DNA of 64,000 bases from a candidate division FCPU426 bacterium (GCA_963719085.1 CAVRAL010000001.1:1088001-1152000); one strand, 5' to 3'; shown: positions 1-64,000, counted from the stretch's first letter. The notes: generated from the sequence alone by a model not told the origin. Made by a program: numbers and translations.

Positions 1-1
1 T

Positions 2-325
2 TTCGACAAATTTCACCGCCGCCTGGAACTGGAAATCAGGACCAATCCCCTCACCGCCAAAATGGTTTTAATCGAGGCCGGGGACCTCGGCCATTTCAAA
101 CGGCCCAGCCATTATCTTTGGGGAGAACTCCAAGACGAACCCCGGATCCGGGAACTTTTAACGAATGATTTCTGGCTTTATCTGGAACGCTTCCCCAACT
201 GGCGGCTCAAGGCCCAAGGCGATTGGCTCCTGGTCTTCGAGGAAAACATTCCGGTGCCTCCGGAAAAAATCCTGGAATTCGCCGATCAGTCGGCGCGCGC
301 CGCGGATTTCTTTTTCAAGAATTAA
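2..325 (+). CDS. Hypothetical protein, 5'-truncated by the window edge
   Basis: The frame is open from base 2 (FDKFHRRLELEIRTNPLTAK) into ORF 62..325. It ends at TAA followed by a hairpin. Confidence 0.6.
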   Translation, partial: FDKFHRRLELEIRTNPLTAKMVLIEAGDLGHFKRPSHYLWGELQDEPRIRELLTNDFWLYLERFPNWRLKAQGDWLLVFEENIPVPPEKILEFADQSARAADFFFKN

Positions 326-356
326 AAAAGCCCCCGTCAATAAGCCGAGGGCTTTT
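325..356. terminator. Imperfect bidirectional intrinsic terminator between convergent genes
   Basis: AAAAAAGCCC...GGGCTTTT inverted repeat between stop codons at 325 (+) and 380 (-). Confidence 0.5.
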
Positions 357-379
357 CATGGTCGATTTTATTTAAAATT

Positions 380-724
380 TCACGGCTTCAAGGGAACCGA
401 AGTCGCCACACCCATGGGCAAGTTCAGCGTATTGCCCGGCTGGGACGCCGGCGTCGCCGTAGGCGCGGCCATGCCTACCACGGTTCCGCTCATAATTCCT
501 GAATTCGCGGCCGACGAAGTCTGCGGGGCCGCCCGATGATGGTGGCGGGGCCGCGGCGTCGATACCGGTGTCACCACCGCGACCGGCGTGATGACTTGAC
601 CGGCTCCTGAGGCGCGCACTGAAGACGGCAACCCGCCGGTTGTCGTTTGCGCCCAAAGGGTCGAAAAGCTCAAACCTAAAACCGAAAGACCTGTGATCGC
701 TAAAATATTCTTATTCATTTTCAA
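380..724 (-). CDS. Small secreted low-complexity (Thr/Pro/Ala-rich) protein
   Basis: GAGGAG RBS upstream. Signal-peptide-like N-terminus (NKNILAITGLSVLGLSFSTLWA-Q). Start is TTG 724 or ATG 718. Confidence 0.65.
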   Translation of the reverse strand: MKMNKNILAITGLSVLGLSFSTLWAQTTTGGLPSSVRASGAGQVITPVAVVTPVSTPRPRHHHRAAPQTSSAANSGIMSGTVVGMAAPTATPASQPGNTLNLPMGVATSVPLKP

Positions 725-799
725 GCTCCTCGTTTGTTTTCTATGGATTTAGACGAAGGGCACAGTCCGGAAGTTCTACGTTTCTAAATGATAAAGGGA

Positions 800-1621
800 T
801 TAAGGGGCTTTTCGAGCCTTAGCGGCGGGTAAACGGTTTTTCTGGCAGGATACCGCGAAAAAAAGAAAAGCGATCGAAATGAGAATCGCCGCCCACAAGG
901 GCATTTCATCCCTCCAGAAAATTAAAAAAACGGTTAAAGCGGTCAAAGCCGGCGCGTGGCTGACGACCGCGAGCCTCAACGATTGGTCGTAATCCAACCG
1001 CTTTTTGAGCCCCTTGGCCACCAGAAGGCCTCCCAGCGCGTAAATCAACAGCGCCGCCATCTCGAAAAGAAACCAAAACAATACGATACAAAAATAGCCC
1101 AGACTTCCGGACCAGCGGACCAGAAAATCCGTCCAGCGCTTCAGTTTTTCACCGGTCACGCTCAGATCAGGAAACAAGGCCCAGTTCCGGACCTGATCCC
1201 GGGCCAAACCCAAACTCACGCGTCTTTCTTGAAACTGCGTCTTCGTCGCCAAGAGGGCTGTTTGAAGATTCTCCACCCCGGGGATTTTGTCCAACTGGTT
1301 GATTTTCCCGGTCGTGTCGATCACCAGGGCCGATACGGAGCTGAAATCCACACGGTAAGGCTGGGAGACGGGCGACGAGAATTGTCCGCCTTCAATTTGA
1401 AAATCCGGAATTTTATCGGCGATTCCCGGCAAAACCTGGGAAGCCGCGGATTGCAGAAGAATCGCCTGGGGCACGGCCAAAACCACCAAAAGTAAAAAAA
1501 GAAAGCCAAACCCGGTTCCGGACCAGCGCTCCCCCACTTCCAAATAAAGCTCGGGGGAAAAAAGGGAAAACAGGATGGTTTTCCACGCCGGTGTTTTCTT
1601 TTTTAGTTTTTGTTTTTTCAT
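800..1621 (-). CDS. Integral membrane protein, DUF1189-like
   Basis: N-terminal TM after SLFSPELY, a soluble loop, then about three C-terminal TM helices. The start overlaps the upstream stop (TAATG). Confidence 0.65.
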   Translation of the reverse strand: MKKQKLKKKTPAWKTILFSLFSPELYLEVGERWSGTGFGFLFLLLVVLAVPQAILLQSAASQVLPGIADKIPDFQIEGGQFSSPVSQPYRVDFSSVSALVIDTTGKINQLDKIPGVENLQTALLATKTQFQERRVSLGLARDQVRNWALFPDLSVTGEKLKRWTDFLVRWSGSLGYFCIVLFWFLFEMAALLIYALGGLLVAKGLKKRLDYDQSLRLAVVSHAPALTALTVFLIFWRDEMPLWAAILISIAFLFFAVSCQKNRLPAAKARKAP

Positions 1622-1995
1622 TAGACCGTGGAAGGCGGGAAAGTTTTCAGATAAATCTCAAGGGATTTTCGGTCATCGTCCGTCATCGACACGAAAGTCA
1701 GCCCGGCTCCGGACGCGTTAACCCAAGCGACTTTGGCGAAGGCTGAAAAAGGGGCGGTTCGACCCGGGATTGAAAACTTGAGCGTGACCAAATCCTGAGC
1801 GGTTAAATCCGGATGGCCGCCGAGCAGCATCCCCCCCAAACTGGCGTCCACAGTCTCGGCCATTTTGGTATTGGCGATGAGGTCCTGAATTCCCCGGTCC
1901 TTCTGCTGGCCTTTCATCACCAAGTAAGTCACCTGGATATGGGCTTGAACCCGGGGATAGGCTCTTTTATTGAAAAACATTTTGGCTTCAGGCAT
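1621..1995 (-). CDS. Single-domain PilZ c-di-GMP receptor protein
   Basis: RxxxR (KRAYPR) and DxSxGG (DASLGG) motifs plus AKVAW...GLTF. Start set to ATG 1995 after an AAGGA RBS; the ORF-track extension to 2208 is probably non-coding. Confidence 0.85.
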   Translation of the reverse strand: MPEAKMFFNKRAYPRVQAHIQVTYLVMKGQQKDRGIQDLIANTKMAETVDASLGGMLLGGHPDLTAQDLVTLKFSIPGRTAPFSAFAKVAWVNASGAGLTFVSMTDDDRKSLEIYLKTFPPSTV

Positions 1996-2206
1996 GGGTT
2001 TCCTTTTCGGAAGGCATTTTACCCCGAAATGATAATGGAGGTGATAAAAATTAACTCCGGTTCTCTTACCGAAGATCCACAATCCGCGCGGGGAATTTTC
2101 AACCCCTTTCATCCGCCATATTCCAAAATCATTTGGATGGCCAGGCCGCAGGCCGCTTGAATTCCCGCCCATTGAAAAATCCAAGAGAGCCTGTTGCAAA
2201 ACCGGC

Positions 2207-2243
2207 AAAAAAAAAGCCCCCTCGGCTTTCGCCGGGGGGGCTT
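2207..2243 (-). terminator. Intrinsic terminator of the cold-shock gene
   Basis: Minus strand reads GCCCCCCCGGC-GAAA-GCCGAGGGGGC followed by T9. Confidence 0.9.
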
Positions 2244-2259
2244 GACTTCGAAAAGACGG

Positions 2260-2460
2260 TTAGATCTTGACGACGTTTTCGGCCTTGAGACCCTTATCCC
2301 CACGAACCACTTCGAATTCCACGCGGTCCCCTTCGTTCAGGGACTTGTAGCCATCCGCTTGAATGGACGAATGGTGAACGAATACATCCTCACCACCATC
2401 TTGGGCGATAAAACCAAAACCTTTTTCATTCTTAAACCACTTCACGGTACCTTGCGACAT
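2260..2460 (-). CDS. cspA: Cold-shock protein (CspA family)
   Basis: 66 aa with GTVKWF, RNP1 KGFGFI, RNP2 VFVH and C-terminal KGLKAENV. Confidence 0.97.
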
Positions 2461-2609
2461 TGTTTGAAACCTCGACTTTATTCTAAAAATTTAACTGCAT
2501 CAGTTGAGGCCCGAAGGCCTTTCACGGATGGTCCCATCCTACAGCACCGTGGCGAAATAAGCGACAAATCGGCGTCCGGCGGCGACTATTTTGGCCCAAA
2601 CAGCCATTT

Positions 2610-3953
2610 TTACCCCTGGCGCAGGGATCGTTTGATGCTTTTCCAACTCGCCCGGGTATCGGTCGGCCGATATTGTTCGCGGATCGCGGCTTTCAACGAA
2701 AGGCGGTATTTTTGATTTTCGGACATTTTCCGGATTTCGGCGTACCAAGCCGCCGGCTGGTCGGCTTCCAGGGCCGGCATGATCCCGCGGGTGGCTTCCC
2801 GAAGCGCGGGCGTGGTGGACACAATGACCGGAATCCCAAAATCCAGGCATTCGGAAGCCCCCAGACCCCATCCCTCCAACCAGGACGGCATCACGCCGAA
2901 CATCGCGCCCCGGTAGTAGTCAATCAACTCCAAATCACCCACCTGTCCGGTAAAAATCATTCGTTCGCGTAATTCGGGATTTTGTTTCAGATATTCCCGC
3001 AATTTCTCCAAACCCCAACCCCACTTCCCCGCGCAGATAAGTTTGGGCAGCCGCACGCCCTCTTCCAAGGCTTGTTTCCAAATCCGGGCCAAGAGCAAAT
3101 GATTTTTCCTAATTTCCACCGTGGCGCAATAGAGGATGTAAGGTTCTTTCGGCTTCAGCGGCGCGGTCCGGCCCAGCTTTTTGGCCTTTTCGTAAAGAAT
3201 CGAGGGCATGGAAAAACGGTGGACGGGCACCGGCAAGCTTCGGGAGCCGTTCAAATAAGAACTCATCATGCCCTGGGAAGACTTGGAGGTACAAACCACC
3301 CGGGTGCCTGGCGCCTTCAGGAGCAGATCAATATTCTCGGTAAACCGTTTTGCCTGAACGGGCTTATCCAGAAAATCCGGTTTCAAGATCGGGATCAAAT
3401 CATGGCAAATAAAGGCCCGGCGGCGGCTTTCCCGGACCAACTTGGGCAATTGAGGCCCGGTCAAGGCCGCGTCGGATAAAAGAAGGATTCCTTGCCGGGT
3501 ATCCACATCGGGCGCTCGCGAATCTTTAGGGCGAAGAAGACGGCAATAAATCCGGCGGGCCCTGAAAACAAGTTTAAAAACATAAAATAAAAAACGAAAC
3601 CGAAATTTCCGGGTAACGAGATTCGCGTAATAGCGGTCGGAAGATCGACCCAAGCCGGGGTTCTCGCGGATCCGGCGGAACGCCCACGCAACAATCCCCG
3701 CCCATGATCCTTGGCCGATCTCGGCGGAAACATCCCCATTCCGATAAACAAGCGATTCCCTTTCCCAGGCATGAATTTCCTGGTAGGCCCCCCGTCCGGG
3801 GACGAAACGCACTATTTTCACGCTGGCATCCGGATCATTCAGCGCGCACTGAAAGATGAATTTTTCGACCCTCGGAATGCCGGAGAAGGACTCGGCGAAA
3901 TTCAATAAGGCGCTGGTGGCGTCCACGTAAATGGGATCGTTTCGTGTCCCCAT
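2610..3953 (-). CDS. Glycosyltransferase, GT4/GT-B family
   Basis: HDLIPI, TVEIRKN and PSWLEGWGLGASEC...GIPVIVS motifs. Start set to ATG 3953, just after the upstream stop at 3956. Confidence 0.85.
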   Translation of the reverse strand: MGTRNDPIYVDATSALLNFAESFSGIPRVEKFIFQCALNDPDASVKIVRFVPGRGAYQEIHAWERESLVYRNGDVSAEIGQGSWAGIVAWAFRRIRENPGLGRSSDRYYANLVTRKFRFRFLFYVFKLVFRARRIYCRLLRPKDSRAPDVDTRQGILLLSDAALTGPQLPKLVRESRRRAFICHDLIPILKPDFLDKPVQAKRFTENIDLLLKAPGTRVVCTSKSSQGMMSSYLNGSRSLPVPVHRFSMPSILYEKAKKLGRTAPLKPKEPYILYCATVEIRKNHLLLARIWKQALEEGVRLPKLICAGKWGWGLEKLREYLKQNPELRERMIFTGQVGDLELIDYYRGAMFGVMPSWLEGWGLGASECLDFGIPVIVSTTPALREATRGIMPALEADQPAAWYAEIRKMSENQKYRLSLKAAIREQYRPTDTRASWKSIKRSLRQG

Positions 3954-3955
3954 GA

Positions 3956-5191
3956 CTAAAACCTCACACCCGATAAAATCCATCGTGACAGGCTGATCAA
4001 AATCAACAAAGCGCCCAGAAGCACAAAGACCAATATCATCCGGCGCGCGCGACGGCGACGTTTTTCTTGATCCACCAATTTTCCCGTCTGAAAGGCAATG
4101 TCCAGCGCCCGGGCGGGCAATAACCCGCGGGCAGCGGCCTCCGAATCCCCTCCCGGAGAAAGCCGGACTTCCTGAAAAAGTCGGGCTCCCGGCTTTGCCA
4201 AAAATATTTTGGCGATTTTCAAATTGTCTTTGACGTGGCGTTTTAACAAGGCCGTCTGTTGCCGAGGAGAAAGCCACTCCCGAACCCTGGATTTCATGTC
4301 GCCTCCGGATTCCATTCGAGCCGCCTCCAACACCCATCGCCGAGGTAAGGTTGGCTTTCCGTCATTCATCCGCCGATTGAGAATACGGATGAACTCAATA
4401 AAATCCCTCGGGGGCGTCTTATTCACCGATTCAAGGTCCTCGTCCGGCGGCTCCCAGGAAGCCGGCACCTGCAATCCAAGCGCTTTTTCAAAAAAATCCG
4501 ACACCACCCCTAGGGGCAACCCACCCGGCTCATAGGGTCGGACCAGTATTTTTTCGGGCCCGAAGGCGCCGGACCAAAATTTAAGCAAGCCGCGGCTCTT
4601 CATCCGGGGCCCAAAACGCCCCCGGAAATCCTTAAAATCAATCGTCGCGGTTCCCTCGCCCTTGATGAGCTGGGAGTAATGGGAAACCAACAGCTCATCT
4701 TGCCGGCGCAGATAAACCACGAGCCTGGGATCATAATTTCGTCGATAAACAAAACCAGCCAATAACTGGGCGGCCGTCTTCACCCATCGCGGGTTAAATT
4801 CGATCTCACTGGCCATATGCAGGTCGAACAGGTCCTCGGCCGAAATAAGCAACCGTTTCGATTTAAACCGCCTGAGTTGAGAGTCGAAAGAATCAAATAT
4901 CGAGTCCAATGATTCAAACGGCCTGCAGTAAACCCCGTATTTTCGCCAAAACTTATCGGCGGCTTGAGCGTCGCCATGCTCCAGCATCGCTTGGCGCCGC
5001 AAAAGAACAAAGACACGGAAATGGCTGTTGGCGTAAGCCCGAACGCCTCGGTTGAAACGAGGCGCCAAAGGATAAAGGAGTCCATTGGCCTTTAAAGCTT
5101 TTTCGTTTTTCGACAAAAAAGACTGGAGGGCCTTGGAACCGGTTTTATGCTGACCGATGTGGAGAATGAGTTCTATCCGGTGTGCGCTCAC
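3956..5191 (-). CDS. Sulfotransferase-fold / polysaccharide-modifying protein with C-terminal membrane anchor
   Basis: LHIGQHKTGSKALQ, ISAEDL, VYLRRQD and WSGAFG motifs typical of sulfotransferase-like proteins in glycan loci. RRRRARR followed by a hydrophobic C-tail. GTG start overlaps the upstream TGA. Confidence 0.65.
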   Translation of the reverse strand: MSAHRIELILHIGQHKTGSKALQSFLSKNEKALKANGLLYPLAPRFNRGVRAYANSHFRVFVLLRRQAMLEHGDAQAADKFWRKYGVYCRPFESLDSIFDSFDSQLRRFKSKRLLISAEDLFDLHMASEIEFNPRWVKTAAQLLAGFVYRRNYDPRLVVYLRRQDELLVSHYSQLIKGEGTATIDFKDFRGRFGPRMKSRGLLKFWSGAFGPEKILVRPYEPGGLPLGVVSDFFEKALGLQVPASWEPPDEDLESVNKTPPRDFIEFIRILNRRMNDGKPTLPRRWVLEAARMESGGDMKSRVREWLSPRQQTALLKRHVKDNLKIAKIFLAKPGARLFQEVRLSPGGDSEAAARGLLPARALDIAFQTGKLVDQEKRRRRARRMILVFVLLGALLILISLSRWILSGVRF

Positions 5192-5793
5192 GCTTTTCTG
5201 CCCAAGCCGATGATCCGAGGCGGATTCATGACCTTGAAAACCCTGACATCCTTGAGTCCAGCCAACAAAACTTCACGCATGGCCTGCTCCGTAAAGCGGT
5301 AGTAATCCCCGGGAAACCGGTGTTCTCCTAAAGTCAGCGTACCGGCGTTGAAAAACTCGGCGCGGGTTACCTGAGCAAAAAAACGGACCAACATTTTAAT
5401 CAAAGAACGCTTTGGCAAAAAACTATCCAGACCCATTCCGTGAAATCCGGGAACCCCGATGACCACCCACCCGCCGGGCGCCGTCACCCGTACCATTTCC
5501 GAGACCGTTTTCCAGAAAAAAGGGTCATGTTCCAAGGTGGAATTGCAAAGCACCGCCTCAAACCGGTTATCCTCGAACTGGGACATCGAATGGGCGTCCC
5601 CTTGCAGGATTCGCCAGCCTTCCCCCGACGAGGCTTCTTCCAAGTTAAGCCCTATCCTTTCAGGCACTTTCTTGAGGCATTCCATCGCTAGAAGATTATC
5701 TGGTCCCGGAACCGCGCCCACTTCCAGCACGGACCGGCTCAACCCCATGGGTTGAATCAAACGCTCGAAGGCTTGATAAACCTCGGGACTCAC
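5188..5793 (-). CDS. Class I SAM-dependent methyltransferase
   Basis: VLEVGA motif I, GDAH, FEAVLCNSTLEH, RVTAPGG and DYYRFT. GTG 5793 overlaps the upstream stop (GTGA) and has an AAGGA RBS. Confidence 0.85.
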   Translation of the reverse strand: MSPEVYQAFERLIQPMGLSRSVLEVGAVPGPDNLLAMECLKKVPERIGLNLEEASSGEGWRILQGDAHSMSQFEDNRFEAVLCNSTLEHDPFFWKTVSEMVRVTAPGGWVVIGVPGFHGMGLDSFLPKRSLIKMLVRFFAQVTRAEFFNAGTLTLGEHRFPGDYYRFTEQAMREVLLAGLKDVRVFKVMNPPRIIGLGRKA

Positions 5794-7958
5794 GCCGAAT
5801 CCTTTCGCGCGAGTCGGCCCGGCCATAGGGATCGTGCCATCGCGATCAAACGCCGTTTAATGAATTTACGCGCCATTCGAAAGTACGAAGCGATAAACCG
5901 AAGACTCGTCATCAGCCGGGGATTCACCGACAGGGCCACGCTCCAAATTTTGAACCAGGGGAATCCGCCTTCTTGGGAATGGGTGAGACTTTGGTTAAAA
6001 AGAAAAGCCAGGGTCTGGGCCTCATAACGGGACAAATGCGGCTCAAGGCGGGACTGAGAGGTCAATCCCCTTTTAATGGCCATTTGGGCAATGGAGCGGA
6101 AAATCCGCGAGTTGGCCGATATCTGGTGGAATGGCACTTTTGAGCTGGCATTGTCCCCATGCTGGACCCAGCAGCCAGCGATCGTGTTCAAAAGAAGAAC
6201 CTCGCCTTCCAGCGACAGTCTTAAAAAAGAATCCATATCCGAGGAACTGATGGGAGCCGTATAGCAGCCGTTCCGGACCGCTTCCCGGCGGTCGAACAAA
6301 ATTCCCAAATGGGTGAAGAAGCCTGTTTGAAAGACAAATTTCAAATAATCGGCCCCGGTCAGACATTTTTCGGATTCGGGGATCGGGGGCAATAAATCCA
6401 CATCCGGTTTCTTTTCATCCGCGAAATGAACCCGATGGCCGGCCTGGGCGAATAAAATTTTCCGGCCCGACTGCCTCCCAATCGCTTCCCGGGCGCGGCT
6501 GATAAAGACCGGGTCGGTCAAATAATCATCCCCGTCCAGCATCAGAGCCCAATCCCCTTGGGCGCATTCGACAATCGCTTTGCGGTAATTGGCCGCCCGG
6601 CCCAAATTCGCCTGGTTGCGGACATAATGAAAACGCGGATCGCTTTTCCACTTTTGACATAAGATCCCGGTTTTATCGGTGGAAGCGTCATCGACCACAA
6701 TGACCTCCAAGGAGCGAAAATTTTGCATCAGGGCGCTGGAAACCGCCCGATCCAAAAAGCCTTCCTGATTATAGGTCGGGATAAGAATGGAGACCTCGGG
6801 GCGGGCTTCCCGGAGAGGCCGCTCCTCTAAAAGTCCGGCCAAACGGGCCGTCTCGCCGGCCCCATCGCTGAGGGGCGGGGATTCTTGGATGTTTCGGCCG
6901 AATTCCTCAATTAATCCTCGATTCAACAAGAGGCGGCTGAGGGCTCCATCGATCGCGGCGGGGTCGTTGGGGACGATGAATCCCGTGCGGCCATTTTCAA
7001 CCAACTCATCCGCGCCGTTCACATCGGTCATCAATACGGGTTTCCCCGCGTGGAGGGCCTCTAAAACCACCATGGAGCTGCCTTCGGATTTTGAAAGCAG
7101 CACAAATAGGTCGCACTTCGCCAACCAGGGATCAACCGCCTCTTGATGTCCCATCAAGAAGAACCGATCTTCCAAACCCAGTGCCTTGATTTCGGTTCGA
7201 AGACGGGGTTCTTCGGGTCCTTCCCCCAGGACGATCCAGCGAAAATCAATCCCTAAATCACGGAGCCGGGCATGCGCCCTTATGTTTTCAAGGATTTGTT
7301 TATCCGGAACCAACCGGGCCACCGTGAGCACCACGAGCAAGTCCCGCGGGACAATAACCGGTGTTTCACCGGCGGAAGAACCCGGCTCGTCCTCGCCGAT
7401 CGGCGGGAACATCACCTGAAAGGGCCGCTCTCTCAAAGGCGGGCAATGGGGAGCGATGGTGGTCCAAAGTTTCCGGGAGACCGTCAGGATAAGATCGGCG
7501 GCCAGGAGGCAGCTTTCCACGGAGCTTCTTTCCCGAAGGGATTGCTTGGAAAAAAAGATCAGCCCTTCATCCACCAGAAAGACAATTTTCCGGGGACTCC
7601 GCGCCAAGCTAAAAGCCACACAAGCGCGCCAGTCGGGAAAAACCGAGGTGCCCAGGACGGCATGATAGTCCCGTTGAAGGGGCTCAATCTTTTCACGCTG
7701 TAAAAAAAGCTCCATCGAGCCCAGCGAGTCCTGTTCGCCTAAGGAGTAAGCCCCCGTGTCCCGATGGCCCATTTGAAGCCGGAAAAGCCCCACTTCGGCC
7801 GGAAGACGGGAAAGCATCCGCTCGTCCGCGGGGCCCGTGACCAGGAAATCAATGTCATAAATGGAAACAAGACGCCGGATGTGGCGAAGCGCCAACAAGG
7901 CGGCTCCGCCCGGAGTGAATTCCCAAGCGATGAACAAGATTCTTTTTTTGGGCGTCAT
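5790..7958 (-). CDS. Bifunctional glycosyltransferase: N-terminal GT4 plus C-terminal GT2
   Basis: GT4 motifs (GGAA, TVARL..K, SKSEGSSMVVLEA) followed by GT2 motifs (SILIPTYN, VVDDASTD, LDGDD). Start uncertain: ATG 7958 or up to 7997. Confidence 0.88.
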   Translation of the reverse strand: MTPKKRILFIAWEFTPGGAALLALRHIRRLVSIYDIDFLVTGPADERMLSRLPAEVGLFRLQMGHRDTGAYSLGEQDSLGSMELFLQREKIEPLQRDYHAVLGTSVFPDWRACVAFSLARSPRKIVFLVDEGLIFFSKQSLRERSSVESCLLAADLILTVSRKLWTTIAPHCPPLRERPFQVMFPPIGEDEPGSSAGETPVIVPRDLLVVLTVARLVPDKQILENIRAHARLRDLGIDFRWIVLGEGPEEPRLRTEIKALGLEDRFFLMGHQEAVDPWLAKCDLFVLLSKSEGSSMVVLEALHAGKPVLMTDVNGADELVENGRTGFIVPNDPAAIDGALSRLLLNRGLIEEFGRNIQESPPLSDGAGETARLAGLLEERPLREARPEVSILIPTYNQEGFLDRAVSSALMQNFRSLEVIVVDDASTDKTGILCQKWKSDPRFHYVRNQANLGRAANYRKAIVECAQGDWALMLDGDDYLTDPVFISRAREAIGRQSGRKILFAQAGHRVHFADEKKPDVDLLPPIPESEKCLTGADYLKFVFQTGFFTHLGILFDRREAVRNGCYTAPISSSDMDSFLRLSLEGEVLLLNTIAGCWVQHGDNASSKVPFHQISANSRIFRSIAQMAIKRGLTSQSRLEPHLSRYEAQTLAFLFNQSLTHSQEGGFPWFKIWSVALSVNPRLMTSLRFIASYFRMARKFIKRRLIAMARSLWPGRLARKDSA

Positions 7959-8066
7959 GGTGGACAAGATCCGGTCGTTTAATTGATTCCATGACAATCA
8001 TAATTGCGGCCGGGTCGTTTTTGGAAAAAAGCGTCAGGTCTCGTCCGATTCGCGGGTCGCGAAAAT

Positions 8067-8100
8067 AAAAAAAAGGCCGGCCCACAGGGCCGGCCTTTTT
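8067..8100. terminator. Bidirectional-type intrinsic terminator
   Basis: A8-GGCCGGCCC-ACA-GGGCCGGCC-T5 perfect hairpin. Confidence 0.88.
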
Positions 8101-8128
8101 CGCTTTATTCGTTTAAATCCAACGGGTC

Positions 8129-8341
8129 TTACTGGCCGTCATACCGATGGTCATTGTACCAGGGGTGATTGGACCGCCAATTATCATCATGGTCATGATC
8201 GTAATGCCACCTGGAATCATGGACCACGACCTCAACCCCCGCGCCCTGGCCGCTCATATGGGCGTAACAGCCCGAAGTCCAAGTGACGCAAAGCGCGAAA
8301 AGAACCGCGTAACAACCCAACGTAAAAATTTTCATCAACAC
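8129..8341 (-). CDS. Small putative lipoprotein with His/Asp/Trp-rich tail
   Basis: GGGGAGG RBS, hydrophobic signal ending TSG-C, tail RWHYDHDHDDNWRSNHPWYNDH. Followed by a strong terminator. Confidence 0.7.
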   Translation of the reverse strand: MLMKIFTLGCYAVLFALCVTWTSGCYAHMSGQGAGVEVVVHDSRWHYDHDHDDNWRSNHPWYNDHRYDGQ

Positions 8342-8399
8342 ACCTCCCCGAAATTTAAAACCATTTCGAACCCATGGCTGTTTTCATCCTAAATCCCTC

Positions 8400-8432
8400 A
8401 AAAAGAAGGCGGGCGCGATGGCGCGCCCGCCC
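8400..8432 (-). terminator. Intrinsic terminator
   Basis: GGCGGGCGCG-N4-CGCGCCCGCC stem with a T-rich tail on the minus strand. Confidence 0.75.
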
Positions 8433-8457
8433 CAAGAAACGGATGTGAAATTGTCGA

Positions 8458-8976
8458 TTACTGCGCCGCCGCGTCCTGTTTTTTGTCCGCGATCTTCTCG
8501 TCGGTTTTATCCAGCTTTTGCTCGTTGGAGTCCATCTGCTTCACGTTCGCGTCGCGATGCATGCGGTCAGCGTCCAACTTAGCGATGCTTTTGTCCCGCT
8601 TGGCGCGATGGTGTTTTAACTTCGCCGCGTCATGATGGATATCGTGATGGTCATCCCGGATATCGGCGCGGTCTTTTCGCGCGTCTTTCGAGTCGCCATT
8701 CGCCTTGGCATCCTTCAATCCGGCCCGATCCTCCGACAATTGCTTCGAGTCGGAGCGCTCATCCTTTTTCTCGCCCTTAATGGCCGAATCATTATCTTGG
8801 ATGGCGTTTTGATCCTTGCCCATTTTGTCATCGGCCTTATTCACGCCGGTTTGATCCTGGCTCACGTCCGTTTTGAGATTCTGCTTATCATTTTGAAGCG
8901 AAGCGTCATCGGCCATCGAAATCCCGGCCGCCGACACAAACCACAATCCCATCAAAACCGCCAATTGCTTTCTCAT
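8458..8976 (-). CDS. Secreted highly hydrophilic (D/K/Q-rich) helical protein
   Basis: Signal peptide MRKQLAVLMGLWFVSAAGISMA, AAGGA RBS, mature part almost free of aromatic residues with 7-residue periodicity. Confidence 0.75.
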   Translation of the reverse strand: MRKQLAVLMGLWFVSAAGISMADDASLQNDKQNLKTDVSQDQTGVNKADDKMGKDQNAIQDNDSAIKGEKKDERSDSKQLSEDRAGLKDAKANGDSKDARKDRADIRDDHHDIHHDAAKLKHHRAKRDKSIAKLDADRMHRDANVKQMDSNEQKLDKTDEKIADKKQDAAAQ

Positions 8977-9037
8977 TTTTTGTTTTCCTTTTTCTTTCGT
9001 CTATTCAACTTTAAAAGCTCAAAACCCCGGCAACGCC

Positions 9038-9757
9038 TTAGGGCATCGTGATGTTATTGGTCAACAGCGTCACTTCGCCGGTCTGTGACAAGGCCCGGCC
9101 CACCAGAACCGCGCCGGCGGCAAAGGTGATGTCCGTATGAGCCATCACGGTTCCCTTGAAGGACGTCGTGGTGTTAAAGGCGCAGCCGCTGCCCACTTGC
9201 CAGAAAACGTTGGAAGCTTGCGCGCTTCCGGTCAAGATGACTTTGCGTCCGGGACCTGTCGTCAGGGTCGAGGCGATCTGGAAAATAAAGACGGCGTCCG
9301 GGTTGCCCAAACCATCCAAAGTCAGGTCTCCCGACGATATCTCAAGCGAACCGGTTGATTTATAGAGCCCTGGATAAAGTGTTTGGCCCCCCAAATTACC
9401 GGAAACCGACGCGGGCGTAACCCTTCCCGCGGCATTGTTGTAAGCCGTGGTCAAATCCCCTTGAGCGATCGACGCGGCGCCGTTGGCCACATCCGAAACC
9501 CCCGAGCAATTGATCACCCACTGCGTTCCCGTCACCGAGCTGCCCGGATATTCGCCCAGTCCCCCGCAAAGAGTGACCGGACCGCTTTCCGTGATGGTGG
9601 TGGAAGCGAGGACCACGTAATTCGCCGCCGCCCCAAGCGTCACCGGCGCCTGAACGGATTGAACCGTCCCCAGGCCCGCGGGACTACCGGAACAACCCGC
9701 GATCAAACCGGCTGACATTAATAATGGCGCGACCAAAAAACCTTTGAATTTTTTCAC
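9038..9757 (-). CDS. Ice-binding-type protein (DUF3494 / IBP-1 fold), lipoprotein
   Basis: LGAAANYVVLA, AQGDLTTAYNNAAGR, LGGQTLYPGLY, LTLDGLGNPDAVFIFQI, ASNVFWQVGS and GRAL motifs. Lipobox IAG-C. Start set to GTG 9757. Confidence 0.9.
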   Translation of the reverse strand: MKKFKGFLVAPLLMSAGLIAGCSGSPAGLGTVQSVQAPVTLGAAANYVVLASTTITESGPVTLCGGLGEYPGSSVTGTQWVINCSGVSDVANGAASIAQGDLTTAYNNAAGRVTPASVSGNLGGQTLYPGLYKSTGSLEISSGDLTLDGLGNPDAVFIFQIASTLTTGPGRKVILTGSAQASNVFWQVGSGCAFNTTTSFKGTVMAHTDITFAAGAVLVGRALSQTGEVTLLTNNITMP

Positions 9758-10034
9758 ACTCACCGTTCCTAAGAATTTTTTATGAAGGTTACAGGGGAGG
9801 TTAAAGCAAGGAACGTGCCTCGAAGGTCGGAGGCCAAAGCTTGGATAAATCGAGCAAAAGCGGGGCTTCCCGTGATTTAAAAAAATGGGAACGATCCAAA
9901 GAACCGCGGCGTCAATCAAAACGAGGCTCTCGATTATCGTTTTGATCGCCCCGACAAAAAGTCGAATTAAAACAGGGCCGGGTATGAAAACGGAAGCGGC
10001 GCCCCGCAGGAAGCCGGCGCGGGATCCCCGCGGT

Positions 10035-10547
10035 TTAGGGCAAAGCCTTCCAAACCCGGCCGGGCGCGGCGGGAAGCGAATCCATGTGTTTCAGGAAAAG
10101 AGTGATTTCCCAAATTTGCTCATCGGTGAGGGTTTGGCTGAAACCGGGCATCCCAGTCAAGCGGATCCCGTGTTTGATCTTCCAAAAAGGCGCGCCATCC
10201 GGGTCATCCTCCACACCCTCCCGGGCCAATTGGGGGGCGGGTTGGAAAAGCCCCACGGCAATGTTGGACGCCTTCGCGTCGGAATAACCGTGGCAGACCG
10301 CGCAATTCATGGAATAGAGCCGGATTCCATCAATCAAATGAGAATCCGTGAGGGCCACGGGGTTGGGCCCTTGGGGGGCTTCCCGTTTTAAGGTTGCCCG
10401 AAGGGATGTGTGCGCCGCCCAGCTTTCAAAAAAACCGGGCTTGCCGTCCGCGTTGGCCGGCATGAATCCCAGAATGATAAAAAAATAAACTCCCAAGACA
10501 CCCAGAACCAAAGTCAGCGCGATTCCGATCGCTATTCCCTTGAGCAT
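10035..10547 (-). CDS. Membrane-anchored monoheme c-type cytochrome
   Basis: One CAVCH heme motif, FWKIKHGIRLTGMPGF (Met ligand) and an N-terminal TM. ATG 10547 with AGGA RBS. Confidence 0.9.
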   Translation of the reverse strand: MLKGIAIGIALTLVLGVLGVYFFIILGFMPANADGKPGFFESWAAHTSLRATLKREAPQGPNPVALTDSHLIDGIRLYSMNCAVCHGYSDAKASNIAVGLFQPAPQLAREGVEDDPDGAPFWKIKHGIRLTGMPGFSQTLTDEQIWEITLFLKHMDSLPAAPGRVWKALP

Positions 10548-10645
10548 TGTTTTTTCCTGTTCCGGCCGAACTAAAGCCGATGGTTTGAAGCGTCTTGCTT
10601 GTCCGCCGCGGACAACATAAAGAACAACCAGACCGTTCGTCCAAT

Positions 10646-10672
10646 AAAAAAGCCGTTCCATGTCGGAACGGC
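10646..10672 (-). terminator. Intrinsic terminator of the autotransporter gene
   Basis: GCCGTTCC-N5-GGAACGGC followed by T6 on the minus strand. Confidence 0.8.
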
Positions 10673-10699
10673 CTCCGAAAGCTTTTATTCCATCCCATT

Positions 10700-13600
10700 T
10701 CAGAAGCCGAGATTCACCCCGCCCGAGAAGTTTTGCGCGGCGTAATGGGTCATACCCAACTTATTTTGATAATCCACGTGGACATTCAGGTTTTTGGCGA
10801 ACTCCGCGTTAAGCCCGACCCCCAAGATCGCCGCGTCGGTTCCGGTGGCGGCCCCGCTCACCGTAAAGTCGTTGCCCGATCCCAAGTTGGCCGTCAGGCT
10901 GTCGTCATTTCCTTCGTACAAGTGCTCCCAAGCCGCGCTCAAAGAAGGCGAAAACTTCACTCCACCCGCCGTCCAAACCCGGCTCAATTGAACGCCCAAG
11001 TCGCTGCTCAAATAGCCCTCGCCTTGGGCGGCGTAAGTCAAAGGCGACGCCGAACCCTTTTCGATGAATCCGTTCACATTCACTTGGGTGAATTGGCCCG
11101 AGAGCGACGGGCTGATCGTCAAGCCGTCGGTTTCCCAATCAAATCCCAGGTTGGCCTGGCCTGTCATTTGGGTTCCGGAGGCGCTTCCGTTGGCCGCCCC
11201 GCCGAGGGAGGCGCGCTCCGTGCCGTAGTTGTCGATGCCGGCTTCCACCAAACCATTGAGATGAAGGTCGGCTTGTTTGAACCCGGCGAAAACTCCCAAC
11301 TGGCCGCCCGTCACATTCACCGTTCCGGTCGATTGGCTGGAACCGGATTGAGTGTAGCCCAGCATCAATCCGCCCATGAGATCCTTGCCCAGTCGGGTCT
11401 GAAGGCCCGCCATCGTGCCTCCGGTGGAAAACTGATAACCGGCGCCATTGCCGTCGCCCGTCACGGTCCCGAAATCACCCAACCCGCTCACGAACACGTT
11501 CCAGGCCGGGCCGGCGTTTTCCAACCCCTGCGCCATCCGGGCTTCCTGCCCCGCCGGCAGGTTTCCCGCGAACCTCGGTCCGTTCGTATTCCAAGCCGCC
11601 GAGCGCGAGCCCTCCTCCAATCCCAGCCCGTCCCAGAAGTTTGAAATTTGCCGGCCGATGAGTCCGGCTTCCATCTGTGAATTCGAGAATCCAATCTTAA
11701 AGATCGGCGTCAGGCCGTCCGGCGACAACAAGTTGTAAATTCCCGGCAAAGCGCTGTCCGGATGGGAATTGAGAATATTGAGTAAGCCGGGGTCCAGTGA
11801 ATGGTCGTCCAAGAAATCCAAAACCCCCGCAACCGCTTTCTGGTTGGGCGTCAAGGCCAGATCCGAGAAAGTCGGGGCCACGATGGCCAAGGTCACCGCG
11901 CCGGTTCCGTAAATGACGGAAACAGAGGCGCTTGAAAGCGTGTCAAAAACCGAGGCGAAGGTCGTGCTTCCCAATCCCGCGGAATCCAAAATTTCAAAGG
12001 TCCGGCTTCCCCGGGTCGTGGACACGATTTCCAAGGCGCCGTCCAAGCTGGCCGTGCCGGTCACGTCCACCAAAACCGGCGAGGAATTACTCAGGCCCAA
12101 CCGCAGGGTCGCCCCGGCGGATTGGGTGTAATCGCCGCCCACGCTTAAGGTGAGCGGACCGTTGAGGGCCAAGGTGGCGTTGTTCACCACATCGCCGGAT
12201 CCAAGGGCGGTCGCGTTGCCGGCCGCCAGGGTACCGCCGGAAATCGTGGTGTCGCCGCTGTAGCTGTTGGCGCCGGACAGGGTCAAGGCCCCCGAACCTA
12301 GCTTTTCAAAACTCGCGTTGCCCGCGATCAATCCGCCGAAATTACCCGAGGAGGCTTGAATCTCGGCCGTACCGCCAATGACCGTGACCGAGCCCAATCC
12401 GCTCAAATCACCCAAGGCCAGCGACGCGGTTCCTGTCACCGAGCCCGAACCATCCAAACCTCCCTCGACCGCGAAAGAAGAATCCGAGTCCGCCAGATCT
12501 AAAGAAGTCAAGCTCACCGAGGCGTTGCCGCCCAAACCGTTGCTCACGCCCGTCGCTCCAGCCCCGCCTTCGGCCAAAAGCGAAGCGCCGTGATTCAACA
12601 TCATGTTCCCCGCGTCCAAGGAAGCCTTGCCGCCCTGTCCGCCCACGCTATCCGTGCTGTATCCACCCGCTCCGCCGGAAACCGTCAAACCTGCGGCATC
12701 AATCGAAACCGGACCCGCCACCGTGAGGACCGCGTCGCCGCCGTCCCCGCCGTCACCCGAGCCCGCGTTGTTCGAACCAGCGCCGCCGGCCACGACCATG
12801 CCGGCCGCCGAACCAATGGTTTGTCCCGCTTGGCCGTACGCATTGGACGTCAAAATGAGTTCGCCCAGACTGGCGATCGCGGTGCCGCCCGATGGGGCTA
12901 CGCCGCCCGCGCCATAGAAATCCAAGGCCAAACCGCCGGTCACGGACAGGGAGGCCGAGTCCACCGTCACCCCTCCATCCACCGTCAGGGCGGCCGATCC
13001 GCTCACGACGCCCAATTGATCCCCGTAATATCCCGACCCTACCTGTCCGCCGGAAACCGTGAACTGGGAAGTGTTGAACGCCGAAGTCAGGTAAAGGTTT
13101 TGGCCGATGGAAACAAAGCCATCGCCTCCCGATCCGCCCAGGTAGGAACCGCTGCCGCCGTACCCTCCCGCCGCGTAAAAATGGCTGGAATCAATCGAAA
13201 CCGATCCATCGGTGGCCAAAGCCGCCAAACCGCCGTTGCCGGCGTTATCACTGTTATAGTCCTGCGCGCCCGCGCCCCCGGTCACGGAAAAGCTGGAGGT
13301 CAAAGCGGGCGACGTTGTTACGGGATCCGAAGTTTCCACCAGGCTTCCCAGGGTCACCCAAGCGTTTCCGCCGTTGGATTCGGTCGCTCCGGTATCACCG
13401 AGGCCGTAATACGAGTCCCCTCCTTGCGCGACGAAAATAGATGAATCCATCGACACGGGACCATGGATCGAGACCGCCGCGTCCCCACCGGGGCCGGAGT
13501 CGCCATTGAAATTGTCGTAAGAGCCATATCCACCGTAAACCCCGACGATTGACTGACTGCCAAGGGCCAGCCCCGTCGCCTGGTAGTTGTTGGAGGTGAT

Positions 13601-16600
13601 GACCAGTTGGCCGGCGCTCAGAAAAGCGTTTCCGCCCGCCCCTTCGACTTGGCTGTTCACCCCTCCGCCAGAATTGCCCGAGCCGCCATCCACATAGAGC
13701 CCGCTTGAATCCACGGAAACGGCCCCGCCCACTCCCAGGCTTGCCGCGCCGCCGGAACCGGCCACACCCGGGCTGTAATAGGTAAGATCGGCGCCCGCGC
13801 TTCCCCCGGCGACGGTGAAATTCGAACCATCGTTATTCGCTGTCATCGTAAGGTTCGATCCGATGGTGACGAAGGCGCCCCCGCCGTCGCCGCCGGTCAC
13901 ATTGTCCGTGGAGCCTCCGCTGCCGCCATAAATATTGGCCGCGCTGGAATCCATCGACACGGATCCCGAAACCGTTAAAGCGCCCTGGCCCCCGGTCCCA
14001 GCCGTGTTTAAATAGTGGTTGTCGGATCCCGCCCCGCCCGAAATATTGAGAACTGTTTGAAATCCGTATTGACCGAACAAATCGCTGGTGAGCAAAAGGT
14101 TCGTGGTGGAAACCACGCCGTCCCCCCCGTTATCGGCCGGGACCGTTCCGCCGAAAATGTTTCCGCTCCCGCCCGCCACATTCACCGCGGACGTATCAAT
14201 CGACACGGATCCTGAAACCGTCAAGCGGGCGCCGCCGTTGGTCCCGTCACCCAGGGCGTAGCCAACACCGTCGCCGCCGCCAAACAAATCGAAGGTCGAA
14301 ATATTTTGGCTCGATGTCACGATGAAATTCTGCCCGATGGTCGCCGTGGCGTTCCCGCCGCTCCCCCCCACCGCGTCATTGTTATTACCGCCGTTGCCGG
14401 CGGTAAAATTCGCGTTGGCCGAATCCACCGAAACTCCCGCGCCAGCCAAGAAAAGAACGTCACCGCCGTCACCCGCCGCGCCCAGGCCCGTGTCCGCGCC
14501 GCCGTTGCCGGCCTTTAAGTTAAAGGAAATGTTGTGGCCGTTGCCCGACACCACCAAGCTGTCCGTCCACAAGGTCGCGTCTCCACCCGCGCCCTCGGTT
14601 AGGCCCGCCGAACTCGTACCCGATCCGCCGTTGCCCGCGATCAAGTTGATATTGCCCGAATCGAAAAGTTCACCCGCCAGGGTCACGCCCAAAGAGCCGC
14701 CCGCGCCGCCCAAGGCCGACCCTTGGGTATTTGATCCGCCGTTGCCGGCATTGACGTTCAAACTGGCGGAATTGGTTGAATAGTCCACGATTAAATTGGA
14801 GCCAAGCGAAACCCAGGCGCTCCCGCCGTTCCCCGCCTGGCCGAAGGCGCTGTTGCCGCCTGACCCCGCGGCGACATTGAGATTGGTGGATTCCACCGTC
14901 ACGCCGCCCAGGTCCGACAAGGAAGCCGAGCCGCCCGAACCACCGATGCCGCTCACGCCTTCGCTTCCGCCGGAGCCGGCCAAAATCTCAAAACTCGGAT
15001 TATTGGATCCCGCCACGGTCAAGTTCCCCAAGGACACCGAGGCGCCGCCGCCCGAACCCTCCGTCACACCCGCCGCCGCGTCGCCGGATTGCCCGCCGCC
15101 GCCGACCACGCTGACCGTACCCGAGGCTACCGACACCGCGCCCGCGACGGTCAAGGCCGCCTCACCGCCGCTGCCGCCCACGCCCAAAAGATCGTTGGTG
15201 CCCGCGGTTCCTGCGGCGGCACCGCTCATGTAATTACTGCCGTTAATTTGGCCCGAACCAGGCGTTGCCGACGAACCCGCTTTGCCGCCATTGCCGCCCA
15301 AAACGTTGAACTGGGAGGCATCCGTCAATGTCAAAGCCATCAAGCCGGCGCCCGCATCGCCCCCCACGCCGCCCGAGCCGCTCACGTCATCGCTTCCAGC
15401 CGTCCCGCCCTTGACCAGGCTGCCATCAACATTCTGGGCGTCGGAAATCGCGTTGCCTCCCAGGCCGACAGCGCCGCCTTGTCCGCCTAGGCCGGCCGTA
15501 ACATTGAAAATGGAATTGTCCAGCGAAACCGCGCCCGCGGAAGCCTGAGCGTTGCCGCCGTCGCCGCCCGCGCCGCCCACGTCATCGCTCCCGCCGGCTC
15601 CACCCCGGAGGGTCGCTGCGTCATCATAAGTACTCCCATAGAAACTGAAAGGATTGGAAGTCAGCGTTCCGCCCATCCCCACGCCGGCGCCGGACCCGCC
15701 GGATCCGGCGGCGACCACGAGCGATCCGTTGGAGATCGAGGCAGCGCCCAAGGAGACCGAAGCCGAGCCGCCGTTGCTGCCCGCCGCTCCCGTGACCCCA
15801 TTGGCGCCCGGATTGCCCGTAAGATTGACCATGTAAAGCTCGCTTTGAGACAGGATCGCGGCGCCGCCGACCTGGGCCGGGGCCGAAAGGCCCGCGGCGC
15901 CCGAAACCGTGACGTGGGACGAGTCGATGGAAACCATTCCCGCCACCGTCAAAGCCGCGCTTCCACCCGCCCCCAAAGCTCCAGGCGTGTCCGCGTTCCC
16001 AAAGTTCCCGCTCACCGTGGAGGGATAGGAAGTCGAACCGGTGAACTGGGCCGTGCCCCACAAGCCCGCCCCGCCCCCTTGGCCGCCCGCGCCGCCGGTG
16101 ATATCGAGGGTCGAGCCGTCGTCCAGCGCCAAAGAACTGAAAGACACCGCCGCGCTCCCGCCATTGCCGCCCGCGCCGCCCACGTCACTGTTGCCGCCGT
16201 TGCCCGTCTGGGCCACGCCCTGATCGGAGCCGGCCAAGACCGCGTTGCCGCCGTCACCCGCGTCACCGCCGTTACCGCCCACGCCGGCGGAAATAGAAAG
16301 GGTTGAATCGTCCAGGGACACCGCGCCCGCCAAAACCGTCGCCGACCCGCCATTGCCGCCCGCGCCGCCCATGTCGCCATCACCCCCGATGCCGCCAACC
16401 TCGGTGGTCGCGTAGGAACTGCTCAGGGAATAGGCTGCGCCGCCGGTCCCGACGAAACCGCCGTTACCGCCCGCGCCAGCCGCCACGGTCATTTGGGAGC
16501 CATTCACGAGGGACAAGGATCCGAAGGTCGCCGCCGCGCCGCCGCCGTTACCACCGGCGCCAGCCGTGACACCGCTCTGCGCGTTTCCCGCCGCCAGGCT

Positions 16601-19600
16601 GATGGACTGGGTGTAATAGTCCGTCACCGAATCGCTTCCGATTCCGTTTGAAAGGCCCGCCGCGCCGGAAGCGCCCGCCACGGTCACCGTCGAGGCGTTC
16701 ACGGCGGCCAATCCCGACACCGCCAAGGAAGCGGAGCCGCCATTACCAGCCGCGCCGGGCTCATCATCGGCCCCCCCGATCCCATTGGTGACATTGTCCC
16801 CGCTATAGCGGGTGCCGAAGAAATAGGTTTGTCCGCCCAAGCCCGCCAAACCGCCGGTCCCCGCCGCGCCGCCCGTGACATTCAAGTTGGAATTCCCACT
16901 CAAGGACAAACCGCCCAAAACCAGGCTGGCGTCACCGCCGTTGCCGCCGTCGCCCCCCTGATTACCGTTGCCGCCGTCGCCCGTCACGGAGGTTTCGTTG
17001 CCATAGTCATGGCCAAAACTGACACTTCCCCCCAACCCGGCGTTGCCGCCATCGCCGCCCGCGCCGCCGGCCACTGAAAAGTCCGCGCCGTCCGTCATGG
17101 CCAGTGAGCTTAAAGTGACGCCCGCGTCGCCGCCGTTTCCGCCGTTGCCCCCCATATTGCCGTCGCCGCCTTGGCTGGCGTAGCCATCCCCGGGATTTCC
17201 GCCGTAAGCCCCCCCGAACCAATCGGATCCGCCATTGCCCGCGCCGCCACCATGGCCGCCCAAGCCGCCGGCCACCGTGAAGGTGGAATCATCGATTGAC
17301 ACCGACGCCGCGGTCACCGAAACCGAACCGCCGTCGCCACCCGCGCCGCCGGTATTGTCATCCCCCCCAACGCCGCTGGTGAAGGGACTGCCGTCAAAGT
17401 GGTTGTTTTCCGTGATCGACCCGCCGCTTCCAGCCTCCCCGCCGATGCCGCCCGCGCCGCCGGAAACTTGAAGTTGCGCCTGGTCCACCAAAGTGACCGC
17501 GCCTAAACCAGCCGTCAACGAACCACCCTGGCCGCCCGCCCCACCGTTATTGCCGCTACCGGCGTTTCCGCCAAACACCTGGGAACTATTTCCACCGGTC
17601 GGAAACAAAGCGGTGCCGCCCAAACCAGCCGCGCCGCCATCGCCGGCCGAGCCGCCGGCCAAGGTCAAGGCGGAATCATCGAGCGAAAGAACGCCCGTCT
17701 TAACCGTCACCGCCCCGCCCATTCCGCCCATCCCGCCGGTGTTGTCGTTGCCGCCGTTTCCAGCCGTATATTGGGAAGTCTCCGTGAAATAAAAGCTCTC
17801 GACCAATCCGCCCGAACCCGCGGCACCGCCCGTCCCGCCGCTCCCCCCCGTCACATTCACGCCATAACCACTGGCAACCGTCAAGGAACCCAGGCTCACC
17901 CCCGCCGCGCCACCCTCACCGCCCGACAAACCCAATTGGGAGTCCAAGCCGCTCCCCGACGTCAAGGTCACGCCCGTGGCGTAAGCCGGGTAGGTATTAA
18001 CCATGGTCGAGGCGCCCGCGCCCACGGAGCCCGCCGCCGCGCCGGCCCCGCCGGTAACGCTCACTCCGGTTGAATCCACAGCCACCGTGCCCGCGACCGT
18101 CAAGGCCGCCGCGCCGCCATTACCGCCTGAGCCCCCGAAATTATCCGCGCCTCCCGCGCCGCCCGTCAGCGCGAAGGTGGAATTGTTCAAGGAACTGGTG
18201 ATGGCCAAACTATTAAAGGAAGCCGAGACGTCGCCTCCATTGCCGCCGCCCAAGCCATTGCCCGTTCCGCCCGCGCCGCCCACGCCATTGAAGGAACTGG
18301 AATCCACCGACACCGCCGCAGCCAAGAGGGTGGCGTCCCCGCCGTTACCGCCCGCGCCGCCGGAATTATTGGAACCGTTGGTTCCCAGAATCCCGTTATT
18401 GCTCGAAGGCGAACTCCCGCCAAAGCTGAACCCGCCGCCGGTTCCGGCCAAACCACCGGTACCGCCCGCTCCGCCCATGAGACTCAAGTTTGAGCTATTC
18501 GTGAGGATAAGATCGCCCAGCGAAGCCAAAAGGTTTCCAGCATCGCCGCCCCGGCCCCCGGTATTGCCGTTGCCGCCGTTGCCGGCTGTCACATTATTAT
18601 TATCGACCACATTCCCGTAAAAGCTGACCGAACCGCCCGTTCCCGCCGCGCCGCCGTCGCCGCCCGCGCCGCCGGCCAGGCTTAAATTCGCGCCATTGTC
18701 CAAGTCCGTCGGGCCCAGGGTCACGGCCAAGTCCCCGCCGTTACCACCCGCCCCGCCGCTATTGCCGTTGCCGCCATTGCCGGCCAAGGCGCCCACCTTA
18801 AAGGCCCCAAAATGATCGGCCGTGATCGACCCGCCAACACCCGCCCCGCCGCCCGCGCCGCCGGAGGCACCGGCCCAATTGAGGTTGGTGCCTTCCAAAG
18901 AAACCGCGCCCACCGCGGCTGTGGCCGCGCCGCCATCGCCGCCTAAGCCTCCCAGGTTATCGTCGCCGCCATTACCCGCCACCAGGGTGGTGCCTTGGTT
19001 AGGATAGTAAGGGTCCGAAACGCCGCTGCCGTTGCCGGCCCCACCGCCTAATCCGCCCGAACCCGCCCGGGTAAACAGGGTCCCCGAATTGACCAAGTTC
19101 AAACCGCCCAAGCTGACCGACGCGCTTCCACCCGCGCCGCCTTGGGCGCCTTGGTTATCGCTGAAACCATCCACGCCGGATAAGTTGCCCGAGGAGTCGC
19201 TCACTTGGGAAGACCCCAACGCCAAAGCGCCCGACCCCACGTCACCCGCCCCGCCTCCGGCGCCGCCCACCACGCTGACCGTCCCGGCGTCCACGGTCAT
19301 CACACCCGTCGCGGTCAATCCCGCCGAACCGCCCTGGCCGCCGAGGTTGGCCCGCGCGTTGCCGCCCGCGCCGGCCACAATATTGAGGGCGCTGGAACCC
19401 ACCGAGACCGCCCCCGAAACCGTTAAAGAAGCGTCCCCTCCATTGCCGCCCGCGCCGCCGGTATTACTCACGCCGGCCCCGCCGACCGTCACCGCGTTGT
19501 AATAGAAATTAATGCCGGAGGGTTGAAGCTGCTCCGTGTCGCCGCCCAGCCCCGCGCCGCCGCCGTCGCCGCCGTCGCCGCCAACCAGGTTGAAGGTGGA

Positions 19601-21559
19601 ATTGTCCGCCAAGGTTAAAGGACCCAGGGTCGCCGACGCGCTCCCACCGTTGCCGCCGGTTCCGCCCACGTTGTTGTCCCCGCCCTGGCCTCCCAGCATG
19701 TTGGTGTAGTAATAATAGTAGCCATAGCCAAAAGCCAAGTTTCCGCCATTCCCTGCCCCGCCGCCGGTGCCGCCCGTGCCCGCCGTTACGCCCAAAATGG
19801 AATTGTTAAGGGAAACCGCGCCGGCCGAAAGAGCGGCGTCACCACCCGTTCCCCCGTCGCCGCCCGTATTATCGCTGCCGCCCACCCCCCCGGTGAAAGC
19901 GCCGGGTTCCGAAGAAAGGGACAAACTAACGCCGCCGCCCAAGCCGGCCCCGCCGCCATTGCCTCCCGCGCCCGCCGCCACAACCCAGGTCGCGGCGTTG
20001 GTCAGGGCCAAGGAACCTAAGGTCGCTCCCGCCGAGCCGCCGTTGGCACCAGCCGTTCCCCTGTTGTGATCAAGACCCCCTCCAGCGGTGATCGTCACGT
20101 TGCTGGAAAAAAGATAATGTGAGGTTGAACCTGTCCCCGAATCGCCGCCGGCCGCGCCCGCGCCGCCGGTCACGCTGACCGAACTGTCATCCACCGAAAC
20201 CGCTCCGGTGACGGTTAAGGAACCGTTTCCGCCCTGACCCGACGCTCCGTTGGTGTCGCCGGTTCCATCGGCGCCCACAATGGCCGTATTTGAGAAATTC
20301 GCCAAACTAAAATCGCCGCCGGAGCTGGCCGATCCACCCAAACCCCCGGCGCCGCCGCCCACGGAAAACTGGGAACCGCCGGTCATCGTCAAAGAACCAA
20401 AACTCACACCCGCGTCGCCGCCCTGGCCGCCGTTTCCGCCTTGGTTGTCATTACCGCCATTGCCCGTCAAGGCCAAGTTCAAATAGGAATTATTCGTGTC
20501 GGTCACTTGCGCGAGCCCGCCCACGCCCGCGTCGCCGCCGTTTCCGCCCGCGCCCGCCGCCACTGACAAGGTCGAGGCATCCAGGGAAACCGCTCCCCCG
20601 ACCACCAGAGCGGCGTCACTTCCGTCAGCCGCGTTACCCCCGGTGTTGCCGCTGCCACCCGCGCCGGATATGAGCGTGGAACCTTGAGTGGTCCCATCGA
20701 TGATCACGCTCCCCCCCACGCCCGCCGAACCGCCGTCACCGCCCGCGTCGCCTTGCAATTGCAAACCCGAACCGCCCGTCAGCGTAAGCCCGCCCAAGGT
20801 GGCGCCCGCGGCCCCGCTCAACCCGCCGCTCAATCCTTGGTTGTTATCCGTTCCCGCAAGACCTGTCACCGCGCCGTTCATCAGACCCGTGGCTATCTCC
20901 GAGACCGGAACCGGCCCGGTCGGCTCCGCCGCTCCGCCTTGCCCGCCCTCCACGCTCACTTGGCTGGCGTCTTCCGACACCGCCCCGGACACCGTTAAAT
21001 TCGCCGAACCGCCGACGCCGGTTGAGATTCCAGGTCCGGCTGAAAGTCCAATGGTGGAACTGGAAACCTGGAGGGTGTTGGACGCCAGGGAAACCGAATT
21101 GCCGCTGTTATTCGCTCCCGCCAAAAACAGCGCGCCGTTGTTGTCCACGGTCAAGTCGCTTGAGCCCGCCAGCGAACCGTCGTTGATCTGGATGCCCGAG
21201 ATATCGGCGGAGACCGCGGCGAGGTTGAGGACCTGAAACGCGTTCGCGCCATTCACTTGAACGAGGGCGCCCGTATTTAAAATCGTGACGTTGGCGCTGA
21301 GCGTGGGAAGGTCGGCGGTCAGGGAAATGGTCTGGTTCGAGATGCCCGAGAGATCGATGGTGCCGCCATCCGCGTTGGCGTTGATTTGATTGATGGCGTC
21401 GCCCAAGGATCCGGCGCTGTTATCGCCATTGGCGTTGGAAACAACGATATCCAGCGGCGCCGCCGAGAGGAACGGCGGCGCGCTAAAAAAACCAAGGGCC
21501 AACAGGAAAACGGCGGAGGGAAAAAGAATTCGAGTAAGGGGGGTTGAGGTTTTTTTCAA
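10700..21559 (-). CDS. Giant type Va autotransporter (3619 aa) with a glycine-rich PGRS-like passenger
   Basis: Signal peptide, a long GGxGGxGG repeat region, a passenger-associated transport repeat (FEKLGSGALTLSGANSYSGDTTISGGTL), a TPNQKAVA linker and a C-terminal beta-barrel ending GVNLGF. TTG start after GGAGG. Confidence 0.92.
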   Translation of the reverse strand: MKKTSTPLTRILFPSAVFLLALGFFSAPPFLSAAPLDIVVSNANGDNSAGSLGDAINQINANADGGTIDLSGISNQTISLTADLPTLSANVTILNTGALVQVNGANAFQVLNLAAVSADISGIQINDGSLAGSSDLTVDNNGALFLAGANNSGNSVSLASNTLQVSSSTIGLSAGPGISTGVGGSANLTVSGAVSEDASQVSVEGGQGGAAEPTGPVPVSEIATGLMNGAVTGLAGTDNNQGLSGGLSGAAGATLGGLTLTGGSGLQLQGDAGGDGGSAGVGGSVIIDGTTQGSTLISGAGGSGNTGGNAADGSDAALVVGGAVSLDASTLSVAAGAGGNGGDAGVGGLAQVTDTNNSYLNLALTGNGGNDNQGGNGGQGGDAGVSFGSLTMTGGSQFSVGGGAGGLGGSASSGGDFSLANFSNTAIVGADGTGDTNGASGQGGNGSLTVTGAVSVDDSSVSVTGGAGAAGGDSGTGSTSHYLFSSNVTITAGGGLDHNRGTAGANGGSAGATLGSLALTNAATWVVAAGAGGNGGGAGLGGGVSLSLSSEPGAFTGGVGGSDNTGGDGGTGGDAALSAGAVSLNNSILGVTAGTGGTGGGAGNGGNLAFGYGYYYYYTNMLGGQGGDNNVGGTGGNGGSASATLGPLTLADNSTFNLVGGDGGDGGGAGLGGDTEQLQPSGINFYYNAVTVGGAGVSNTGGAGGNGGDASLTVSGAVSVGSSALNIVAGAGGNARANLGGQGGSAGLTATGVMTVDAGTVSVVGGAGGGAGDVGSGALALGSSQVSDSSGNLSGVDGFSDNQGAQGGAGGSASVSLGGLNLVNSGTLFTRAGSGGLGGGAGNGSGVSDPYYPNQGTTLVAGNGGDDNLGGLGGDGGAATAAVGAVSLEGTNLNWAGASGGAGGGAGVGGSITADHFGAFKVGALAGNGGNGNSGGAGGNGGDLAVTLGPTDLDNGANLSLAGGAGGDGGAAGTGGSVSFYGNVVDNNNVTAGNGGNGNTGGRGGDAGNLLASLGDLILTNSSNLSLMGGAGGTGGLAGTGGGFSFGGSSPSSNNGILGTNGSNNSGGAGGNGGDATLLAAAVSVDSSSFNGVGGAGGTGNGLGGGNGGDVSASFNSLAITSSLNNSTFALTGGAGGADNFGGSGGNGGAAALTVAGTVAVDSTGVSVTGGAGAAAGSVGAGASTMVNTYPAYATGVTLTSGSGLDSQLGLSGGEGGAAGVSLGSLTVASGYGVNVTGGSGGTGGAAGSGGLVESFYFTETSQYTAGNGGNDNTGGMGGMGGAVTVKTGVLSLDDSALTLAGGSAGDGGAAGLGGTALFPTGGNSSQVFGGNAGSGNNGGAGGQGGSLTAGLGAVTLVDQAQLQVSGGAGGIGGEAGSGGSITENNHFDGSPFTSGVGGDDNTGGAGGDGGSVSVTAASVSIDDSTFTVAGGLGGHGGGAGNGGSDWFGGAYGGNPGDGYASQGGDGNMGGNGGNGGDAGVTLSSLAMTDGADFSVAGGAGGDGGNAGLGGSVSFGHDYGNETSVTGDGGNGNQGGDGGNGGDASLVLGGLSLSGNSNLNVTGGAAGTGGLAGLGGQTYFFGTRYSGDNVTNGIGGADDEPGAAGNGGSASLAVSGLAAVNASTVTVAGASGAAGLSNGIGSDSVTDYYTQSISLAAGNAQSGVTAGAGGNGGGAAATFGSLSLVNGSQMTVAAGAGGNGGFVGTGGAAYSLSSSYATTEVGGIGGDGDMGGAGGNGGSATVLAGAVSLDDSTLSISAGVGGNGGDAGDGGNAVLAGSDQGVAQTGNGGNSDVGGAGGNGGSAAVSFSSLALDDGSTLDITGGAGGQGGGAGLWGTAQFTGSTSYPSTVSGNFGNADTPGALGAGGSAALTVAGMVSIDSSHVTVSGAAGLSAPAQVGGAAILSQSELYMVNLTGNPGANGVTGAAGSNGGSASVSLGAASISNGSLVVAAGSGGSGAGVGMGGTLTSNPFSFYGSTYDDAATLRGGAGGSDDVGGAGGDGGNAQASAGAVSLDNSIFNVTAGLGGQGGAVGLGGNAISDAQNVDGSLVKGGTAGSDDVSGSGGVGGDAGAGLMALTLTDASQFNVLGGNGGKAGSSATPGSGQINGSNYMSGAAAGTAGTNDLLGVGGSGGEAALTVAGAVSVASGTVSVVGGGGQSGDAAAGVTEGSGGGASVSLGNLTVAGSNNPSFEILAGSGGSEGVSGIGGSGGSASLSDLGGVTVESTNLNVAAGSGGNSAFGQAGNGGSAWVSLGSNLIVDYSTNSASLNVNAGNGGSNTQGSALGGAGGSLGVTLAGELFDSGNINLIAGNGGSGTSSAGLTEGAGGDATLWTDSLVVSGNGHNISFNLKAGNGGADTGLGAAGDGGDVLFLAGAGVSVDSANANFTAGNGGNNNDAVGGSGGNATATIGQNFIVTSSQNISTFDLFGGGDGVGYALGDGTNGGARLTVSGSVSIDTSAVNVAGGSGNIFGGTVPADNGGDGVVSTTNLLLTSDLFGQYGFQTVLNISGGAGSDNHYLNTAGTGGQGALTVSGSVSMDSSAANIYGGSGGSTDNVTGGDGGGAFVTIGSNLTMTANNDGSNFTVAGGSAGADLTYYSPGVAGSGGAASLGVGGAVSVDSSGLYVDGGSGNSGGGVNSQVEGAGGNAFLSAGQLVITSNNYQATGLALGSQSIVGVYGGYGSYDNFNGDSGPGGDAAVSIHGPVSMDSSIFVAQGGDSYYGLGDTGATESNGGNAWVTLGSLVETSDPVTTSPALTSSFSVTGGAGAQDYNSDNAGNGGLAALATDGSVSIDSSHFYAAGGYGGSGSYLGGSGGDGFVSIGQNLYLTSAFNTSQFTVSGGQVGSGYYGDQLGVVSGSAALTVDGGVTVDSASLSVTGGLALDFYGAGGVAPSGGTAIASLGELILTSNAYGQAGQTIGSAAGMVVAGGAGSNNAGSGDGGDGGDAVLTVAGPVSIDAAGLTVSGGAGGYSTDSVGGQGGKASLDAGNMMLNHGASLLAEGGAGATGVSNGLGGNASVSLTSLDLADSDSSFAVEGGLDGSGSVTGTASLALGDLSGLGSVTVIGGTAEIQASSGNFGGLIAGNASFEKLGSGALTLSGANSYSGDTTISGGTLAAGNATALGSGDVVNNATLALNGPLTLSVGGDYTQSAGATLRLGLSNSSPVLVDVTGTASLDGALEIVSTTRGSRTFEILDSAGLGSTTFASVFDTLSSASVSVIYGTGAVTLAIVAPTFSDLALTPNQKAVAGVLDFLDDHSLDPGLLNILNSHPDSALPGIYNLLSPDGLTPIFKIGFSNSQMEAGLIGRQISNFWDGLGLEEGSRSAAWNTNGPRFAGNLPAGQEARMAQGLENAGPAWNVFVSGLGDFGTVTGDGNGAGYQFSTGGTMAGLQTRLGKDLMGGLMLGYTQSGSSQSTGTVNVTGGQLGVFAGFKQADLHLNGLVEAGIDNYGTERASLGGAANGSASGTQMTGQANLGFDWETDGLTISPSLSGQFTQVNVNGFIEKGSASPLTYAAQGEGYLSSDLGVQLSRVWTAGGVKFSPSLSAAWEHLYEGNDDSLTANLGSGNDFTVSGAATGTDAAILGVGLNAEFAKNLNVHVDYQNKLGMTHYAAQNFSGGVNLGF
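12540..20960 (-). repeat. Protein-level glycine-rich repeat array inside the autotransporter
   Basis: Dozens of diverged units alternate a beta-strand block (e.g. ASLTVSGAVSV, LGSLTL) with GGAGGNGG-type blocks. The DNA is very GC-rich with recurring gccgcc. Boundaries approximate. Confidence 0.85.
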
Positions 21560-21817
21560 AAAGGAAACGCCCTCCGAAAATGGAACCGATAGAGAGTGTG
21601 GGAAGAGCGTTGAAAGACCGCCGTCAAGCGGCCCCCAAATTATGGAATGTGAAAAGCCAAAGAAAAGACGAATGAAAAGCAGTATAAAGACCGTGAAAAG
21701 CAGATCAAGAATTTAATGGGCAAATCCGGGTAAATTATTTCCCTCTTCCCCGAACCGAGGTACCTTTTTTTGTTGGAACTTTGTCCGGCGAAACTAATCC
21801 GCTCGACAAAAAATACC

Positions 21818-21852
21818 AAAAAAAAGGCCGGCGTGATAACCACGCCGGCCTT
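21818..21852 (-). terminator. Intrinsic terminator of the sigma-70 gene
   Basis: AAGGCCGGCGTG-N5-CACGCCGGCCTT stem running into a T8 tail on the minus strand. Confidence 0.9.
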
Positions 21853-21873
21853 CAACCCCAATTTTAATTTTTC

Positions 21874-23688
21874 TTAATTCAAATATTCCTTCAACATGCG
21901 GCCCCGGGAAGGATGCCGTAATTTTCGAAGGGCCTTGGCCTCAATCTGCCGCACGCGCTCGCGGGTCACGTTGTACACGTTCCCCACTTCTTCCAAGGTG
22001 TGCGCGGAGCCGTCTTTCAAGCCAAAACGCAGGCGCAAAACCTCGGCCTCGCGCTCTTTGAGCGTCCCCAAAACCTTCGAGATATGCTCTTGAAGCAGCA
22101 CGAAAGCGGCCGCGTTATCCGGGCTGACGGCTTCCTTATCGGCGATAAAATCGCCCAAGTGGCTGTCGGCTTCCTCGCCGATGGGCGTTTCCAGCGAGAT
22201 GGGGTTCTGGGCGATCTTCAGGACGGCCCGCACCTTTTCCGCCGGCATATCCATGCGTTTGGCGATCTCGTCCGCCGTGGGCTCATGGCCCAATTCCTGC
22301 ACCAATTCGCGCGACGCCATCAAGGACTTATTGATGACTTCATGCATGTGCACCGGAATACGGATCGTGCGGCTCATATCCGCGATCGCGCGGGTAATGG
22401 CCTGGCGGATCCACCAGGTGGCGTAAGTGGAAAACTTATAGCCCCGGCGGTACTCAAACTTTTCCACTCCCCGCATCAACCCGATGTTCCCTTCCTGGAT
22501 CAAGTCCAGGAACGGCAGGCCGCGGTTGTTGTATTTTTTGGCGATCGAAATGACCAGCCGTAAATTGGCTTCCACCAATTCCATCCGGGCGTAATAAGCC
22601 TCGCGCTCGCCGGTGCGGATGGTTCGCATCATGACCTTGAGATGCTCCAGGTTGGTCAGGGCCTCTTTCTCGAGTTTCCGGATTCCCTTGCGCGACGCGT
22701 CCCACAAAAGGCAGGCCTGCAGAAGCGCCTCGCCTTTGAGGGCGCTGTGCTTCTCGATGCTTTTCAGGTTGGGATGTTCCGTGTCCTTGAGCAAGCCCGG
22801 AAGCTTGATGTAAAGCGCGGGAGGCAGCTGCATCTTCTTTTCCTGCGCGTGCATGATGTGTTCCTGCTCCTCGATGGACTCGCCGCGTTCCCGCAGGGCG
22901 GCCGTGAGGGCTTCCTTCACCTTCTTATGGAACTGGCAATCCTTGACCAGCCAGATGAGGTCAATGAGCTTGGCGTCCAATTGCTCCATCAGGGCTTTTT
23001 TGGCCTCGGGTTTCAGCGACTTCAGCGTCACCTTGTGCTGAAGGGCCTTAATTTGCTTTTCCTGGACCTTGAGCTTGGCGTGGTTTTTGCGCAGCTTAGC
23101 CAATATCTTTTTTTCCGGCGGGCCATTCGGCAGTTCGTCGTACTGGTCCAGGTTCATGGTTTCTTTGAGGGTCTTCTTTTTAGTGAGAATGTCGTTGAAA
23201 AGCTCGTGCAGTTGTTGGAATCCCAACAGCGACCCCAAGACCACTTTATCGGCCTTGAATTCACCGGCCTCGATGCGTTTGGCGATCGCGATTTCTTCCG
23301 CGCGGGTCAAAAGCGAGATCCGCCCCATTTGGTGCAGGTACATTTTAACGGGATCGCCGATACGGGTTTCGCTTCCGGCGACTTGGAGGGCCTTGTCGAA
23401 CTCATCGGCCTCGTCGTCCGAGTCCTCTTCCTTCACGATCTCCCCGGGAAGCAGGGCGACGGTTTCTTTTTGCTCGTCCGGAATCGCGGTGACCTTCTCC
23501 GCCCGCTCCACGATTTTGATGTCGTTCTCACCCAGCATGAACAAGATGTTGTCGATCTCCTCCGAGGAGACGACCTCGTGCGGCAGAATATCGTTCACTT
23601 GCTTATGGGTGATGTAACCTTTTTCTTTTCCCACGGCCAGAATAAGCTTGGCGTGGTCCGACTTGTTCTTGGGGGCTTGTGGCTTCAC
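21874..23688 (-). CDS. rpoD: RpoD-like (group 1) sigma-70 factor
   Basis: Region 1.1 (GKEKGYIT), 1.2 (DPVKMYL), 2 ([35 protein letters not shown]), 3 (PISLETPIG) and 4 (TLEEVG...[19 protein letters not shown]). Start set to GTG 23688 after GGAG. Confidence 0.93.
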
Positions 23689-24118
23689 TGAGTCTCCGCT
23701 TCTTGAAATCATCGTTGTTGAAACGATGGCCCGAAACGCCTGTTTACTTAAAAACCACGGCGCGGGGGGTATCTATTGTACCCCATCCATCGGCCTTTCG
23801 GGGATTCGTCTGAATGAAAAGTTCGCCTCGGCGGGGCCCTTGTCGCCTAGTTCATTATTGACCATAGGCCATGCTTAAAGCATGTGGGACCCGCCCCGGG
23901 TCAAACCCAAATATCGGTAGGAAGAGCCTGATTTTCGAGGGGTTTGCGCAAATTAAAGGCGGAAAAAGCACGCCGGCGAGAGCTTTTTCCTTCAGGTTTT
24001 TCGCCGCCCCGGGGGCCTTCGCGAGCCATTAGTTTTAGCAAAAGGGCGGGCGTTTCTTTATTTTACGCGGAGGGCCCGAGTTGAAAATACGCCTAAACCG
24101 GCGCCTGGGTTCCCGCGC

Positions 24119-24709
24119 TTATTTTTGAGTGGGCTCGGCGGGTTGATAGCAATGACCGACAACACCCGACTCAAAAGCCCTGGACTTTAAAAGTTTAAGG
24201 GGGATTCTTTTTTCAATGCCTTCAAACAGGGCCTTCCCGCGGCCCAAAGCCACCGGATGAACATTGATCCAGTACTCGTCGATCAGGCCCATCTGCATCA
24301 AAACCTGGGGAAATTTCGCCCCGCCCCACATCATCAAATGTTTCCCGGGTTGTTGTTTTAAGATCGCGATTTCCATTCCCGCGTCCCCCCGCACCAGGCG
24401 CGCGTTTTCCCACTCCAGGTTTTCCAACGTTTTTGAAAAAACAATTTTCGGGGTCTTGTCGAGCCAGCGGGAAAATGCCTTGTCGGATTCCGAGCTTTCA
24501 CGGTTATGGGCGACCGCCGGCCAATAGTTTTTGAACTCTTGGTAGATCACCCGGGACATTAAAACCGTGTCCACCTGATCCAGGATGTCCTGGATGTGCC
24601 GCCAATTTTCCTTGGTGCGCGCGTGAGGGAAGGCCCAATCCATCTCGCCATTGGGCCCGGCGATGAAACCGTCCAGGGAGGTCTCGACTTTAAAAATAAC
24701 TTTTCGCAT
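24119..24709 (-). CDS. Dihydrofolate-reductase-fold protein (RibD C-terminal domain family)
   Basis: MRKVI...SLDGFIAGPNG, PKIVFSKTL, GG, GLIDEY and PVALGRGKALF motifs. Start could be ATG 24784. Confidence 0.88.
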   Translation of the reverse strand: MRKVIFKVETSLDGFIAGPNGEMDWAFPHARTKENWRHIQDILDQVDTVLMSRVIYQEFKNYWPAVAHNRESSESDKAFSRWLDKTPKIVFSKTLENLEWENARLVRGDAGMEIAILKQQPGKHLMMWGGAKFPQVLMQMGLIDEYWINVHPVALGRGKALFEGIEKRIPLKLLKSRAFESGVVGHCYQPAEPTQK

Positions 24710-25007
24710 CTCACGGCCCTTGCCGCCCTTGAACCCCTCGTACTTTTCCCGGATCATCCGGCCGACATCCATCAGTGTTTTCATGGGCCCACTATCCCCA
24801 TTCCGAGGGCGAACCACAATAGCCCGCGAAAATTAATCAAAATATTTCAAGCGATCACTTTGATACAAAATTTATCATTCCGAGAATTCTCAAGCGCCGA
24901 TCAAAGTGATGGAAATTAAATATTTTCAAAGCGGGGCCTCCCATCCTTGTGGTTCAACGCCGGATCAGCCATAGTCATTCCAGCGAAAAAGAATCAAGGA
25001 GACGAAA

Positions 25008-25601
25008 GTGAAAAAAAGAATTTTGAGTTGGTTGATGCTTTCCCTGATGTTCACCGCCGTTACCGGTTTATGCCGGGCGGATGAGGACGCGCGCATCATT
25101 GGTAAAATGGGTGAAAATTCGCCGACGGATCACCTGCGGAAAGCTTCCCTCTATATGGTCTTCAACGGCGCCAAAGCGGAAGGCTTGCCGGCTGTCCCCT
25201 CGGGAGCCGAGACCCGGTTTTATTCCAAGGTTTGGGACGGGTTGTACCTGCAAGCCACCAGCGAATCCGGTGATCACGGCATCGCGGGTTACCAGTTCTA
25301 TTTTTCCAAGGATGAGGCCGGCCAGGATACGTTAGACACCGTGGAAGCCAAGGACGGCCCTTCGCTGAGCGAAATCACCGCTATGGATTTCCGCAGCGAC
25401 GACAACTTCACCATCCGCCCCCTGAAACCGGGACCGGGTACGCCGGCCGACCGCGGAGCGTTCCGGGTCATTTCCTATGACGGCTTTAGCGCCACGATCC
25501 GGGTTCTCGAGTTCACCCTCGGGGACGTCAACCTGCAGAAGAAAGCCTATTTCAAAAGCCTGTCCTGCCTGGTGACGGTTTGCGAAAAGGCTTCAAACTA
25601 G
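25008..25601 (+). CDS. Secreted hypothetical protein
   Basis: AAGGAG RBS, GTG start, signal peptide ending LCRA, followed by a terminator. Confidence 0.7.
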   Translation: MKKRILSWLMLSLMFTAVTGLCRADEDARIIGKMGENSPTDHLRKASLYMVFNGAKAEGLPAVPSGAETRFYSKVWDGLYLQATSESGDHGIAGYQFYFSKDEAGQDTLDTVEAKDGPSLSEITAMDFRSDDNFTIRPLKPGPGTPADRGAFRVISYDGFSATIRVLEFTLGDVNLQKKAYFKSLSCLVTVCEKASN

Positions 25602-25650
25602 CATCACGCTTTGAAATCCGAACATCGATAAAATAGGTTCGGAAGGTCCG

Positions 25651-25684
25651 AAGCCGTCCACTCCCAAGAGTGGACGGCTTTTTT
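25651..25684 (+). terminator. Intrinsic terminator between convergent genes
   Basis: AAGCCGTCCACTC-CCAA-GAGTGGACGGCTT followed by a T-tract. Confidence 0.9.
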
Positions 25685-25738
25685 ATTTGATCCCAGCCAA
25701 AAACGGGAACCGCCGGCGCGCGTCCAACCCGCCATCCT

Positions 25739-28630
25739 TCACAGCCTTATTCCCTCGTTTTCAAACGGCCGCGTCCGCCATTTTTTTTGTTTGGGAAGCC
25801 GCAGCCTGAAACAAGTTCCCTGGCCCACTTCGGAAGTCACCGTGATGTCACCCTTTTGCAGCTGCATGAAATTTTTCGCGATGAAAAGCCCCAACCCGGC
25901 CCCGGCGCGGGCCGCTTCTTTGCCCAAAACCCGGCTGCGGGTGAAAAGCCGTCCCAAGGTCTCCGTGTCCATCCCGATCCCGGTATCGCTGACCTCGAGC
26001 CAGCCCTCCTCTTCCCGGTCCTTGATTTCAAGCGTGATGGATCCTTTATCGGTGCATTTCAGGGCGTTGTTGATCAGGTTACGGACCGTCTCCACCGTCT
26101 TATCCTTATCCGCCAAAACCGTGAGCGCCCCGTCCATTCCCTTGAGCTTCAATTCCAGTCCCTTTTCCCTCGTCACCTCTTCGTAATCGCGGATGGACAG
26201 CTCTACCACTTGCCGCAGGTCGATGGGCTGCAGGTCCACCGAAATCACCCCCCGCTCGATTTTGGAGACGCTCAACAGGTCCGAGATCAGCCGGTAATTA
26301 TCCGTCCCAATGCTGCGCATATCCGAAAGGTACTCCCGTTGCTTTACGGTCAGTTCGCCCGCCAAGCCTTCCAGCATGTTCTCGATATACCCGTTGATCT
26401 CCGCCACCGGTGTTTTCAATTGATGCGACACCACGGAGATGAGCTCATTTTTCATCTCGGCGATTTGCTTGATCTCATTGATGTTTTCCACCACGGACAA
26501 ACGGTAGAGGGGCTTTCCCTCGGTGTCTAACACGGTCGAGGCGGTCTCCTTGCACCAAACGCTTTTCCCATCCCGGGTCAGGTAGCGTTTCTCAATCTGG
26601 TAGCTGGGGATGAGTCCATCGAACAATTTATTGGCCATTTCCCGGTCGACCTTCACGTCCTCGGCTTCCGAATGCCCGTAAAAGGGCTGGTGGATCAATT
26701 CTTTTTTCCGGTAGCCCAACATCTGGCAAAAAGCCTGGTTCACGTTGATCCATTCCCGGTCGCGGTTGGTCAGGGTCATGCCGATGGGCCCTTCCTCGAA
26801 AAGATTCCGGAACATTTCTTCCCGTTCCTGGAGGATGTTTTCCGCCTGACGCCGGTCCGAAATATCCCGCAGGATGCGGGTATGGAAAACGCCCCCTTTG
26901 GTTTCCCAGGACGAGGACGAGATTTCCAGCGGAAACTCGCCCAGATCTTTTCGCCGCCCCACCAATTCCATCCGGGAGGCTTCCAAAGGACGGCCCCAGT
27001 CATCCCGGTAAAGCCGGTTGAGCCGCTCGGGCAAAAGCACCACAAAGGGCTTCCCCAGGATTTCCTCCGGGCGATAGCCAAAAATCTTTTCCGCGCTGTG
27101 GTTGAAGTACCGAATATCCCCGTGGGCGTCGCATAACACGATTCCTTCGGTGGCGGTTTCGGTCACAGCCTTGAATTTTTCCACGTTGTCGGCCAGTTCC
27201 TTTTCCGCCCTTTGCCGCTCGCCGATATCCACCAGGGCCGCCACGGCGAACTTCACTTTTCCGTTCACGTCCAAAATAGGCGAGCCCCACATTTGAAGCG
27301 CGGTTTCATTTTCCGGGAGCCGCACGATCAAATCCTCAACGTTAGATTTCTCGCCCCGCAAAGCCCTCAAGAGCGGCATCCGTTCCGCGGGATAAGCCGC
27401 TCCCCCCTGGGCTTCCTGGAAGCGGTAAGCCTTCGAAAGGGTCTCGGGGGAAACCTCCCGCAAAACCCCCTGGCCCAGGATTTGTTTGGCTGTTTGGTTC
27501 GCGTAATAAGGTTTTCCCATGGCATCCAAGACAAAAATCCCGACGGGCACTACTTCCAGAAACTGAAACAATCGGTGCTCATTGTCCATCAGGGTACGGA
27601 TAAAAAATTTCCGGTCGCTGATGTCCCGGGCGATGAGCGTGAAATAACCGCCGTCACGGTTTTCCCGGGTTGCCAAATTGATTTCCACCGGTATTTTCAC
27701 CCCATCCTTGCGGAGCATCTCGGCTTCCAGGAATTTCTCACCCTCCGCCGGGTCATCCTTGAAGAAAAAACCGTCGAGCGCCGCCGCGCCCACCCGCTCC
27801 AAAAACCCCGGTGAAATTAAAAAATAAATGTTTTGGCCCAGGAGCTCCTCCCGGGAATATCCGAACATCGCCTCGGCCGCGGGGTTTACGGCGGTCAGGA
27901 CCCCATCCCGGCCAAAGGTGAGGAATGGGTCATTGGACGTCTCGGCCAAAGTCTTGAATTTTTGCTCGCTGGAGACCAGCCGGTTATGGGCGATCCGGCG
28001 CTGGCGGATTTGACGCAGCGTGAAATAAGCCGCCAACAGGCACACCAGGCCTAAGACCGCCCCCCCGACCAAAATCACATCCAGGTTGCGCCGGCTTCCA
28101 ATCGCCTCTTCGGACCTGTGGATTTTCAAGGACCAGGCTTCCAGGCGGCTGAGGTCTTGAATGAGACCCTGAATTTCGCCGTTCGTTTTTTTGAACGCCG
28201 AACCCTGCACATCCCCCACCGCCAGTTCCCATTTCCCCGCCTGGGCCCAGCGGAGGCCCCGCTCGACGCCGGAAATTTGGGCGGCCACCAAATTATCCAA
28301 CAGGTCCAAACTGGTCACCGGCAGGGGATCTTCCTCAACCGACTCCCGTAAATTCCGGGTGTCCTGATCCACGCGGCTCATTTCCCGGCTCAAGGGGCCC
28401 AAAATTTTGGCGTCCCGGGTCAACAGATACCGGGTGTAATCCACCTCAATTTGCTTCAAGTCCAATTGGATTTTTTGGAATCCCTGAATCACGCGAAACG
28501 CGTGATCCGCCCATTCGGCGCCGTTCTCCAGCTGGCGGATGCCGCTGTAGCCCGAGACAAAGATCAGCGCCGCCCCTAAAAGGACGCCGGCCGCCCCAAT
28601 CTTCAGCCACTTCCTGAAAGGGGATCTCAT
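25739..28630 (-). CDS. Membrane sensor histidine kinase: CHASE3-like, 4 PAS, HisKA, HATPase
   Basis: Two TMs around a WADH...YLLT periplasmic domain, four PAS/PAC units, H-box SHQLKTP, N-box NLINNALK, DTGIG and GAGLGL. Confidence 0.92.
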   Translation of the reverse strand: MRSPFRKWLKIGAAGVLLGAALIFVSGYSGIRQLENGAEWADHAFRVIQGFQKIQLDLKQIEVDYTRYLLTRDAKILGPLSREMSRVDQDTRNLRESVEEDPLPVTSLDLLDNLVAAQISGVERGLRWAQAGKWELAVGDVQGSAFKKTNGEIQGLIQDLSRLEAWSLKIHRSEEAIGSRRNLDVILVGGAVLGLVCLLAAYFTLRQIRQRRIAHNRLVSSEQKFKTLAETSNDPFLTFGRDGVLTAVNPAAEAMFGYSREELLGQNIYFLISPGFLERVGAAALDGFFFKDDPAEGEKFLEAEMLRKDGVKIPVEINLATRENRDGGYFTLIARDISDRKFFIRTLMDNEHRLFQFLEVVPVGIFVLDAMGKPYYANQTAKQILGQGVLREVSPETLSKAYRFQEAQGGAAYPAERMPLLRALRGEKSNVEDLIVRLPENETALQMWGSPILDVNGKVKFAVAALVDIGERQRAEKELADNVEKFKAVTETATEGIVLCDAHGDIRYFNHSAEKIFGYRPEEILGKPFVVLLPERLNRLYRDDWGRPLEASRMELVGRRKDLGEFPLEISSSSWETKGGVFHTRILRDISDRRQAENILQEREEMFRNLFEEGPIGMTLTNRDREWINVNQAFCQMLGYRKKELIHQPFYGHSEAEDVKVDREMANKLFDGLIPSYQIEKRYLTRDGKSVWCKETASTVLDTEGKPLYRLSVVENINEIKQIAEMKNELISVVSHQLKTPVAEINGYIENMLEGLAGELTVKQREYLSDMRSIGTDNYRLISDLLSVSKIERGVISVDLQPIDLRQVVELSIRDYEEVTREKGLELKLKGMDGALTVLADKDKTVETVRNLINNALKCTDKGSITLEIKDREEEGWLEVSDTGIGMDTETLGRLFTRSRVLGKEAARAGAGLGLFIAKNFMQLQKGDITVTSEVGQGTCFRLRLPKQKKWRTRPFENEGIRL

Positions 28631-28673
28631 GAGGCCGTTTTCCCGCCCAAATGAATGATTGAAACTTTCACGC

Positions 28674-29126
28674 TCAGTCCACCTTCAGCAAGGTCAGCTG
28701 TAAGGGCTGGCCCTGACTTTGGAAATGAAACAAGCCGAGGATGTCGCCGGCCGGGAATCGCGGTTCCCGGTCCGGCTCGGAAACGGCGGGCATGGAAAGA
28801 AAATGGTATTTGGTCATCATGCCTTTTAAATTCCCCCCCAGGATATTCACGATTTCTTTCAATCCGTCCCGGATTTGGTCCGGGACGACTTCCTCAATCG
28901 GGCACTGAAACATGGCGGCGGCGGCTTTTCGCGCCAGAATATCCGGGCACCTTAGGATCACCGTGATGTTCTGGCTGCCGATCACCCGGACCCAGGCCGT
29001 ATAGACGCCCGCGAGCGCCTCTTCCCCGGCCGAAACGGCGGGCGCGATTTCCATCTCCAACATCGACCCCCAAATGTCGCTCACCAGCTTGGGGACGCTG
29101 TCCATCCGGATTTCGGTCGTTTCCAT
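28674..29126 (-). CDS. cheX: CheX-family chemotaxis phosphatase
   Basis: DGLKEIVNILGGNLK (ExxN motif), SMP, ~150 aa, located in the che operon. ATG 29126. Confidence 0.85.
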   Translation of the reverse strand: METTEIRMDSVPKLVSDIWGSMLEMEIAPAVSAGEEALAGVYTAWVRVIGSQNITVILRCPDILARKAAAAMFQCPIEEVVPDQIRDGLKEIVNILGGNLKGMMTKYHFLSMPAVSEPDREPRFPAGDILGLFHFQSQGQPLQLTLLKVD

Positions 29127-29128
29127 GC

Positions 29129-29962
29129 TCAACCTCTTTCACTTTTCAACTTATAACCGGTGATGGTTTTACCAAATGTCTCGCCCTGGAAACCGCTGTC
29201 CAGAAACAAGGTGCTCTCCGAGGAGCCCAGAAAAAGGGTCCCCTCCGGCCGCAATAACCGCCGCAATTCCAAAAAAATCTTTTCCTTCATCTCATCGTCG
29301 AAATAAATCAACACGTTCCTCAACAACAATAAATCAACCGGACCCGCTTCCAGCCTCAGGTCCTTCAAATTGCTTTCTTTGAACTGGATGAGCGCCCGCA
29401 CTTCATCGTTCACTTGCCAATCACCCTCGAGGCGGTGGAAATATTTCGCCAAATATTCCGCGGACAACCCCCGGCGGATCTCGACGGGGTTATAACGGCC
29501 CTGCCGGGCCCGTTCCAAAATGGCCCGGGAAAAATCACTCCCCGTCAGCCTCAAATCCCAGTTCAAAAGAAACGGGAATTTTTCCTTAATCAATAGGGCC
29601 AAACTATAGATTTCTTGGCCGCTGGAACAGCCCATCGACCACAGGACCAAGCGCTTTTCCTTTTCGCGCGCCGCCACCAAGTCCGGAATCACCTTTTGTT
29701 CCAGCAGCTCAAACAAAGCCGGATCCCTGAAAAAATAGGTCTCGGCCGGGATCAAGGCTTCCACGACCTTGCGGGCCAAGGGCCCCCGGGAGTCCTGCGG
29801 CAGTTGGGCCATCAACTGGGCCAGGCTCTCAAATCCCCAGCCTTCCAAGGCCGGTTCCAGGGAAGAGGCGATCAAATATTCCTTGTCCTTGTCCAACAGG
29901 ACCCCGCAATGTTCCTGAACCAGGCGCCGCAAAAAATCAAAATAAAGGGTCGTGGCGGTCAT
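29129..29962 (-). CDS. cheR: Chemotaxis methyltransferase CheR
   Basis: ETYFFRD, WSMGCSSGQEIYS, RNVLIYFD and LFLGSSE motifs. Confidence 0.95.
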   Translation of the reverse strand: MTATTLYFDFLRRLVQEHCGVLLDKDKEYLIASSLEPALEGWGFESLAQLMAQLPQDSRGPLARKVVEALIPAETYFFRDPALFELLEQKVIPDLVAAREKEKRLVLWSMGCSSGQEIYSLALLIKEKFPFLLNWDLRLTGSDFSRAILERARQGRYNPVEIRRGLSAEYLAKYFHRLEGDWQVNDEVRALIQFKESNLKDLRLEAGPVDLLLLRNVLIYFDDEMKEKIFLELRRLLRPEGTLFLGSSESTLFLDSGFQGETFGKTITGYKLKSERG

Positions 29963-31095
29963 AGCGACATCCCCTCTTTTCGCGGCCGCGAAAAAGGCGA
30001 AGCGGAAAAATCCGCGCGTTCATACCGCGCCCGTCGAATAATTTCGGGTCCCATCTCCTGCAGGGGCAGCACCTTTTCGGCCAGTCCCGCCCGGACCACT
30101 TCCCCGGGCATCCCCCAGACCACGCTGCTGGCCTCATCCTGGGCCAGGACCTGACCGCCCCTTTCCACGATCTGTTCGGCCCCCTTGAGCCCGTCTTGTC
30201 CCATGCCGGTTAATAAAACCGCCAGCACATTGGGCCCATAAACCGCGGCCGCCGATTGGAACAACACGTCCACGCTGGGCCGGCAGGAATTAAAGAAAGG
30301 CCCCTGAAAAGTCCAAGCCTGGGGCCCCTCGCCCGAAAGCCGAACCGCCAGGTGATAATCCCCCGGCGCCAAGCGGACCATGCCGGGCCTTAAGACCTCG
30401 GACACCATGGCTTCCCGGACTTCTAAAACCGATTTATCCGTTAATCGCTCAGCCAGGGTCCCCGTGAAAACCGGCGGCATATGCTGGACGATCAAGACCG
30501 GCACGGGAAAATCCGCCGGAAGGGACGGAAGCAGGGCGGCCAGGGCGCTGGGGCCCCCGGTGGACACCCCCACCACCACCAAGTCCACCCGCTGGGGTTT
30601 AATTTTGGGGTTCTTCACGCGGGCCCGCGCGGGCCCGGGAAACAACGGCAAGGTTTCCATCCCCGGCTCAAGACTTGGCGGCTTGGGCATTTTTTCCGCC
30701 AAGGCCCGGATTTTGGGGATCAAATCCTCTTTCACCCGCTGGATGGATTCCTCCAGGAATCCCGAGGAGGGTTTTTCCAAATAGTCCTGCGCCCCCAAAA
30801 GCAAAGCGTCGATGGTGGCCTCCGCGCCTTTACGGGTAAAACTGCTGAACATGATGACCGGCAAATCGGGATACAGCCTCCGCGTCTGGCGCAGGGTTTC
30901 CAGGCCGTTCAGGTTCGGCATCTCCACGTCCAGGATCAACAAGTCCGGATTGCATTGGGGGATTTTAGCCAAGGCGATCCCGCCGTCGGGAGCGGTCCCG
31001 ATCACTTCCATATCCGGCTCGTCCGAAAGGACGTGGGCCAGCATTCTTCGAATGACCACCGAATCGTCCGCCACGAGAATTTTGATTCGTCCCAT
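29959..31095 (-). CDS. cheB: Chemotaxis methylesterase CheB (REC plus esterase)
   Basis: REC motifs (ADDS, LDVEMP) and esterase motifs GVSTGGP, VQHMP, RPSVDVLF, LTGMGQDG, SVVWGMP. ATG 31095. Confidence 0.96.
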   Translation of the reverse strand: MGRIKILVADDSVVIRRMLAHVLSDEPDMEVIGTAPDGGIALAKIPQCNPDLLILDVEMPNLNGLETLRQTRRLYPDLPVIMFSSFTRKGAEATIDALLLGAQDYLEKPSSGFLEESIQRVKEDLIPKIRALAEKMPKPPSLEPGMETLPLFPGPARARVKNPKIKPQRVDLVVVGVSTGGPSALAALLPSLPADFPVPVLIVQHMPPVFTGTLAERLTDKSVLEVREAMVSEVLRPGMVRLAPGDYHLAVRLSGEGPQAWTFQGPFFNSCRPSVDVLFQSAAAVYGPNVLAVLLTGMGQDGLKGAEQIVERGGQVLAQDEASSVVWGMPGEVVRAGLAEKVLPLQEMGPEIIRRARYERADFSASPFSRPRKEGMSL

Positions 31096-31097
31096 GT

Positions 31098-31469
31098 TCA
31101 AATCCTTGGAAAACCTAAAAGCCCCAATTTTTCAGCCAATGATTCTTTGTTAAACGGCTTGGCGATATACTCATCCGCCCCGGCCTCTTCCATCCGCGAC
31201 ACACCCTCCGCCTGGGTCTCGCTGCTGACCACCACCAGTTTGACCTGGTCATACTCGGGTTTGGATCGCACCGACTTCACGAAATCGTATCCGTTCATTT
31301 CCGGCATGTTCCAATCCACCAAGACCAGCTCGGGCCTGGGCTCCTGGCCCAAAGCGTCCAATCCAGTCAAGCCGTTGTCGGCCTCCGAAACCCCGAACCC
31401 CATCTCCAAGAGCAGTTTTTTCAGGATCATGCGCATGGCCCTGGAATCGTCAATGATAAGCGCTTGCAT
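31098..31469 (-). CDS. cheY: Single-domain response regulator CheY
   Basis: IDDS, VDWNMP and YIAKPF motifs, 123 aa, GGAGG RBS. Confidence 0.93.
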   Translation of the reverse strand: MQALIIDDSRAMRMILKKLLLEMGFGVSEADNGLTGLDALGQEPRPELVLVDWNMPEMNGYDFVKSVRSKPEYDQVKLVVVSSETQAEGVSRMEEAGADEYIAKPFNKESLAEKLGLLGFPRI

Positions 31470-31490
31470 AAAACCTCCTTCTCTTAACCT

Positions 31491-33020
31491 CTAATACTTG
31501 AACTGCCCTAACAGCTTTTGAAGCTCCCCCGCCGTGCGGACCAAGTCTTTGGCCGCCGCGCGCGCGTCATTGGCCCCCTTGGAAGTGCCGCCCGTGGCCA
31601 GGGCCACGCCCGAAATGCTGGCCGCGATCTCCGAGCTTCCCTTGGCCGCCTGCGTGATATTGCGCCCAATCTCGTTGGTGGTGGCGGTTTGTTCCTCCAC
31701 CGCGCTGGCGATGGTGTTCGAAATATCGTTCACCTGGTTGATGATCTCGGTGATTTTTCCGATGGCGGTCACCGAGGCCTGGGTATTGCCTTGGATGGCC
31801 TCGATTTTGCGGCTGATATCCTCGGTGGCCCTCGCCGTTTCCCGGGCCAATTCCTTGATCTCGTTGGCCACCACGGCGAAACCCCGGCCCGCGTCCCCGG
31901 CCCGCGCGGCCTCAATGGTGGCGTTCAACGCCAAAAGATTGGTTTGCTCGGCGATCGAGGTGATGACCTTGATCACCTGGCCGATCTCGGCCCCGCTCTT
32001 GCCCAATTGGGTCACGTGCTGGTTGGTATCCCGGGCTGTCTTCACGGCGGTTGTGGCGATTTGCGCCGCTTGGTTGGCGGACACCGCGATTTCTTTGATG
32101 CTGTGGGCCATGCCATCGGTGGCCGTCGCCACCATTTGAAGGTTCTGGCTGACTTGCGCGGCGCCCACCGAAACCACATTGGCCTGGGTGGAAGTTTCCT
32201 GGGTGCTGGCGCTCATCAGCACGGAAGTCTCCGAAAGTTGCTCGGAGGCGCTCGTCAGGCTTTGGATATTGCCGCCGATCCCCCGCACCATCCCCTGCAG
32301 CCTTTCGGTAAAAGTGTTGAACGCCCCCGCCAATTCGGCCAACTCATCCCGGCCCGCCACTTCCAGCCGTTTGGTCAAGTCCCCCTCGCCGCGGGCGATA
32401 TCCTTCAATCCGTCCAAAACCAGGCGCAAGGGCTGGGTGACATGCCGCTGTAAGCGGGCCGCCACGAGGAAGGAAACCAAAAAAGACAAAAGACACACCA
32501 CCACCGTCAGCAGGGTGTAGGCCTGGAGCCGGGTCTGCATTTCTTTGAGGTCCGAAACCAGGTAAAGCGTCCCCACCCGGTCGTTTCCGGAAAAAATATC
32601 GTGGGTCAAGGCCACTTGGCCGTTGGAAAAATCAACGCTGTCGGCGTCGGCCCGGTCATTTTCCCGGCCCGGCGGCCGGGGGTTGAAAGAAACCGGATCA
32701 GCCGCCTGGGAGCGGTAGCTGGCGAAAGGCTCGCCAGCCGCGCCATAAAGGGCGGCCACCTGGATATGGGGGTTGGCCTTCAAGTTGTCGACCAGCTCTT
32801 GGGCGGTTTTGGGGTCATTAAAGCTCAGCGAGGCCGTGCAGGCATCCCCGATAATTTGGCCCAGGTTGGTCACGTTTTGGGCCATCACCTTGGGAAAAGA
32901 AATCCTCTCGTTCAGGATGAAAAGGCCGCAGGCCAAGATCAGCGAAATCGAGCTGGCGATGGACGCGATGGCCGTCACCTTGTGCCTCAAGGGTATATTT
33001 TTGAAGTCGATAAAAGGCAT
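31491..33020 (-). CDS. Methyl-accepting chemoreceptor: TM, CHASE8/YfiN-like periplasmic sensor, TM, HAMP, MCP signal domain
   Basis: Own GGAGAG RBS and ATG at 33020. Periplasmic [13 protein letters not shown]...[25 protein letters not shown] ([15 protein letters not shown]), hairpin tip [27 protein letters not shown]. Confidence 0.9.
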
Positions 33021-33022
33021 GG

Positions 33023-33596
33023 TCACTCTCCGGTATAAATTTTGGAAACCTGCAGCAGACTGCGCGCTCAAGGTAAGGCCCGCCTTCGTCGCGGGTCCCG
33101 GGTTGATCCCCAGCGTGATGCGGTCCCCTTCCTGGTCAAACAAAATCATGCCGCCCTTGGCCGGGAACCTCTCAATTTCGGACACCGTGAGGACCGGCGC
33201 GCCCTGGAGCGCGGTAAAAATCTCGGGCAGGCGGTCTTTTTCGGAATAGCAGATGAAAAGAATTTGGCATTTTCGGATCGAGGCGGTTTGGGAGTCCTCA
33301 AACCCGTCAAACCGCTTGATCGTGATGGAGCGGCCATCCACCATTTTCCCGTCGACCGCCTGTTCCAAAAGCGTTCCAAAGGGATCGTTTCCCAAAATGC
33401 CGATGGTGAATATCATCGACTTCCCGCCGAACGCCTTGTCGGGCCATTGGACGAACTTGGCGAAGTTGTAGAGATAAGCCGCCTTCACCGTGTACTCATT
33501 GACGTCTTGGGCGGCCGCCCGCGAGGCCGCTCCGGCGGACAAAAGCCAAACCGCGGCGGCCAACAGCCTTTTTATTTTTTTGAGGGGATTTTCCAT
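33023..33596 (-). CDS. yfiR: YfiR/HmsC (DUF4154) family periplasmic protein; as sequenced it carries a +1 frameshift at 33059 and reads through into the MCP
   Basis: Signal peptide, [31 protein letters not shown] and GGMI motifs. Removing base 33059 gives the family-like end [15 protein letters not shown] at 33023. Confidence 0.85.
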
Positions 33597-33600
33597 GGGC

Positions 33601-35673
33601 TTAATACCGGACCGTGACTTGGCCGTAAACCGCCGGCACCGGGCTGGAACCGTTTAGGAAAGCCGAGGCTTCCTGGTGGGCGCCTTCCAAGTCCTGCCCC
33701 CATACCGAGATTTCCCAATGGTCGGCGGGCTTCCAGGTGGCGCCCAGGTCCCAGACATCATAAGGGGCCAGCACGCCCGTGAATTGTCCCGTCGGGTCGT
33801 TGATATAGGTCGCGTCCACCCAGTAAAAAGTGGTGTTGAATTGCCATTCGGAAGTCGCGTTCCAACTCAAGCGGCCATCCACGATGTTATGGGGAGGCGG
33901 GTCCCCGTTGAAAATATTGGAGATGGAGTTCGAGGTCGCGTCATAGCCGTTGTAAGTGTAAGCAAGGGCGCCTTTGAGATTATTCGTGATGTCCCACTTC
34001 ACGCTGAGTTCGGCCCCGTAAATCCCTCCCCCATCCACATTGTCCACCAACAGTTCCGCCCCGTAAAAACCGCCGTAGGGAGTCGGCGGATAGCTGGGCC
34101 CGCTATTGACGACAAAATCTTCCCCGATGGTCCGGTAATAGCGGTCATAAAAACCGGCCAAGTCCAAGGACAATTGGGGGGTCCAGCTGGTGCGGAAACC
34201 CAATTCATAAGCCACCACGTCTTCCACCTGCAAATTAGGGTTGCCCACAATGGCGGTGTAAAAAGTGGTGGGGCCCGGAGCCACCTGGCCGTTGAGAAAA
34301 TCGACGATGCCTTCCTCAGCCCGGCTGGGGACCCGCACCGTGCGGGATACGGCCGCCCAGACGCTGTTGGTTTTGTCCGGGGTCCAAAGCAGGCGCCCGG
34401 AGGGCTGCCACTCGTCGCCGGTGTAGGGGTTGTTTTCCAATTTGGCTCCGGCGGTCAGGAAAAAACGGTTCTGCTCCAAGGTCAGTTTGTCCTGCAAAAA
34501 ACCGCCATAGGTATTCAAAGACGCTTTTTCCGGAATGTACAAAGTCCCGCCCGGAAGCCCGTAATCGTCCGAAACGTTGCGGAACTCCAAGCCCCAGGTG
34601 ATCTCGTTCCAATCGTTGAGTTGGAAGCGGTGTTGGAACTCGGCGTCGACGGTGTTCAGCGCGGTCTGCCGGCCCGTTTCCGCCTGCATGTTGACCTGGT
34701 CGTAGTAAAGGTTCAATTGACTTTCCGAGCTGTCGGAAAAGGTATGGGTCCAATTGCCCAGGACATGGTCGTCCCGGTCCACCGTATCGGCGACTTCCTC
34801 AGGCGAAGTTTGGAGCGTGAATGGGTCGAAGGTGGTCCCGGGCAAGTAAAGGTTCGCCAATTGGTAATCCGCCTGGAGGGTGACCAGGTCCTTTTCCTCG
34901 TGCCAATCCAACCGCGTGCCCAACTGCTGGGCGGTCCAATTATCATCGCCATTTTTGTTCAAGCCGTCCGAATCGGAAAAGGGCCCTTGATTGAGCGTCT
35001 TGCCATAGACCCGGTAAAAAAGGTCATCCCCGATCTTGCCCCCGTAGCGGATGGCGCCCATGTTGCTGGCGCCGCTGCCGGTCAGGCTGGTGGCGTAGAA
35101 GCCCTGCGTGATCTTGGAATCCTTGGTGATGATGTTGATGATGCCGTTCACGGCGTTGGAGCCCCACAGGGTCCCCCCGGGGCCGCGGATCACCTCGATG
35201 CGGTCGATATCCTCCAGCGGAATGTCCAATTCATCCCAATTGACCCCGCCGAAGGTGCTTTGGTAAACGCTGCGGCCGTCGACCAGGACCAGCATCTTAT
35301 TGTTATAGAGGGAGTTGAATCCCCGGGCGGTGATGGACCATTGGCTGGCGTCCACCCGGGAAACCTGAAGGCCCGGCACCATGCGGAAAAGATCGGCCAG
35401 GTGCTGGGATCCGCTTTCGCGGATGTCCTCGGAGGTGATGACGTAAAGGGCCGAAGTCGCGTCCCGGAGGGACTCCGCTTTTTTGGCCGAGGAAGTCACT
35501 TGGACATCCAGCCCCGCCAGGTTTTCCAGGCTCATCTGGCTCACATCGACCGTCGGCTCGGGCGTGGCGGCCGCGTCCAATTGGGCCCGGGCGGCGACCG
35601 GCAAACTCAAAACCGCCGATAAACCCAGGACCGATAGCCACATTCCCCGCCGCGCCGCTGATTTTCCTGTCAT
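33601..35673 (-). CDS. TonB-dependent outer-membrane receptor
   Basis: Signal peptide, plug motifs ([53 protein letters not shown]), GNPNL, terminal aromatic residue (VTVRY). Confidence 0.93.
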
Positions 35674-35727
35674 TTCGTTTTTCCCTTGTCCTTAAAATTT
35701 GACCGCCACGGTTCACCCATCGGATAA

Positions 35728-35744
35728 AGCAACCCACGTGCCAA
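35728..35744 (-). promoter_or_regulatory. Sigma54 (-24/-12) promoter upstream of the TonB receptor
   Basis: Minus strand TTGGCACGTGGGTTGCT matches TGGCAC-N5-TTGC(A/T), 55 bp upstream of the start codon. Confidence 0.85.
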
Positions 35745-35794
35745 AACAAAGTCGCTCAAAAAAAGAAAAACAAAGAAACTCCCGCTCCCCAACA

Positions 35795-35827
35795 GCGTCA
35801 TTTCGACTCAGCGGGTATGGATGACCC
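35795..35827. promoter_or_regulatory. Putative enhancer (bEBP) binding site, copy 1
   Basis: GCGTCA-TTTCG-ACTC-AGC-GGGTA-TGGA-TGACCC. It starts 51 bp from the sigma54 element and matches the copy at 38516. Confidence 0.65.
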
Positions 35828-35845
35828 GGCCGGTCACCTGGAACT

Positions 35846-36283
35846 TCACTGCCAATTCCGCGTCCCCAATGTTTCCTCCACATCCAAAGCCAGCAATAGG
35901 CTGCGCTTGAGTTTGTAAGCTCCCCGGATCAGGCGTCGGGACTCCCCCGTCAGCGTCGCGGGAACCTGCTCAAAAGAGCCCGAGGGCGGCTCCAGCACAT
36001 CCCCGATCCCGTCCACCGGCAGTCCGATCCATTCCTCGCGGTCTTTCAATATGACGCAAAAGCCGGGAGAGGCCCCGCTGTCCCCTGTCAGCCCCAACCG
36101 CCCTTTCAAATCCAAAACCGTGACCACTTGGCCCCGCAGATTGACCAGCCCGGCGACCCAAGCCGGGGCCAAGGGGACCGGCGTCACGGAAAACCCGCGC
36201 AGCACTTCCTGGACCCGGCCGGTCTCAACGCCGAAAAGAAAATCCCCCACTTGGAAGGAGCAATAAGAAGTTTCAGGCGCCAA
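35846..36283 (-). CDS. cheW: Chemotaxis coupling protein CheW
   Basis: VQEVL, VTPVPLAP, GLVNLRGQVVTVLDL and VDGIGDV motifs. TTG start overlaps the cheA end. Confidence 0.94.
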   Translation of the reverse strand: MAPETSYCSFQVGDFLFGVETGRVQEVLRGFSVTPVPLAPAWVAGLVNLRGQVVTVLDLKGRLGLTGDSGASPGFCVILKDREEWIGLPVDGIGDVLEPPSGSFEQVPATLTGESRRLIRGAYKLKRSLLLALDVEETLGTRNWQ

Positions 36284-38396
36284 TGGGAACGTCCTTTCCG
36301 ATGCCCGCGGCCGCCAGCAAGGCCGGGACGTCCAATAACTCGGTGATCCGCTCTTTCAAGATCATGGAGCCCTTCACGAGCGCCCGGGCGGGCGGGCGCT
36401 GGACTTCCAAGGGAGCCTTCACGATGTCCAGCACCCGGTCCACCACCAATCCAACCTCTTCCCGCCCGTTGTCGTAGACCACGACTTGAATTTTTTCGAG
36501 GTCCCGGTCCGAGGCATTGCGGTTGATCTGCCGTCTTTCGGGAAGCATCCGGGAAACATAAACCAGCGGCAAAATTTTCCCGCCATATTGGATCACTTCC
36601 AGGCCGCCGGATTTTTCCACCGCGCCGGGCTGAAAAGTTTCCAGGCGCAAAACCTTTTCCAGCGACAGGGCCATCCGCCCGTCATCGGGCGTTTGAAACA
36701 GGATCGCCAGCTGGGTCTTATCCGTGAGGATTTCCGGCCCTATTTTTTTCGGCGTGAAGGCTTGGGATTCGGACTGCGCCGATAACACCCGGCAGCGTTT
36801 GGCCAATCCCGGCACGTCCATAATCAGCGCCACCTGGCCGTCCCCCAGGATGGTGCTGCCGGCGTAAAGCGGAATCGACTTAAAATGCCGTCCCAGGGGC
36901 TTCACCACCACTTCCTGGAAATCCGCCACCGAGTCCACCACCAGGCCCAAAAGCCTCTCCTCCACCCGCAAAACCACAATGTTGAAAGCTGAAAGCTCCT
37001 CGCTCCCGCCGGCTTTCAATTCTTGGCGCAGGAAAATCAGGGGCAAAAGTTTCCCCCGGAGCCGGTAAACCGGGGCCTCCGGCAGATACTCAATCCCCCG
37101 GTGGATGTAGCTGTCCTGGATGCGGATAATTTCTTCCACGTGGGCCCGGGGCAGGATGTAAGGACGGCCGTCGCAATGGGCCACCAGCGCCGGCAGGGTG
37201 GTCAAGGTCAGGGGTATTTTGAGTTTGAAGGAGGTTCCCTGGCCCGGCAGGCTTTGGACCTCGACTTTTCCGCCGATCTTTTCCAGGTTGGCCTTGACCA
37301 CATCCAATCCCACGCCGCGTCCGGAAATGGAGGTCAGTTTTTCCGCCGTTGAAAATCCCGGCCGGAAAATAAACTGGGCCAGGTTGTCGGGATCGATTTG
37401 TTCGGCTTGGTCGGCGGTGATCAACCCGTCCCGTAAGGCTTTTCGCTTAATCTTGTCCAAACCCAATCCCGCGCCATCGTCCTTAATCTCCAACTGCACG
37501 GCCCCCGCCTCATGAAACGCCTTCAAGCTGATCCGGCCTTCGGCGCTTTTCCCGGCCTTCAGCCTTTCATCCGGCGATTCCAGGCCGTGATCGATCGCGT
37601 TGCGCACCAAATGGGTCAGGGGGTCGCGGATCATTTCCAAGACGCCCCGGTCGATCTCGATGTCCTCCCCCTCCATTTCCAAAACCGCTTGCTTGCCGCA
37701 GGCCTTCGCCGTATCGCGCGCCAGCCGGGGAAAGCGCCCCCACAAATGGGAGAGGGGCTGCAACCGCGCCTTCAAGACGCCCTCTTGGAGTTTCAAGGTC
37801 AGCTGGTTGAGGGGCTGGAGCACGGCGTTGAAAGCGGGATCGGTCTGGGCGGCGGCGAATTGGAAAACCCGGTTGCGGGCCAGGACCATTTCCCCGGTCA
37901 GGTTCATCAATTGATCCAGCAGTCCAATGGATACCCGAAGCCCGTTGTCTTCTTTCCGTTCGGATGACACCGGCGCCGAAGACCGTTCGCCATCGTCTCC
38001 CGGCTCAGCCGGGGCCTCACCGGCGGCCTGAAGTCTTTTAAGAAAGGCGCTGTCATCGGCCTTTTCCTCACCCGCGCCGGATTCAATCGGCCGCAAACCC
38101 AAGCGCAGCAAGTCGGTGAGTTCCAACAAAAGGGTGGCCAATGCCGGCGTCATTCGGATTTTCCCGTCCCGCATTTGGGACAAGACGCCCTCGCCGCCAT
38201 GGGCCAGTTTTTCGAGGCGGGAGAAGCCAAGAAATCCCGCGGTCCCTTTCAGCGTATGCAGCACCCGAAAAAGCGCCGATAACTGGTTGGCGTCGGCGGG
38301 ATTTTTCTCATAGTTGATCAAGCCGTCTTCCAAACGGTCCAAACCCTCGCGGCTTTCCTGTAGAAATTCTTGGATAATTTCAGCGGCGTCTTCCAC
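36273..38396 (-). CDS. cheA: Chemotaxis kinase CheA (HPT, dimerisation, HATPase, two CheW-like domains, no P2)
   Basis: FRVLHTLKG, LVRNAIDHGLE, DDGAG, GFSTAE..ISGRGVGLDVVK and IPLTL motifs, then two CheW-like domains. Confidence 0.96.
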   Translation of the reverse strand: MEDAAEIIQEFLQESREGLDRLEDGLINYEKNPADANQLSALFRVLHTLKGTAGFLGFSRLEKLAHGGEGVLSQMRDGKIRMTPALATLLLELTDLLRLGLRPIESGAGEEKADDSAFLKRLQAAGEAPAEPGDDGERSSAPVSSERKEDNGLRVSIGLLDQLMNLTGEMVLARNRVFQFAAAQTDPAFNAVLQPLNQLTLKLQEGVLKARLQPLSHLWGRFPRLARDTAKACGKQAVLEMEGEDIEIDRGVLEMIRDPLTHLVRNAIDHGLESPDERLKAGKSAEGRISLKAFHEAGAVQLEIKDDGAGLGLDKIKRKALRDGLITADQAEQIDPDNLAQFIFRPGFSTAEKLTSISGRGVGLDVVKANLEKIGGKVEVQSLPGQGTSFKLKIPLTLTTLPALVAHCDGRPYILPRAHVEEIIRIQDSYIHRGIEYLPEAPVYRLRGKLLPLIFLRQELKAGGSEELSAFNIVVLRVEERLLGLVVDSVADFQEVVVKPLGRHFKSIPLYAGSTILGDGQVALIMDVPGLAKRCRVLSAQSESQAFTPKKIGPEILTDKTQLAILFQTPDDGRMALSLEKVLRLETFQPGAVEKSGGLEVIQYGGKILPLVYVSRMLPERRQINRNASDRDLEKIQVVVYDNGREEVGLVVDRVLDIVKAPLEVQRPPARALVKGSMILKERITELLDVPALLAAAGIGKDVPIGA

Positions 38397-38448
38397 AGGT
38401 TCCTCGGCTTTCGAAGGGTCAAGGCATCAGCTCGATATGACAAGGAAG

Positions 38449-38465
38449 AGCAACGAACATGCCAA
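38449..38465 (-). promoter_or_regulatory. Sigma54 (-24/-12) promoter upstream of cheA
   Basis: Minus strand TTGGCATGTTCGTTGCT, 53 bp upstream of the cheA start. Confidence 0.82.
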
Positions 38466-38515
38466 TTTTAACCTTGAATAAGCCAAAGTTTGTTCAATAA
38501 CATTTAATAATTCGA

Positions 38516-38547
38516 GGGTCATTTTTACACTTGGGTAAATTTGACCC
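38516..38547. promoter_or_regulatory. Putative enhancer (bEBP) binding site, copy 2
   Basis: GGGTCA-TTTTT-ACAC-TT-GGGTA-AATT-TGACCC imperfect palindrome, 51 bp from the sigma54 element across an AT-rich spacer. Confidence 0.65.
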
Positions 38548-38709
38548 AATTATGTCCGGACGATTTTAAGCAAACGCGGGTTTTCCGGGGTTTAGGAAAA
38601 AGTGCCTATTTAACGTCGTAATTTGCGCGGGGTAGTTTTGACTGAACGGGGATGATCTCAGTGGAAATCAAAAACATTTTTTTTGGAAACCCTAAGACAA
38701 AGGTCGTTT

Positions 38710-39054
38710 TTATCTTGTCGAATGGGCGCCATCCAAGTGGGTTTGGATTTCCCCGAGGAACTTTGCCTTGGCCCGGGAACCGATCCACTGCCGAATGACC
38801 TGGCCCTTTTTGAAAAGTAAAAAAGTCGGCATGCTCATTACCCGGTAGGCGGCGGACGTTTCCTGGTTAACGTCCACATCCAACTTCACGATCTTGAGCT
38901 TTCCCGCCATCTCGACCGCCATTTCCTCAAGAAGAGGCGTCATCACCCGGCAAGGCGGACACCATTCAGCCCAAAAATCCACCAAGACCGGCAAGTCCGA
39001 ATCCAAAACATCTTTTTTAAAATCAGCGTCGCTGGTCACCGCAAGATTTCCCAT
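38710..39054 (-). CDS. trxA: Thioredoxin
   Basis: PVLVDFWAEWCPPC, KLDVD and SMPT motifs, GGAGG RBS. Confidence 0.93.
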   Translation of the reverse strand: MGNLAVTSDADFKKDVLDSDLPVLVDFWAEWCPPCRVMTPLLEEMAVEMAGKLKIVKLDVDVNQETSAAYRVMSMPTFLLFKKGQVIRQWIGSRAKAKFLGEIQTHLDGAHSTR

Positions 39055-39228
39055 AGCCGCCTCCGTTTGAAAATTCCAACGGGAACAACCTAGGACCGGT
39101 TGAATGGGGGTTCAATGTTCGCGGGGAACTTGGGGAGAAAATATTTTCCAGAATGAATCTAGGCGGCTCAATTGGATTGAGCCATGGGTCACTCTGATTG
39201 AGCCGGCCCAGCTCACAACGCCAGGCGG

Positions 39229-39900
39229 CTATTGGCAATAGGTAATGGTGTAAGCGGCCAAGACATTGGACACGTTCCAAGTGCCGTTGGTCGGCAGATC
39301 CACGCTATAAGCGGCCCGCTCGGCGCTCGCCCCGTCTTCGTTCGCGTCGGGGAATCCGATATCAGTCCCATCGGTGGGTATCCCGAAAGCAAACCAATAA
39401 ACCTGCCCGCCGACCAAGTGGACCGGCGGCAAGGCGAAAGTCACACTGCCCGCGTTGGGCGAAGCCGGGGGGACGACATTGTCCGACGAACTCAAGAGTT
39501 GGTCGGGTCCCGAATTGTCCGAATAAATACCCACCCGGATGTTTCCGGGACTCGCCACGGTTTCAAGTTCCGGCATCACCACCTGCCAGGCATTCCCCGT
39601 CGCCGGAGCCGTAAAGGGCGCGGCATAGCTATTGCCCGCGATGGTATAACTTTGGGTCCCGGTCGCTTGGCCGAAAGTGCCCGACACGGTCCCCGTGCAG
39701 GGCGTAGGGGTGGGGGTGACGGTGACCGTGGGAGTGGTCGTGCCTGTGGAAGTCACGGTGCCCGTGGCGGTCGGGGTGGAAGTGGCGGAGGTCGGCGACG
39801 AGGGCGTGCCGCCGCCGCAGGACTGAAGCCAAAAGGCGGAGGCCGTCAGACCCATCAAGAGTAAAAACAATGAGATGGAAAACAATTTGGGAGGGCGCAT
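39229..39900 (-). CDS. Lipoprotein with a Thr/Pro linker and a beta-rich C-terminal domain
   Basis: Signal ending LQS-C, a TPTAT linker, then GIYSDNSGP..LL and GQVYW motifs. ATG 39900 with AAGGA RBS. Confidence 0.75.
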   Translation of the reverse strand: MRPPKLFSISLFLLLMGLTASAFWLQSCGGGTPSSPTSATSTPTATGTVTSTGTTTPTVTVTPTPTPCTGTVSGTFGQATGTQSYTIAGNSYAAPFTAPATGNAWQVVMPELETVASPGNIRVGIYSDNSGPDQLLSSSDNVVPPASPNAGSVTFALPPVHLVGGQVYWFAFGIPTDGTDIGFPDANEDGASAERAAYSVDLPTNGTWNVSNVLAAYTITYCQ

Positions 39901-39985
39901 CAATATCCTTACAGAACAAAAATTTAACGGATCAAAGCCTAGCAAAACTTTATCTAGCTTTCAATTGAGGCCCTTGTTTTCCTGA

Positions 39986-41440
39986 CTACTCCAAGTCTTC
40001 CGGAACCGCTTTTCGGGCCGCCGTGAATTTTCGAAGCGGCAGTTCTTTCAGGTAAAAAGCCAGGACCAAGGTCAAAACCAGAATGATAGGAATGAGGCCG
40101 AAAATGGCCTCCAAGGCCGCGGCGATCCCGGCGCTTTGGGTTCGCGTGGTCAGGATGCTTCCGAAAACCGCCAAGCCCAATGACGGGCCGATGGCCCGCA
40201 TAAAATTCACCATCGAGGTGGCCGATCCCAAAAGAGGCATGGGCACGGCGTTTTGCGTGGCCAGATTGTAAACGGGGATGCAAAAGGCGAATCCCACGCC
40301 CACCACCATGATGTCCGCCACCAGCGTGGCGTGGGTCGTGGCGGGATTGAGCCGGGCCAAAAGCAAAGCCCCCACAAGGGCGACGGCCGGTCCCAACAGC
40401 GCGAAGATCCGGTAGCGCCCGGTGCGGCTGATCAATTGGCCCGTCACCGTCAAGGCGATGATCACGGTCAAGGTAAAAGGCAAAAGCAGGACGCCGCTGG
40501 TCTTAGCGTTGGCGCCCAAAACCTGCTGGACGAAAAGCGGCAGAAAAAAGGTGATGCCGAACACCGCCGCCGAGGTCAAGGCCGCCGACGCCAATGAGAT
40601 GGACACGATTGAAATTTTGAAAAGTTCCAAGGGCAGGATGGGATGGGCGGCCCTTTTTTCGATCCAAAGGAAAACGAAACCGAAAAATAAACCGACGAAG
40701 CCCAGCCCCAAGATTTGAGGTGAAAACCAGGGATGGTCCTTGTCAATCCCGTCCAACGCCAGAAGCAAAGGCACCACCGAGGCGATCAAGGCGGCGACCC
40801 CCGCGTAATCGACTTTAAAATCCCCCGGCTTGGAAGGCTTTATATAAGGGGCGAACCGGGCCAAAACGGCGCAGCCCAAAAGGCCGATGGGCAGGTTGAC
40901 GAAAAAAACATAACGCCATCCCGGCCCATCGGTCAAAAAGCCCCCCAAGAGCGGCCCCATCACGCTCGATACCGCCGAGATCGGCACGATGATTCCGATG
41001 ATCTTGCCCCGCTCCGAAGGAGAAAAAAGATCCGCGATGGTAGTGGAAGCCACGCAGGTCATGGTGCCGGCGCCAATTCCCTGCAGCGCCCGGAAGGCGA
41101 TCAATTCGGGCATGCTTTGGGCCAGCCCGCACAACACACTGGCCGCGGTGAACCAAAGGACGCCGCCCAAAAGATAATATTTACGGCCATGGACGTCGCT
41201 GAGTTTGCCCACGATCGGCATGACCGCCGTGGAGGCGATCATATAAGCCGTCACCACGCCCGAATAGCTGGCGAAACCGCTTAGCTCCCGCACAATCCGG
41301 GGCATGGCGGTGGCCACGATGGTCTGGTCCAGCGAGGCCATGAACAAAGCCAGCCCCACTCCCCCCATGGTGATCCACACGTCGCGCCGGGCCAGTTCAC
41401 CGTTCGCCCGCGGACTCCATTTTTCTCGGCTCATTCCCAT
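39986..41440 (-). CDS. MFS drug/H+ antiporter, DHA2 (EmrB/QacA-like)
   Basis: LDQTIVATAMP, GKLSDVHGRK, FRALQGIG, GPLLGG and WRYVFFVNLPIG motifs, about 14 TMs. Confidence 0.93.
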   Translation of the reverse strand: MGMSREKWSPRANGELARRDVWITMGGVGLALFMASLDQTIVATAMPRIVRELSGFASYSGVVTAYMIASTAVMPIVGKLSDVHGRKYYLLGGVLWFTAASVLCGLAQSMPELIAFRALQGIGAGTMTCVASTTIADLFSPSERGKIIGIIVPISAVSSVMGPLLGGFLTDGPGWRYVFFVNLPIGLLGCAVLARFAPYIKPSKPGDFKVDYAGVAALIASVVPLLLALDGIDKDHPWFSPQILGLGFVGLFFGFVFLWIEKRAAHPILPLELFKISIVSISLASAALTSAAVFGITFFLPLFVQQVLGANAKTSGVLLLPFTLTVIIALTVTGQLISRTGRYRIFALLGPAVALVGALLLARLNPATTHATLVADIMVVGVGFAFCIPVYNLATQNAVPMPLLGSATSMVNFMRAIGPSLGLAVFGSILTTRTQSAGIAAALEAIFGLIPIILVLTLVLAFYLKELPLRKFTAARKAVPEDLE

Positions 41441-41479
41441 AAACCTCTCTTGGATCCCGGCGGGAATCCGCCGAATCCC

Positions 41480-41899
41480 TTAGGCTTTCTTTTTCTTGGA
41501 AGATTTCGACGGACGGGAAAGGTTCAGGGCAATCGCTTGGCGCACGAGGGCCTTAAAGGCGGCCTCGTTCACTTTTTCCCCCTCGTGGATATCGATGGCG
41601 CGGCGGGTATTTCCCTCAAGGCTTGAATTAAAGAGGCGGGCCGGATCTTTCAGCGCCGCACCCTTCGCGAAGGTCAGCTTCACCACGCTCTTGTAGGATT
41701 CGCCCGTGCAAATAATGCCCTCATGCTCCCAAACGGGAACACCCCGCCATTTCCACGACTCAAGAACGCCAGGGTCGGCTTGCTGGATGAACTTTCGCAT
41801 CCGGGCGAGGGTTTTTCCCCGCCAATCCCCGAGTTCGACGATTCTTTGGGAAATAAGCTCCGAGGCCGAATGGCCTTGGCCCGCGTCTGACTTTTTCAT
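41480..41899 (-). CDS. DUF1801 (YdhG-like) protein
   Basis: LGDWRGKTLAR, WKWRGVPVW, KLTFAKGAAL.DP and SSLEGNTRRAIDI motifs. Confidence 0.88.
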   Translation of the reverse strand: MKKSDAGQGHSASELISQRIVELGDWRGKTLARMRKFIQQADPGVLESWKWRGVPVWEHEGIICTGESYKSVVKLTFAKGAALKDPARLFNSSLEGNTRRAIDIHEGEKVNEAAFKALVRQAIALNLSRPSKSSKKKKA

Positions 41900-41918
41900 G
41901 TGGCCGTCCTGGCTAAAC

Positions 41919-42260
41919 TTAAAAAGGCTTCAGCACTATCCTTCCATAGACGACAAAGGCAAGCAAGAGGGCCGGCACAAAAGCCCAGAGAAGACCGGCC
42001 CCCGTATATTGGGCGAACAGCGCGATGCCGAGCAGTACGAGCCCGGCCAGGCCAATGGCCGCGCCAGAAACGAGCTTGGGCAAAAATAAACCCAGCGCGA
42101 ACAATATTTCCAGCACACCGTAAGCGATCCAAACCGGCTTGGGCAAGGCACCCAAGGCCCAAGGCTTGGCCAAGTTTGGATAATGACCTATCATGTAAAA
42201 AGCCCCCATCAAGTTCCACAAAGCCAGCAAAATTTGAAGAATCCATAACAAAAAATTCAT
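41919..42260 (-). CDS. DoxX-like small membrane protein (copy 2)
   Basis: MNFLLWILQILLAL...GVLEILFALGLFLP...FVVYGR, four TMs. Confidence 0.8.
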   Translation of the reverse strand: MNFLLWILQILLALWNLMGAFYMIGHYPNLAKPWALGALPKPVWIAYGVLEILFALGLFLPKLVSGAAIGLAGLVLLGIALFAQYTGAGLLWAFVPALLLAFVVYGRIVLKPF

Positions 42261-42346
42261 TTACTTTCCCTTTCTTTTAAAAATAGGCTCCGTGGCCGTC
42301 CGACCTTGGCGCGCGCCTCACTTTTCATCGTTTCACCCCGGCGGGA

Positions 42347-42691
42347 TTAGAACGGCTTCGGCGTCATCCTGCCATAAGCGACGAACAGGGACAAAAGCGC
42401 GGGAATCAAAACCCAAAGCAGGCCCTGAAACTTGGGCCTTGTCAACGCGGCGACGAAAAGCGTTTCCGCGGCCACGCCGATGGCGGCAATGGGAATGAGA
42501 AGTGTTTTCCCGAACAAGCCGGGCAAGACCAATCCCAACGCCAGCAAGATCTGCAGAAAACCGATGGCCATCCAGACGGGCCTGGGCATAATTTTCAACC
42601 AACCCGCCGGGATATTTTTCAGCATCCAGCTCCCGCCCATCGCGTAATACAGAGCCAACAAAACTTGAAGCACCCAAAGCAGGATGTTCAT
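42347..42691 (-). CDS. DoxX-like small membrane protein (copy 1)
   Basis: MNILLWVLQVLLAL...GFLQILLALGLVLP...FVAYGR, GGAGG RBS. Confidence 0.8.
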   Translation of the reverse strand: MNILLWVLQVLLALYYAMGGSWMLKNIPAGWLKIMPRPVWMAIGFLQILLALGLVLPGLFGKTLLIPIAAIGVAAETLFVAALTRPKFQGLLWVLIPALLSLFVAYGRMTPKPF

Positions 42692-42786
42692 CCTCCGCCT
42701 CCTCGAAATCGCCGGCAGGGGCCGGTTTGGTCAAAATCCTTCCCATCATACAATTGGCCGAATGACCAAGAACCAAAAATTTCAGA

Positions 42787-43173
42787 TTAGGACTTGGCGG
42801 CCTGGTAAGTCGCGTCCGGCGTAGCTTTATAATCCATCAGCGGCCGCACCTCCACGCTTCCCCACCGCGCCGAGGGAAACCTGGCCGCGGCTTCCAAAGC
42901 GGTCCGCAAATCCGGCGCCTCGATCAGGTTGACGCCGCTCAAGGAATCCTCGGTCAAGTAAGCCGGGCCTTCCTGGATCAAAACCTGCCCCCCGCGGGAT
43001 TGAACTGTCTTAGCGGCCGCCGTCGGTTGAAGCCCATAACCCACTTTTAATAGGCCCTTGTCCTTCAATTCTTTTCCCACCGCCTGGTACTCGACATAAA
43101 TTTTGCCCCACTCTTCCTTTGAAAAATCCTTTTGAAGCTTTTCTTTTTGGTAAATCAAGGCCAGAAATTGCAT
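42787..43173 (-). CDS. YciI (DGPF-type) family protein
   Basis: MQFLALIY, LQPTAAAKTV, EGP, and GSVEVRP motifs, GGAGG RBS. Confidence 0.85.
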   Translation of the reverse strand: MQFLALIYQKEKLQKDFSKEEWGKIYVEYQAVGKELKDKGLLKVGYGLQPTAAAKTVQSRGGQVLIQEGPAYLTEDSLSGVNLIEAPDLRTALEAAARFPSARWGSVEVRPLMDYKATPDATYQAAKS

Positions 43174-43204
43174 AAATCCTCCCGATAAAATAATAATGAA
43201 GGGA

Positions 43205-43231
43205 TGTCACACCCCATCCCGATGGTTCGTC
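43205..43231 (+). promoter_or_regulatory. ECF41-type promoter driving the sigma factor gene
   Basis: TGTCACA-N16-CGTC exact match. Confidence 0.85.
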
Positions 43232-43239
43232 ATTAAGAT

Positions 43240-43266
43240 GACGGCTGACACCCGGACTATGTGACA
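43240..43266 (-). promoter_or_regulatory. ECF41-type promoter driving the yciI-doxX-doxX-DUF1801-MFS genes
   Basis: TGTCACA-N16-CGTC exact match on the minus strand. Confidence 0.85.
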
Positions 43267-43282
43267 GTGAAAAGGATTTCAA

Positions 43283-44182
43283 ATGACGGAAAGCGACTGG
43301 CTGGCCGAGCGGTTCCAAGAAAAGCGCGCCCATCTAAGGGCCGTGGCCTATCGGATATTGGGTTCCAACGGCGAGGCGGAAGACGCCGTCCAAGAAGCCT
43401 GGCTGCGCCTCTCCCGGTCGGAAGCGGACCGCATTGAGAACCTCGGCGGCTGGCTGACAACGGTGGTGGCCCGGGTCTGCCTGGATATGCTTCGTTCCCG
43501 CAAGGTCCGCAAGGAAGAACCCATCCAAGAAAATATTTTGGAAAAGCCTACAAGCACCCCCGCCAGCGACCCGGCGCAAGAAGCCCAATTAGCCGACTCG
43601 GTCGGCTCCGCTTTGCTTTTGATCCTAAGAACCCTGACACCCGCCGAACGGGTGGCCTTTGTGCTTCACGACCTATTCGATCTTCCCTTCGAGGAGATCG
43701 CCTCGACTTTAGGCCGGTCAACGGAAGCGACCCGGCAATTGGCCAGCCGCGCCCGCCGCCGCGTCCGGGGCGGCAGTGAAAACCGGGAAGACGAAGCGAA
43801 AAAGCGGACGATTGTCGCGGCCTTCCTCACCGCCTCCCGAGAGGGAAATTTTGACGCCCTGTTGCGCTTGCTGGACCCCGGCATCCTGCTTTACGCGGAC
43901 GATGTGGCCGTCAAAATGGCGGAAGTCAACAAGTCCAAAGGCGCGCCGCCCTTCCAGAGCGAGATGGCCGGAGCCAAAAACATCGCCGAAACATTCAAGG
44001 GCCGGGCCGTGGCCGCCCAATTGGCCCTCATCAATGGCTCAGTGGGAACAACCTGGATTGCCGGCGGCAAACCCCGGGTGGCGTTCTTATTTACGATCGA
44101 GAATGGGAAGATTCAGGAAATCAATGTGGTGATGGACCCGGAGGATTTGAAAGAAATGGAAGTGGAGCCGCTCTCGGCTTAA
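43283..44182 (+). CDS. ECF sigma factor, ECF41/SigJ-like, with a SnoaL-like C-terminal extension
   Basis: VAYRILGS..EAEDAVQEAWLR, WLTTVVARVCLD, LTPAERVAFVLHDLF and RQLASRARR motifs, plus a C-terminal extension (AFL.A...G.FDALL.LLDP ... ING). Confidence 0.93.
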   Translation: MTESDWLAERFQEKRAHLRAVAYRILGSNGEAEDAVQEAWLRLSRSEADRIENLGGWLTTVVARVCLDMLRSRKVRKEEPIQENILEKPTSTPASDPAQEAQLADSVGSALLLILRTLTPAERVAFVLHDLFDLPFEEIASTLGRSTEATRQLASRARRRVRGGSENREDEAKKRTIVAAFLTASREGNFDALLRLLDPGILLYADDVAVKMAEVNKSKGAPPFQSEMAGAKNIAETFKGRAVAAQLALINGSVGTTWIAGGKPRVAFLFTIENGKIQEINVVMDPEDLKEMEVEPLSA

Positions 44183-44249
44183 GCGGCGCTTCGCTTCGCG
44201 TCCAGGCAGGACCGGATCCATCCGAAAGAGCCGAACCAAACTCCCCTTT

Positions 44250-45281
44250 TCACTCAAACTTTTCCGTGCCATCCGGCTCCGCAAGAACCTGCCGTTCCTT
44301 GGCGCTGGCTTTATAGGCCACCCGCCGGGCCCGCATGATGTTCCCCAGCGGTTTAAACTCCACGGGCGCGTGCCAGATATCAAACGAAAGTTTCTCGATG
44401 AATTCATAAAGCTTACGGCCCGGGGCCGAATCCGGGTCCTGCGGGATCAGGGTCAACCTTCCCAAAGTCACAAAGGGCGCGACGTCTTCCTTCCACTCCA
44501 CCGAAACATCCTCAATGGGCGTTTGCACTTCGTCGACAAAAAATTGAACCGCGAAATCAAAGACCACAGGCTCTTTTTTGACTCGGGCCGAAAGGTCTTC
44601 CGCCAAATAATTGGGCGTCTGCCCCGGTTGAGCGTCAGGAGCGTTGGCCGCGTGGGGCTTGAGCCGGTAATGCACGGCGTAAGGGCCGAATTGAATGGGC
44701 GCCGCGCTGTAATAGTTCATTGTGGCCAGCGAGATCGTCGGGAGCTTTGGCCCCTTGGTGACCTTTTTGATAATGGCCAGGGTCCGGCCCAAGCCGACTT
44801 TGAGAATAATCAGGGGCAACCCGATCAAAGGATTGCCGATATGGGTGACAAAAGGGACGAACTCGTCGGCGTCTTTAAAAGGAAGGGCGGGCGACCCAAT
44901 GAGTAAAAAATCCTGGGTGGGCGCGTTTTCCAAGCCGGGAATGATCTTTTTCCCACCCACGCCCAATAGCTTGACCGCGATGGCCCGGGTGGTTCCGGCC
45001 TGGCGGTCGTCGTCGACCGTACTTCCCCCATTGGAAAACCGGACGTAGGCCGGGTAAGTCGAGGGTTGGGCAAAAATGCCTACCTTCGCGTAGTCAGGCA
45101 GGTCGGGCAAAACGGTGAATTCGGCTTTGAGTCCCAGGTGGCCCTTGGGATGCAGTGCCCGCTTGAGGGGGCCTTGGGAATCTCTTTTCTTTTGGATGGC
45201 GTGAAGGGCTTGCGCGTACTTTTCCAGCCTGGCCGCTTCGCCGGGTTTGATCGTTTCTTTCCATTGAGTCGAGGGCGCCAT
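44250..45281 (-). CDS. Catalase-related heme protein (short catalase-like fold)
   Basis: RALHPKGH (distal His), VRFSNG, QDFLL, PIED.SVEW and PLGNIMRARRVAY (proximal Tyr) motifs. Confidence 0.82.
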   Translation of the reverse strand: MAPSTQWKETIKPGEAARLEKYAQALHAIQKKRDSQGPLKRALHPKGHLGLKAEFTVLPDLPDYAKVGIFAQPSTYPAYVRFSNGGSTVDDDRQAGTTRAIAVKLLGVGGKKIIPGLENAPTQDFLLIGSPALPFKDADEFVPFVTHIGNPLIGLPLIILKVGLGRTLAIIKKVTKGPKLPTISLATMNYYSAAPIQFGPYAVHYRLKPHAANAPDAQPGQTPNYLAEDLSARVKKEPVVFDFAVQFFVDEVQTPIEDVSVEWKEDVAPFVTLGRLTLIPQDPDSAPGRKLYEFIEKLSFDIWHAPVEFKPLGNIMRARRVAYKASAKERQVLAEPDGTEKFE

Positions 45282-45491
45282 GGCTGTTCCTTTTATTTAA
45301 AGGTGATTTCCGAATCCTTTGAAAACTAACCGAGTCACCGAGAAATTGCAATGCGTCCGCCCGGGAAGCCGGCTGGAGCGGACGGCCGTGAAATTCAGAC
45401 CGGGATTAGGTCAGGAAGATTCTGTCCAATGTCAAAATAAATGCTAAAATCACGCCATCTAACGGTTTTCCCCTATTTTGACGGAGCTACC

Positions 45492-46586
45492 ATGCCAAAG
45501 GCCTATCCCGAAAAGATCAAAAAGCTCCTCAAACGCCAGCGGCTCCTCAACCATGAAATCCTCATGTATCGACGGGTCATGGAAGGCATGCGGGAAGGTT
45601 TAGTCTTTGAGAACCTGCTTAAACTCATCATTGATTCGATGCGAAAAGGGATGGGCTTCAAGCGGGCAGGCATTTTCCTGGTGGACCCGGACGGAAAACA
45701 TTTTCAGTTGGCTTTAGGGATAGGCGCCAACGGCAAATATGAGCACAATAAAGACCGGTTTCCCCTCGATACCAGCCCCGGAAAGGTCCCCCTGGCCGAC
45801 GTCATCAACGGCCGTGTGCGTTACTTTCTCTCCAACAATATCCCCAGCCGCATACCCCAGCGCTATCAATATAGGGTGGAAGTCATCAACAACGCCGTGG
45901 TGCCCATCCAGGTGGGAAAAGAAAAGACTATCGGCGCCCTAGCCGTGGACAATCTTCATCTCAACCGCCCCATCACCCAATCGGACGTTTCCAGCCTGAT
46001 GAACTACGCCACCCAGTTGGGATTGGCCATCGAATCCTTGAGGATCCACGAAAAGGTGATGAACCTGTCTTTGACCGATCCCTTGACCGAACTTTATAAC
46101 CGCCGGCATTTCGACAAGGCCCTGGCCCAGGAAATCAAGCGGTGCCAAAGGTACAAACGCTCCTTCAGCTTATTGCTGATCGACATCGACCATTTCAAGC
46201 GCATCAACGATAATTACGGCCATGACGCCGGGGACCGGGTGATCCGCCAGGTGGGAAACCTGCTGAGGAACGCCCTTCGCAATCCGGACGTGGTCGGGCG
46301 GGTCGGCGGCGAGGAATTCGCGGTCATCCTTGCTGAAACCCCGCCCCAAAACATCACCCTGGTCGTCAATAAACTTCTGAGGGAAATGAGGCGGACCGTA
46401 CCTGAGGTTCCGGCCATGGCTGAAAAAAATGAACGGGTGACCTTCAGCGTCGGGCTGGCCACTTTTTTAAGCGGGGACGTCACCGCGCAAGCGATTATGA
46501 AATTAGCCGATCAGAGCATGTACCAGGCCAAACGAAACGGCCGGAACCGGGCCGGATCGCTTAGGCTCATCCGGAAAAAACGCTGA
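45492..46586 (+). CDS. GAF-GGDEF diguanylate cyclase
   Basis: GAF domain, then DPLTELYNRR, DIDHFKRINDNYGH..GD, RxxD I-site (RNPD) and a GGEEF active site. ATG 45492 after GGAG. Confidence 0.93.
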   Translation: MPKAYPEKIKKLLKRQRLLNHEILMYRRVMEGMREGLVFENLLKLIIDSMRKGMGFKRAGIFLVDPDGKHFQLALGIGANGKYEHNKDRFPLDTSPGKVPLADVINGRVRYFLSNNIPSRIPQRYQYRVEVINNAVVPIQVGKEKTIGALAVDNLHLNRPITQSDVSSLMNYATQLGLAIESLRIHEKVMNLSLTDPLTELYNRRHFDKALAQEIKRCQRYKRSFSLLLIDIDHFKRINDNYGHDAGDRVIRQVGNLLRNALRNPDVVGRVGGEEFAVILAETPPQNITLVVNKLLREMRRTVPEVPAMAEKNERVTFSVGLATFLSGDVTAQAIMKLADQSMYQAKRNGRNRAGSLRLIRKKR

Positions 46587-46620
46587 CGCGGATCAAAGCT
46601 TTAGCCGAGAAGGAGCCGCC

Positions 46621-47496
46621 TTGAAAAAATCCCTCCCCCCTCTCTGGGTCGTGGTCACCGGGGTCACCGCCGACCCTCCGGGCGCCACCTATGGCCCGCG
46701 GCTTTCCGATAACTATGAGCTCATCTGGATCATGGAAGGCGAGGTCAAGGCGACCTTCGACCAGGCCGTGATCCAAGGCAAGGAAGGCACCTTCCTTTTT
46801 CGGCGTCCGGGAGTCCGGGATTACTACGAATGGTCGACCCGAAACCGGACCATCCACGCCTATGTCCAGTTCGATATCCCCCGCCGGGGCGGCTTTCCCA
46901 TTCCCTCCAAAGGCGTGCCGGTTTCCCGAAAAATAGCGGATAACGACGTGCTTCGTCCTTTATTCAATTACTTATTGCAGTTGGACAGCCTGAAGGAACC
47001 CCAAAGGACCGAATTGATGGTCCCCACCCTGGAATTGTTATTGAAAAGTTATATTTCCGGACAGGTGAAGGTGAAGCCTCAACTGGCCGCCCAAGTACCC
47101 GAATTAGTCGAGCGCTCGGTGGAGGTCATCACCCGCAAGACCACCCAGTCCCCGCCGGAGCGCTTGAGCCTGACGGAATTGGCCAAGACCGTCCACTCTT
47201 CCCCCGAGAACCTGTGCCGACTTTTCCAAAAGTCCCTGAACCTGGGTCCCCTGGAATACGCCAAGATGGTCCGGCTGGACCGGGCCGCCAATCTTTTGAG
47301 GCGCACCAATCAAAGCCTCGCCCAAATCGCCGCGGCCACGGGTTTCTATGACGGCTTCCATCTTTCCAAAAGTTTCAAAAAGGTTTATGGCCTGTCCCCC
47401 AAAGAATTCAAGGGTTCCAAATTGAACGAATGGATCACCCAAAAGAACCCGATCGTCCAGACCCTCTACAACGCCTACCACAAGCCCCTTCCCTAA
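46621..47496 (+). CDS. AraC-family transcriptional regulator
   Basis: Cupin-like N-terminus and double HTH (LTELAK...LCRLFQK; IAAATGF.D..HLSKSFKKVYGLSP). AAGGAG RBS with TTG start. Confidence 0.92.
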   Translation: MKKSLPPLWVVVTGVTADPPGATYGPRLSDNYELIWIMEGEVKATFDQAVIQGKEGTFLFRRPGVRDYYEWSTRNRTIHAYVQFDIPRRGGFPIPSKGVPVSRKIADNDVLRPLFNYLLQLDSLKEPQRTELMVPTLELLLKSYISGQVKVKPQLAAQVPELVERSVEVITRKTTQSPPERLSLTELAKTVHSSPENLCRLFQKSLNLGPLEYAKMVRLDRAANLLRRTNQSLAQIAAATGFYDGFHLSKSFKKVYGLSPKEFKGSKLNEWITQKNPIVQTLYNAYHKPLP

Positions 47497-47523
47497 ACCC
47501 GCCGGGAAATGAAGCCGTTTTAG

Positions 47524-47554
47524 AACTATGCGCTTGGCAAAGCGCATAGTTTTT
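47524..47554 (+). terminator. Intrinsic terminator after araC
   Basis: AACTATGCGCTT-N4-AAGCGCATAGTT followed by T residues. Confidence 0.75.
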
Positions 47555-47557
47555 GAA

Positions 47558-47699
47558 TGTCATCGCGAGGAACGAAGTTTGTGACGAAGCAATCTCCGTT
47601 TATGGGTTGTGGCGGCCTAAATCTCACGGTGTATTAAAAGGCCAGAAACTGGGATTGCTTCGTCGCTAAAGCCAATGAGCGACGCTCCTCGCAATGACA
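47558..47699. repeat. 142-bp palindromic REP/RPE-like intergenic element
   Basis: Termini TGTCATCGCGAGGA / TCCTCGCAATGACA and inner arms GACGAAGCAATC / GATTGCTTCGTC. Confidence 0.8.
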
Positions 47700-47894
47700 G
47701 ATCGACAGCTCATCTCAGAATGCTTTCCCAGCACCCAGTTCCCAATCGTTTTCCCTGTGCCCCAAAGTCAAAATCATCCATCCATTGGTTATTCCTGTAC
47801 ATGGCGTATTAACACCCCTGGAGTAAACTTTAAAAACGTTACAAGCGCGGGTCTGTCGGACTCTTGGCCTTGAAACATTTTTAGCGGGGAAACC

Positions 47895-50165
47895 ATGACG
47901 ATCAGCTTTAAAAAAATCGCGGTTGGAACCAAAAGACGGTCGCTGTTTTTATCCGCGCTCTTGCTTCCCTTCCTGTCGGCCGCCTTCCCGGCCTGGGCCG
48001 CGCCTCCCGCCGGCTACAACCTGGTTTGGAGTGACGAATTTAACGGGCCCGTCGGGAGCGCCCCGAACCCCGCCAACTGGACCTATGACACGGGCGACGG
48101 AGGTTGGGGCAACAGCGAACTGGAAAACTACACCAACAGCACCAACAATTCCCGGATCGTCTCGGACACCAACGCCACCGACGGTTCGGCCCTGGCCATC
48201 ATCGCCATCGACACCCAGCCCGGCAACCCGAACTACGGCACGGTGGGACGCTATACCTCCGCCCGCCTTTTAACGTCCGGCCTTCAAAGTTTTCAATACG
48301 GCTACATGGAAGCCCGCATCCAGATGCCCTATGGCGACGGCATTTGGCCGGCCTATTGGATGTTGGGGAATAATATCGGCTCGGTCGGATGGCCCGCCTG
48401 CGGCGAGATGGACATCATGGAAAATATCGGGAACTCCGCGGACCAGCCGCTCAACCACAGCTCCCTTCACGCCCCCAACTGGAACCCCACCGGGACCTAT
48501 ACCCTGCCCGGCGGCGCGCTTTATCACAACGCCTACCACACCTTCGCGGCGCTTTGGCAGCCCAATCAGATTCAATTTTACGTGGACGGGGTTCTTTTCG
48601 AGACCCAGAACTCGGCCGGGGCCGCCGGCGCCGGTGGCACTTACGAATTCAACAGCTCGATGTTTTTTTTGCTGAACCTGGCGGTCGGAGGCAGTTGGCC
48701 CGGTTCGCCGGACGCCGGCACTTCTTTTCCCCAAACCATGCTGGTGGACTATGTGCGGGTGTATCAACCATCAGCCGGAACCCCGACGCCCACCCCCACC
48801 CCGGTCGTCGCCTCCACTTGGCGGGTGGTCGCGGGCGGGGCCCAGACCACCGACAGCCAGGGGCATGTTTGGAGCGCGGATGAGAACTATACGGGTGGAA
48901 CGTCGGCGGTCGTATCGACCAACGCCATCACGGGATCCCTTCCGGGAGCGGGCGACCAAGCCCTTTACCAAAGCCAGCGATACGGAAACCCTTTCTCTTA
49001 TGTCTTCAATGTTCCCGCCGGGTCCTATCAAGTGACGCTTAAGTTCGCGGAGAACTATTGGACCGCGGCCGGGGACAGGGTTTTCAATGTTTCCATCAAC
49101 GGAAACACGGTCCTGACCAATTTCGATATATTCAAATCAGCCGGAGGTGAAAACATCGCCCTGGATGAGGTGTTCAACAATATCGCGCCTGCCGGCGGGG
49201 CCATCACGATCCAATTCGGTCCGGCCAGCGTCGATAACGCCATGGTCGACGCCATCCAGATCATCCCGGAACCGGCCACGCCCACGCCGAGCCCCACTAT
49301 CACGAATAGTCCCACTTCAACCAAAACCGCCACTCCCACCAAGACCCCGTCCCCAACCGCTACTACGACCTTCACCGCGACGAAGACCCCCTCCGCCACA
49401 CCCAGCTCAACAGCCACGCCGAGCGCGACCGCCTCCCAGTCGCCAACGATGACCAATACACCAACTTTGTCGACGCCGACTTGGACAACGACCACACTTC
49501 CGACTTCGACCGTGACTTCCACCCCGTCCGGAACCCTGTCCCCCACTCCGACGCCGACCTGGACGGCCCTTTTCACGAGTACGGCCACGCCCACCAAAAC
49601 CCTCACCTCGACTCCCACCCCCACTTCCACGCTTTCCTACACGCCAACTGAATCATCCACCATAACCCATACCTTTACACCTACGATGACGAAGTCCCCA
49701 ACAGAGACCGCCACTTTCACCCCGACTTCGTCGTCGACTGGCACCGCCACACCCTCGCCAACGAAAACATTCACCCCGCCTCCGACAGCGACCTGGACCG
49801 ATACCATGACCCCTTCGCCGACCCCCACAAATACTTCAACCGCCATCGACACTCCGACCCCGACCGCCACGGCCCAGATGCCGGTGGGAATTCCCATTCC
49901 ATTTCCCAATCCCTCGACGGGCCCCGGGCCGGTCCAAGTGCAGATCCTGCTCAAGCAACCCGCCGCCTGGCTGGCGATCAAGGTCTATACCCTGGCTTTT
50001 CGGATGGTGAATGAGCAGAACTACCAGAATCTCCCGGCGGGGCCCAATGACTTTCCTTTGTCGCCCACCGGAAAAGGGGGAGCCCCGCTGGCCAATGGCC
50101 TCTATTACCTGGAAGCCACGACTCCCCAAGGTCACTCCGTCGGGAAGTGGCTGATTCTCCGCTGA
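47895..50165 (+). CDS. Secreted GH16 beta-glucanase-like enzyme with malectin domain, Thr/Pro linker and C-terminal Ig-like sorting domain
   Basis: Signal peptide, LVWSDEF, YTSARL, GIWPAYW, catalytic EMDIME, LNLAVGG.WPG, malectin (YQSQRYG, VTLKFAE, RVFNV), ~200-aa T/P/S linker, PFPNP...ANGLYY C-terminal domain. Confidence 0.92.
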   Translation: MTISFKKIAVGTKRRSLFLSALLLPFLSAAFPAWAAPPAGYNLVWSDEFNGPVGSAPNPANWTYDTGDGGWGNSELENYTNSTNNSRIVSDTNATDGSALAIIAIDTQPGNPNYGTVGRYTSARLLTSGLQSFQYGYMEARIQMPYGDGIWPAYWMLGNNIGSVGWPACGEMDIMENIGNSADQPLNHSSLHAPNWNPTGTYTLPGGALYHNAYHTFAALWQPNQIQFYVDGVLFETQNSAGAAGAGGTYEFNSSMFFLLNLAVGGSWPGSPDAGTSFPQTMLVDYVRVYQPSAGTPTPTPTPVVASTWRVVAGGAQTTDSQGHVWSADENYTGGTSAVVSTNAITGSLPGAGDQALYQSQRYGNPFSYVFNVPAGSYQVTLKFAENYWTAAGDRVFNVSINGNTVLTNFDIFKSAGGENIALDEVFNNIAPAGGAITIQFGPASVDNAMVDAIQIIPEPATPTPSPTITNSPTSTKTATPTKTPSPTATTTFTATKTPSATPSSTATPSATASQSPTMTNTPTLSTPTWTTTTLPTSTVTSTPSGTLSPTPTPTWTALFTSTATPTKTLTSTPTPTSTLSYTPTESSTITHTFTPTMTKSPTETATFTPTSSSTGTATPSPTKTFTPPPTATWTDTMTPSPTPTNTSTAIDTPTPTATAQMPVGIPIPFPNPSTGPGPVQVQILLKQPAAWLAIKVYTLAFRMVNEQNYQNLPAGPNDFPLSPTGKGGAPLANGLYYLEATTPQGHSVGKWLILR

Positions 50166-50181
50166 CCTTTCCTGTTTAAAA

Positions 50182-50940
50182 CTACCGGTGAATGAAAAAA
50201 TAAAGGGTTAAGAGAAACCCGACAACCGAAATAAAGTTCCGCAAAATCGACGGATTTACTTTTTCGAAAAAAAAACGCCCAAAAATCCGCCGCTCACGGC
50301 GCCCGCGATCATGACCATCGTCACCGGCCAATTCAGCGAATAATTAAAAAAGAAAATGCTGACGGCCACACCGTTCATGAATCCGGCCAAAAGCGTTTTA
50401 ACGGCATTCATCGATTGGATATTTTTCATTCCAACCATGGAAAAAACGCCAAGATGAGAATGCCGTTGCATCCCCCGAAATAACCTCCATAGATCGCCGA
50501 AAGAAAAAGGACCGCCACCAAAAGAACGGGGGTCGATTTCCGGTTTTCCATCTTGCGGATCACCAGGGACCCAAAGGTAAAAGCAGGGTCGCGAACAAAA
50601 GGAGATAGGGCAGCAAAAAAGTGAAATAGCTTTGGGGCGCCTTGACTAAAAACTCAGCGCCAAGAACCGCCCCCGCCAGAGCCGCCGACAGCCAATAAAG
50701 AATTTGGGAGCCGTGGAATTCGGAAAATTCCTTCCGGTAGGCCCAAGCGGAGAAAAACTAACCAAAGAAAAGCCCCACCGTGCAGGTAATATTCGCCTCA
50801 ACCGGCCGGATGCCTAAAAAGACAAGGATCGGGAAGGTGATCAGGATTCCCCCTCCCGCGATGGAGTTCAGGGCCCCTGCCGCGAAGGCCGAGAAAAACA
50901 GGAACAAATCGATTCGAAAAGGGGAAAAGTCCACCGGCAC
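50182..50940 (-). pseudogene. Disrupted sulfite exporter TauE/SafE (TSUP) family gene
   Basis: AGALNSIAGGG, SAWAYRKE, AIYGGYFGG and NAVK motifs spread over several frames. In-frame TAG at 50758-50760 and about three 1-bp frameshifts. Confidence 0.8.
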
Positions 50941-51222
50941 TAAGGGCAGAAAAAAGCTAGCTGGGCCACCTCAAAATTGCAATGCGTTTGATTAGCACCC
51001 AGCTGAACGGCCTTAGCCTTGGGGGCAGAGTGTCGAATTCTCGTCGTCCATGAAATCCTCACCATTCGCTCGATAAAGGCGAAAACCTAGTGTCCCCTCC
51101 GTTACGCTACGGGGAGAGCCATTCATCCAACAAAAAAGGCCATCCAGATGAACCGAATGACCTTTAATGACATGAATGGGCCCCCTCATAAGGCGTCGGG
51201 GACATCCACTTGCTCTATAAAC

Positions 51223-51265
51223 AAAAAGCCGGGCAACACGCTAATTAGCATATTGCTCGGTTTTT
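51223..51265. terminator. Long imperfect hairpin immediately 3' of the tRNA fragment
   Basis: AAAAAGCCGGGCAACACGCTA-AT-TAGCATATTGCTCGGTTTTT. Confidence 0.6.
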
Positions 51266-51273
51266 GATGCAAG

Positions 51274-51324
51274 TGATGCCCGAGGCCGAACTTGAACCAA
51301 CATGCGGTTGACCTCGATGGATTT
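51274..51324 (-). pseudogene. Degenerate 3' half of a tRNA-Leu-like gene (att-site remnant)
   Basis: Minus strand AAATCCATCGAGGTCAACCGCATGTTGGTTCAAGTTCGGCCTCGGGCATCA: anticodon-stem 3' side, long variable arm, T-loop GTTCAAGT, acceptor strand and a CCA-like end. The 5' half is absent. Confidence 0.7.
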
Positions 51325-51723
51325 CTCTAAATTTTGTCGCAAGAATAAATTCAGAGAAAAGAACTCCCAACCGTTTACATCAACAGTCCCTTTCCAAAAC
51401 CTTTCCACCCCTAGCAAACCAACTTGTTCGGGACTTAGGGTCGTAAATCAATGGTCTGCTTTCAGTTTTATTCTCCGCCGAGGAGGTAAACCCGGCCTGG
51501 CAGTCAAGCTGACAAAGGTCGGTTCCGGTATTTTAAAGGCGTAGATTTGGATGATTTTCATGGAGAGGCCCCTGCTTGTGTATACAAGTACACACAGAAC
51601 TTAAAAGGAGATTAATAAATGAGGATATTATCCAGATAAGATTTTCCCGGGGATAGGCTTAAAAATTGATTTCAAAAACAGCTCAGCTTATTTTCAAATA
51701 ATTGGCTCGAAGGCTAGAAAAAA

Positions 51724-52116
51724 TTAATCCACGTCCTCGTTCCCGGCCTTCCAATTCTTCCAATAAACATAAAACTGATAAATAAAAAAAGAAACAGCCG
51801 ATATCGCCGTAAGTGAAAATTCCGTCATAAAAAAAGCAAGAACATCTTTTGAGTTAAAATTCAAACCACATTTAAAGCAAATTAAAAAAAAACCAATCGT
51901 AGAAAAAATTATCGGAAAAACCCAAATAACAGCAACAATGCTCCTTTGATTGGAATTTATATTAGCAACTTGAGAATAGGGAAAATATTTAACCATTATT
52001 AAATAATTGCATATTGATAAAAAAATACCAACGAAGATTCCGAATAAAATTGCGATTATCATCGAAGACCTTTTCCCCATTTTTCGGTTGTGCAGACATT
52101 CCACCAGATCGGTCAT
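51724..52116 (-). CDS. AT-rich hypothetical membrane protein (about three TMs)
   Basis: 130-aa ORF with three hydrophobic segments. No family recognised. Confidence 0.5.
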   Translation of the reverse strand: MTDLVECLHNRKMGKRSSMIIAILFGIFVGIFLSICNYLIMVKYFPYSQVANINSNQRSIVAVIWVFPIIFSTIGFFLICFKCGLNFNSKDVLAFFMTEFSLTAISAVSFFIYQFYVYWKNWKAGNEDVD

Positions 52117-52162
52117 TTATTTAAGTTCATCATTCTACACGACTTCATAGCCATTAAATTTA

Positions 52163-52348
52163 CTACAAGCTGTTATAAAAAGATTCTTTTTCATAATTTT
52201 CCCTAACTAGCTTCAGCACCGTTGTCGACCAACAAATTGCCAAAATGCAAGACAGCAAAAAGACAATAAGGAGAAATTTCGATATTCCCCAATAAGAAAT
52301 TAAAAAGGAAAAAATAGCCAAAACAAAATGCTTAAAGGAATATGCCAA
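52163..52348 (-). pseudogene. Possible fragment of a second small membrane-protein gene
   Basis: Short hydrophobic ORF with a weak TTG start in AT-rich DNA. Hydrophobic-coding sequence appears to continue upstream in other frames. Confidence 0.3.
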
Positions 52349-53277
52349 AGCCAGCCCAAACCTATATTTTTCTTAAAATCTTTTTCCAAAAAATAAAAAT
52401 AAAAGACAAAACACGCATAACTGAAAAAAATAACTCGCAGTAGTAGAATTTAGTTTTTTAAAATAAGAAATCAAAATAAATAAAAAATCAAATGACGAAT
52501 ACCCCATAAATACAAATTCAAATATCTTTTATTCTCCCGAGCAGAGTTCCAATAAGTCCACAACTCGCTTAATTTCCTCCTAATCTTAACTCATAACTAC
52601 CGTTAAGAAATAACGGTTTCGAGGACAAATAAAAGGGAATTTGGCCCCAGAAAAATGGCTACGTATTCTCCATCAAAACACTTCTTAAACGGAAGTCTCC
52701 GGTGTACGGGAAAATCATCTTTTACAGAAATCCCGGTTCTGAAAAGTCATCTGGTTTTCAATTAATTTCGTTTCCTCGTCGCCAAAAAGGCCGGATTGGT
52801 CATGGAACAGAGCTAAATATTCTCCAAACAGTTTAAGATCGGCACCGTCTTGCTACCGAGTATGGATTCACGTCTGGAAGGAAAGTCGTTCATGGGTTGC
52901 ATTTCTGATTGAGCATGTAGTAAATCCTGGAGCTGGATTTCATTAGCAAAACTTTCTGTATTAAGACAATCCACTTGTCACCCGGAATTCTCAAACCTGT
53001 TACTTCTATAAATAGATCTTGATTGACTGCTTTTAACATCATTCCGCCTTACTTCTCGCCGACGCAATCCAAAAGGTTATACATTCGTCTCATAGCTCAT
53101 CTTTTCCCAGCCCGGGTTTCGCCTCGGTTCCGTTAGCCTATTTTCTGTCTTTTAATATCCCCCGGAATCCAAATATATGTCCATGATGTTTCAAGATTTT
53201 CTACAAAACTTAGTTTCCGGGGAGCCAGCCGCTTCCCGCCCCGTCTCCCGGAATACCTCATGAAAGGCGACTCATGC

Positions 53278-54474
53278 TGACCTGTGTCCCGAAAACTAAA
53301 CTAGTTTAAAGTAGAGACCTCTCGTAATAAACTACGAAACATGGGAGACTCAAAAATGAAAAAAAGCCGATTTACCGAAGATCAAGTGGTGCAGATTTTG
53401 AAGGAATCCGAAGCCGACACGGCGACCAACGAGCTTTGCCGCAAATATGGGATTTCTCCCGAAACCTTCGATAAGTGGAAATCGAAGTGCCGGGGATTGG
53501 AAGTCTCGGACGTGAAAAAGATGAGACAGTTGGAAGAAGAAAACTCCAAGCTCAAACACATGGTGGCCGAACAGGCGTTGGACATCCAAGCCTGAAAATG
53601 GTTCTCTCAAAAAAGTTCTAAAGCGCTCACAGAATCGGGAAGTTGTGGGCGCGATGGCTGAGCTTGGATTGCGTGAGCGAAAAGCCTGCGACTTGATGAC
53701 GTTGAACCGAAGCACCCACCGCAATGAGACGCATCCAAGGGATGATTTGGCTCTACGGAAGAACCTTCTGGAATTGCCTCAAAGGTGGCGCCGGTTCGGT
53801 GGACGTCGCATGAAGATAATGCTGGAACGCGAAGGCTTCCAGGACAGTCCTAAGCGCATTTGACGTGTATATAGTGTGGAAAACCTGCAAGTTCGCAAAA
53901 GGAACCGTAAGAAGGTAGCTCGGTTCAGGGCGGCCAAGCTGGCAGCCCCAATCGGAAGAACGAACGGTGGTCGATGGATTTTGTGAGCGATGCTTTGGCG
54001 AACGGTCGAAAGTTCAGGACGTTGAACGTGGTGGACGAATACACGCGGGAATGCTGGACTATTGAAGTGGATACGTCGTTACCGGGTGTAGCCGTGGTTG
54101 AGGTGTTGGAGAGGCTAAACCAGGAGCAAGGCTTGCCGGAAGTACTGATGACGGACAACGGTCCGGAATTTGCGGGGACGGTGTTGGATGCCTCGGCTTT
54201 CAAAGGGGGCGTGAAGATGCACTTTATTGATCCGGGAAAGCCGACCCAGAATGCCTATGTGGAAAGCTTCAACGGAAAGTTCCGGGACGAGTGTTTGAAC
54301 TAGCATTGGTTTTTTGATCCGGCGGAAGCGCACCAGAGGATTGAGAAGTGGCGGCAGGAGTACAACCAGATCAGGCCGCACAGTAGTCTTGGAAACGTAA
54401 CACCGAAAGAATTTGCTCAAGCTAGAAGGGCTGGACTCCACTTATGATTGGTACAAAAATAGGGACACAGGTCA
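53278..54474 (+). mobile_element. Decayed IS3-family insertion sequence (IS407-group-like), 1197 bp
   Basis: Terminal IRs TGACCTGTGTCCC / GGGACACAGGTCA with TG..CA ends, and a 4-bp target duplication ATGC at 53274-53277 and 54475-54478. Confidence 0.93.
53356..54447 (+). pseudogene. IS3 transposase orfA/orfB, inactivated
   Basis: OrfA MKKSRFTEDQ...LEEENSKLK. A6G slippery site near 53609. OrfB DDE core [38 protein letters not shown]. Premature stops at 53593, 53861 and 54301. Confidence 0.9.
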
Positions 54475-54745
54475 ATGCCATCACTTCATCCATTCTTCGT
54501 CTAGAACTTCGTAGTCTTTCTGCAGTTGCGTGTCAAGGGTCATCTCAAGGAGCTCAGTCGCTAGAGCCGTCCAGAAATCGCGCCAATCGTTCCACGGGTT
54601 TGCGGTAGTCGGGCCGACCATAGGTGGCACGCTTCTCAAACACGAATGGCGTTCATCAAAAGAAAAGTCAGATAACTTTATATAAGGAATTTGAAAAATT
54701 GGAGAAGGAAAATATTCACGCGTAAATATAAGGGGCTGACTATTA

Positions 54746-57700
54746 TCAATGAATAATCGCGACTTTCCCGACTTGATTTACTGGGCCACTCCCAATTCGA
54801 AGGGTATAAACATATAATCCGCTGGCTACCGGCGCTCCAGCAATATTATTTAACTTCCACGTCAAAGTGTTTAATCCTGTTTGGCCCTCAACATTAAATT
54901 GGTAAACTTTCTCGGCCGTTAATGTATAAAGCGTCAAATGCATGGTTTCACTTTGAGTTAAATTCACCCCAAATCGAATTGGAGCACCGTCTTTTGAGAT
55001 ATTTGGCATAGCCAACACCGTCATCAAAGGAATATTTGGAGTCGGAGTAATTGTTGGAGTGCCTCTGTTTAGTTCTATGCTTTGACCTCCGATACCCCCA
55101 GGAGTATCTGTCGGAGTTGGAGTTTCCGGAATAATTTGGATAGCGTCAATTTTAGGGACGTTTACGCTTCCAGGCGCGAATTGAATCAATATCAGTCCAT
55201 TTGAATTTGGTCTAATATTATCGAATATCTTATCGTCCGCTTTATATTCCCCACCCGCATCAGAAAAGAGATCAAAATTGGGAAGTAACGTCGTATTGTT
55301 AATTCCGATGTTGTAAATTCTTTGCCCGATCCCAGTCATAAACAATTCGGCCATTTTTAATTTAACCTGATAGCTTCCTTGGGGAACTGGGAAAGCGTAG
55401 GTCACGCCGTTTCCATATCTTTCCTTTTGATATAAGGGCTGATCAGCCGAAACGGGACCAGAAATTGAAGCTGCCGTATATCCTAGATTCAAAGAATTAC
55501 CATAATAATTTTCATCTCCAGCCCATACGTTTCCTGAACTATCCGTGACGTTCGCGAAACTGCCAGATCTAACTCGCCATGTAGTAGGCGCGGAAGGTTC
55601 AGGAATAATTTGAAGCGCGTCAATTTTGGGATTGTCCGCGATACCGGCTGTTAGAGCTACAACAATTTGTCCGTTAGGGTTCGGTAGAACGTTATCAAAA
55701 ACCTTATCATCGGCGATATATTCCCCGCCGGCGTCTTGTACAATGTCGAAATTCGAAAGCATGGTAACCCCATTTAACGCTACATTGAATACTCTCATGC
55801 CTGTATTACTAAAACTGAATTCAGTAAATTTCATTTTCACTTGATAGCTACCAGGTTGAACATTCAAGGCGTAAGTTACAGGCTTACCTTTTCTTTCATA
55901 TTGATAAAGAGCTTGATCCGCGGAAGCCGCTCCAGTAATAGAAGTACTTGTACTGTTTGTTCCAAGAGAAACCCCGGAACTGTATTGATCAGGTTGCCAT
56001 TTATAACCTTGGCTATCTGTAACCGTAGTTCTGGAATTACAAATTCGCCAAGTTGTGGGACTCGAAGGTTCCGGAATTACCTGAAGTCCGCATATCGCCG
56101 GCCAGTTATATTTACCATTTGATAACTGAATCGCAATTTGTCCATTAGCGTTTGGCGTTACATTGTCGATGATTCTGTCATCCGCGACAAATTCTCCACC
56201 TGAATCATAATAAATATCAAAATTGGGATTAAGGATGTTGTTATTTATCCCAATATTGAACTGACGATCATTTGGAGCAGTGTAAAATTCCTCGGCAAAT
56301 TTTAAAGTTACTTGATAGTTTCCATTTGGAACAGGCAGTAGGTAGGTAACCCCACCCGATCCTTTGACATACCGATAATCTTGATAGATCTCTTCATCGG
56401 CAGAATTCACCCCCGTAATAGTATTTGTCACAGAAGCAGTAAAATAATTGGATGCTTCGTAGCTTGTATCCCCGATCCAATAATTGCCCTGACTATCTGT
56501 GAATCCCGCTCCGCCTGAATTTATCCGCCAAACCGACTGTTGATTCGAAGGTTCAGGGATAATTTGAATTGCTTGAATTGAGGGCCTAGAAATGAACGGG
56601 GAACTTAATTGAATCACTATTTGTCCATTTCCATTTGGACTCACATTATCAATTACTTTATCATCGGCTTCATTTGCTCCCACTTCGTTGTAAATGTCTA
56701 AATTGTAAAATTCTATCTGATTGTTTATATAACCTCCAAAAAGTCGTTCCCCCTCTTGGGTTACTGTTCCATCTGTTTCCGCAAATTTTAAAGTTACTTG
56801 GTAGAGTCCAGGCGGAACGTTCGCCACATATCCAACAGGACTCCCTTCAACTGAATATGAGTAAACCGAAGTAACAGAAGCGCCACTTACCGGAGTACTA
56901 TCTGGTCCATAGTCATATATGGTTGTGCCCACTGAGTTTGCCAAATATATAGAATAAACAGAAGACCACGAAACACCATTGCCATCAATAACCGGTGTTG
57001 TGTTCGCACAAACTCGCCAAATACTTGATATAGCCGTGGATGTGCCTGTCGGAGTTGCCATCGGGGTCCAGGAACCAGTTGGGGTAGGAGTAAAAGTATT
57101 CGTAAATGTCGGAGTAATTGTTGGAGTTGATGTGTAAGTCGGGGATAAAGTCATGGTTAGTGTTGGTGTAAAAGTTTGGATCGATCCCGTGCTAGCCGGA
57201 ATGATCTCTATTGATCCAATTAAATTATTTGTACCAGAGTAGCTCAAAATGTACTGCCCGGTTGTAGTTGTCGCGAAATCATCCCCTTCGGCATAGGGGT
57301 TTGGCGTGAAATTCCATCGTTGATTTTGACCAGAAACCGCAGTAATTGCGGCGCCATTTACGTGTTCTGCGAGATCCACAATCCAACTATTTTGATATGT
57401 TGTGGAAATTGTGACCGCTGATGCCGCAGATACAGACGCAGAAGCACCGATTGGGGCTGACTGGTATACCCCATCATAACTCAGCGCCCCTACAAACATT
57501 TGGACAGAACTTGAAGTATGCACAATTAAATTATTTGTTCCACTTGTAGGATTTGCTAAATACCAAACTTCAGTTCCTAATCCCGACCCGGAACTTGTAT
57601 TGCGAAAAGCCTTTATCAATGAAGTCCCGTTATATGTCACTGATGTAACTGACACTGAGCTTGAATGTATCGCCACTTGAGCTAAAAGCAAAGTATTTGA

Positions 57701-60700
57701 TCCGCTAACTGTATGGGATAACGTAACGGTGGAACTTGTGACATTTGTGCTAGTAACTGAGTCAAAAGTAATCGGAAGTGGCGTTGAAGTGATCGTGGGT
57801 GTGCATGTGAATGTGGGTGTGCTCGTATAAGTGTTAGTAATGGTCGCAGTCACCGTTGGGCTCGCGATTTGAGAATACCAAATATCATTCGCGAAGGTTT
57901 CCCCGTTTTGGTCTCCAGCTAATATCCAAATTTTATTATTCGCCACCAAAGAAGCTTGATCTCCTCGCGGAGTAAATCCAGGCGAAGTTGATAACAAATT
58001 CCAATTTATCCCATCGTTCGATGCCCAAACATTGCTCGTATAAATGTTTGGACTTAAACTGGAATCACCACCAATTAAGATTATTTGGCTATTGAAATTT
58101 AAGGCCGATAAGGCAGCAGCATATCGGAATGGAGCGTTCGAGGAATTTTCCGTCCAGTTCAACCCGTCCGACGAAGACCAAATATCGTTGTAAATAGTAT
58201 TGTTTTTGTCATTCCCTCCGATTATCCACATTTCATTATTGAAAACAACAGCTCCCATTCTTTGTCGGGGGCTAAAAGGAGCAATCCCAACTTTGGACCA
58301 TGAAATTCCATCTGGGGAAGTCCAAACATCGTTTGTCACCGGCGCGCCCTTACAACCCCCTATCAAGAAAATCTGACCATTGTATACATAGGAGCTTTGG
58401 AAACTTCTCTTCCCAAAAGGTGCATTCGTAACGGCTTCCGACCAGTTGATGCCATCATTCGATGACCATACATCTGAATATTGAACTAATGGAGAATTAC
58501 TTAATTCCCCACCTATGACCCACATTTTATTATTAAACACAAAAAGTGTATGACCATAACGTGGTCCAAAGGCCGCGTTAGGATTCGCCATCTTCCAATT
58601 AATGGCATCTGATGAGTACCAAACATCATTTTGAGCTCCGTTACTATCTTCACCTCCAACTAACCAGTATTGATTGTTAAAAAACGCAGCTGCAGGTGCT
58701 TTTCGGGCGCTGAAAGGCGCTTGGGCTGAAGCCAGAGTCCAGGCACTTGAAACTATCGCCGGAGTCGAGGTAACTAAGGGCGTAAATGTATTAGTGGGAG
58801 TATTGGTATATGTAGGAGTGAAAACTGTTCCTGTAGGAGTAGGTGTGAACGTGGGAGAATTAGTCATGGTCGGGGAAAAAGTGACTGTTGGAGAAAGTGT
58901 GATTGTTGGCGTCGCAAAAACACCTACGCTGGCCGGCACAATCTCAACCGAATCTATATCACCTGTAAATATTACGGTCCCATAAGTAACACCATATTGC
59001 CCGGCTGAAGTCGTGGGATAATCATCGCCCTCAGCGTCCGGAAGACTAGTAAACTTCCATCTTTGAGTTTGTCCAGATCCCGGTCCAAAATGTGTTGTTG
59101 CATTAGACGCAATATTCGCCAACCTACTGTAATTGTAGGTTGTATTAAAAGTAACAAATGAAACACCTTTACCTAAAGCTGTTGACCCAATTGGCCTAAA
59201 TTGATTTACCCCATCGTAGCTAACTACCCCAACTTGAACAGTTACAGCTGAGGAAAAATGGACAATTAGGTTTTGGGCCCCACTTGGTGGGTTAACCAGA
59301 TACCAGGCTTCCATATCCTGCGTAACACCACTATCAAATTGTTGATTTATTCTTGTCATAGAAACGCCGTTGTAAGTGGCCGATGTAGCCGAAACTGAAC
59401 TAGACCTTGCCACAATTTGCGCCAAAACCAACCCATTAGATCCGCTACAGGTATGTGAAATTGTCACTGCTGAAGCCGCGTTCGCCGTAATACTCGTAGC
59501 CGAATCAAAAACAATGGGCACCAAAGTTTGTGTTGGGGTTGGCGTGATTGTAAAGGTTGATGTGGTGGTGGCCGTTGCCGTTGAGGTAGTAGTAGCGGTT
59601 GGCAAAGTACCTGTAGGGGTTACTGTTGGAGTTAGTGTTACGCTAGGAGTTAAAGTAATAGTAGGAGTAAGGGTAATCGTCGGGGTGATGGTTGGTGTAG
59701 GAGTAGGACTCAAGCCAATTGGACAATAGCCCAATTGATCGACTACATCATTTACCCAATCCGCCACATACCACGAACTGGAGGAGGCCGCGATACCTTC
59801 AGAATCTACAAATGTTGCTGGACCCTGACTGGTGCCAAGCCAACTTCCAACCGACGTAAAAAATCCTATTTCTCCATATCCATCTGAAATTCCAACAACC
59901 CCATTATTTACAGCGACAGATTCCGCGTCCATCAATCCGGTCGTAGTTGTCGCCGCGTTCCACTGAGTAACAGCAGCCCCGGAACCTGTGAATTCCTGCA
60001 CCAAAGCAGTCGTATTATCGGTAACATAAACATTCCCTGAACCGTCCAAAGCCAATCCCCAAGGCGTTTCAAAAGCCCCATTACCGGTTGTCCCTACGGT
60101 TCCCCATTGTCCTAAATAATTTCCGGAATGATCAAATTCTTGAATTCTAGAGTTTTCGCTATCAGCAACATATATCGTGGTCGGCCCCACCGCTATCCCA
60201 ACTGGATACTCAAATTGACCATTACCAGTTCCGATTGATCCCCACTGGTTTATATAGGTTCCTTGATTACTAAATTCCTCAATACGGTTGTTCCCGGAAT
60301 CCGCGACAAATATATTTCCAGAAGTATCTAAACTCAAAGCCTCAGGATCGTTAAATTGTCCGTTTTGAACGCCTTGTATCCCAATGACATTTATCAATCC
60401 ACCGAAAGAATTAAGAACATCCACTTGATCATCAATGTCGTCAGTCCCATAAATATTACTTGAGGAATCCAGCGCCAATCCCATCGGATTATTAACCGAA
60501 ACGGCCATTGACAATGAGCATGGAATATAATTTTGCGTAGTGGCCGGTGTTGGGGTAAAGGTTGGGGTTAAAATGACTACTGGCGGCGAATACCAAGTGT
60601 CATTTTTGAAACCTGAACTATCTTGTCCTCCAATAACCCACATTTGAGGTTCACCGGTCGAAGAGTCATTCGCCACCAAAGCGGACGTCCCACTTCTTGC

Positions 60701-63700
60701 TGAAAAACCTGGCGAGGAATTCGACAAAACCCAAGTTGTTCCATCTGAAGAGACGTAAACATTTTGGCTTAATGTTCCGGAATCACTTCCGTCAATCACA
60801 TAAATTTGATTATTAAATACCAAATCAGAGAATAATTTCAAAGGACCGAATCCAGCATTTGAATTAGTTTGGACCCAATTGACTCCATCGCTTGAGGCCC
60901 AAACATCACTCGCCGAACCAGATCCAGTTAATCCACCAATTACAAACATTTGGTCATTAAAAACAGCCGTACCAAAGGAACTTCTTGGAGTAAACGCTGC
61001 GGCTGAAACCGCCTGGTTCCAATTAGTTCCATCAACTGAAGTCCAAACGTTGTTTTTAATTCCTGTACTTCCAATCCCTCCAATGAGCCACATCGCGTTG
61101 TTAAAAACTAAAGCTCCCGCGTAGGCCCTATTCGCGAATATATGATTTTCAGTTTGAGTCCAATTAATTCCATCTATTGAATTCCATACTTCAGAGTTAT
61201 AATTAGTTCCATCATAACCACCAATAACCCACATGGATCCGTTGTAAACCAAAGCCTGGTGGCCATAGCGGGGAGTAAAGGCAGCATTGGATGTTTTTAA
61301 ATTCCAATTGATTCCATCTGTTGAGGCCCAAACATCATTTTTGGCCCCAGCACTGTCTTGGCCACCAATTACCCACATTTGATTATTAAAATAGACACTG
61401 GCCTGGCCGGTACGAGGAGTGAAAAGCACCCCAGAACTGCCTTGGGTCCAAGATGTTGATATTGAAGCCGGCGTACAAGAGGGAGTGGCCGTAAATGAGT
61501 TAATAATTGTGTAGGTGGGTGTGGGGGTAAAGGTGATTGTTGGGGTAAGTGTTTTCGTTGGGGTATTTGTTGCGGTGGCGAATGGCGAATCAGTAATGGG
61601 GATAATTTCCACGGAATCAATCGCAAAATTTGATTCTGTACCAGTTGTGTAACTTAAAACATTGCTGCCAACATCTCCCGTTCCATAATCATCCCCTTCA
61701 TTGTACCAAACACTATTCTGCGGAAATTCCGCGTTAATCCATCTCGAAATTTGACCAGAAGAAGGAAGTAAATCTCCATTCGGCTGACTTACTTGATAAG
61801 TTTCCTCACTAACAACCCAACTGTTGGCGGCAGTAGTCGTAATCGTAATTGATTCAGAACCATTATTGGATGCTGTAGAACCAATAGCTTGGTACTGATT
61901 TACCCCATCGTAACTAACGGCACCCATAATTATGGTCGATGAAGCTGACGAAAGATTATTCACTAAGTAATGCGAACCACCAGAAGGATTAATCAAATAC
62001 CAAGTTTCGAGCTCATCATTGCCAGTACTATAAACATCTTTTACGGCCCTTGTTAAAGTCACTCCATTATAAGTTGCCGAAGTAATAGAAACTGAACTCG
62101 GCTGTATCCAAGCTTGTTCAAGCAATATGGTATTAGTGCCATTCACCGTGTGTGTCACCGATACCGCTGAATTCGCAGACCAAACTTGGCTAGTTTGTGA
62201 ATCAAACTGAATCGCAAAAGTTGAAGTGGGCGTAGGTGTATTTGTCCAGGTGGGCGTATTCGTGAAAGACAAATTAGGCGTAAATGACCAAACCGGTGTT
62301 TGGGCCGGTGTGATGGAACAAGCTGTGTACTTATCCACGTAGTTATTTAACCAATCGCCCGAATACCATACTCCATTCGCGGCGGCTAAACCTTCGGGAT
62401 CTCCAAAAGTAACGCTTCCCCCCGTGCTAAATCCTAAATAAACCCCTGATGTACTAAACATTCCGACTTGACTTACTCCATCCGAAACATAAACAACTCC
62501 AGTATCACTGTCGACAGCTATCCCTTCGGCTCCGAGCAATCCGTTTTGTGAAGTATTCCATTGGGTAATAAATGTTCCCGATGGGCCAAAAACTTGCAAA
62601 AGAGATGTTGTGTTATCAGTCACATAAACGTTCCCCTGAGCATCCAGAGCGATTCCCCATGGGGTAATAAATGTTCCTGTACCACTTGTTCCAAAAGATC
62701 CCCACTGTCCCAAATAGGCGCCAGCGTAATTAAATTCCTGGATACGAGAGTTTTCTGAATCCACCACATAAATTGTTGAGGGACCAATAGCGATTCCGGT
62801 CGGATAATTAAATTGACCATTTCCCGCACCTACACTTCCCCACTGGCTCAAATACTGACCCTGGGCATTAAATTCTTCAATTCGGTTATTATTAGAATCC
62901 GCGACAAAAATATTGCCACTACTATTAACTCCGATTCCCTCGGGAGCGCTTAAATTCCCATTGCTGGCTCCCGCGCTTCCAAAGTTATTTAATAAATTTC
63001 CGTTGGAAGTAAAAACATTGACTTGATTATTGAGATCGTCCGTAGCATAAATATTCTCTTGGCCATCTAAAGCTAACCCGGATGCGTTTGAAGACGGCAT
63101 AGAATTGGATAAAGTGCACGAAAGTAACATCGGCGTTGAAATAGGGGTCGGTGTCATTGTAATAGTTGGTGAAATTGTGGGTGTTGCAGTTGGAAATAAA
63201 TAAGAAGCGGGGACAATTTCTATCGATTGAAAGTCTGCTTTACCGGTCGAATTGTTATATCCAATGTTATAGCTTCCAATACTGGAAGTCGGATAATCAT
63301 CCCCTTCATAGTTATATCGATTCTGGCCCGCTAAATTAAATAGTTCGATTTGGAACGGGCTAACTGTTGTGATGGGTCCGTTGGTTTCAAACGACTGATT
63401 CAATAGGTAACTGTCATAATACGTATTATTAACCGTGACAGAATCACCTGATGAGGAAATCCCGTTAAATTGAGTAACAGCGCCTATCGGAACCAATTGA
63501 TTAACCCCATAAAGGGTATCGGCCCCAATCGCAAAAGATGCCGCAGCCGAAAGATTAACAGTCAACGTCGCGCTAGTGGAATTCGCACCTGGAGGCATAT
63601 ACCAAGTCTCAAGATCCGCCCCGCCAGCACTATCGTAATCTTGATGAACTTTAGTTAATGTGACACCATCGCATGTCGCCGAAGCAACCGAAACTCCGCT

Positions 63701-64000
63701 TGTTGTATTAATCACCACCTGGACAAATAACGACAATGGGTTTGGTCCTTCAAAAGTTACAGGTTGAATAGAAAGTGAAGAAACAGGAGAATTTAAAGAA
63801 CTAGCGCTGGACTTTTGCCAAAATCCAATCGATCCACCTGGACCCGACGGGGTATTTGTGGGAGTGGGGGGGAATAAATATGTTAATCGGCCACTGTCTG
63901 TTGAAAATAAAACACCACCATTTTCTATCGCAGGTGAAATTTTCGAATCTTTTTGAAACCCTATACTTCCAATGGTCACACCGTTTGATAAATTTAGAGC
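54746..64000 (-). CDS. Giant modular surface/secreted protein (>3080 aa, 5' end outside window): NHL propellers, Kelch-like propellers, four malectin domains, an unnamed repeated domain, Thr/Pro linkers and a C-terminal Ig-like sorting domain
   Basis: Frame open to base 64000. NHL repeats (FNYPTGIAI..IYVVDSENSRIQEF), Kelch-like repeats (FTPR..VFNNQMWVIGG..NDVW.S.DG.NW), malectins (YQVTLKFAE..R.FN..IQIIPE), C-terminal PN..LYTL..ASGLYVY..GKVAIIH. Confidence 0.9.
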   Translation of the reverse strand, partial: ALNLSNGVTIGSIGFQKDSKISPAIENGGVLFSTDSGRLTYLFPPTPTNTPSGPGGSIGFWQKSSASSLNSPVSSLSIQPVTFEGPNPLSLFVQVVINTTSGVSVASATCDGVTLTKVHQDYDSAGGADLETWYMPPGANSTSATLTVNLSAAASFAIGADTLYGVNQLVPIGAVTQFNGISSSGDSVTVNNTYYDSYLLNQSFETNGPITTVSPFQIELFNLAGQNRYNYEGDDYPTSSIGSYNIGYNNSTGKADFQSIEIVPASYLFPTATPTISPTITMTPTPISTPMLLSCTLSNSMPSSNASGLALDGQENIYATDDLNNQVNVFTSNGNLLNNFGSAGASNGNLSAPEGIGVNSSGNIFVADSNNNRIEEFNAQGQYLSQWGSVGAGNGQFNYPTGIAIGPSTIYVVDSENSRIQEFNYAGAYLGQWGSFGTSGTGTFITPWGIALDAQGNVYVTDNTTSLLQVFGPSGTFITQWNTSQNGLLGAEGIAVDSDTGVVYVSDGVSQVGMFSTSGVYLGFSTGGSVTFGDPEGLAAANGVWYSGDWLNNYVDKYTACSITPAQTPVWSFTPNLSFTNTPTWTNTPTPTSTFAIQFDSQTSQVWSANSAVSVTHTVNGTNTILLEQAWIQPSSVSITSATYNGVTLTRAVKDVYSTGNDELETWYLINPSGGSHYLVNNLSSASSTIIMGAVSYDGVNQYQAIGSTASNNGSESITITTTAANSWVVSEETYQVSQPNGDLLPSSGQISRWINAEFPQNSVWYNEGDDYGTGDVGSNVLSYTTGTESNFAIDSVEIIPITDSPFATATNTPTKTLTPTITFTPTPTYTIINSFTATPSCTPASISTSWTQGSSGVLFTPRTGQASVYFNNQMWVIGGQDSAGAKNDVWASTDGINWNLKTSNAAFTPRYGHQALVYNGSMWVIGGYDGTNYNSEVWNSIDGINWTQTENHIFANRAYAGALVFNNAMWLIGGIGSTGIKNNVWTSVDGTNWNQAVSAAAFTPRSSFGTAVFNDQMFVIGGLTGSGSASDVWASSDGVNWVQTNSNAGFGPLKLFSDLVFNNQIYVIDGSDSGTLSQNVYVSSDGTTWVLSNSSPGFSARSGTSALVANDSSTGEPQMWVIGGQDSSGFKNDTWYSPPVVILTPTFTPTPATTQNYIPCSLSMAVSVNNPMGLALDSSSNIYGTDDIDDQVDVLNSFGGLINVIGIQGVQNGQFNDPEALSLDTSGNIFVADSGNNRIEEFSNQGTYINQWGSIGTGNGQFEYPVGIAVGPTTIYVADSENSRIQEFDHSGNYLGQWGTVGTTGNGAFETPWGLALDGSGNVYVTDNTTALVQEFTGSGAAVTQWNAATTTTGLMDAESVAVNNGVVGISDGYGEIGFFTSVGSWLGTSQGPATFVDSEGIAASSSSWYVADWVNDVVDQLGYCPIGLSPTPTPTITPTITLTPTITLTPSVTLTPTVTPTGTLPTATTTSTATATTTSTFTITPTPTQTLVPIVFDSATSITANAASAVTISHTCSGSNGLVLAQIVARSSSVSATSATYNGVSMTRINQQFDSGVTQDMEAWYLVNPPSGAQNLIVHFSSAVTVQVGVVSYDGVNQFRPIGSTALGKGVSFVTFNTTYNYSRLANIASNATTHFGPGSGQTQRWKFTSLPDAEGDDYPTTSAGQYGVTYGTVIFTGDIDSVEIVPASVGVFATPTITLSPTVTFSPTMTNSPTFTPTPTGTVFTPTYTNTPTNTFTPLVTSTPAIVSSAWTLASAQAPFSARKAPAAAFFNNQYWLVGGEDSNGAQNDVWYSSDAINWKMANPNAAFGPRYGHTLFVFNNKMWVIGGELSNSPLVQYSDVWSSNDGINWSEAVTNAPFGKRSFQSSYVYNGQIFLIGGCKGAPVTNDVWTSPDGISWSKVGIAPFSPRQRMGAVVFNNEMWIIGGNDKNNTIYNDIWSSSDGLNWTENSSNAPFRYAAALSALNFNSQIILIGGDSSLSPNIYTSNVWASNDGINWNLLSTSPGFTPRGDQASLVANNKIWILAGDQNGETFANDIWYSQIASPTVTATITNTYTSTPTFTCTPTITSTPLPITFDSVTSTNVTSSTVTLSHTVSGSNTLLLAQVAIHSSSVSVTSVTYNGTSLIKAFRNTSSGSGLGTEVWYLANPTSGTNNLIVHTSSSVQMFVGALSYDGVYQSAPIGASASVSAASAVTISTTYQNSWIVDLAEHVNGAAITAVSGQNQRWNFTPNPYAEGDDFATTTTGQYILSYSGTNNLIGSIEIIPASTGSIQTFTPTLTMTLSPTYTSTPTITPTFTNTFTPTPTGSWTPMATPTGTSTAISSIWRVCANTTPVIDGNGVSWSSVYSIYLANSVGTTIYDYGPDSTPVSGASVTSVYSYSVEGSPVGYVANVPPGLYQVTLKFAETDGTVTQEGERLFGGYINNQIEFYNLDIYNEVGANEADDKVIDNVSPNGNGQIVIQLSSPFISRPSIQAIQIIPEPSNQQSVWRINSGGAGFTDSQGNYWIGDTSYEASNYFTASVTNTITGVNSADEEIYQDYRYVKGSGGVTYLLPVPNGNYQVTLKFAEEFYTAPNDRQFNIGINNNILNPNFDIYYDSGGEFVADDRIIDNVTPNANGQIAIQLSNGKYNWPAICGLQVIPEPSSPTTWRICNSRTTVTDSQGYKWQPDQYSSGVSLGTNSTSTSITGAASADQALYQYERKGKPVTYALNVQPGSYQVKMKFTEFSFSNTGMRVFNVALNGVTMLSNFDIVQDAGGEYIADDKVFDNVLPNPNGQIVVALTAGIADNPKIDALQIIPEPSAPTTWRVRSGSFANVTDSSGNVWAGDENYYGNSLNLGYTAASISGPVSADQPLYQKERYGNGVTYAFPVPQGSYQVKLKMAELFMTGIGQRIYNIGINNTTLLPNFDLFSDAGGEYKADDKIFDNIRPNSNGLILIQFAPGSVNVPKIDAIQIIPETPTPTDTPGGIGGQSIELNRGTPTITPTPNIPLMTVLAMPNISKDGAPIRFGVNLTQSETMHLTLYTLTAEKVYQFNVEGQTGLNTLTWKLNNIAGAPVASGLYVYTLRIGSGPVNQVGKVAIIH

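Follow-up and report, generated by a model that had tools for sequence, protein, structure and literature searches.

A TonB-dependent receptor (TBDR), a YfiR-like periplasmic protein and a CHASE8 sensor together form a real, widespread and uncharacterised input module, which is usually coupled to a histidine kinase and is here joined to an MCP signalling domain inside a complete che operon. We analyzed this module in a window of 64,000 nucleotides (64 kb) from a candidate division FCPU426 bacterium. Its domain content, its operon and its conserved synteny are established.

Nine genes on the minus strand follow each other in the order cheA-cheW-TBDR-yfiR-MCP-cheY-cheB-cheR-cheX, exactly as proposed in a first-pass annotation, and each of them is supported by Pfam (Table 1). 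Searches for DUF4154, CHASE8, MCPsignal and for the plug and barrel domains all returned Pfam matches. By the same measure, the Che pathway set consisting of CheA, CheW, MCP, CheY, CheB and CheR is brought together in this single cluster. The top NCBIfam matches of CheA are CheA models, with scores below cut-off. The cheW gene overlaps the 3' end of cheA by 11 nt, and the TBDR gene lies downstream of cheW at a spacing of 172 nt, which is not tight. No flagellar or pilus genes were found in the 64-kb window. A CHASE3-PAS histidine kinase gene downstream of cheX is possibly co-transcribed with the che cluster; its product is at most a candidate member of the system. The core of this kinase shares 63% identity with the CHASE8 kinase P0022.

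Table 1. Genes of the che cluster and the adjoining kinase gene, with positions counted from the first nucleotide of the window
Gene	Coordinates	Strand	Product and domain matches
cheA	36273..38396	-	707 aa; Pfam Hpt, H-kinase_dim, HATPase_c, CheW (CheW in two stretches)
cheW	35846..36283	-	145 aa; Pfam CheW 98 bits
TBDR	33601..35673	-	690 aa; Pfam Plug 90.5 bits, TonB_dep_Rec_b-barrel 114.5 bits
yfiR	33023..33596	-	DUF4154, YfiR-like periplasmic protein; frameshifted; Pfam DUF4154 129 bits (cut-off 24.9)
MCP	31491..33020	-	509 aa from own ATG: TM1, CHASE8, TM2, HAMP, MCP signalling domain; Pfam CHASE8 51 bits (cut-off 27), HAMP 48 bits, MCPsignal
cheY	31098..31469	-	123 aa, one receiver domain; Pfam Response_reg 88 bits
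cheB	29959..31101	-	receiver and methylesterase; Pfam CheB_methylest 210 bits, Response_reg
cheR	29129..29962	-	methyltransferase; Pfam CheR 172.6 bits, CheR_N
cheX	28674..29132	-	CheX-like phosphatase; Pfam CheX 38.1 bits (cut-off 27)
CHASE3-PAS histidine kinase	25739..28630	-	Pfam; 43 nt downstream of cheX

The MCP sensor had been described as CHASE8/YfiN-like, and both the Pfam match and the retention of the predicted YfiR-binding motif bear this out. The MCP sequence 'ASLSFND' aligns to 'AAVVFAD' in E. coli DgcN; residues F67 and D69 do not vary across 15 sequences, and the 'AAVVF' region is given as the predicted YfiR-binding site of YfiN in the consulted portions of Malone 2012 (PMC3375315). 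The sequence GGAGAG lies shortly upstream of the MCP start codon, and 11 unfused homologues of 497-509 aa share 59-94% identity. The receptor consists of a signal peptide, about 28 residues including the TonB-box region, and then the plug and barrel. Its closest solved structure is CirA (2hdf, E 1e-28, residues 59-649). Pfam detected no STN signalling domain in it, and about 28 mature residues precede the CirA-aligned part. An alignment of receptors revealed a conserved 'SLE.L...V.VTS..K' in the N-terminal TonB-box region, the TonB box being assigned from alignment position only. TBDR-like receptors fall into two divergent classes that are similar in the plug region only, and the N-terminal motif 'LSLEEL...V.TS' is common to both; this motif was seen among yfiR-linked receptors and overlaps the TonB box, which is conserved in any case.

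To place the locus in a wider context, we surveyed 79 related loci; they represent at least 13 named phyla, among them Acidobacteriota, Verrucomicrobiota, Pseudomonadota and about ten others. The TBDR-yfiR-CHASE8 sensor triplet, whose absence from other genomes would have spoken against the first-pass annotation, proved to be strongly conserved over many genomes in these phyla. The sensor gene adjoins yfiR in 78 of the 79 loci, on the same strand in 76 and convergently in two (L064 and L070); the 79th (L049) is ended by a contig edge. Pfam recognised CHASE8 in 73 of the 76 sensors scanned. A TBDR gene is contiguous with the yfiR-sensor module in 71 of the 77 assessable loci and is not nearby in five, which implies that the YfiR-sensor core can work without the receptor. 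The linkage between receptor and yfiR or sensor exceeds chance: of 89 TBDR-like ORFs, 88 directly adjoin one or the other, and a single one falls in the remaining 885,528 bp of flank of the 79 loci. The TBDR-yfiR junctions show an overlap of exactly 13 nt in 22 of 53 cases, and the yfiR-sensor junctions a 1-nt gap or a 4-nt overlap in 32 of 71. Histidine kinases are the usual sensor output, in 66 loci. An MCP output is found in 5-6 loci and has at least three independent origins, four of the six MCP-type loci lying among che genes, and no GGDEF output was found among 76 related sensors. Twelve loci contain 2-4 TBDR-like ORFs per single sensor, some of these being pieces of one split gene, and nine contain two YfiR copies. 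As proposed, a TBDR does fill the outer-membrane slot of YfiB: a search with E. coli YfiB found no counterpart among 6,613 ORFs of the 79 loci, and Pfam no OmpA-family or YfiB-like protein among the 39 ORFs of the window.

The first-pass annotation overlooked a frameshift in yfiR. The reading frame holds from the ATG at 33596 through Gln179 (33062-33060); one extra base then occurs near 33059, and the last 11 expected codons and the TGA (33025-33023) lie in the next frame. As sequenced, yfiR lacks an in-frame stop codon and runs into the MCP gene to form a 701-aa ORF (31491-33596), of which the MCP is the C-terminal part. A common C-terminal tail, or one similar to it, is present in 12 YfiR homologues, and the window encodes this tail and its TGA in the neighbouring frame only. 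The spacing of 2-4 nt claimed for the three genes is thus partly upheld: the TBDR stop codon is 4 nt from the yfiR ATG, but the 2 nt between the yfiR TGA and the MCP ATG apply only when the extra base is disregarded.

There is close to an even chance, though on its lower side, that the extra base is genuine and has turned yfiR into a pseudogene joined to the MCP gene, in a pathway that is without YfiR control or decaying. This question is independent of how the signalling mechanism is read. Besides the missing stop codon, it speaks for a broken copy that the lost YfiR residues 180-190 are modelled with confidence as a helix and a strand in an orthologue and match P. aeruginosa L181, R185 and Q187, which are contacts for YfiB or YfiN. 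The assembly is not indel-rich: the window contains uninterrupted ORFs of 3,619 aa and at least 3,084 aa, and its RpoD is recorded on a 1.44-Mb contig. From topology, the CHASE8 domain of a read-through product would be expected on the cytoplasmic side. On the other hand, the extra base may be a single-base assembly error: the remaining eight genes of the che cluster are intact, and the four nearest YfiR relatives (P0096-P0099, 83-88% identical) have a normal C-terminal tail. The YfiR P0096 and the unfused MCP P0001 are both found on contigs of 3,892 nt, and the contig that encodes the other fused-looking protein, P0012, shows evident frame errors. Were the frameshift genuine, this copy would yield no normal free YfiR, and the MCP, translated from its own ATG, would be permanently freed. 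The frameshift may have left the module inactive here.

As an overall explanation of the module we tentatively favour a relay from receptor to YfiR, MCP and CheA by capture of YfiR, even though we rate it as somewhat short of probable. By analogy with the homologous YfiR-YfiN pair, YfiR would bind the periplasmic CHASE8 domain and lock the sensor in one signalling state. A ligand-occupied, TonB-engaged receptor would expose its periplasmic N-terminal segment and, we infer, capture YfiR as the lipoprotein YfiB does in Pseudomonas. The freed MCP would alter CheA activity, and the signal would be processed by CheY, CheB, CheR and CheX as in any Che pathway. Consistent with such a hold on CHASE8, the sensor retains the predicted YfiR-binding motif of YfiN. 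The YfiR family profile matches P. aeruginosa YfiR structures (E 4e-6), and the orthologue model (pLDDT 89.7) shares their fold (TM 0.71-0.79 against 4yn7 and 4yn9). In the solved YfiB-YfiR complex, YfiB contacts YfiR via an extended N-terminal loop, and the two divergent TBDR classes have their N-terminal motif in common; the presence of 2-4 receptors per sensor is more easily explained by one YfiR reading a shared receptor motif than by several imported ligands. However, this motif includes the TonB box and would be conserved anyway, the receptor has no STN-type signalling domain and keeps all transporter hallmarks, and the five loci with no receptor nearby and the possible inactivity of the module here also count against the capture relay.

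The relay would dispense with entry of the ligand into the periplasm, but import followed by periplasmic sensing fits equally well. In that case the TBDR would be an ordinary transporter of a large or scarce compound and YfiR a periplasmic co-receptor that changes its hold on CHASE8 upon ligand binding, a reading that we regard as possible yet rather doubtful. Parallels are known in binding-protein-dependent chemoreceptors and in SusC with hybrid two-component sensors. The intact plug, barrel and TonB-box region and the full-length similarity to CirA argue for it. So do the fold matches that come after YfiR itself, namely Rhodothermus marinus entries deposited as 'substrate-binding protein' (TM 0.55-0.63) and binding-protein lobes, and the binding of vitamin B6 or L-Trp by P. 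aeruginosa YfiR at its partner-binding site; these two points weigh against the capture relay and favour periplasmic ligand sensing. In addition, TOL_0244 of Thalassolituus oleivorans, which is up about sevenfold on the n-C28 alkane, was interpreted as an uptake receptor. Import is harder to reconcile with 2-4 divergent receptors beside a single YfiR, which would have to recognise several ligands, and active periplasmic accumulation would report an external gradient to an MCP poorly; moreover, this YfiR clade has no known ligand. It is improbable that the YfiR-CHASE8 pair senses a cue of its own (e.g. envelope or redox state) and that the receptor gene is mere cargo giving no input. Two-component systems do often adjoin transporters under their control, and the core lacks an outer-membrane partner in five of 77 loci, as it does in Salmonella and Dickeya according to the consulted portions of Malone 2012 (PMC3375315). 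Co-regulation alone would nonetheless leave unexplained an adjacency of receptor and yfiR over at least 13 phyla, often with the 13-nt overlap, that outlasts at least three kinase-to-MCP output swaps. The MCP-type loci lack a transcription factor that could control such cargo, and neither redox disulfide of P. aeruginosa YfiR is conserved, the Cys110 equivalent alone being kept.

Periplasmic chemoreceptors and sensor kinases see only compounds that cross the outer membrane. A possibility that we advance with considerable reserve is that the trio represents a second type of TonB-dependent trans-envelope signalling, and a widespread one, in which a soluble YfiR-like shuttle between outer-membrane receptor and inner-membrane sensor feeds two-component, c-di-GMP and chemotaxis outputs rather than an ECF sigma factor. 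The gammaproteobacterial YfiB system would then be a derived special case, and the MCP form would mediate chemotaxis towards molecules too large or too hydrophobic for porins via surface receptor occupancy. If true, the ability of Gram-negative bacteria to sense siderophore-sized, polymeric or hydrophobic compounds would be accounted for by TBDR-linked sensors, and YfiR would change from a Pseudomonas biofilm regulator into a general intermediary of the periplasm. The module is common, its annotation does not go beyond names, and cultured carriers exist, so that the idea is directly testable. Among these carriers, Thalassolituus oleivorans has the receptor and a yfiR-like gene as a pair.

The novelty of the arrangement was overstated in the first-pass annotation, which knew of no characterised chemosensory pathway wired in this way: an in silico study had described YfiB-less YfiR-sensor cores with MCP or kinase outputs in 2012, and NCBIfam models a trio of TBDR, YfiR-like protein and kinase. 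In the portions of Malone 2012 (PMC3375315) consulted, distant yfiNR pairs without yfiB have kinase, HPT, GGDEF-EAL or MCP outputs, a Polaromonas 'YfiN has MCP output domain', and one system has two YfiR copies, a likeness between its 'YfiR-YfiN[PAS] core' and the nine loci here. Opitutus, Koribacter, Geobacter and Rhodothermus are listed there with distant yfiNR pairs. Neither the receptor partner nor the che-operon setting is mentioned in those portions, and the word 'TonB' is absent from the main text and eight supplementary files. No published mechanism for the trio was found in the literature searched.

The NCBIfam trio comprises NF053590 (TOL_0244 TBDR), NF053591 (YfiR-like, TOL_0243) and NF053592 (YfiR-like protein-associated sensor histidine kinase), TOL_0243 of T. 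oleivorans being a YfiR-like protein. These annotation models, which carry no tested mechanism, are the best or best N-terminal NCBIfam match for each window protein. Loci L007 and L079 keep this gene order and exceed the cut-off of every one of the three models (receptor scores 778 and 769), whereas the window proteins stay below them, with 484.5 bits against 645 for the receptor, 124.8 against 125 for the 178 in-frame YfiR residues scored without the frameshifted tail, and 161.9 against 194 for MCP residues 10-240. The intact orthologue P0096, 88% identical to the window YfiR, reaches 134.4 bits, and the MCP of L051 225 bits on the N-terminal domain model. A further difference is that the output in the window is an MCP and not a kinase. 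OmpS of Alcanivorax dieselolei (Wang and Shao 2014, as relayed in PMC9788540, PMC5174103 and PMC6304351) has 40.3% similarity to TOL_0244 but differs in that, by these accounts, it triggers chemotaxis-gene expression.

The module also stands apart from the TonB-dependent transducers of cell-surface signalling (FecA-FecR-FecI, FpvA type), which combine an STN domain, a FecR-like anti-sigma factor and an ECF sigma output. The window receptor has no N-terminal STN domain, its partner is a soluble YfiR-like protein, and signalling ends in two-component or Che pathways. A FecR-like gene was not detected in the window, and an ECF-type sigma gene at 43283-44182 is encoded by the opposite strand, at a distance of 4.9 kb. 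The closest resemblance is to YfiBNR of P. aeruginosa and E. coli: the gene for a periplasmic DUF4154 protein, which bears a signal peptide, immediately precedes that for a TM-CHASE8-TM-HAMP sensor with the predicted YfiR-binding motif, the YfiR fold is the same, and an outer-membrane protein is encoded within the same operon. P. aeruginosa YfiR is redox-sensitive through the disulfides Cys71-Cys110 and Cys145-Cys152, and a profile-structure alignment shows that cysteines 71, 145 and 152 are missing here. In contrast to YfiBNR, the outer-membrane gene comes first in the window, it encodes a 22-strand-type TonB-dependent receptor instead of the OmpA/Pal-like lipoprotein YfiB, and the sensor ends in an MCP signalling domain instead of GGDEF.

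All genes of the order proposed in the first-pass annotation, cheA-cheW-TBDR-yfiR-MCP-cheY-cheB-cheR-cheX, lie on the minus strand of the window, and each of them is supported by Pfam. The domains for which that annotation had suggested HMM searches (DUF4154, CHASE8, MCPsignal, Plug and barrel) were all matched in the window proteins. The gene for the TonB-dependent receptor (TBDR) starts 172 nt from cheW, and its stop codon is separated by 4 nt from the start of yfiR, which encodes a periplasmic DUF4154 protein. A consensus scan of positions 28400-38800 was uninformative for both promoters (3 promoter-like sites versus 3.3 expected from shuffling) and terminators (19 terminator-like sites versus 18.2 expected).

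Genes of the chemosensory cluster and the adjoining kinase gene in the window
Gene	Position	Strand	Evidence or remark
cheA	36273-38396	-	Pfam
cheW	35846-36283	-	Pfam
TBDR	33601-35673	-	Pfam Plug + barrel, no other domain
yfiR (DUF4154)	start 33596	-	Pfam
MCP (CHASE8, HAMP, MCPsignal)	own ATG 33020, end 31491	-	Pfam
cheY	31098-31469	-	Pfam
cheB	29959-31101	-	Pfam
cheR	29129-29962	-	Pfam
CheX-like gene	28674-29132	-	Pfam
CHASE3-PAS histidine kinase	25739-28630	-	43 nt beyond the CheX-like gene, same strand

The spacing of 2-4 nt claimed for the triplet holds for the TBDR-yfiR junction, but the 2 nt between yfiR and the chemoreceptor (MCP) gene apply only to an unshifted yfiR, a frameshift having been overlooked. 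An ORF finder gives no separate yfiR in the window; a single ORF of 701 aa (31491-33596) contains DUF4154 and the entire MCP. Twelve YfiR homologues share one kind of C-terminal tail (alignment A1, 46-83% identity; up to 88% by BLASTP). The window gene tracks these homologues as far as Gln179 (33062-33060), and the tail with its TGA stop codon (33025-33023) is found only in the neighbouring frame. A single extra base near position 33059 thus deprives yfiR of its stop and joins its reading frame to that of the MCP gene. In P0096-P0099, the four YfiR proteins nearest to that of the window, the usual tail is read in one frame, and an MCP of 509 aa that is 94% identical to that of the window (P0001) is unfused; P0096, which has 190 aa, and P0001 are probably encoded on one contig, as a longest contig of 3,892 nt is listed for each. 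The loss of residues 180-190 matters because the model of the orthologue P0096 (pLDDT 89.7, pTM 0.81) has a confidently predicted helix and a short strand there, and because these residues align with L181, R185 and Q187 of Pseudomonas aeruginosa YfiR, which are part of its YfiB- and YfiN-binding surface. By reasoning from the fused frame, a read-through product would have the wrong membrane topology for its MCP part.

We consider a real mutation and an assembly error about equally probable as the source of the extra base. Indel errors are infrequent, since two very long ORFs of the window (3,619 aa and at least 3,084 aa) are intact. A programmed frameshift has no support, since the tails of P0096-P0099 are encoded in a single frame, the closest MCP relatives are unfused and the site has no homopolymer run. 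Relevant to this judgement are receptor genes next to yfiR that are broken into two or three ORFs at four related loci (L036, 7579-9919; L064, 7731-9900; L072, 7806-9854; L041, 7226-8810), which may likewise reflect assembly error or decay. Among the relatives of P0096 in an atlas search, 30 of the 30 clusters listed consist of DUF4154 alone. P0012, the sole other protein found with both DUF4154 and CHASE8, has frame-shifted-looking stretches at both ends, and was for this reason rejected as an artefact rather than counted as a natural fusion indicating interaction.

The arrangement of the module was surveyed in one genome per species with the YfiR alignment as query. This confirmed 548 relatives, of which the best 80 were retained, corresponding to 79 loci (L001-L079) in Acidobacteriota (26), Verrucomicrobiota (24), Pseudomonadota (7) and ten more phyla, with two loci unassigned. 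The closest YfiR in this set is just 55% identical to that of the window, so the source genome itself is absent from it. A phmmer comparison of the window proteins with all 6,613 ORFs at these loci showed that in 76 of the 79 a CHASE8-type sensor gene follows yfiR directly and in the same orientation; 73 of the 76 sensors have a Pfam CHASE8 match. At L064 and L070 the sensor gene is convergent and immediately downstream of yfiR, and at L049 the contig ends 271 nt past yfiR. By a strict rule, a TBDR gene lies directly upstream in 63 of the 79 loci; L019, L032 and L076 were missed by this rule because of over-long ORF calls. At L017, L020 and L071 the TBDR gene follows straight after the sensor, at L027 it is divergent, at L013 it lies 707 nt upstream, and at L037 it is 4.8 kb distant. 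No TBDR was found at L005, L008, L016, L040 and L055. With L044 and L068 cut by contig ends, 77 loci were assessable, and the TBDR is contiguous with the module in 71 of these. As an internal control, 88 of the 89 TBDR-like ORFs in the 79 loci adjoin the module, and one lies in the other 885,528 bp. Thus, among the best 80 of the 548 relatives, the arrangement of receptor, YfiR and CHASE8 sensor is conserved, the sensor adjoining yfiR in 78 of 79 loci.

The junctions are tight, their lengths being approximate, since the first possible start codon in each ORF was used. Between yfiR and the sensor gene, a 1-nt gap occurs in 20 of 71 pairs and a 4-nt overlap in 12 of 71. For TBDR and yfiR, 22 of 53 pairs, from several phyla (L006, L007, L010, L012, L014 and 17 more loci), share an overlap of exactly 13 nt, which may reflect a start codon built on a conserved Trp codon near the receptor C-terminus. 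The Escherichia coli YfiB query matched no ORF in any of the 79 loci (best 80 of 548 relatives), and the window ORFs contain no OmpA-type domain. Together with the contiguous receptor, this bears out the proposal in so far as a TBDR gene occupies the outer-membrane slot that yfiB has in Pseudomonas.

The chemoreceptor sensor is likewise YfiN-like in sequence, as had been proposed. CHASE8 is matched in the window MCP with 51 bits versus a cut-off of 27, and its 'ASLSFND' stretch aligns with 'AAVVFAD' of E. coli DgcN/YfiN, Phe and Asp being invariant in 15 of 15 sequences. In the published account of the system, 'AAVVF' is a predicted YfiR-binding site (Malone et al. 2012, PMC3375315).

The outputs of the module vary. 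Of the 76 same-strand sensors (best 80 of 548 relatives), 64 have a histidine kinase output, in many cases of the hybrid type, five are MCPs (L004, L009, L032, L036, L051), none has a GGDEF output, and in seven, contig ends or split ORFs leave no output to be recognised; these seven include L013, where the following ORF has a match to the MCP signalling domain. The kinases number 66 once L064 and L070 are added. The proposed placement of the triplet within che operons stands for L004, L009, L036 and L051, which have che genes beside the triplet in orders unlike that of the window, but the usual output in this set is a kinase. The MCP-type locus L032 is cut, and no che genes were seen at L013. 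A tree of 90 sensor domains, from a quick search with indicative supports, contains at least three changes between kinase and MCP output and places the window MCP in a clade of nine MCPs next to kinases, so the input module has been coupled anew to other outputs on several occasions. Signalling often still ends in c-di-GMP: in all four loci checked, the gene after the hybrid kinase encodes a REC-GGDEF or REC-GGDEF-EAL regulator (L008, L021, L028, L060).

At five or more further loci, the ORF after the hybrid kinase matches both CheY and DgcN. Elsewhere in the window, a GAF-GGDEF cyclase and a PilZ-domain protein are encoded at 45441-46586 (+) and 1621-2208 (-), so c-di-GMP signalling is present in the source genome. 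The core of the CHASE3-PAS kinase beyond the CheX-like gene shares 63% identity over 230 residues with the core of P0022. P0022 is a CHASE8 kinase, and in the tree its sensor and the window MCP sensor are sisters; this likeness may indicate that domains have been exchanged in this lineage.

The linked receptors form two classes that are alike only in the plug region, and every one checked consists of Plug and barrel, the STN domain being absent. Among the best 80 of 548 relatives, 2-4 TBDR-like ORFs are present at 12 loci, some being fragments of one split gene, and two yfiR copies at nine loci (L028, L032, L033, L040, L041, L057, L062, L069, L072). Three receptor genes are in tandem at L026 and four at L032, where the two yfiR copies flank the array and are not in tandem; the numbers of receptors and YfiR are not one to one.

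The first-pass annotation proposed a relay in which ligand binding at the cell surface passes from the TBDR via YfiR and the MCP to CheA. The gene content of the module and its conserved adjacency are established by the results above. Homology predicts that YfiR binds the CHASE8 domain and so determines which signalling state it adopts. What the receptor contributes can be read in two ways. It may import a ligand that YfiR then binds in the periplasm, changing its hold on CHASE8; the receptor has the appearance of a working transporter, structures deposited under the name of substrate-binding proteins are also among the fold matches of the YfiR model, and the partner site of P. aeruginosa YfiR accepts small molecules. 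Alternatively, as in the proposed relay, the periplasmic N-terminal segment of the receptor would itself capture YfiR. We favour capture by a small margin, because YfiB grips YfiR via an extended N-terminal loop in the solved complex, because an N-terminal motif is common to both divergent receptor classes, and because one YfiR can serve several different receptors. This motif, 'SLEEL...VTS', was present in all inspected receptors of a comparison set made up of yfiR-linked receptors only, and offers a lead to a candidate YfiR-specific docking site. Apart from the missed frameshift, the original observation is real, and its interpretation, with capture as the putative key step, survives the tests run.

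Other parts of the window also have unusual features. The 3,619-aa ORF (10700-21559, -) is repetitive, contains 25.6% glycine, starts with a signal-like segment, ends in '...NLGF' and has no Pfam match at E <= 1e-6; its GC content is 0.63-0.675 versus about 0.53-0.60 in its surroundings, and it is like an outer-membrane or autotransporter-type protein. Adjoining this ORF and a c-type cytochrome gene is a gene for an ice-binding-like domain protein (9038-9919, -; Pfam 184 bits). The region 50000-64000 looks like an acquired island: its GC content falls to 0.42-0.46, and it contains a truncated integrase-core (rve) fragment (53974-54303, +) and an ORF of at least 3,084 aa with Malectin, Kelch and NHL repeats (54746-64000, -) that extends past the window edge.

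Our literature search found no paper on the mechanism of the receptor/YfiR-like/sensor trio, on DUF4154 combined with TonB, or on a TBDR and a methyl-accepting chemosensory protein in the same operon; papers combining YfiR and TonB have neither term in title or abstract. The claimed novelty is nonetheless partly anticipated. A 'YfiR-YfiN[PAS] core' has been described as widespread and modular, with kinase, HPT, GGDEF-EAL and MCP outputs, and as mostly lacking YfiB outside beta- and gammaproteobacteria; 'TonB' is absent from the main text and the examined supplements of that study (Malone et al. 2012, PMC3375315). In Thalassolituus oleivorans, TOL_0244 was reported to be up about sevenfold on the n-C28 alkane and was likened to OmpS of Alcanivorax dieselolei (40.3% similarity), the adjacent TOL_0243 being YfiR-like. 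NCBIfam release 20 holds a consecutive series of three models, 'TOL_0244 family TonB-dependent receptor', 'TOL_0243 family YfiR-like periplasmic protein' and 'sensor histidine kinase, YfiR-like protein-associated'. The three window proteins match these models best, in each case below cut-off, and L007 and L079 pass all three, so the trio had already been recognised by curators. Compared with these systems, we regard the window system, with its MCP output and che-operon setting, as a variant form of a known, mechanistically uncharacterised module.
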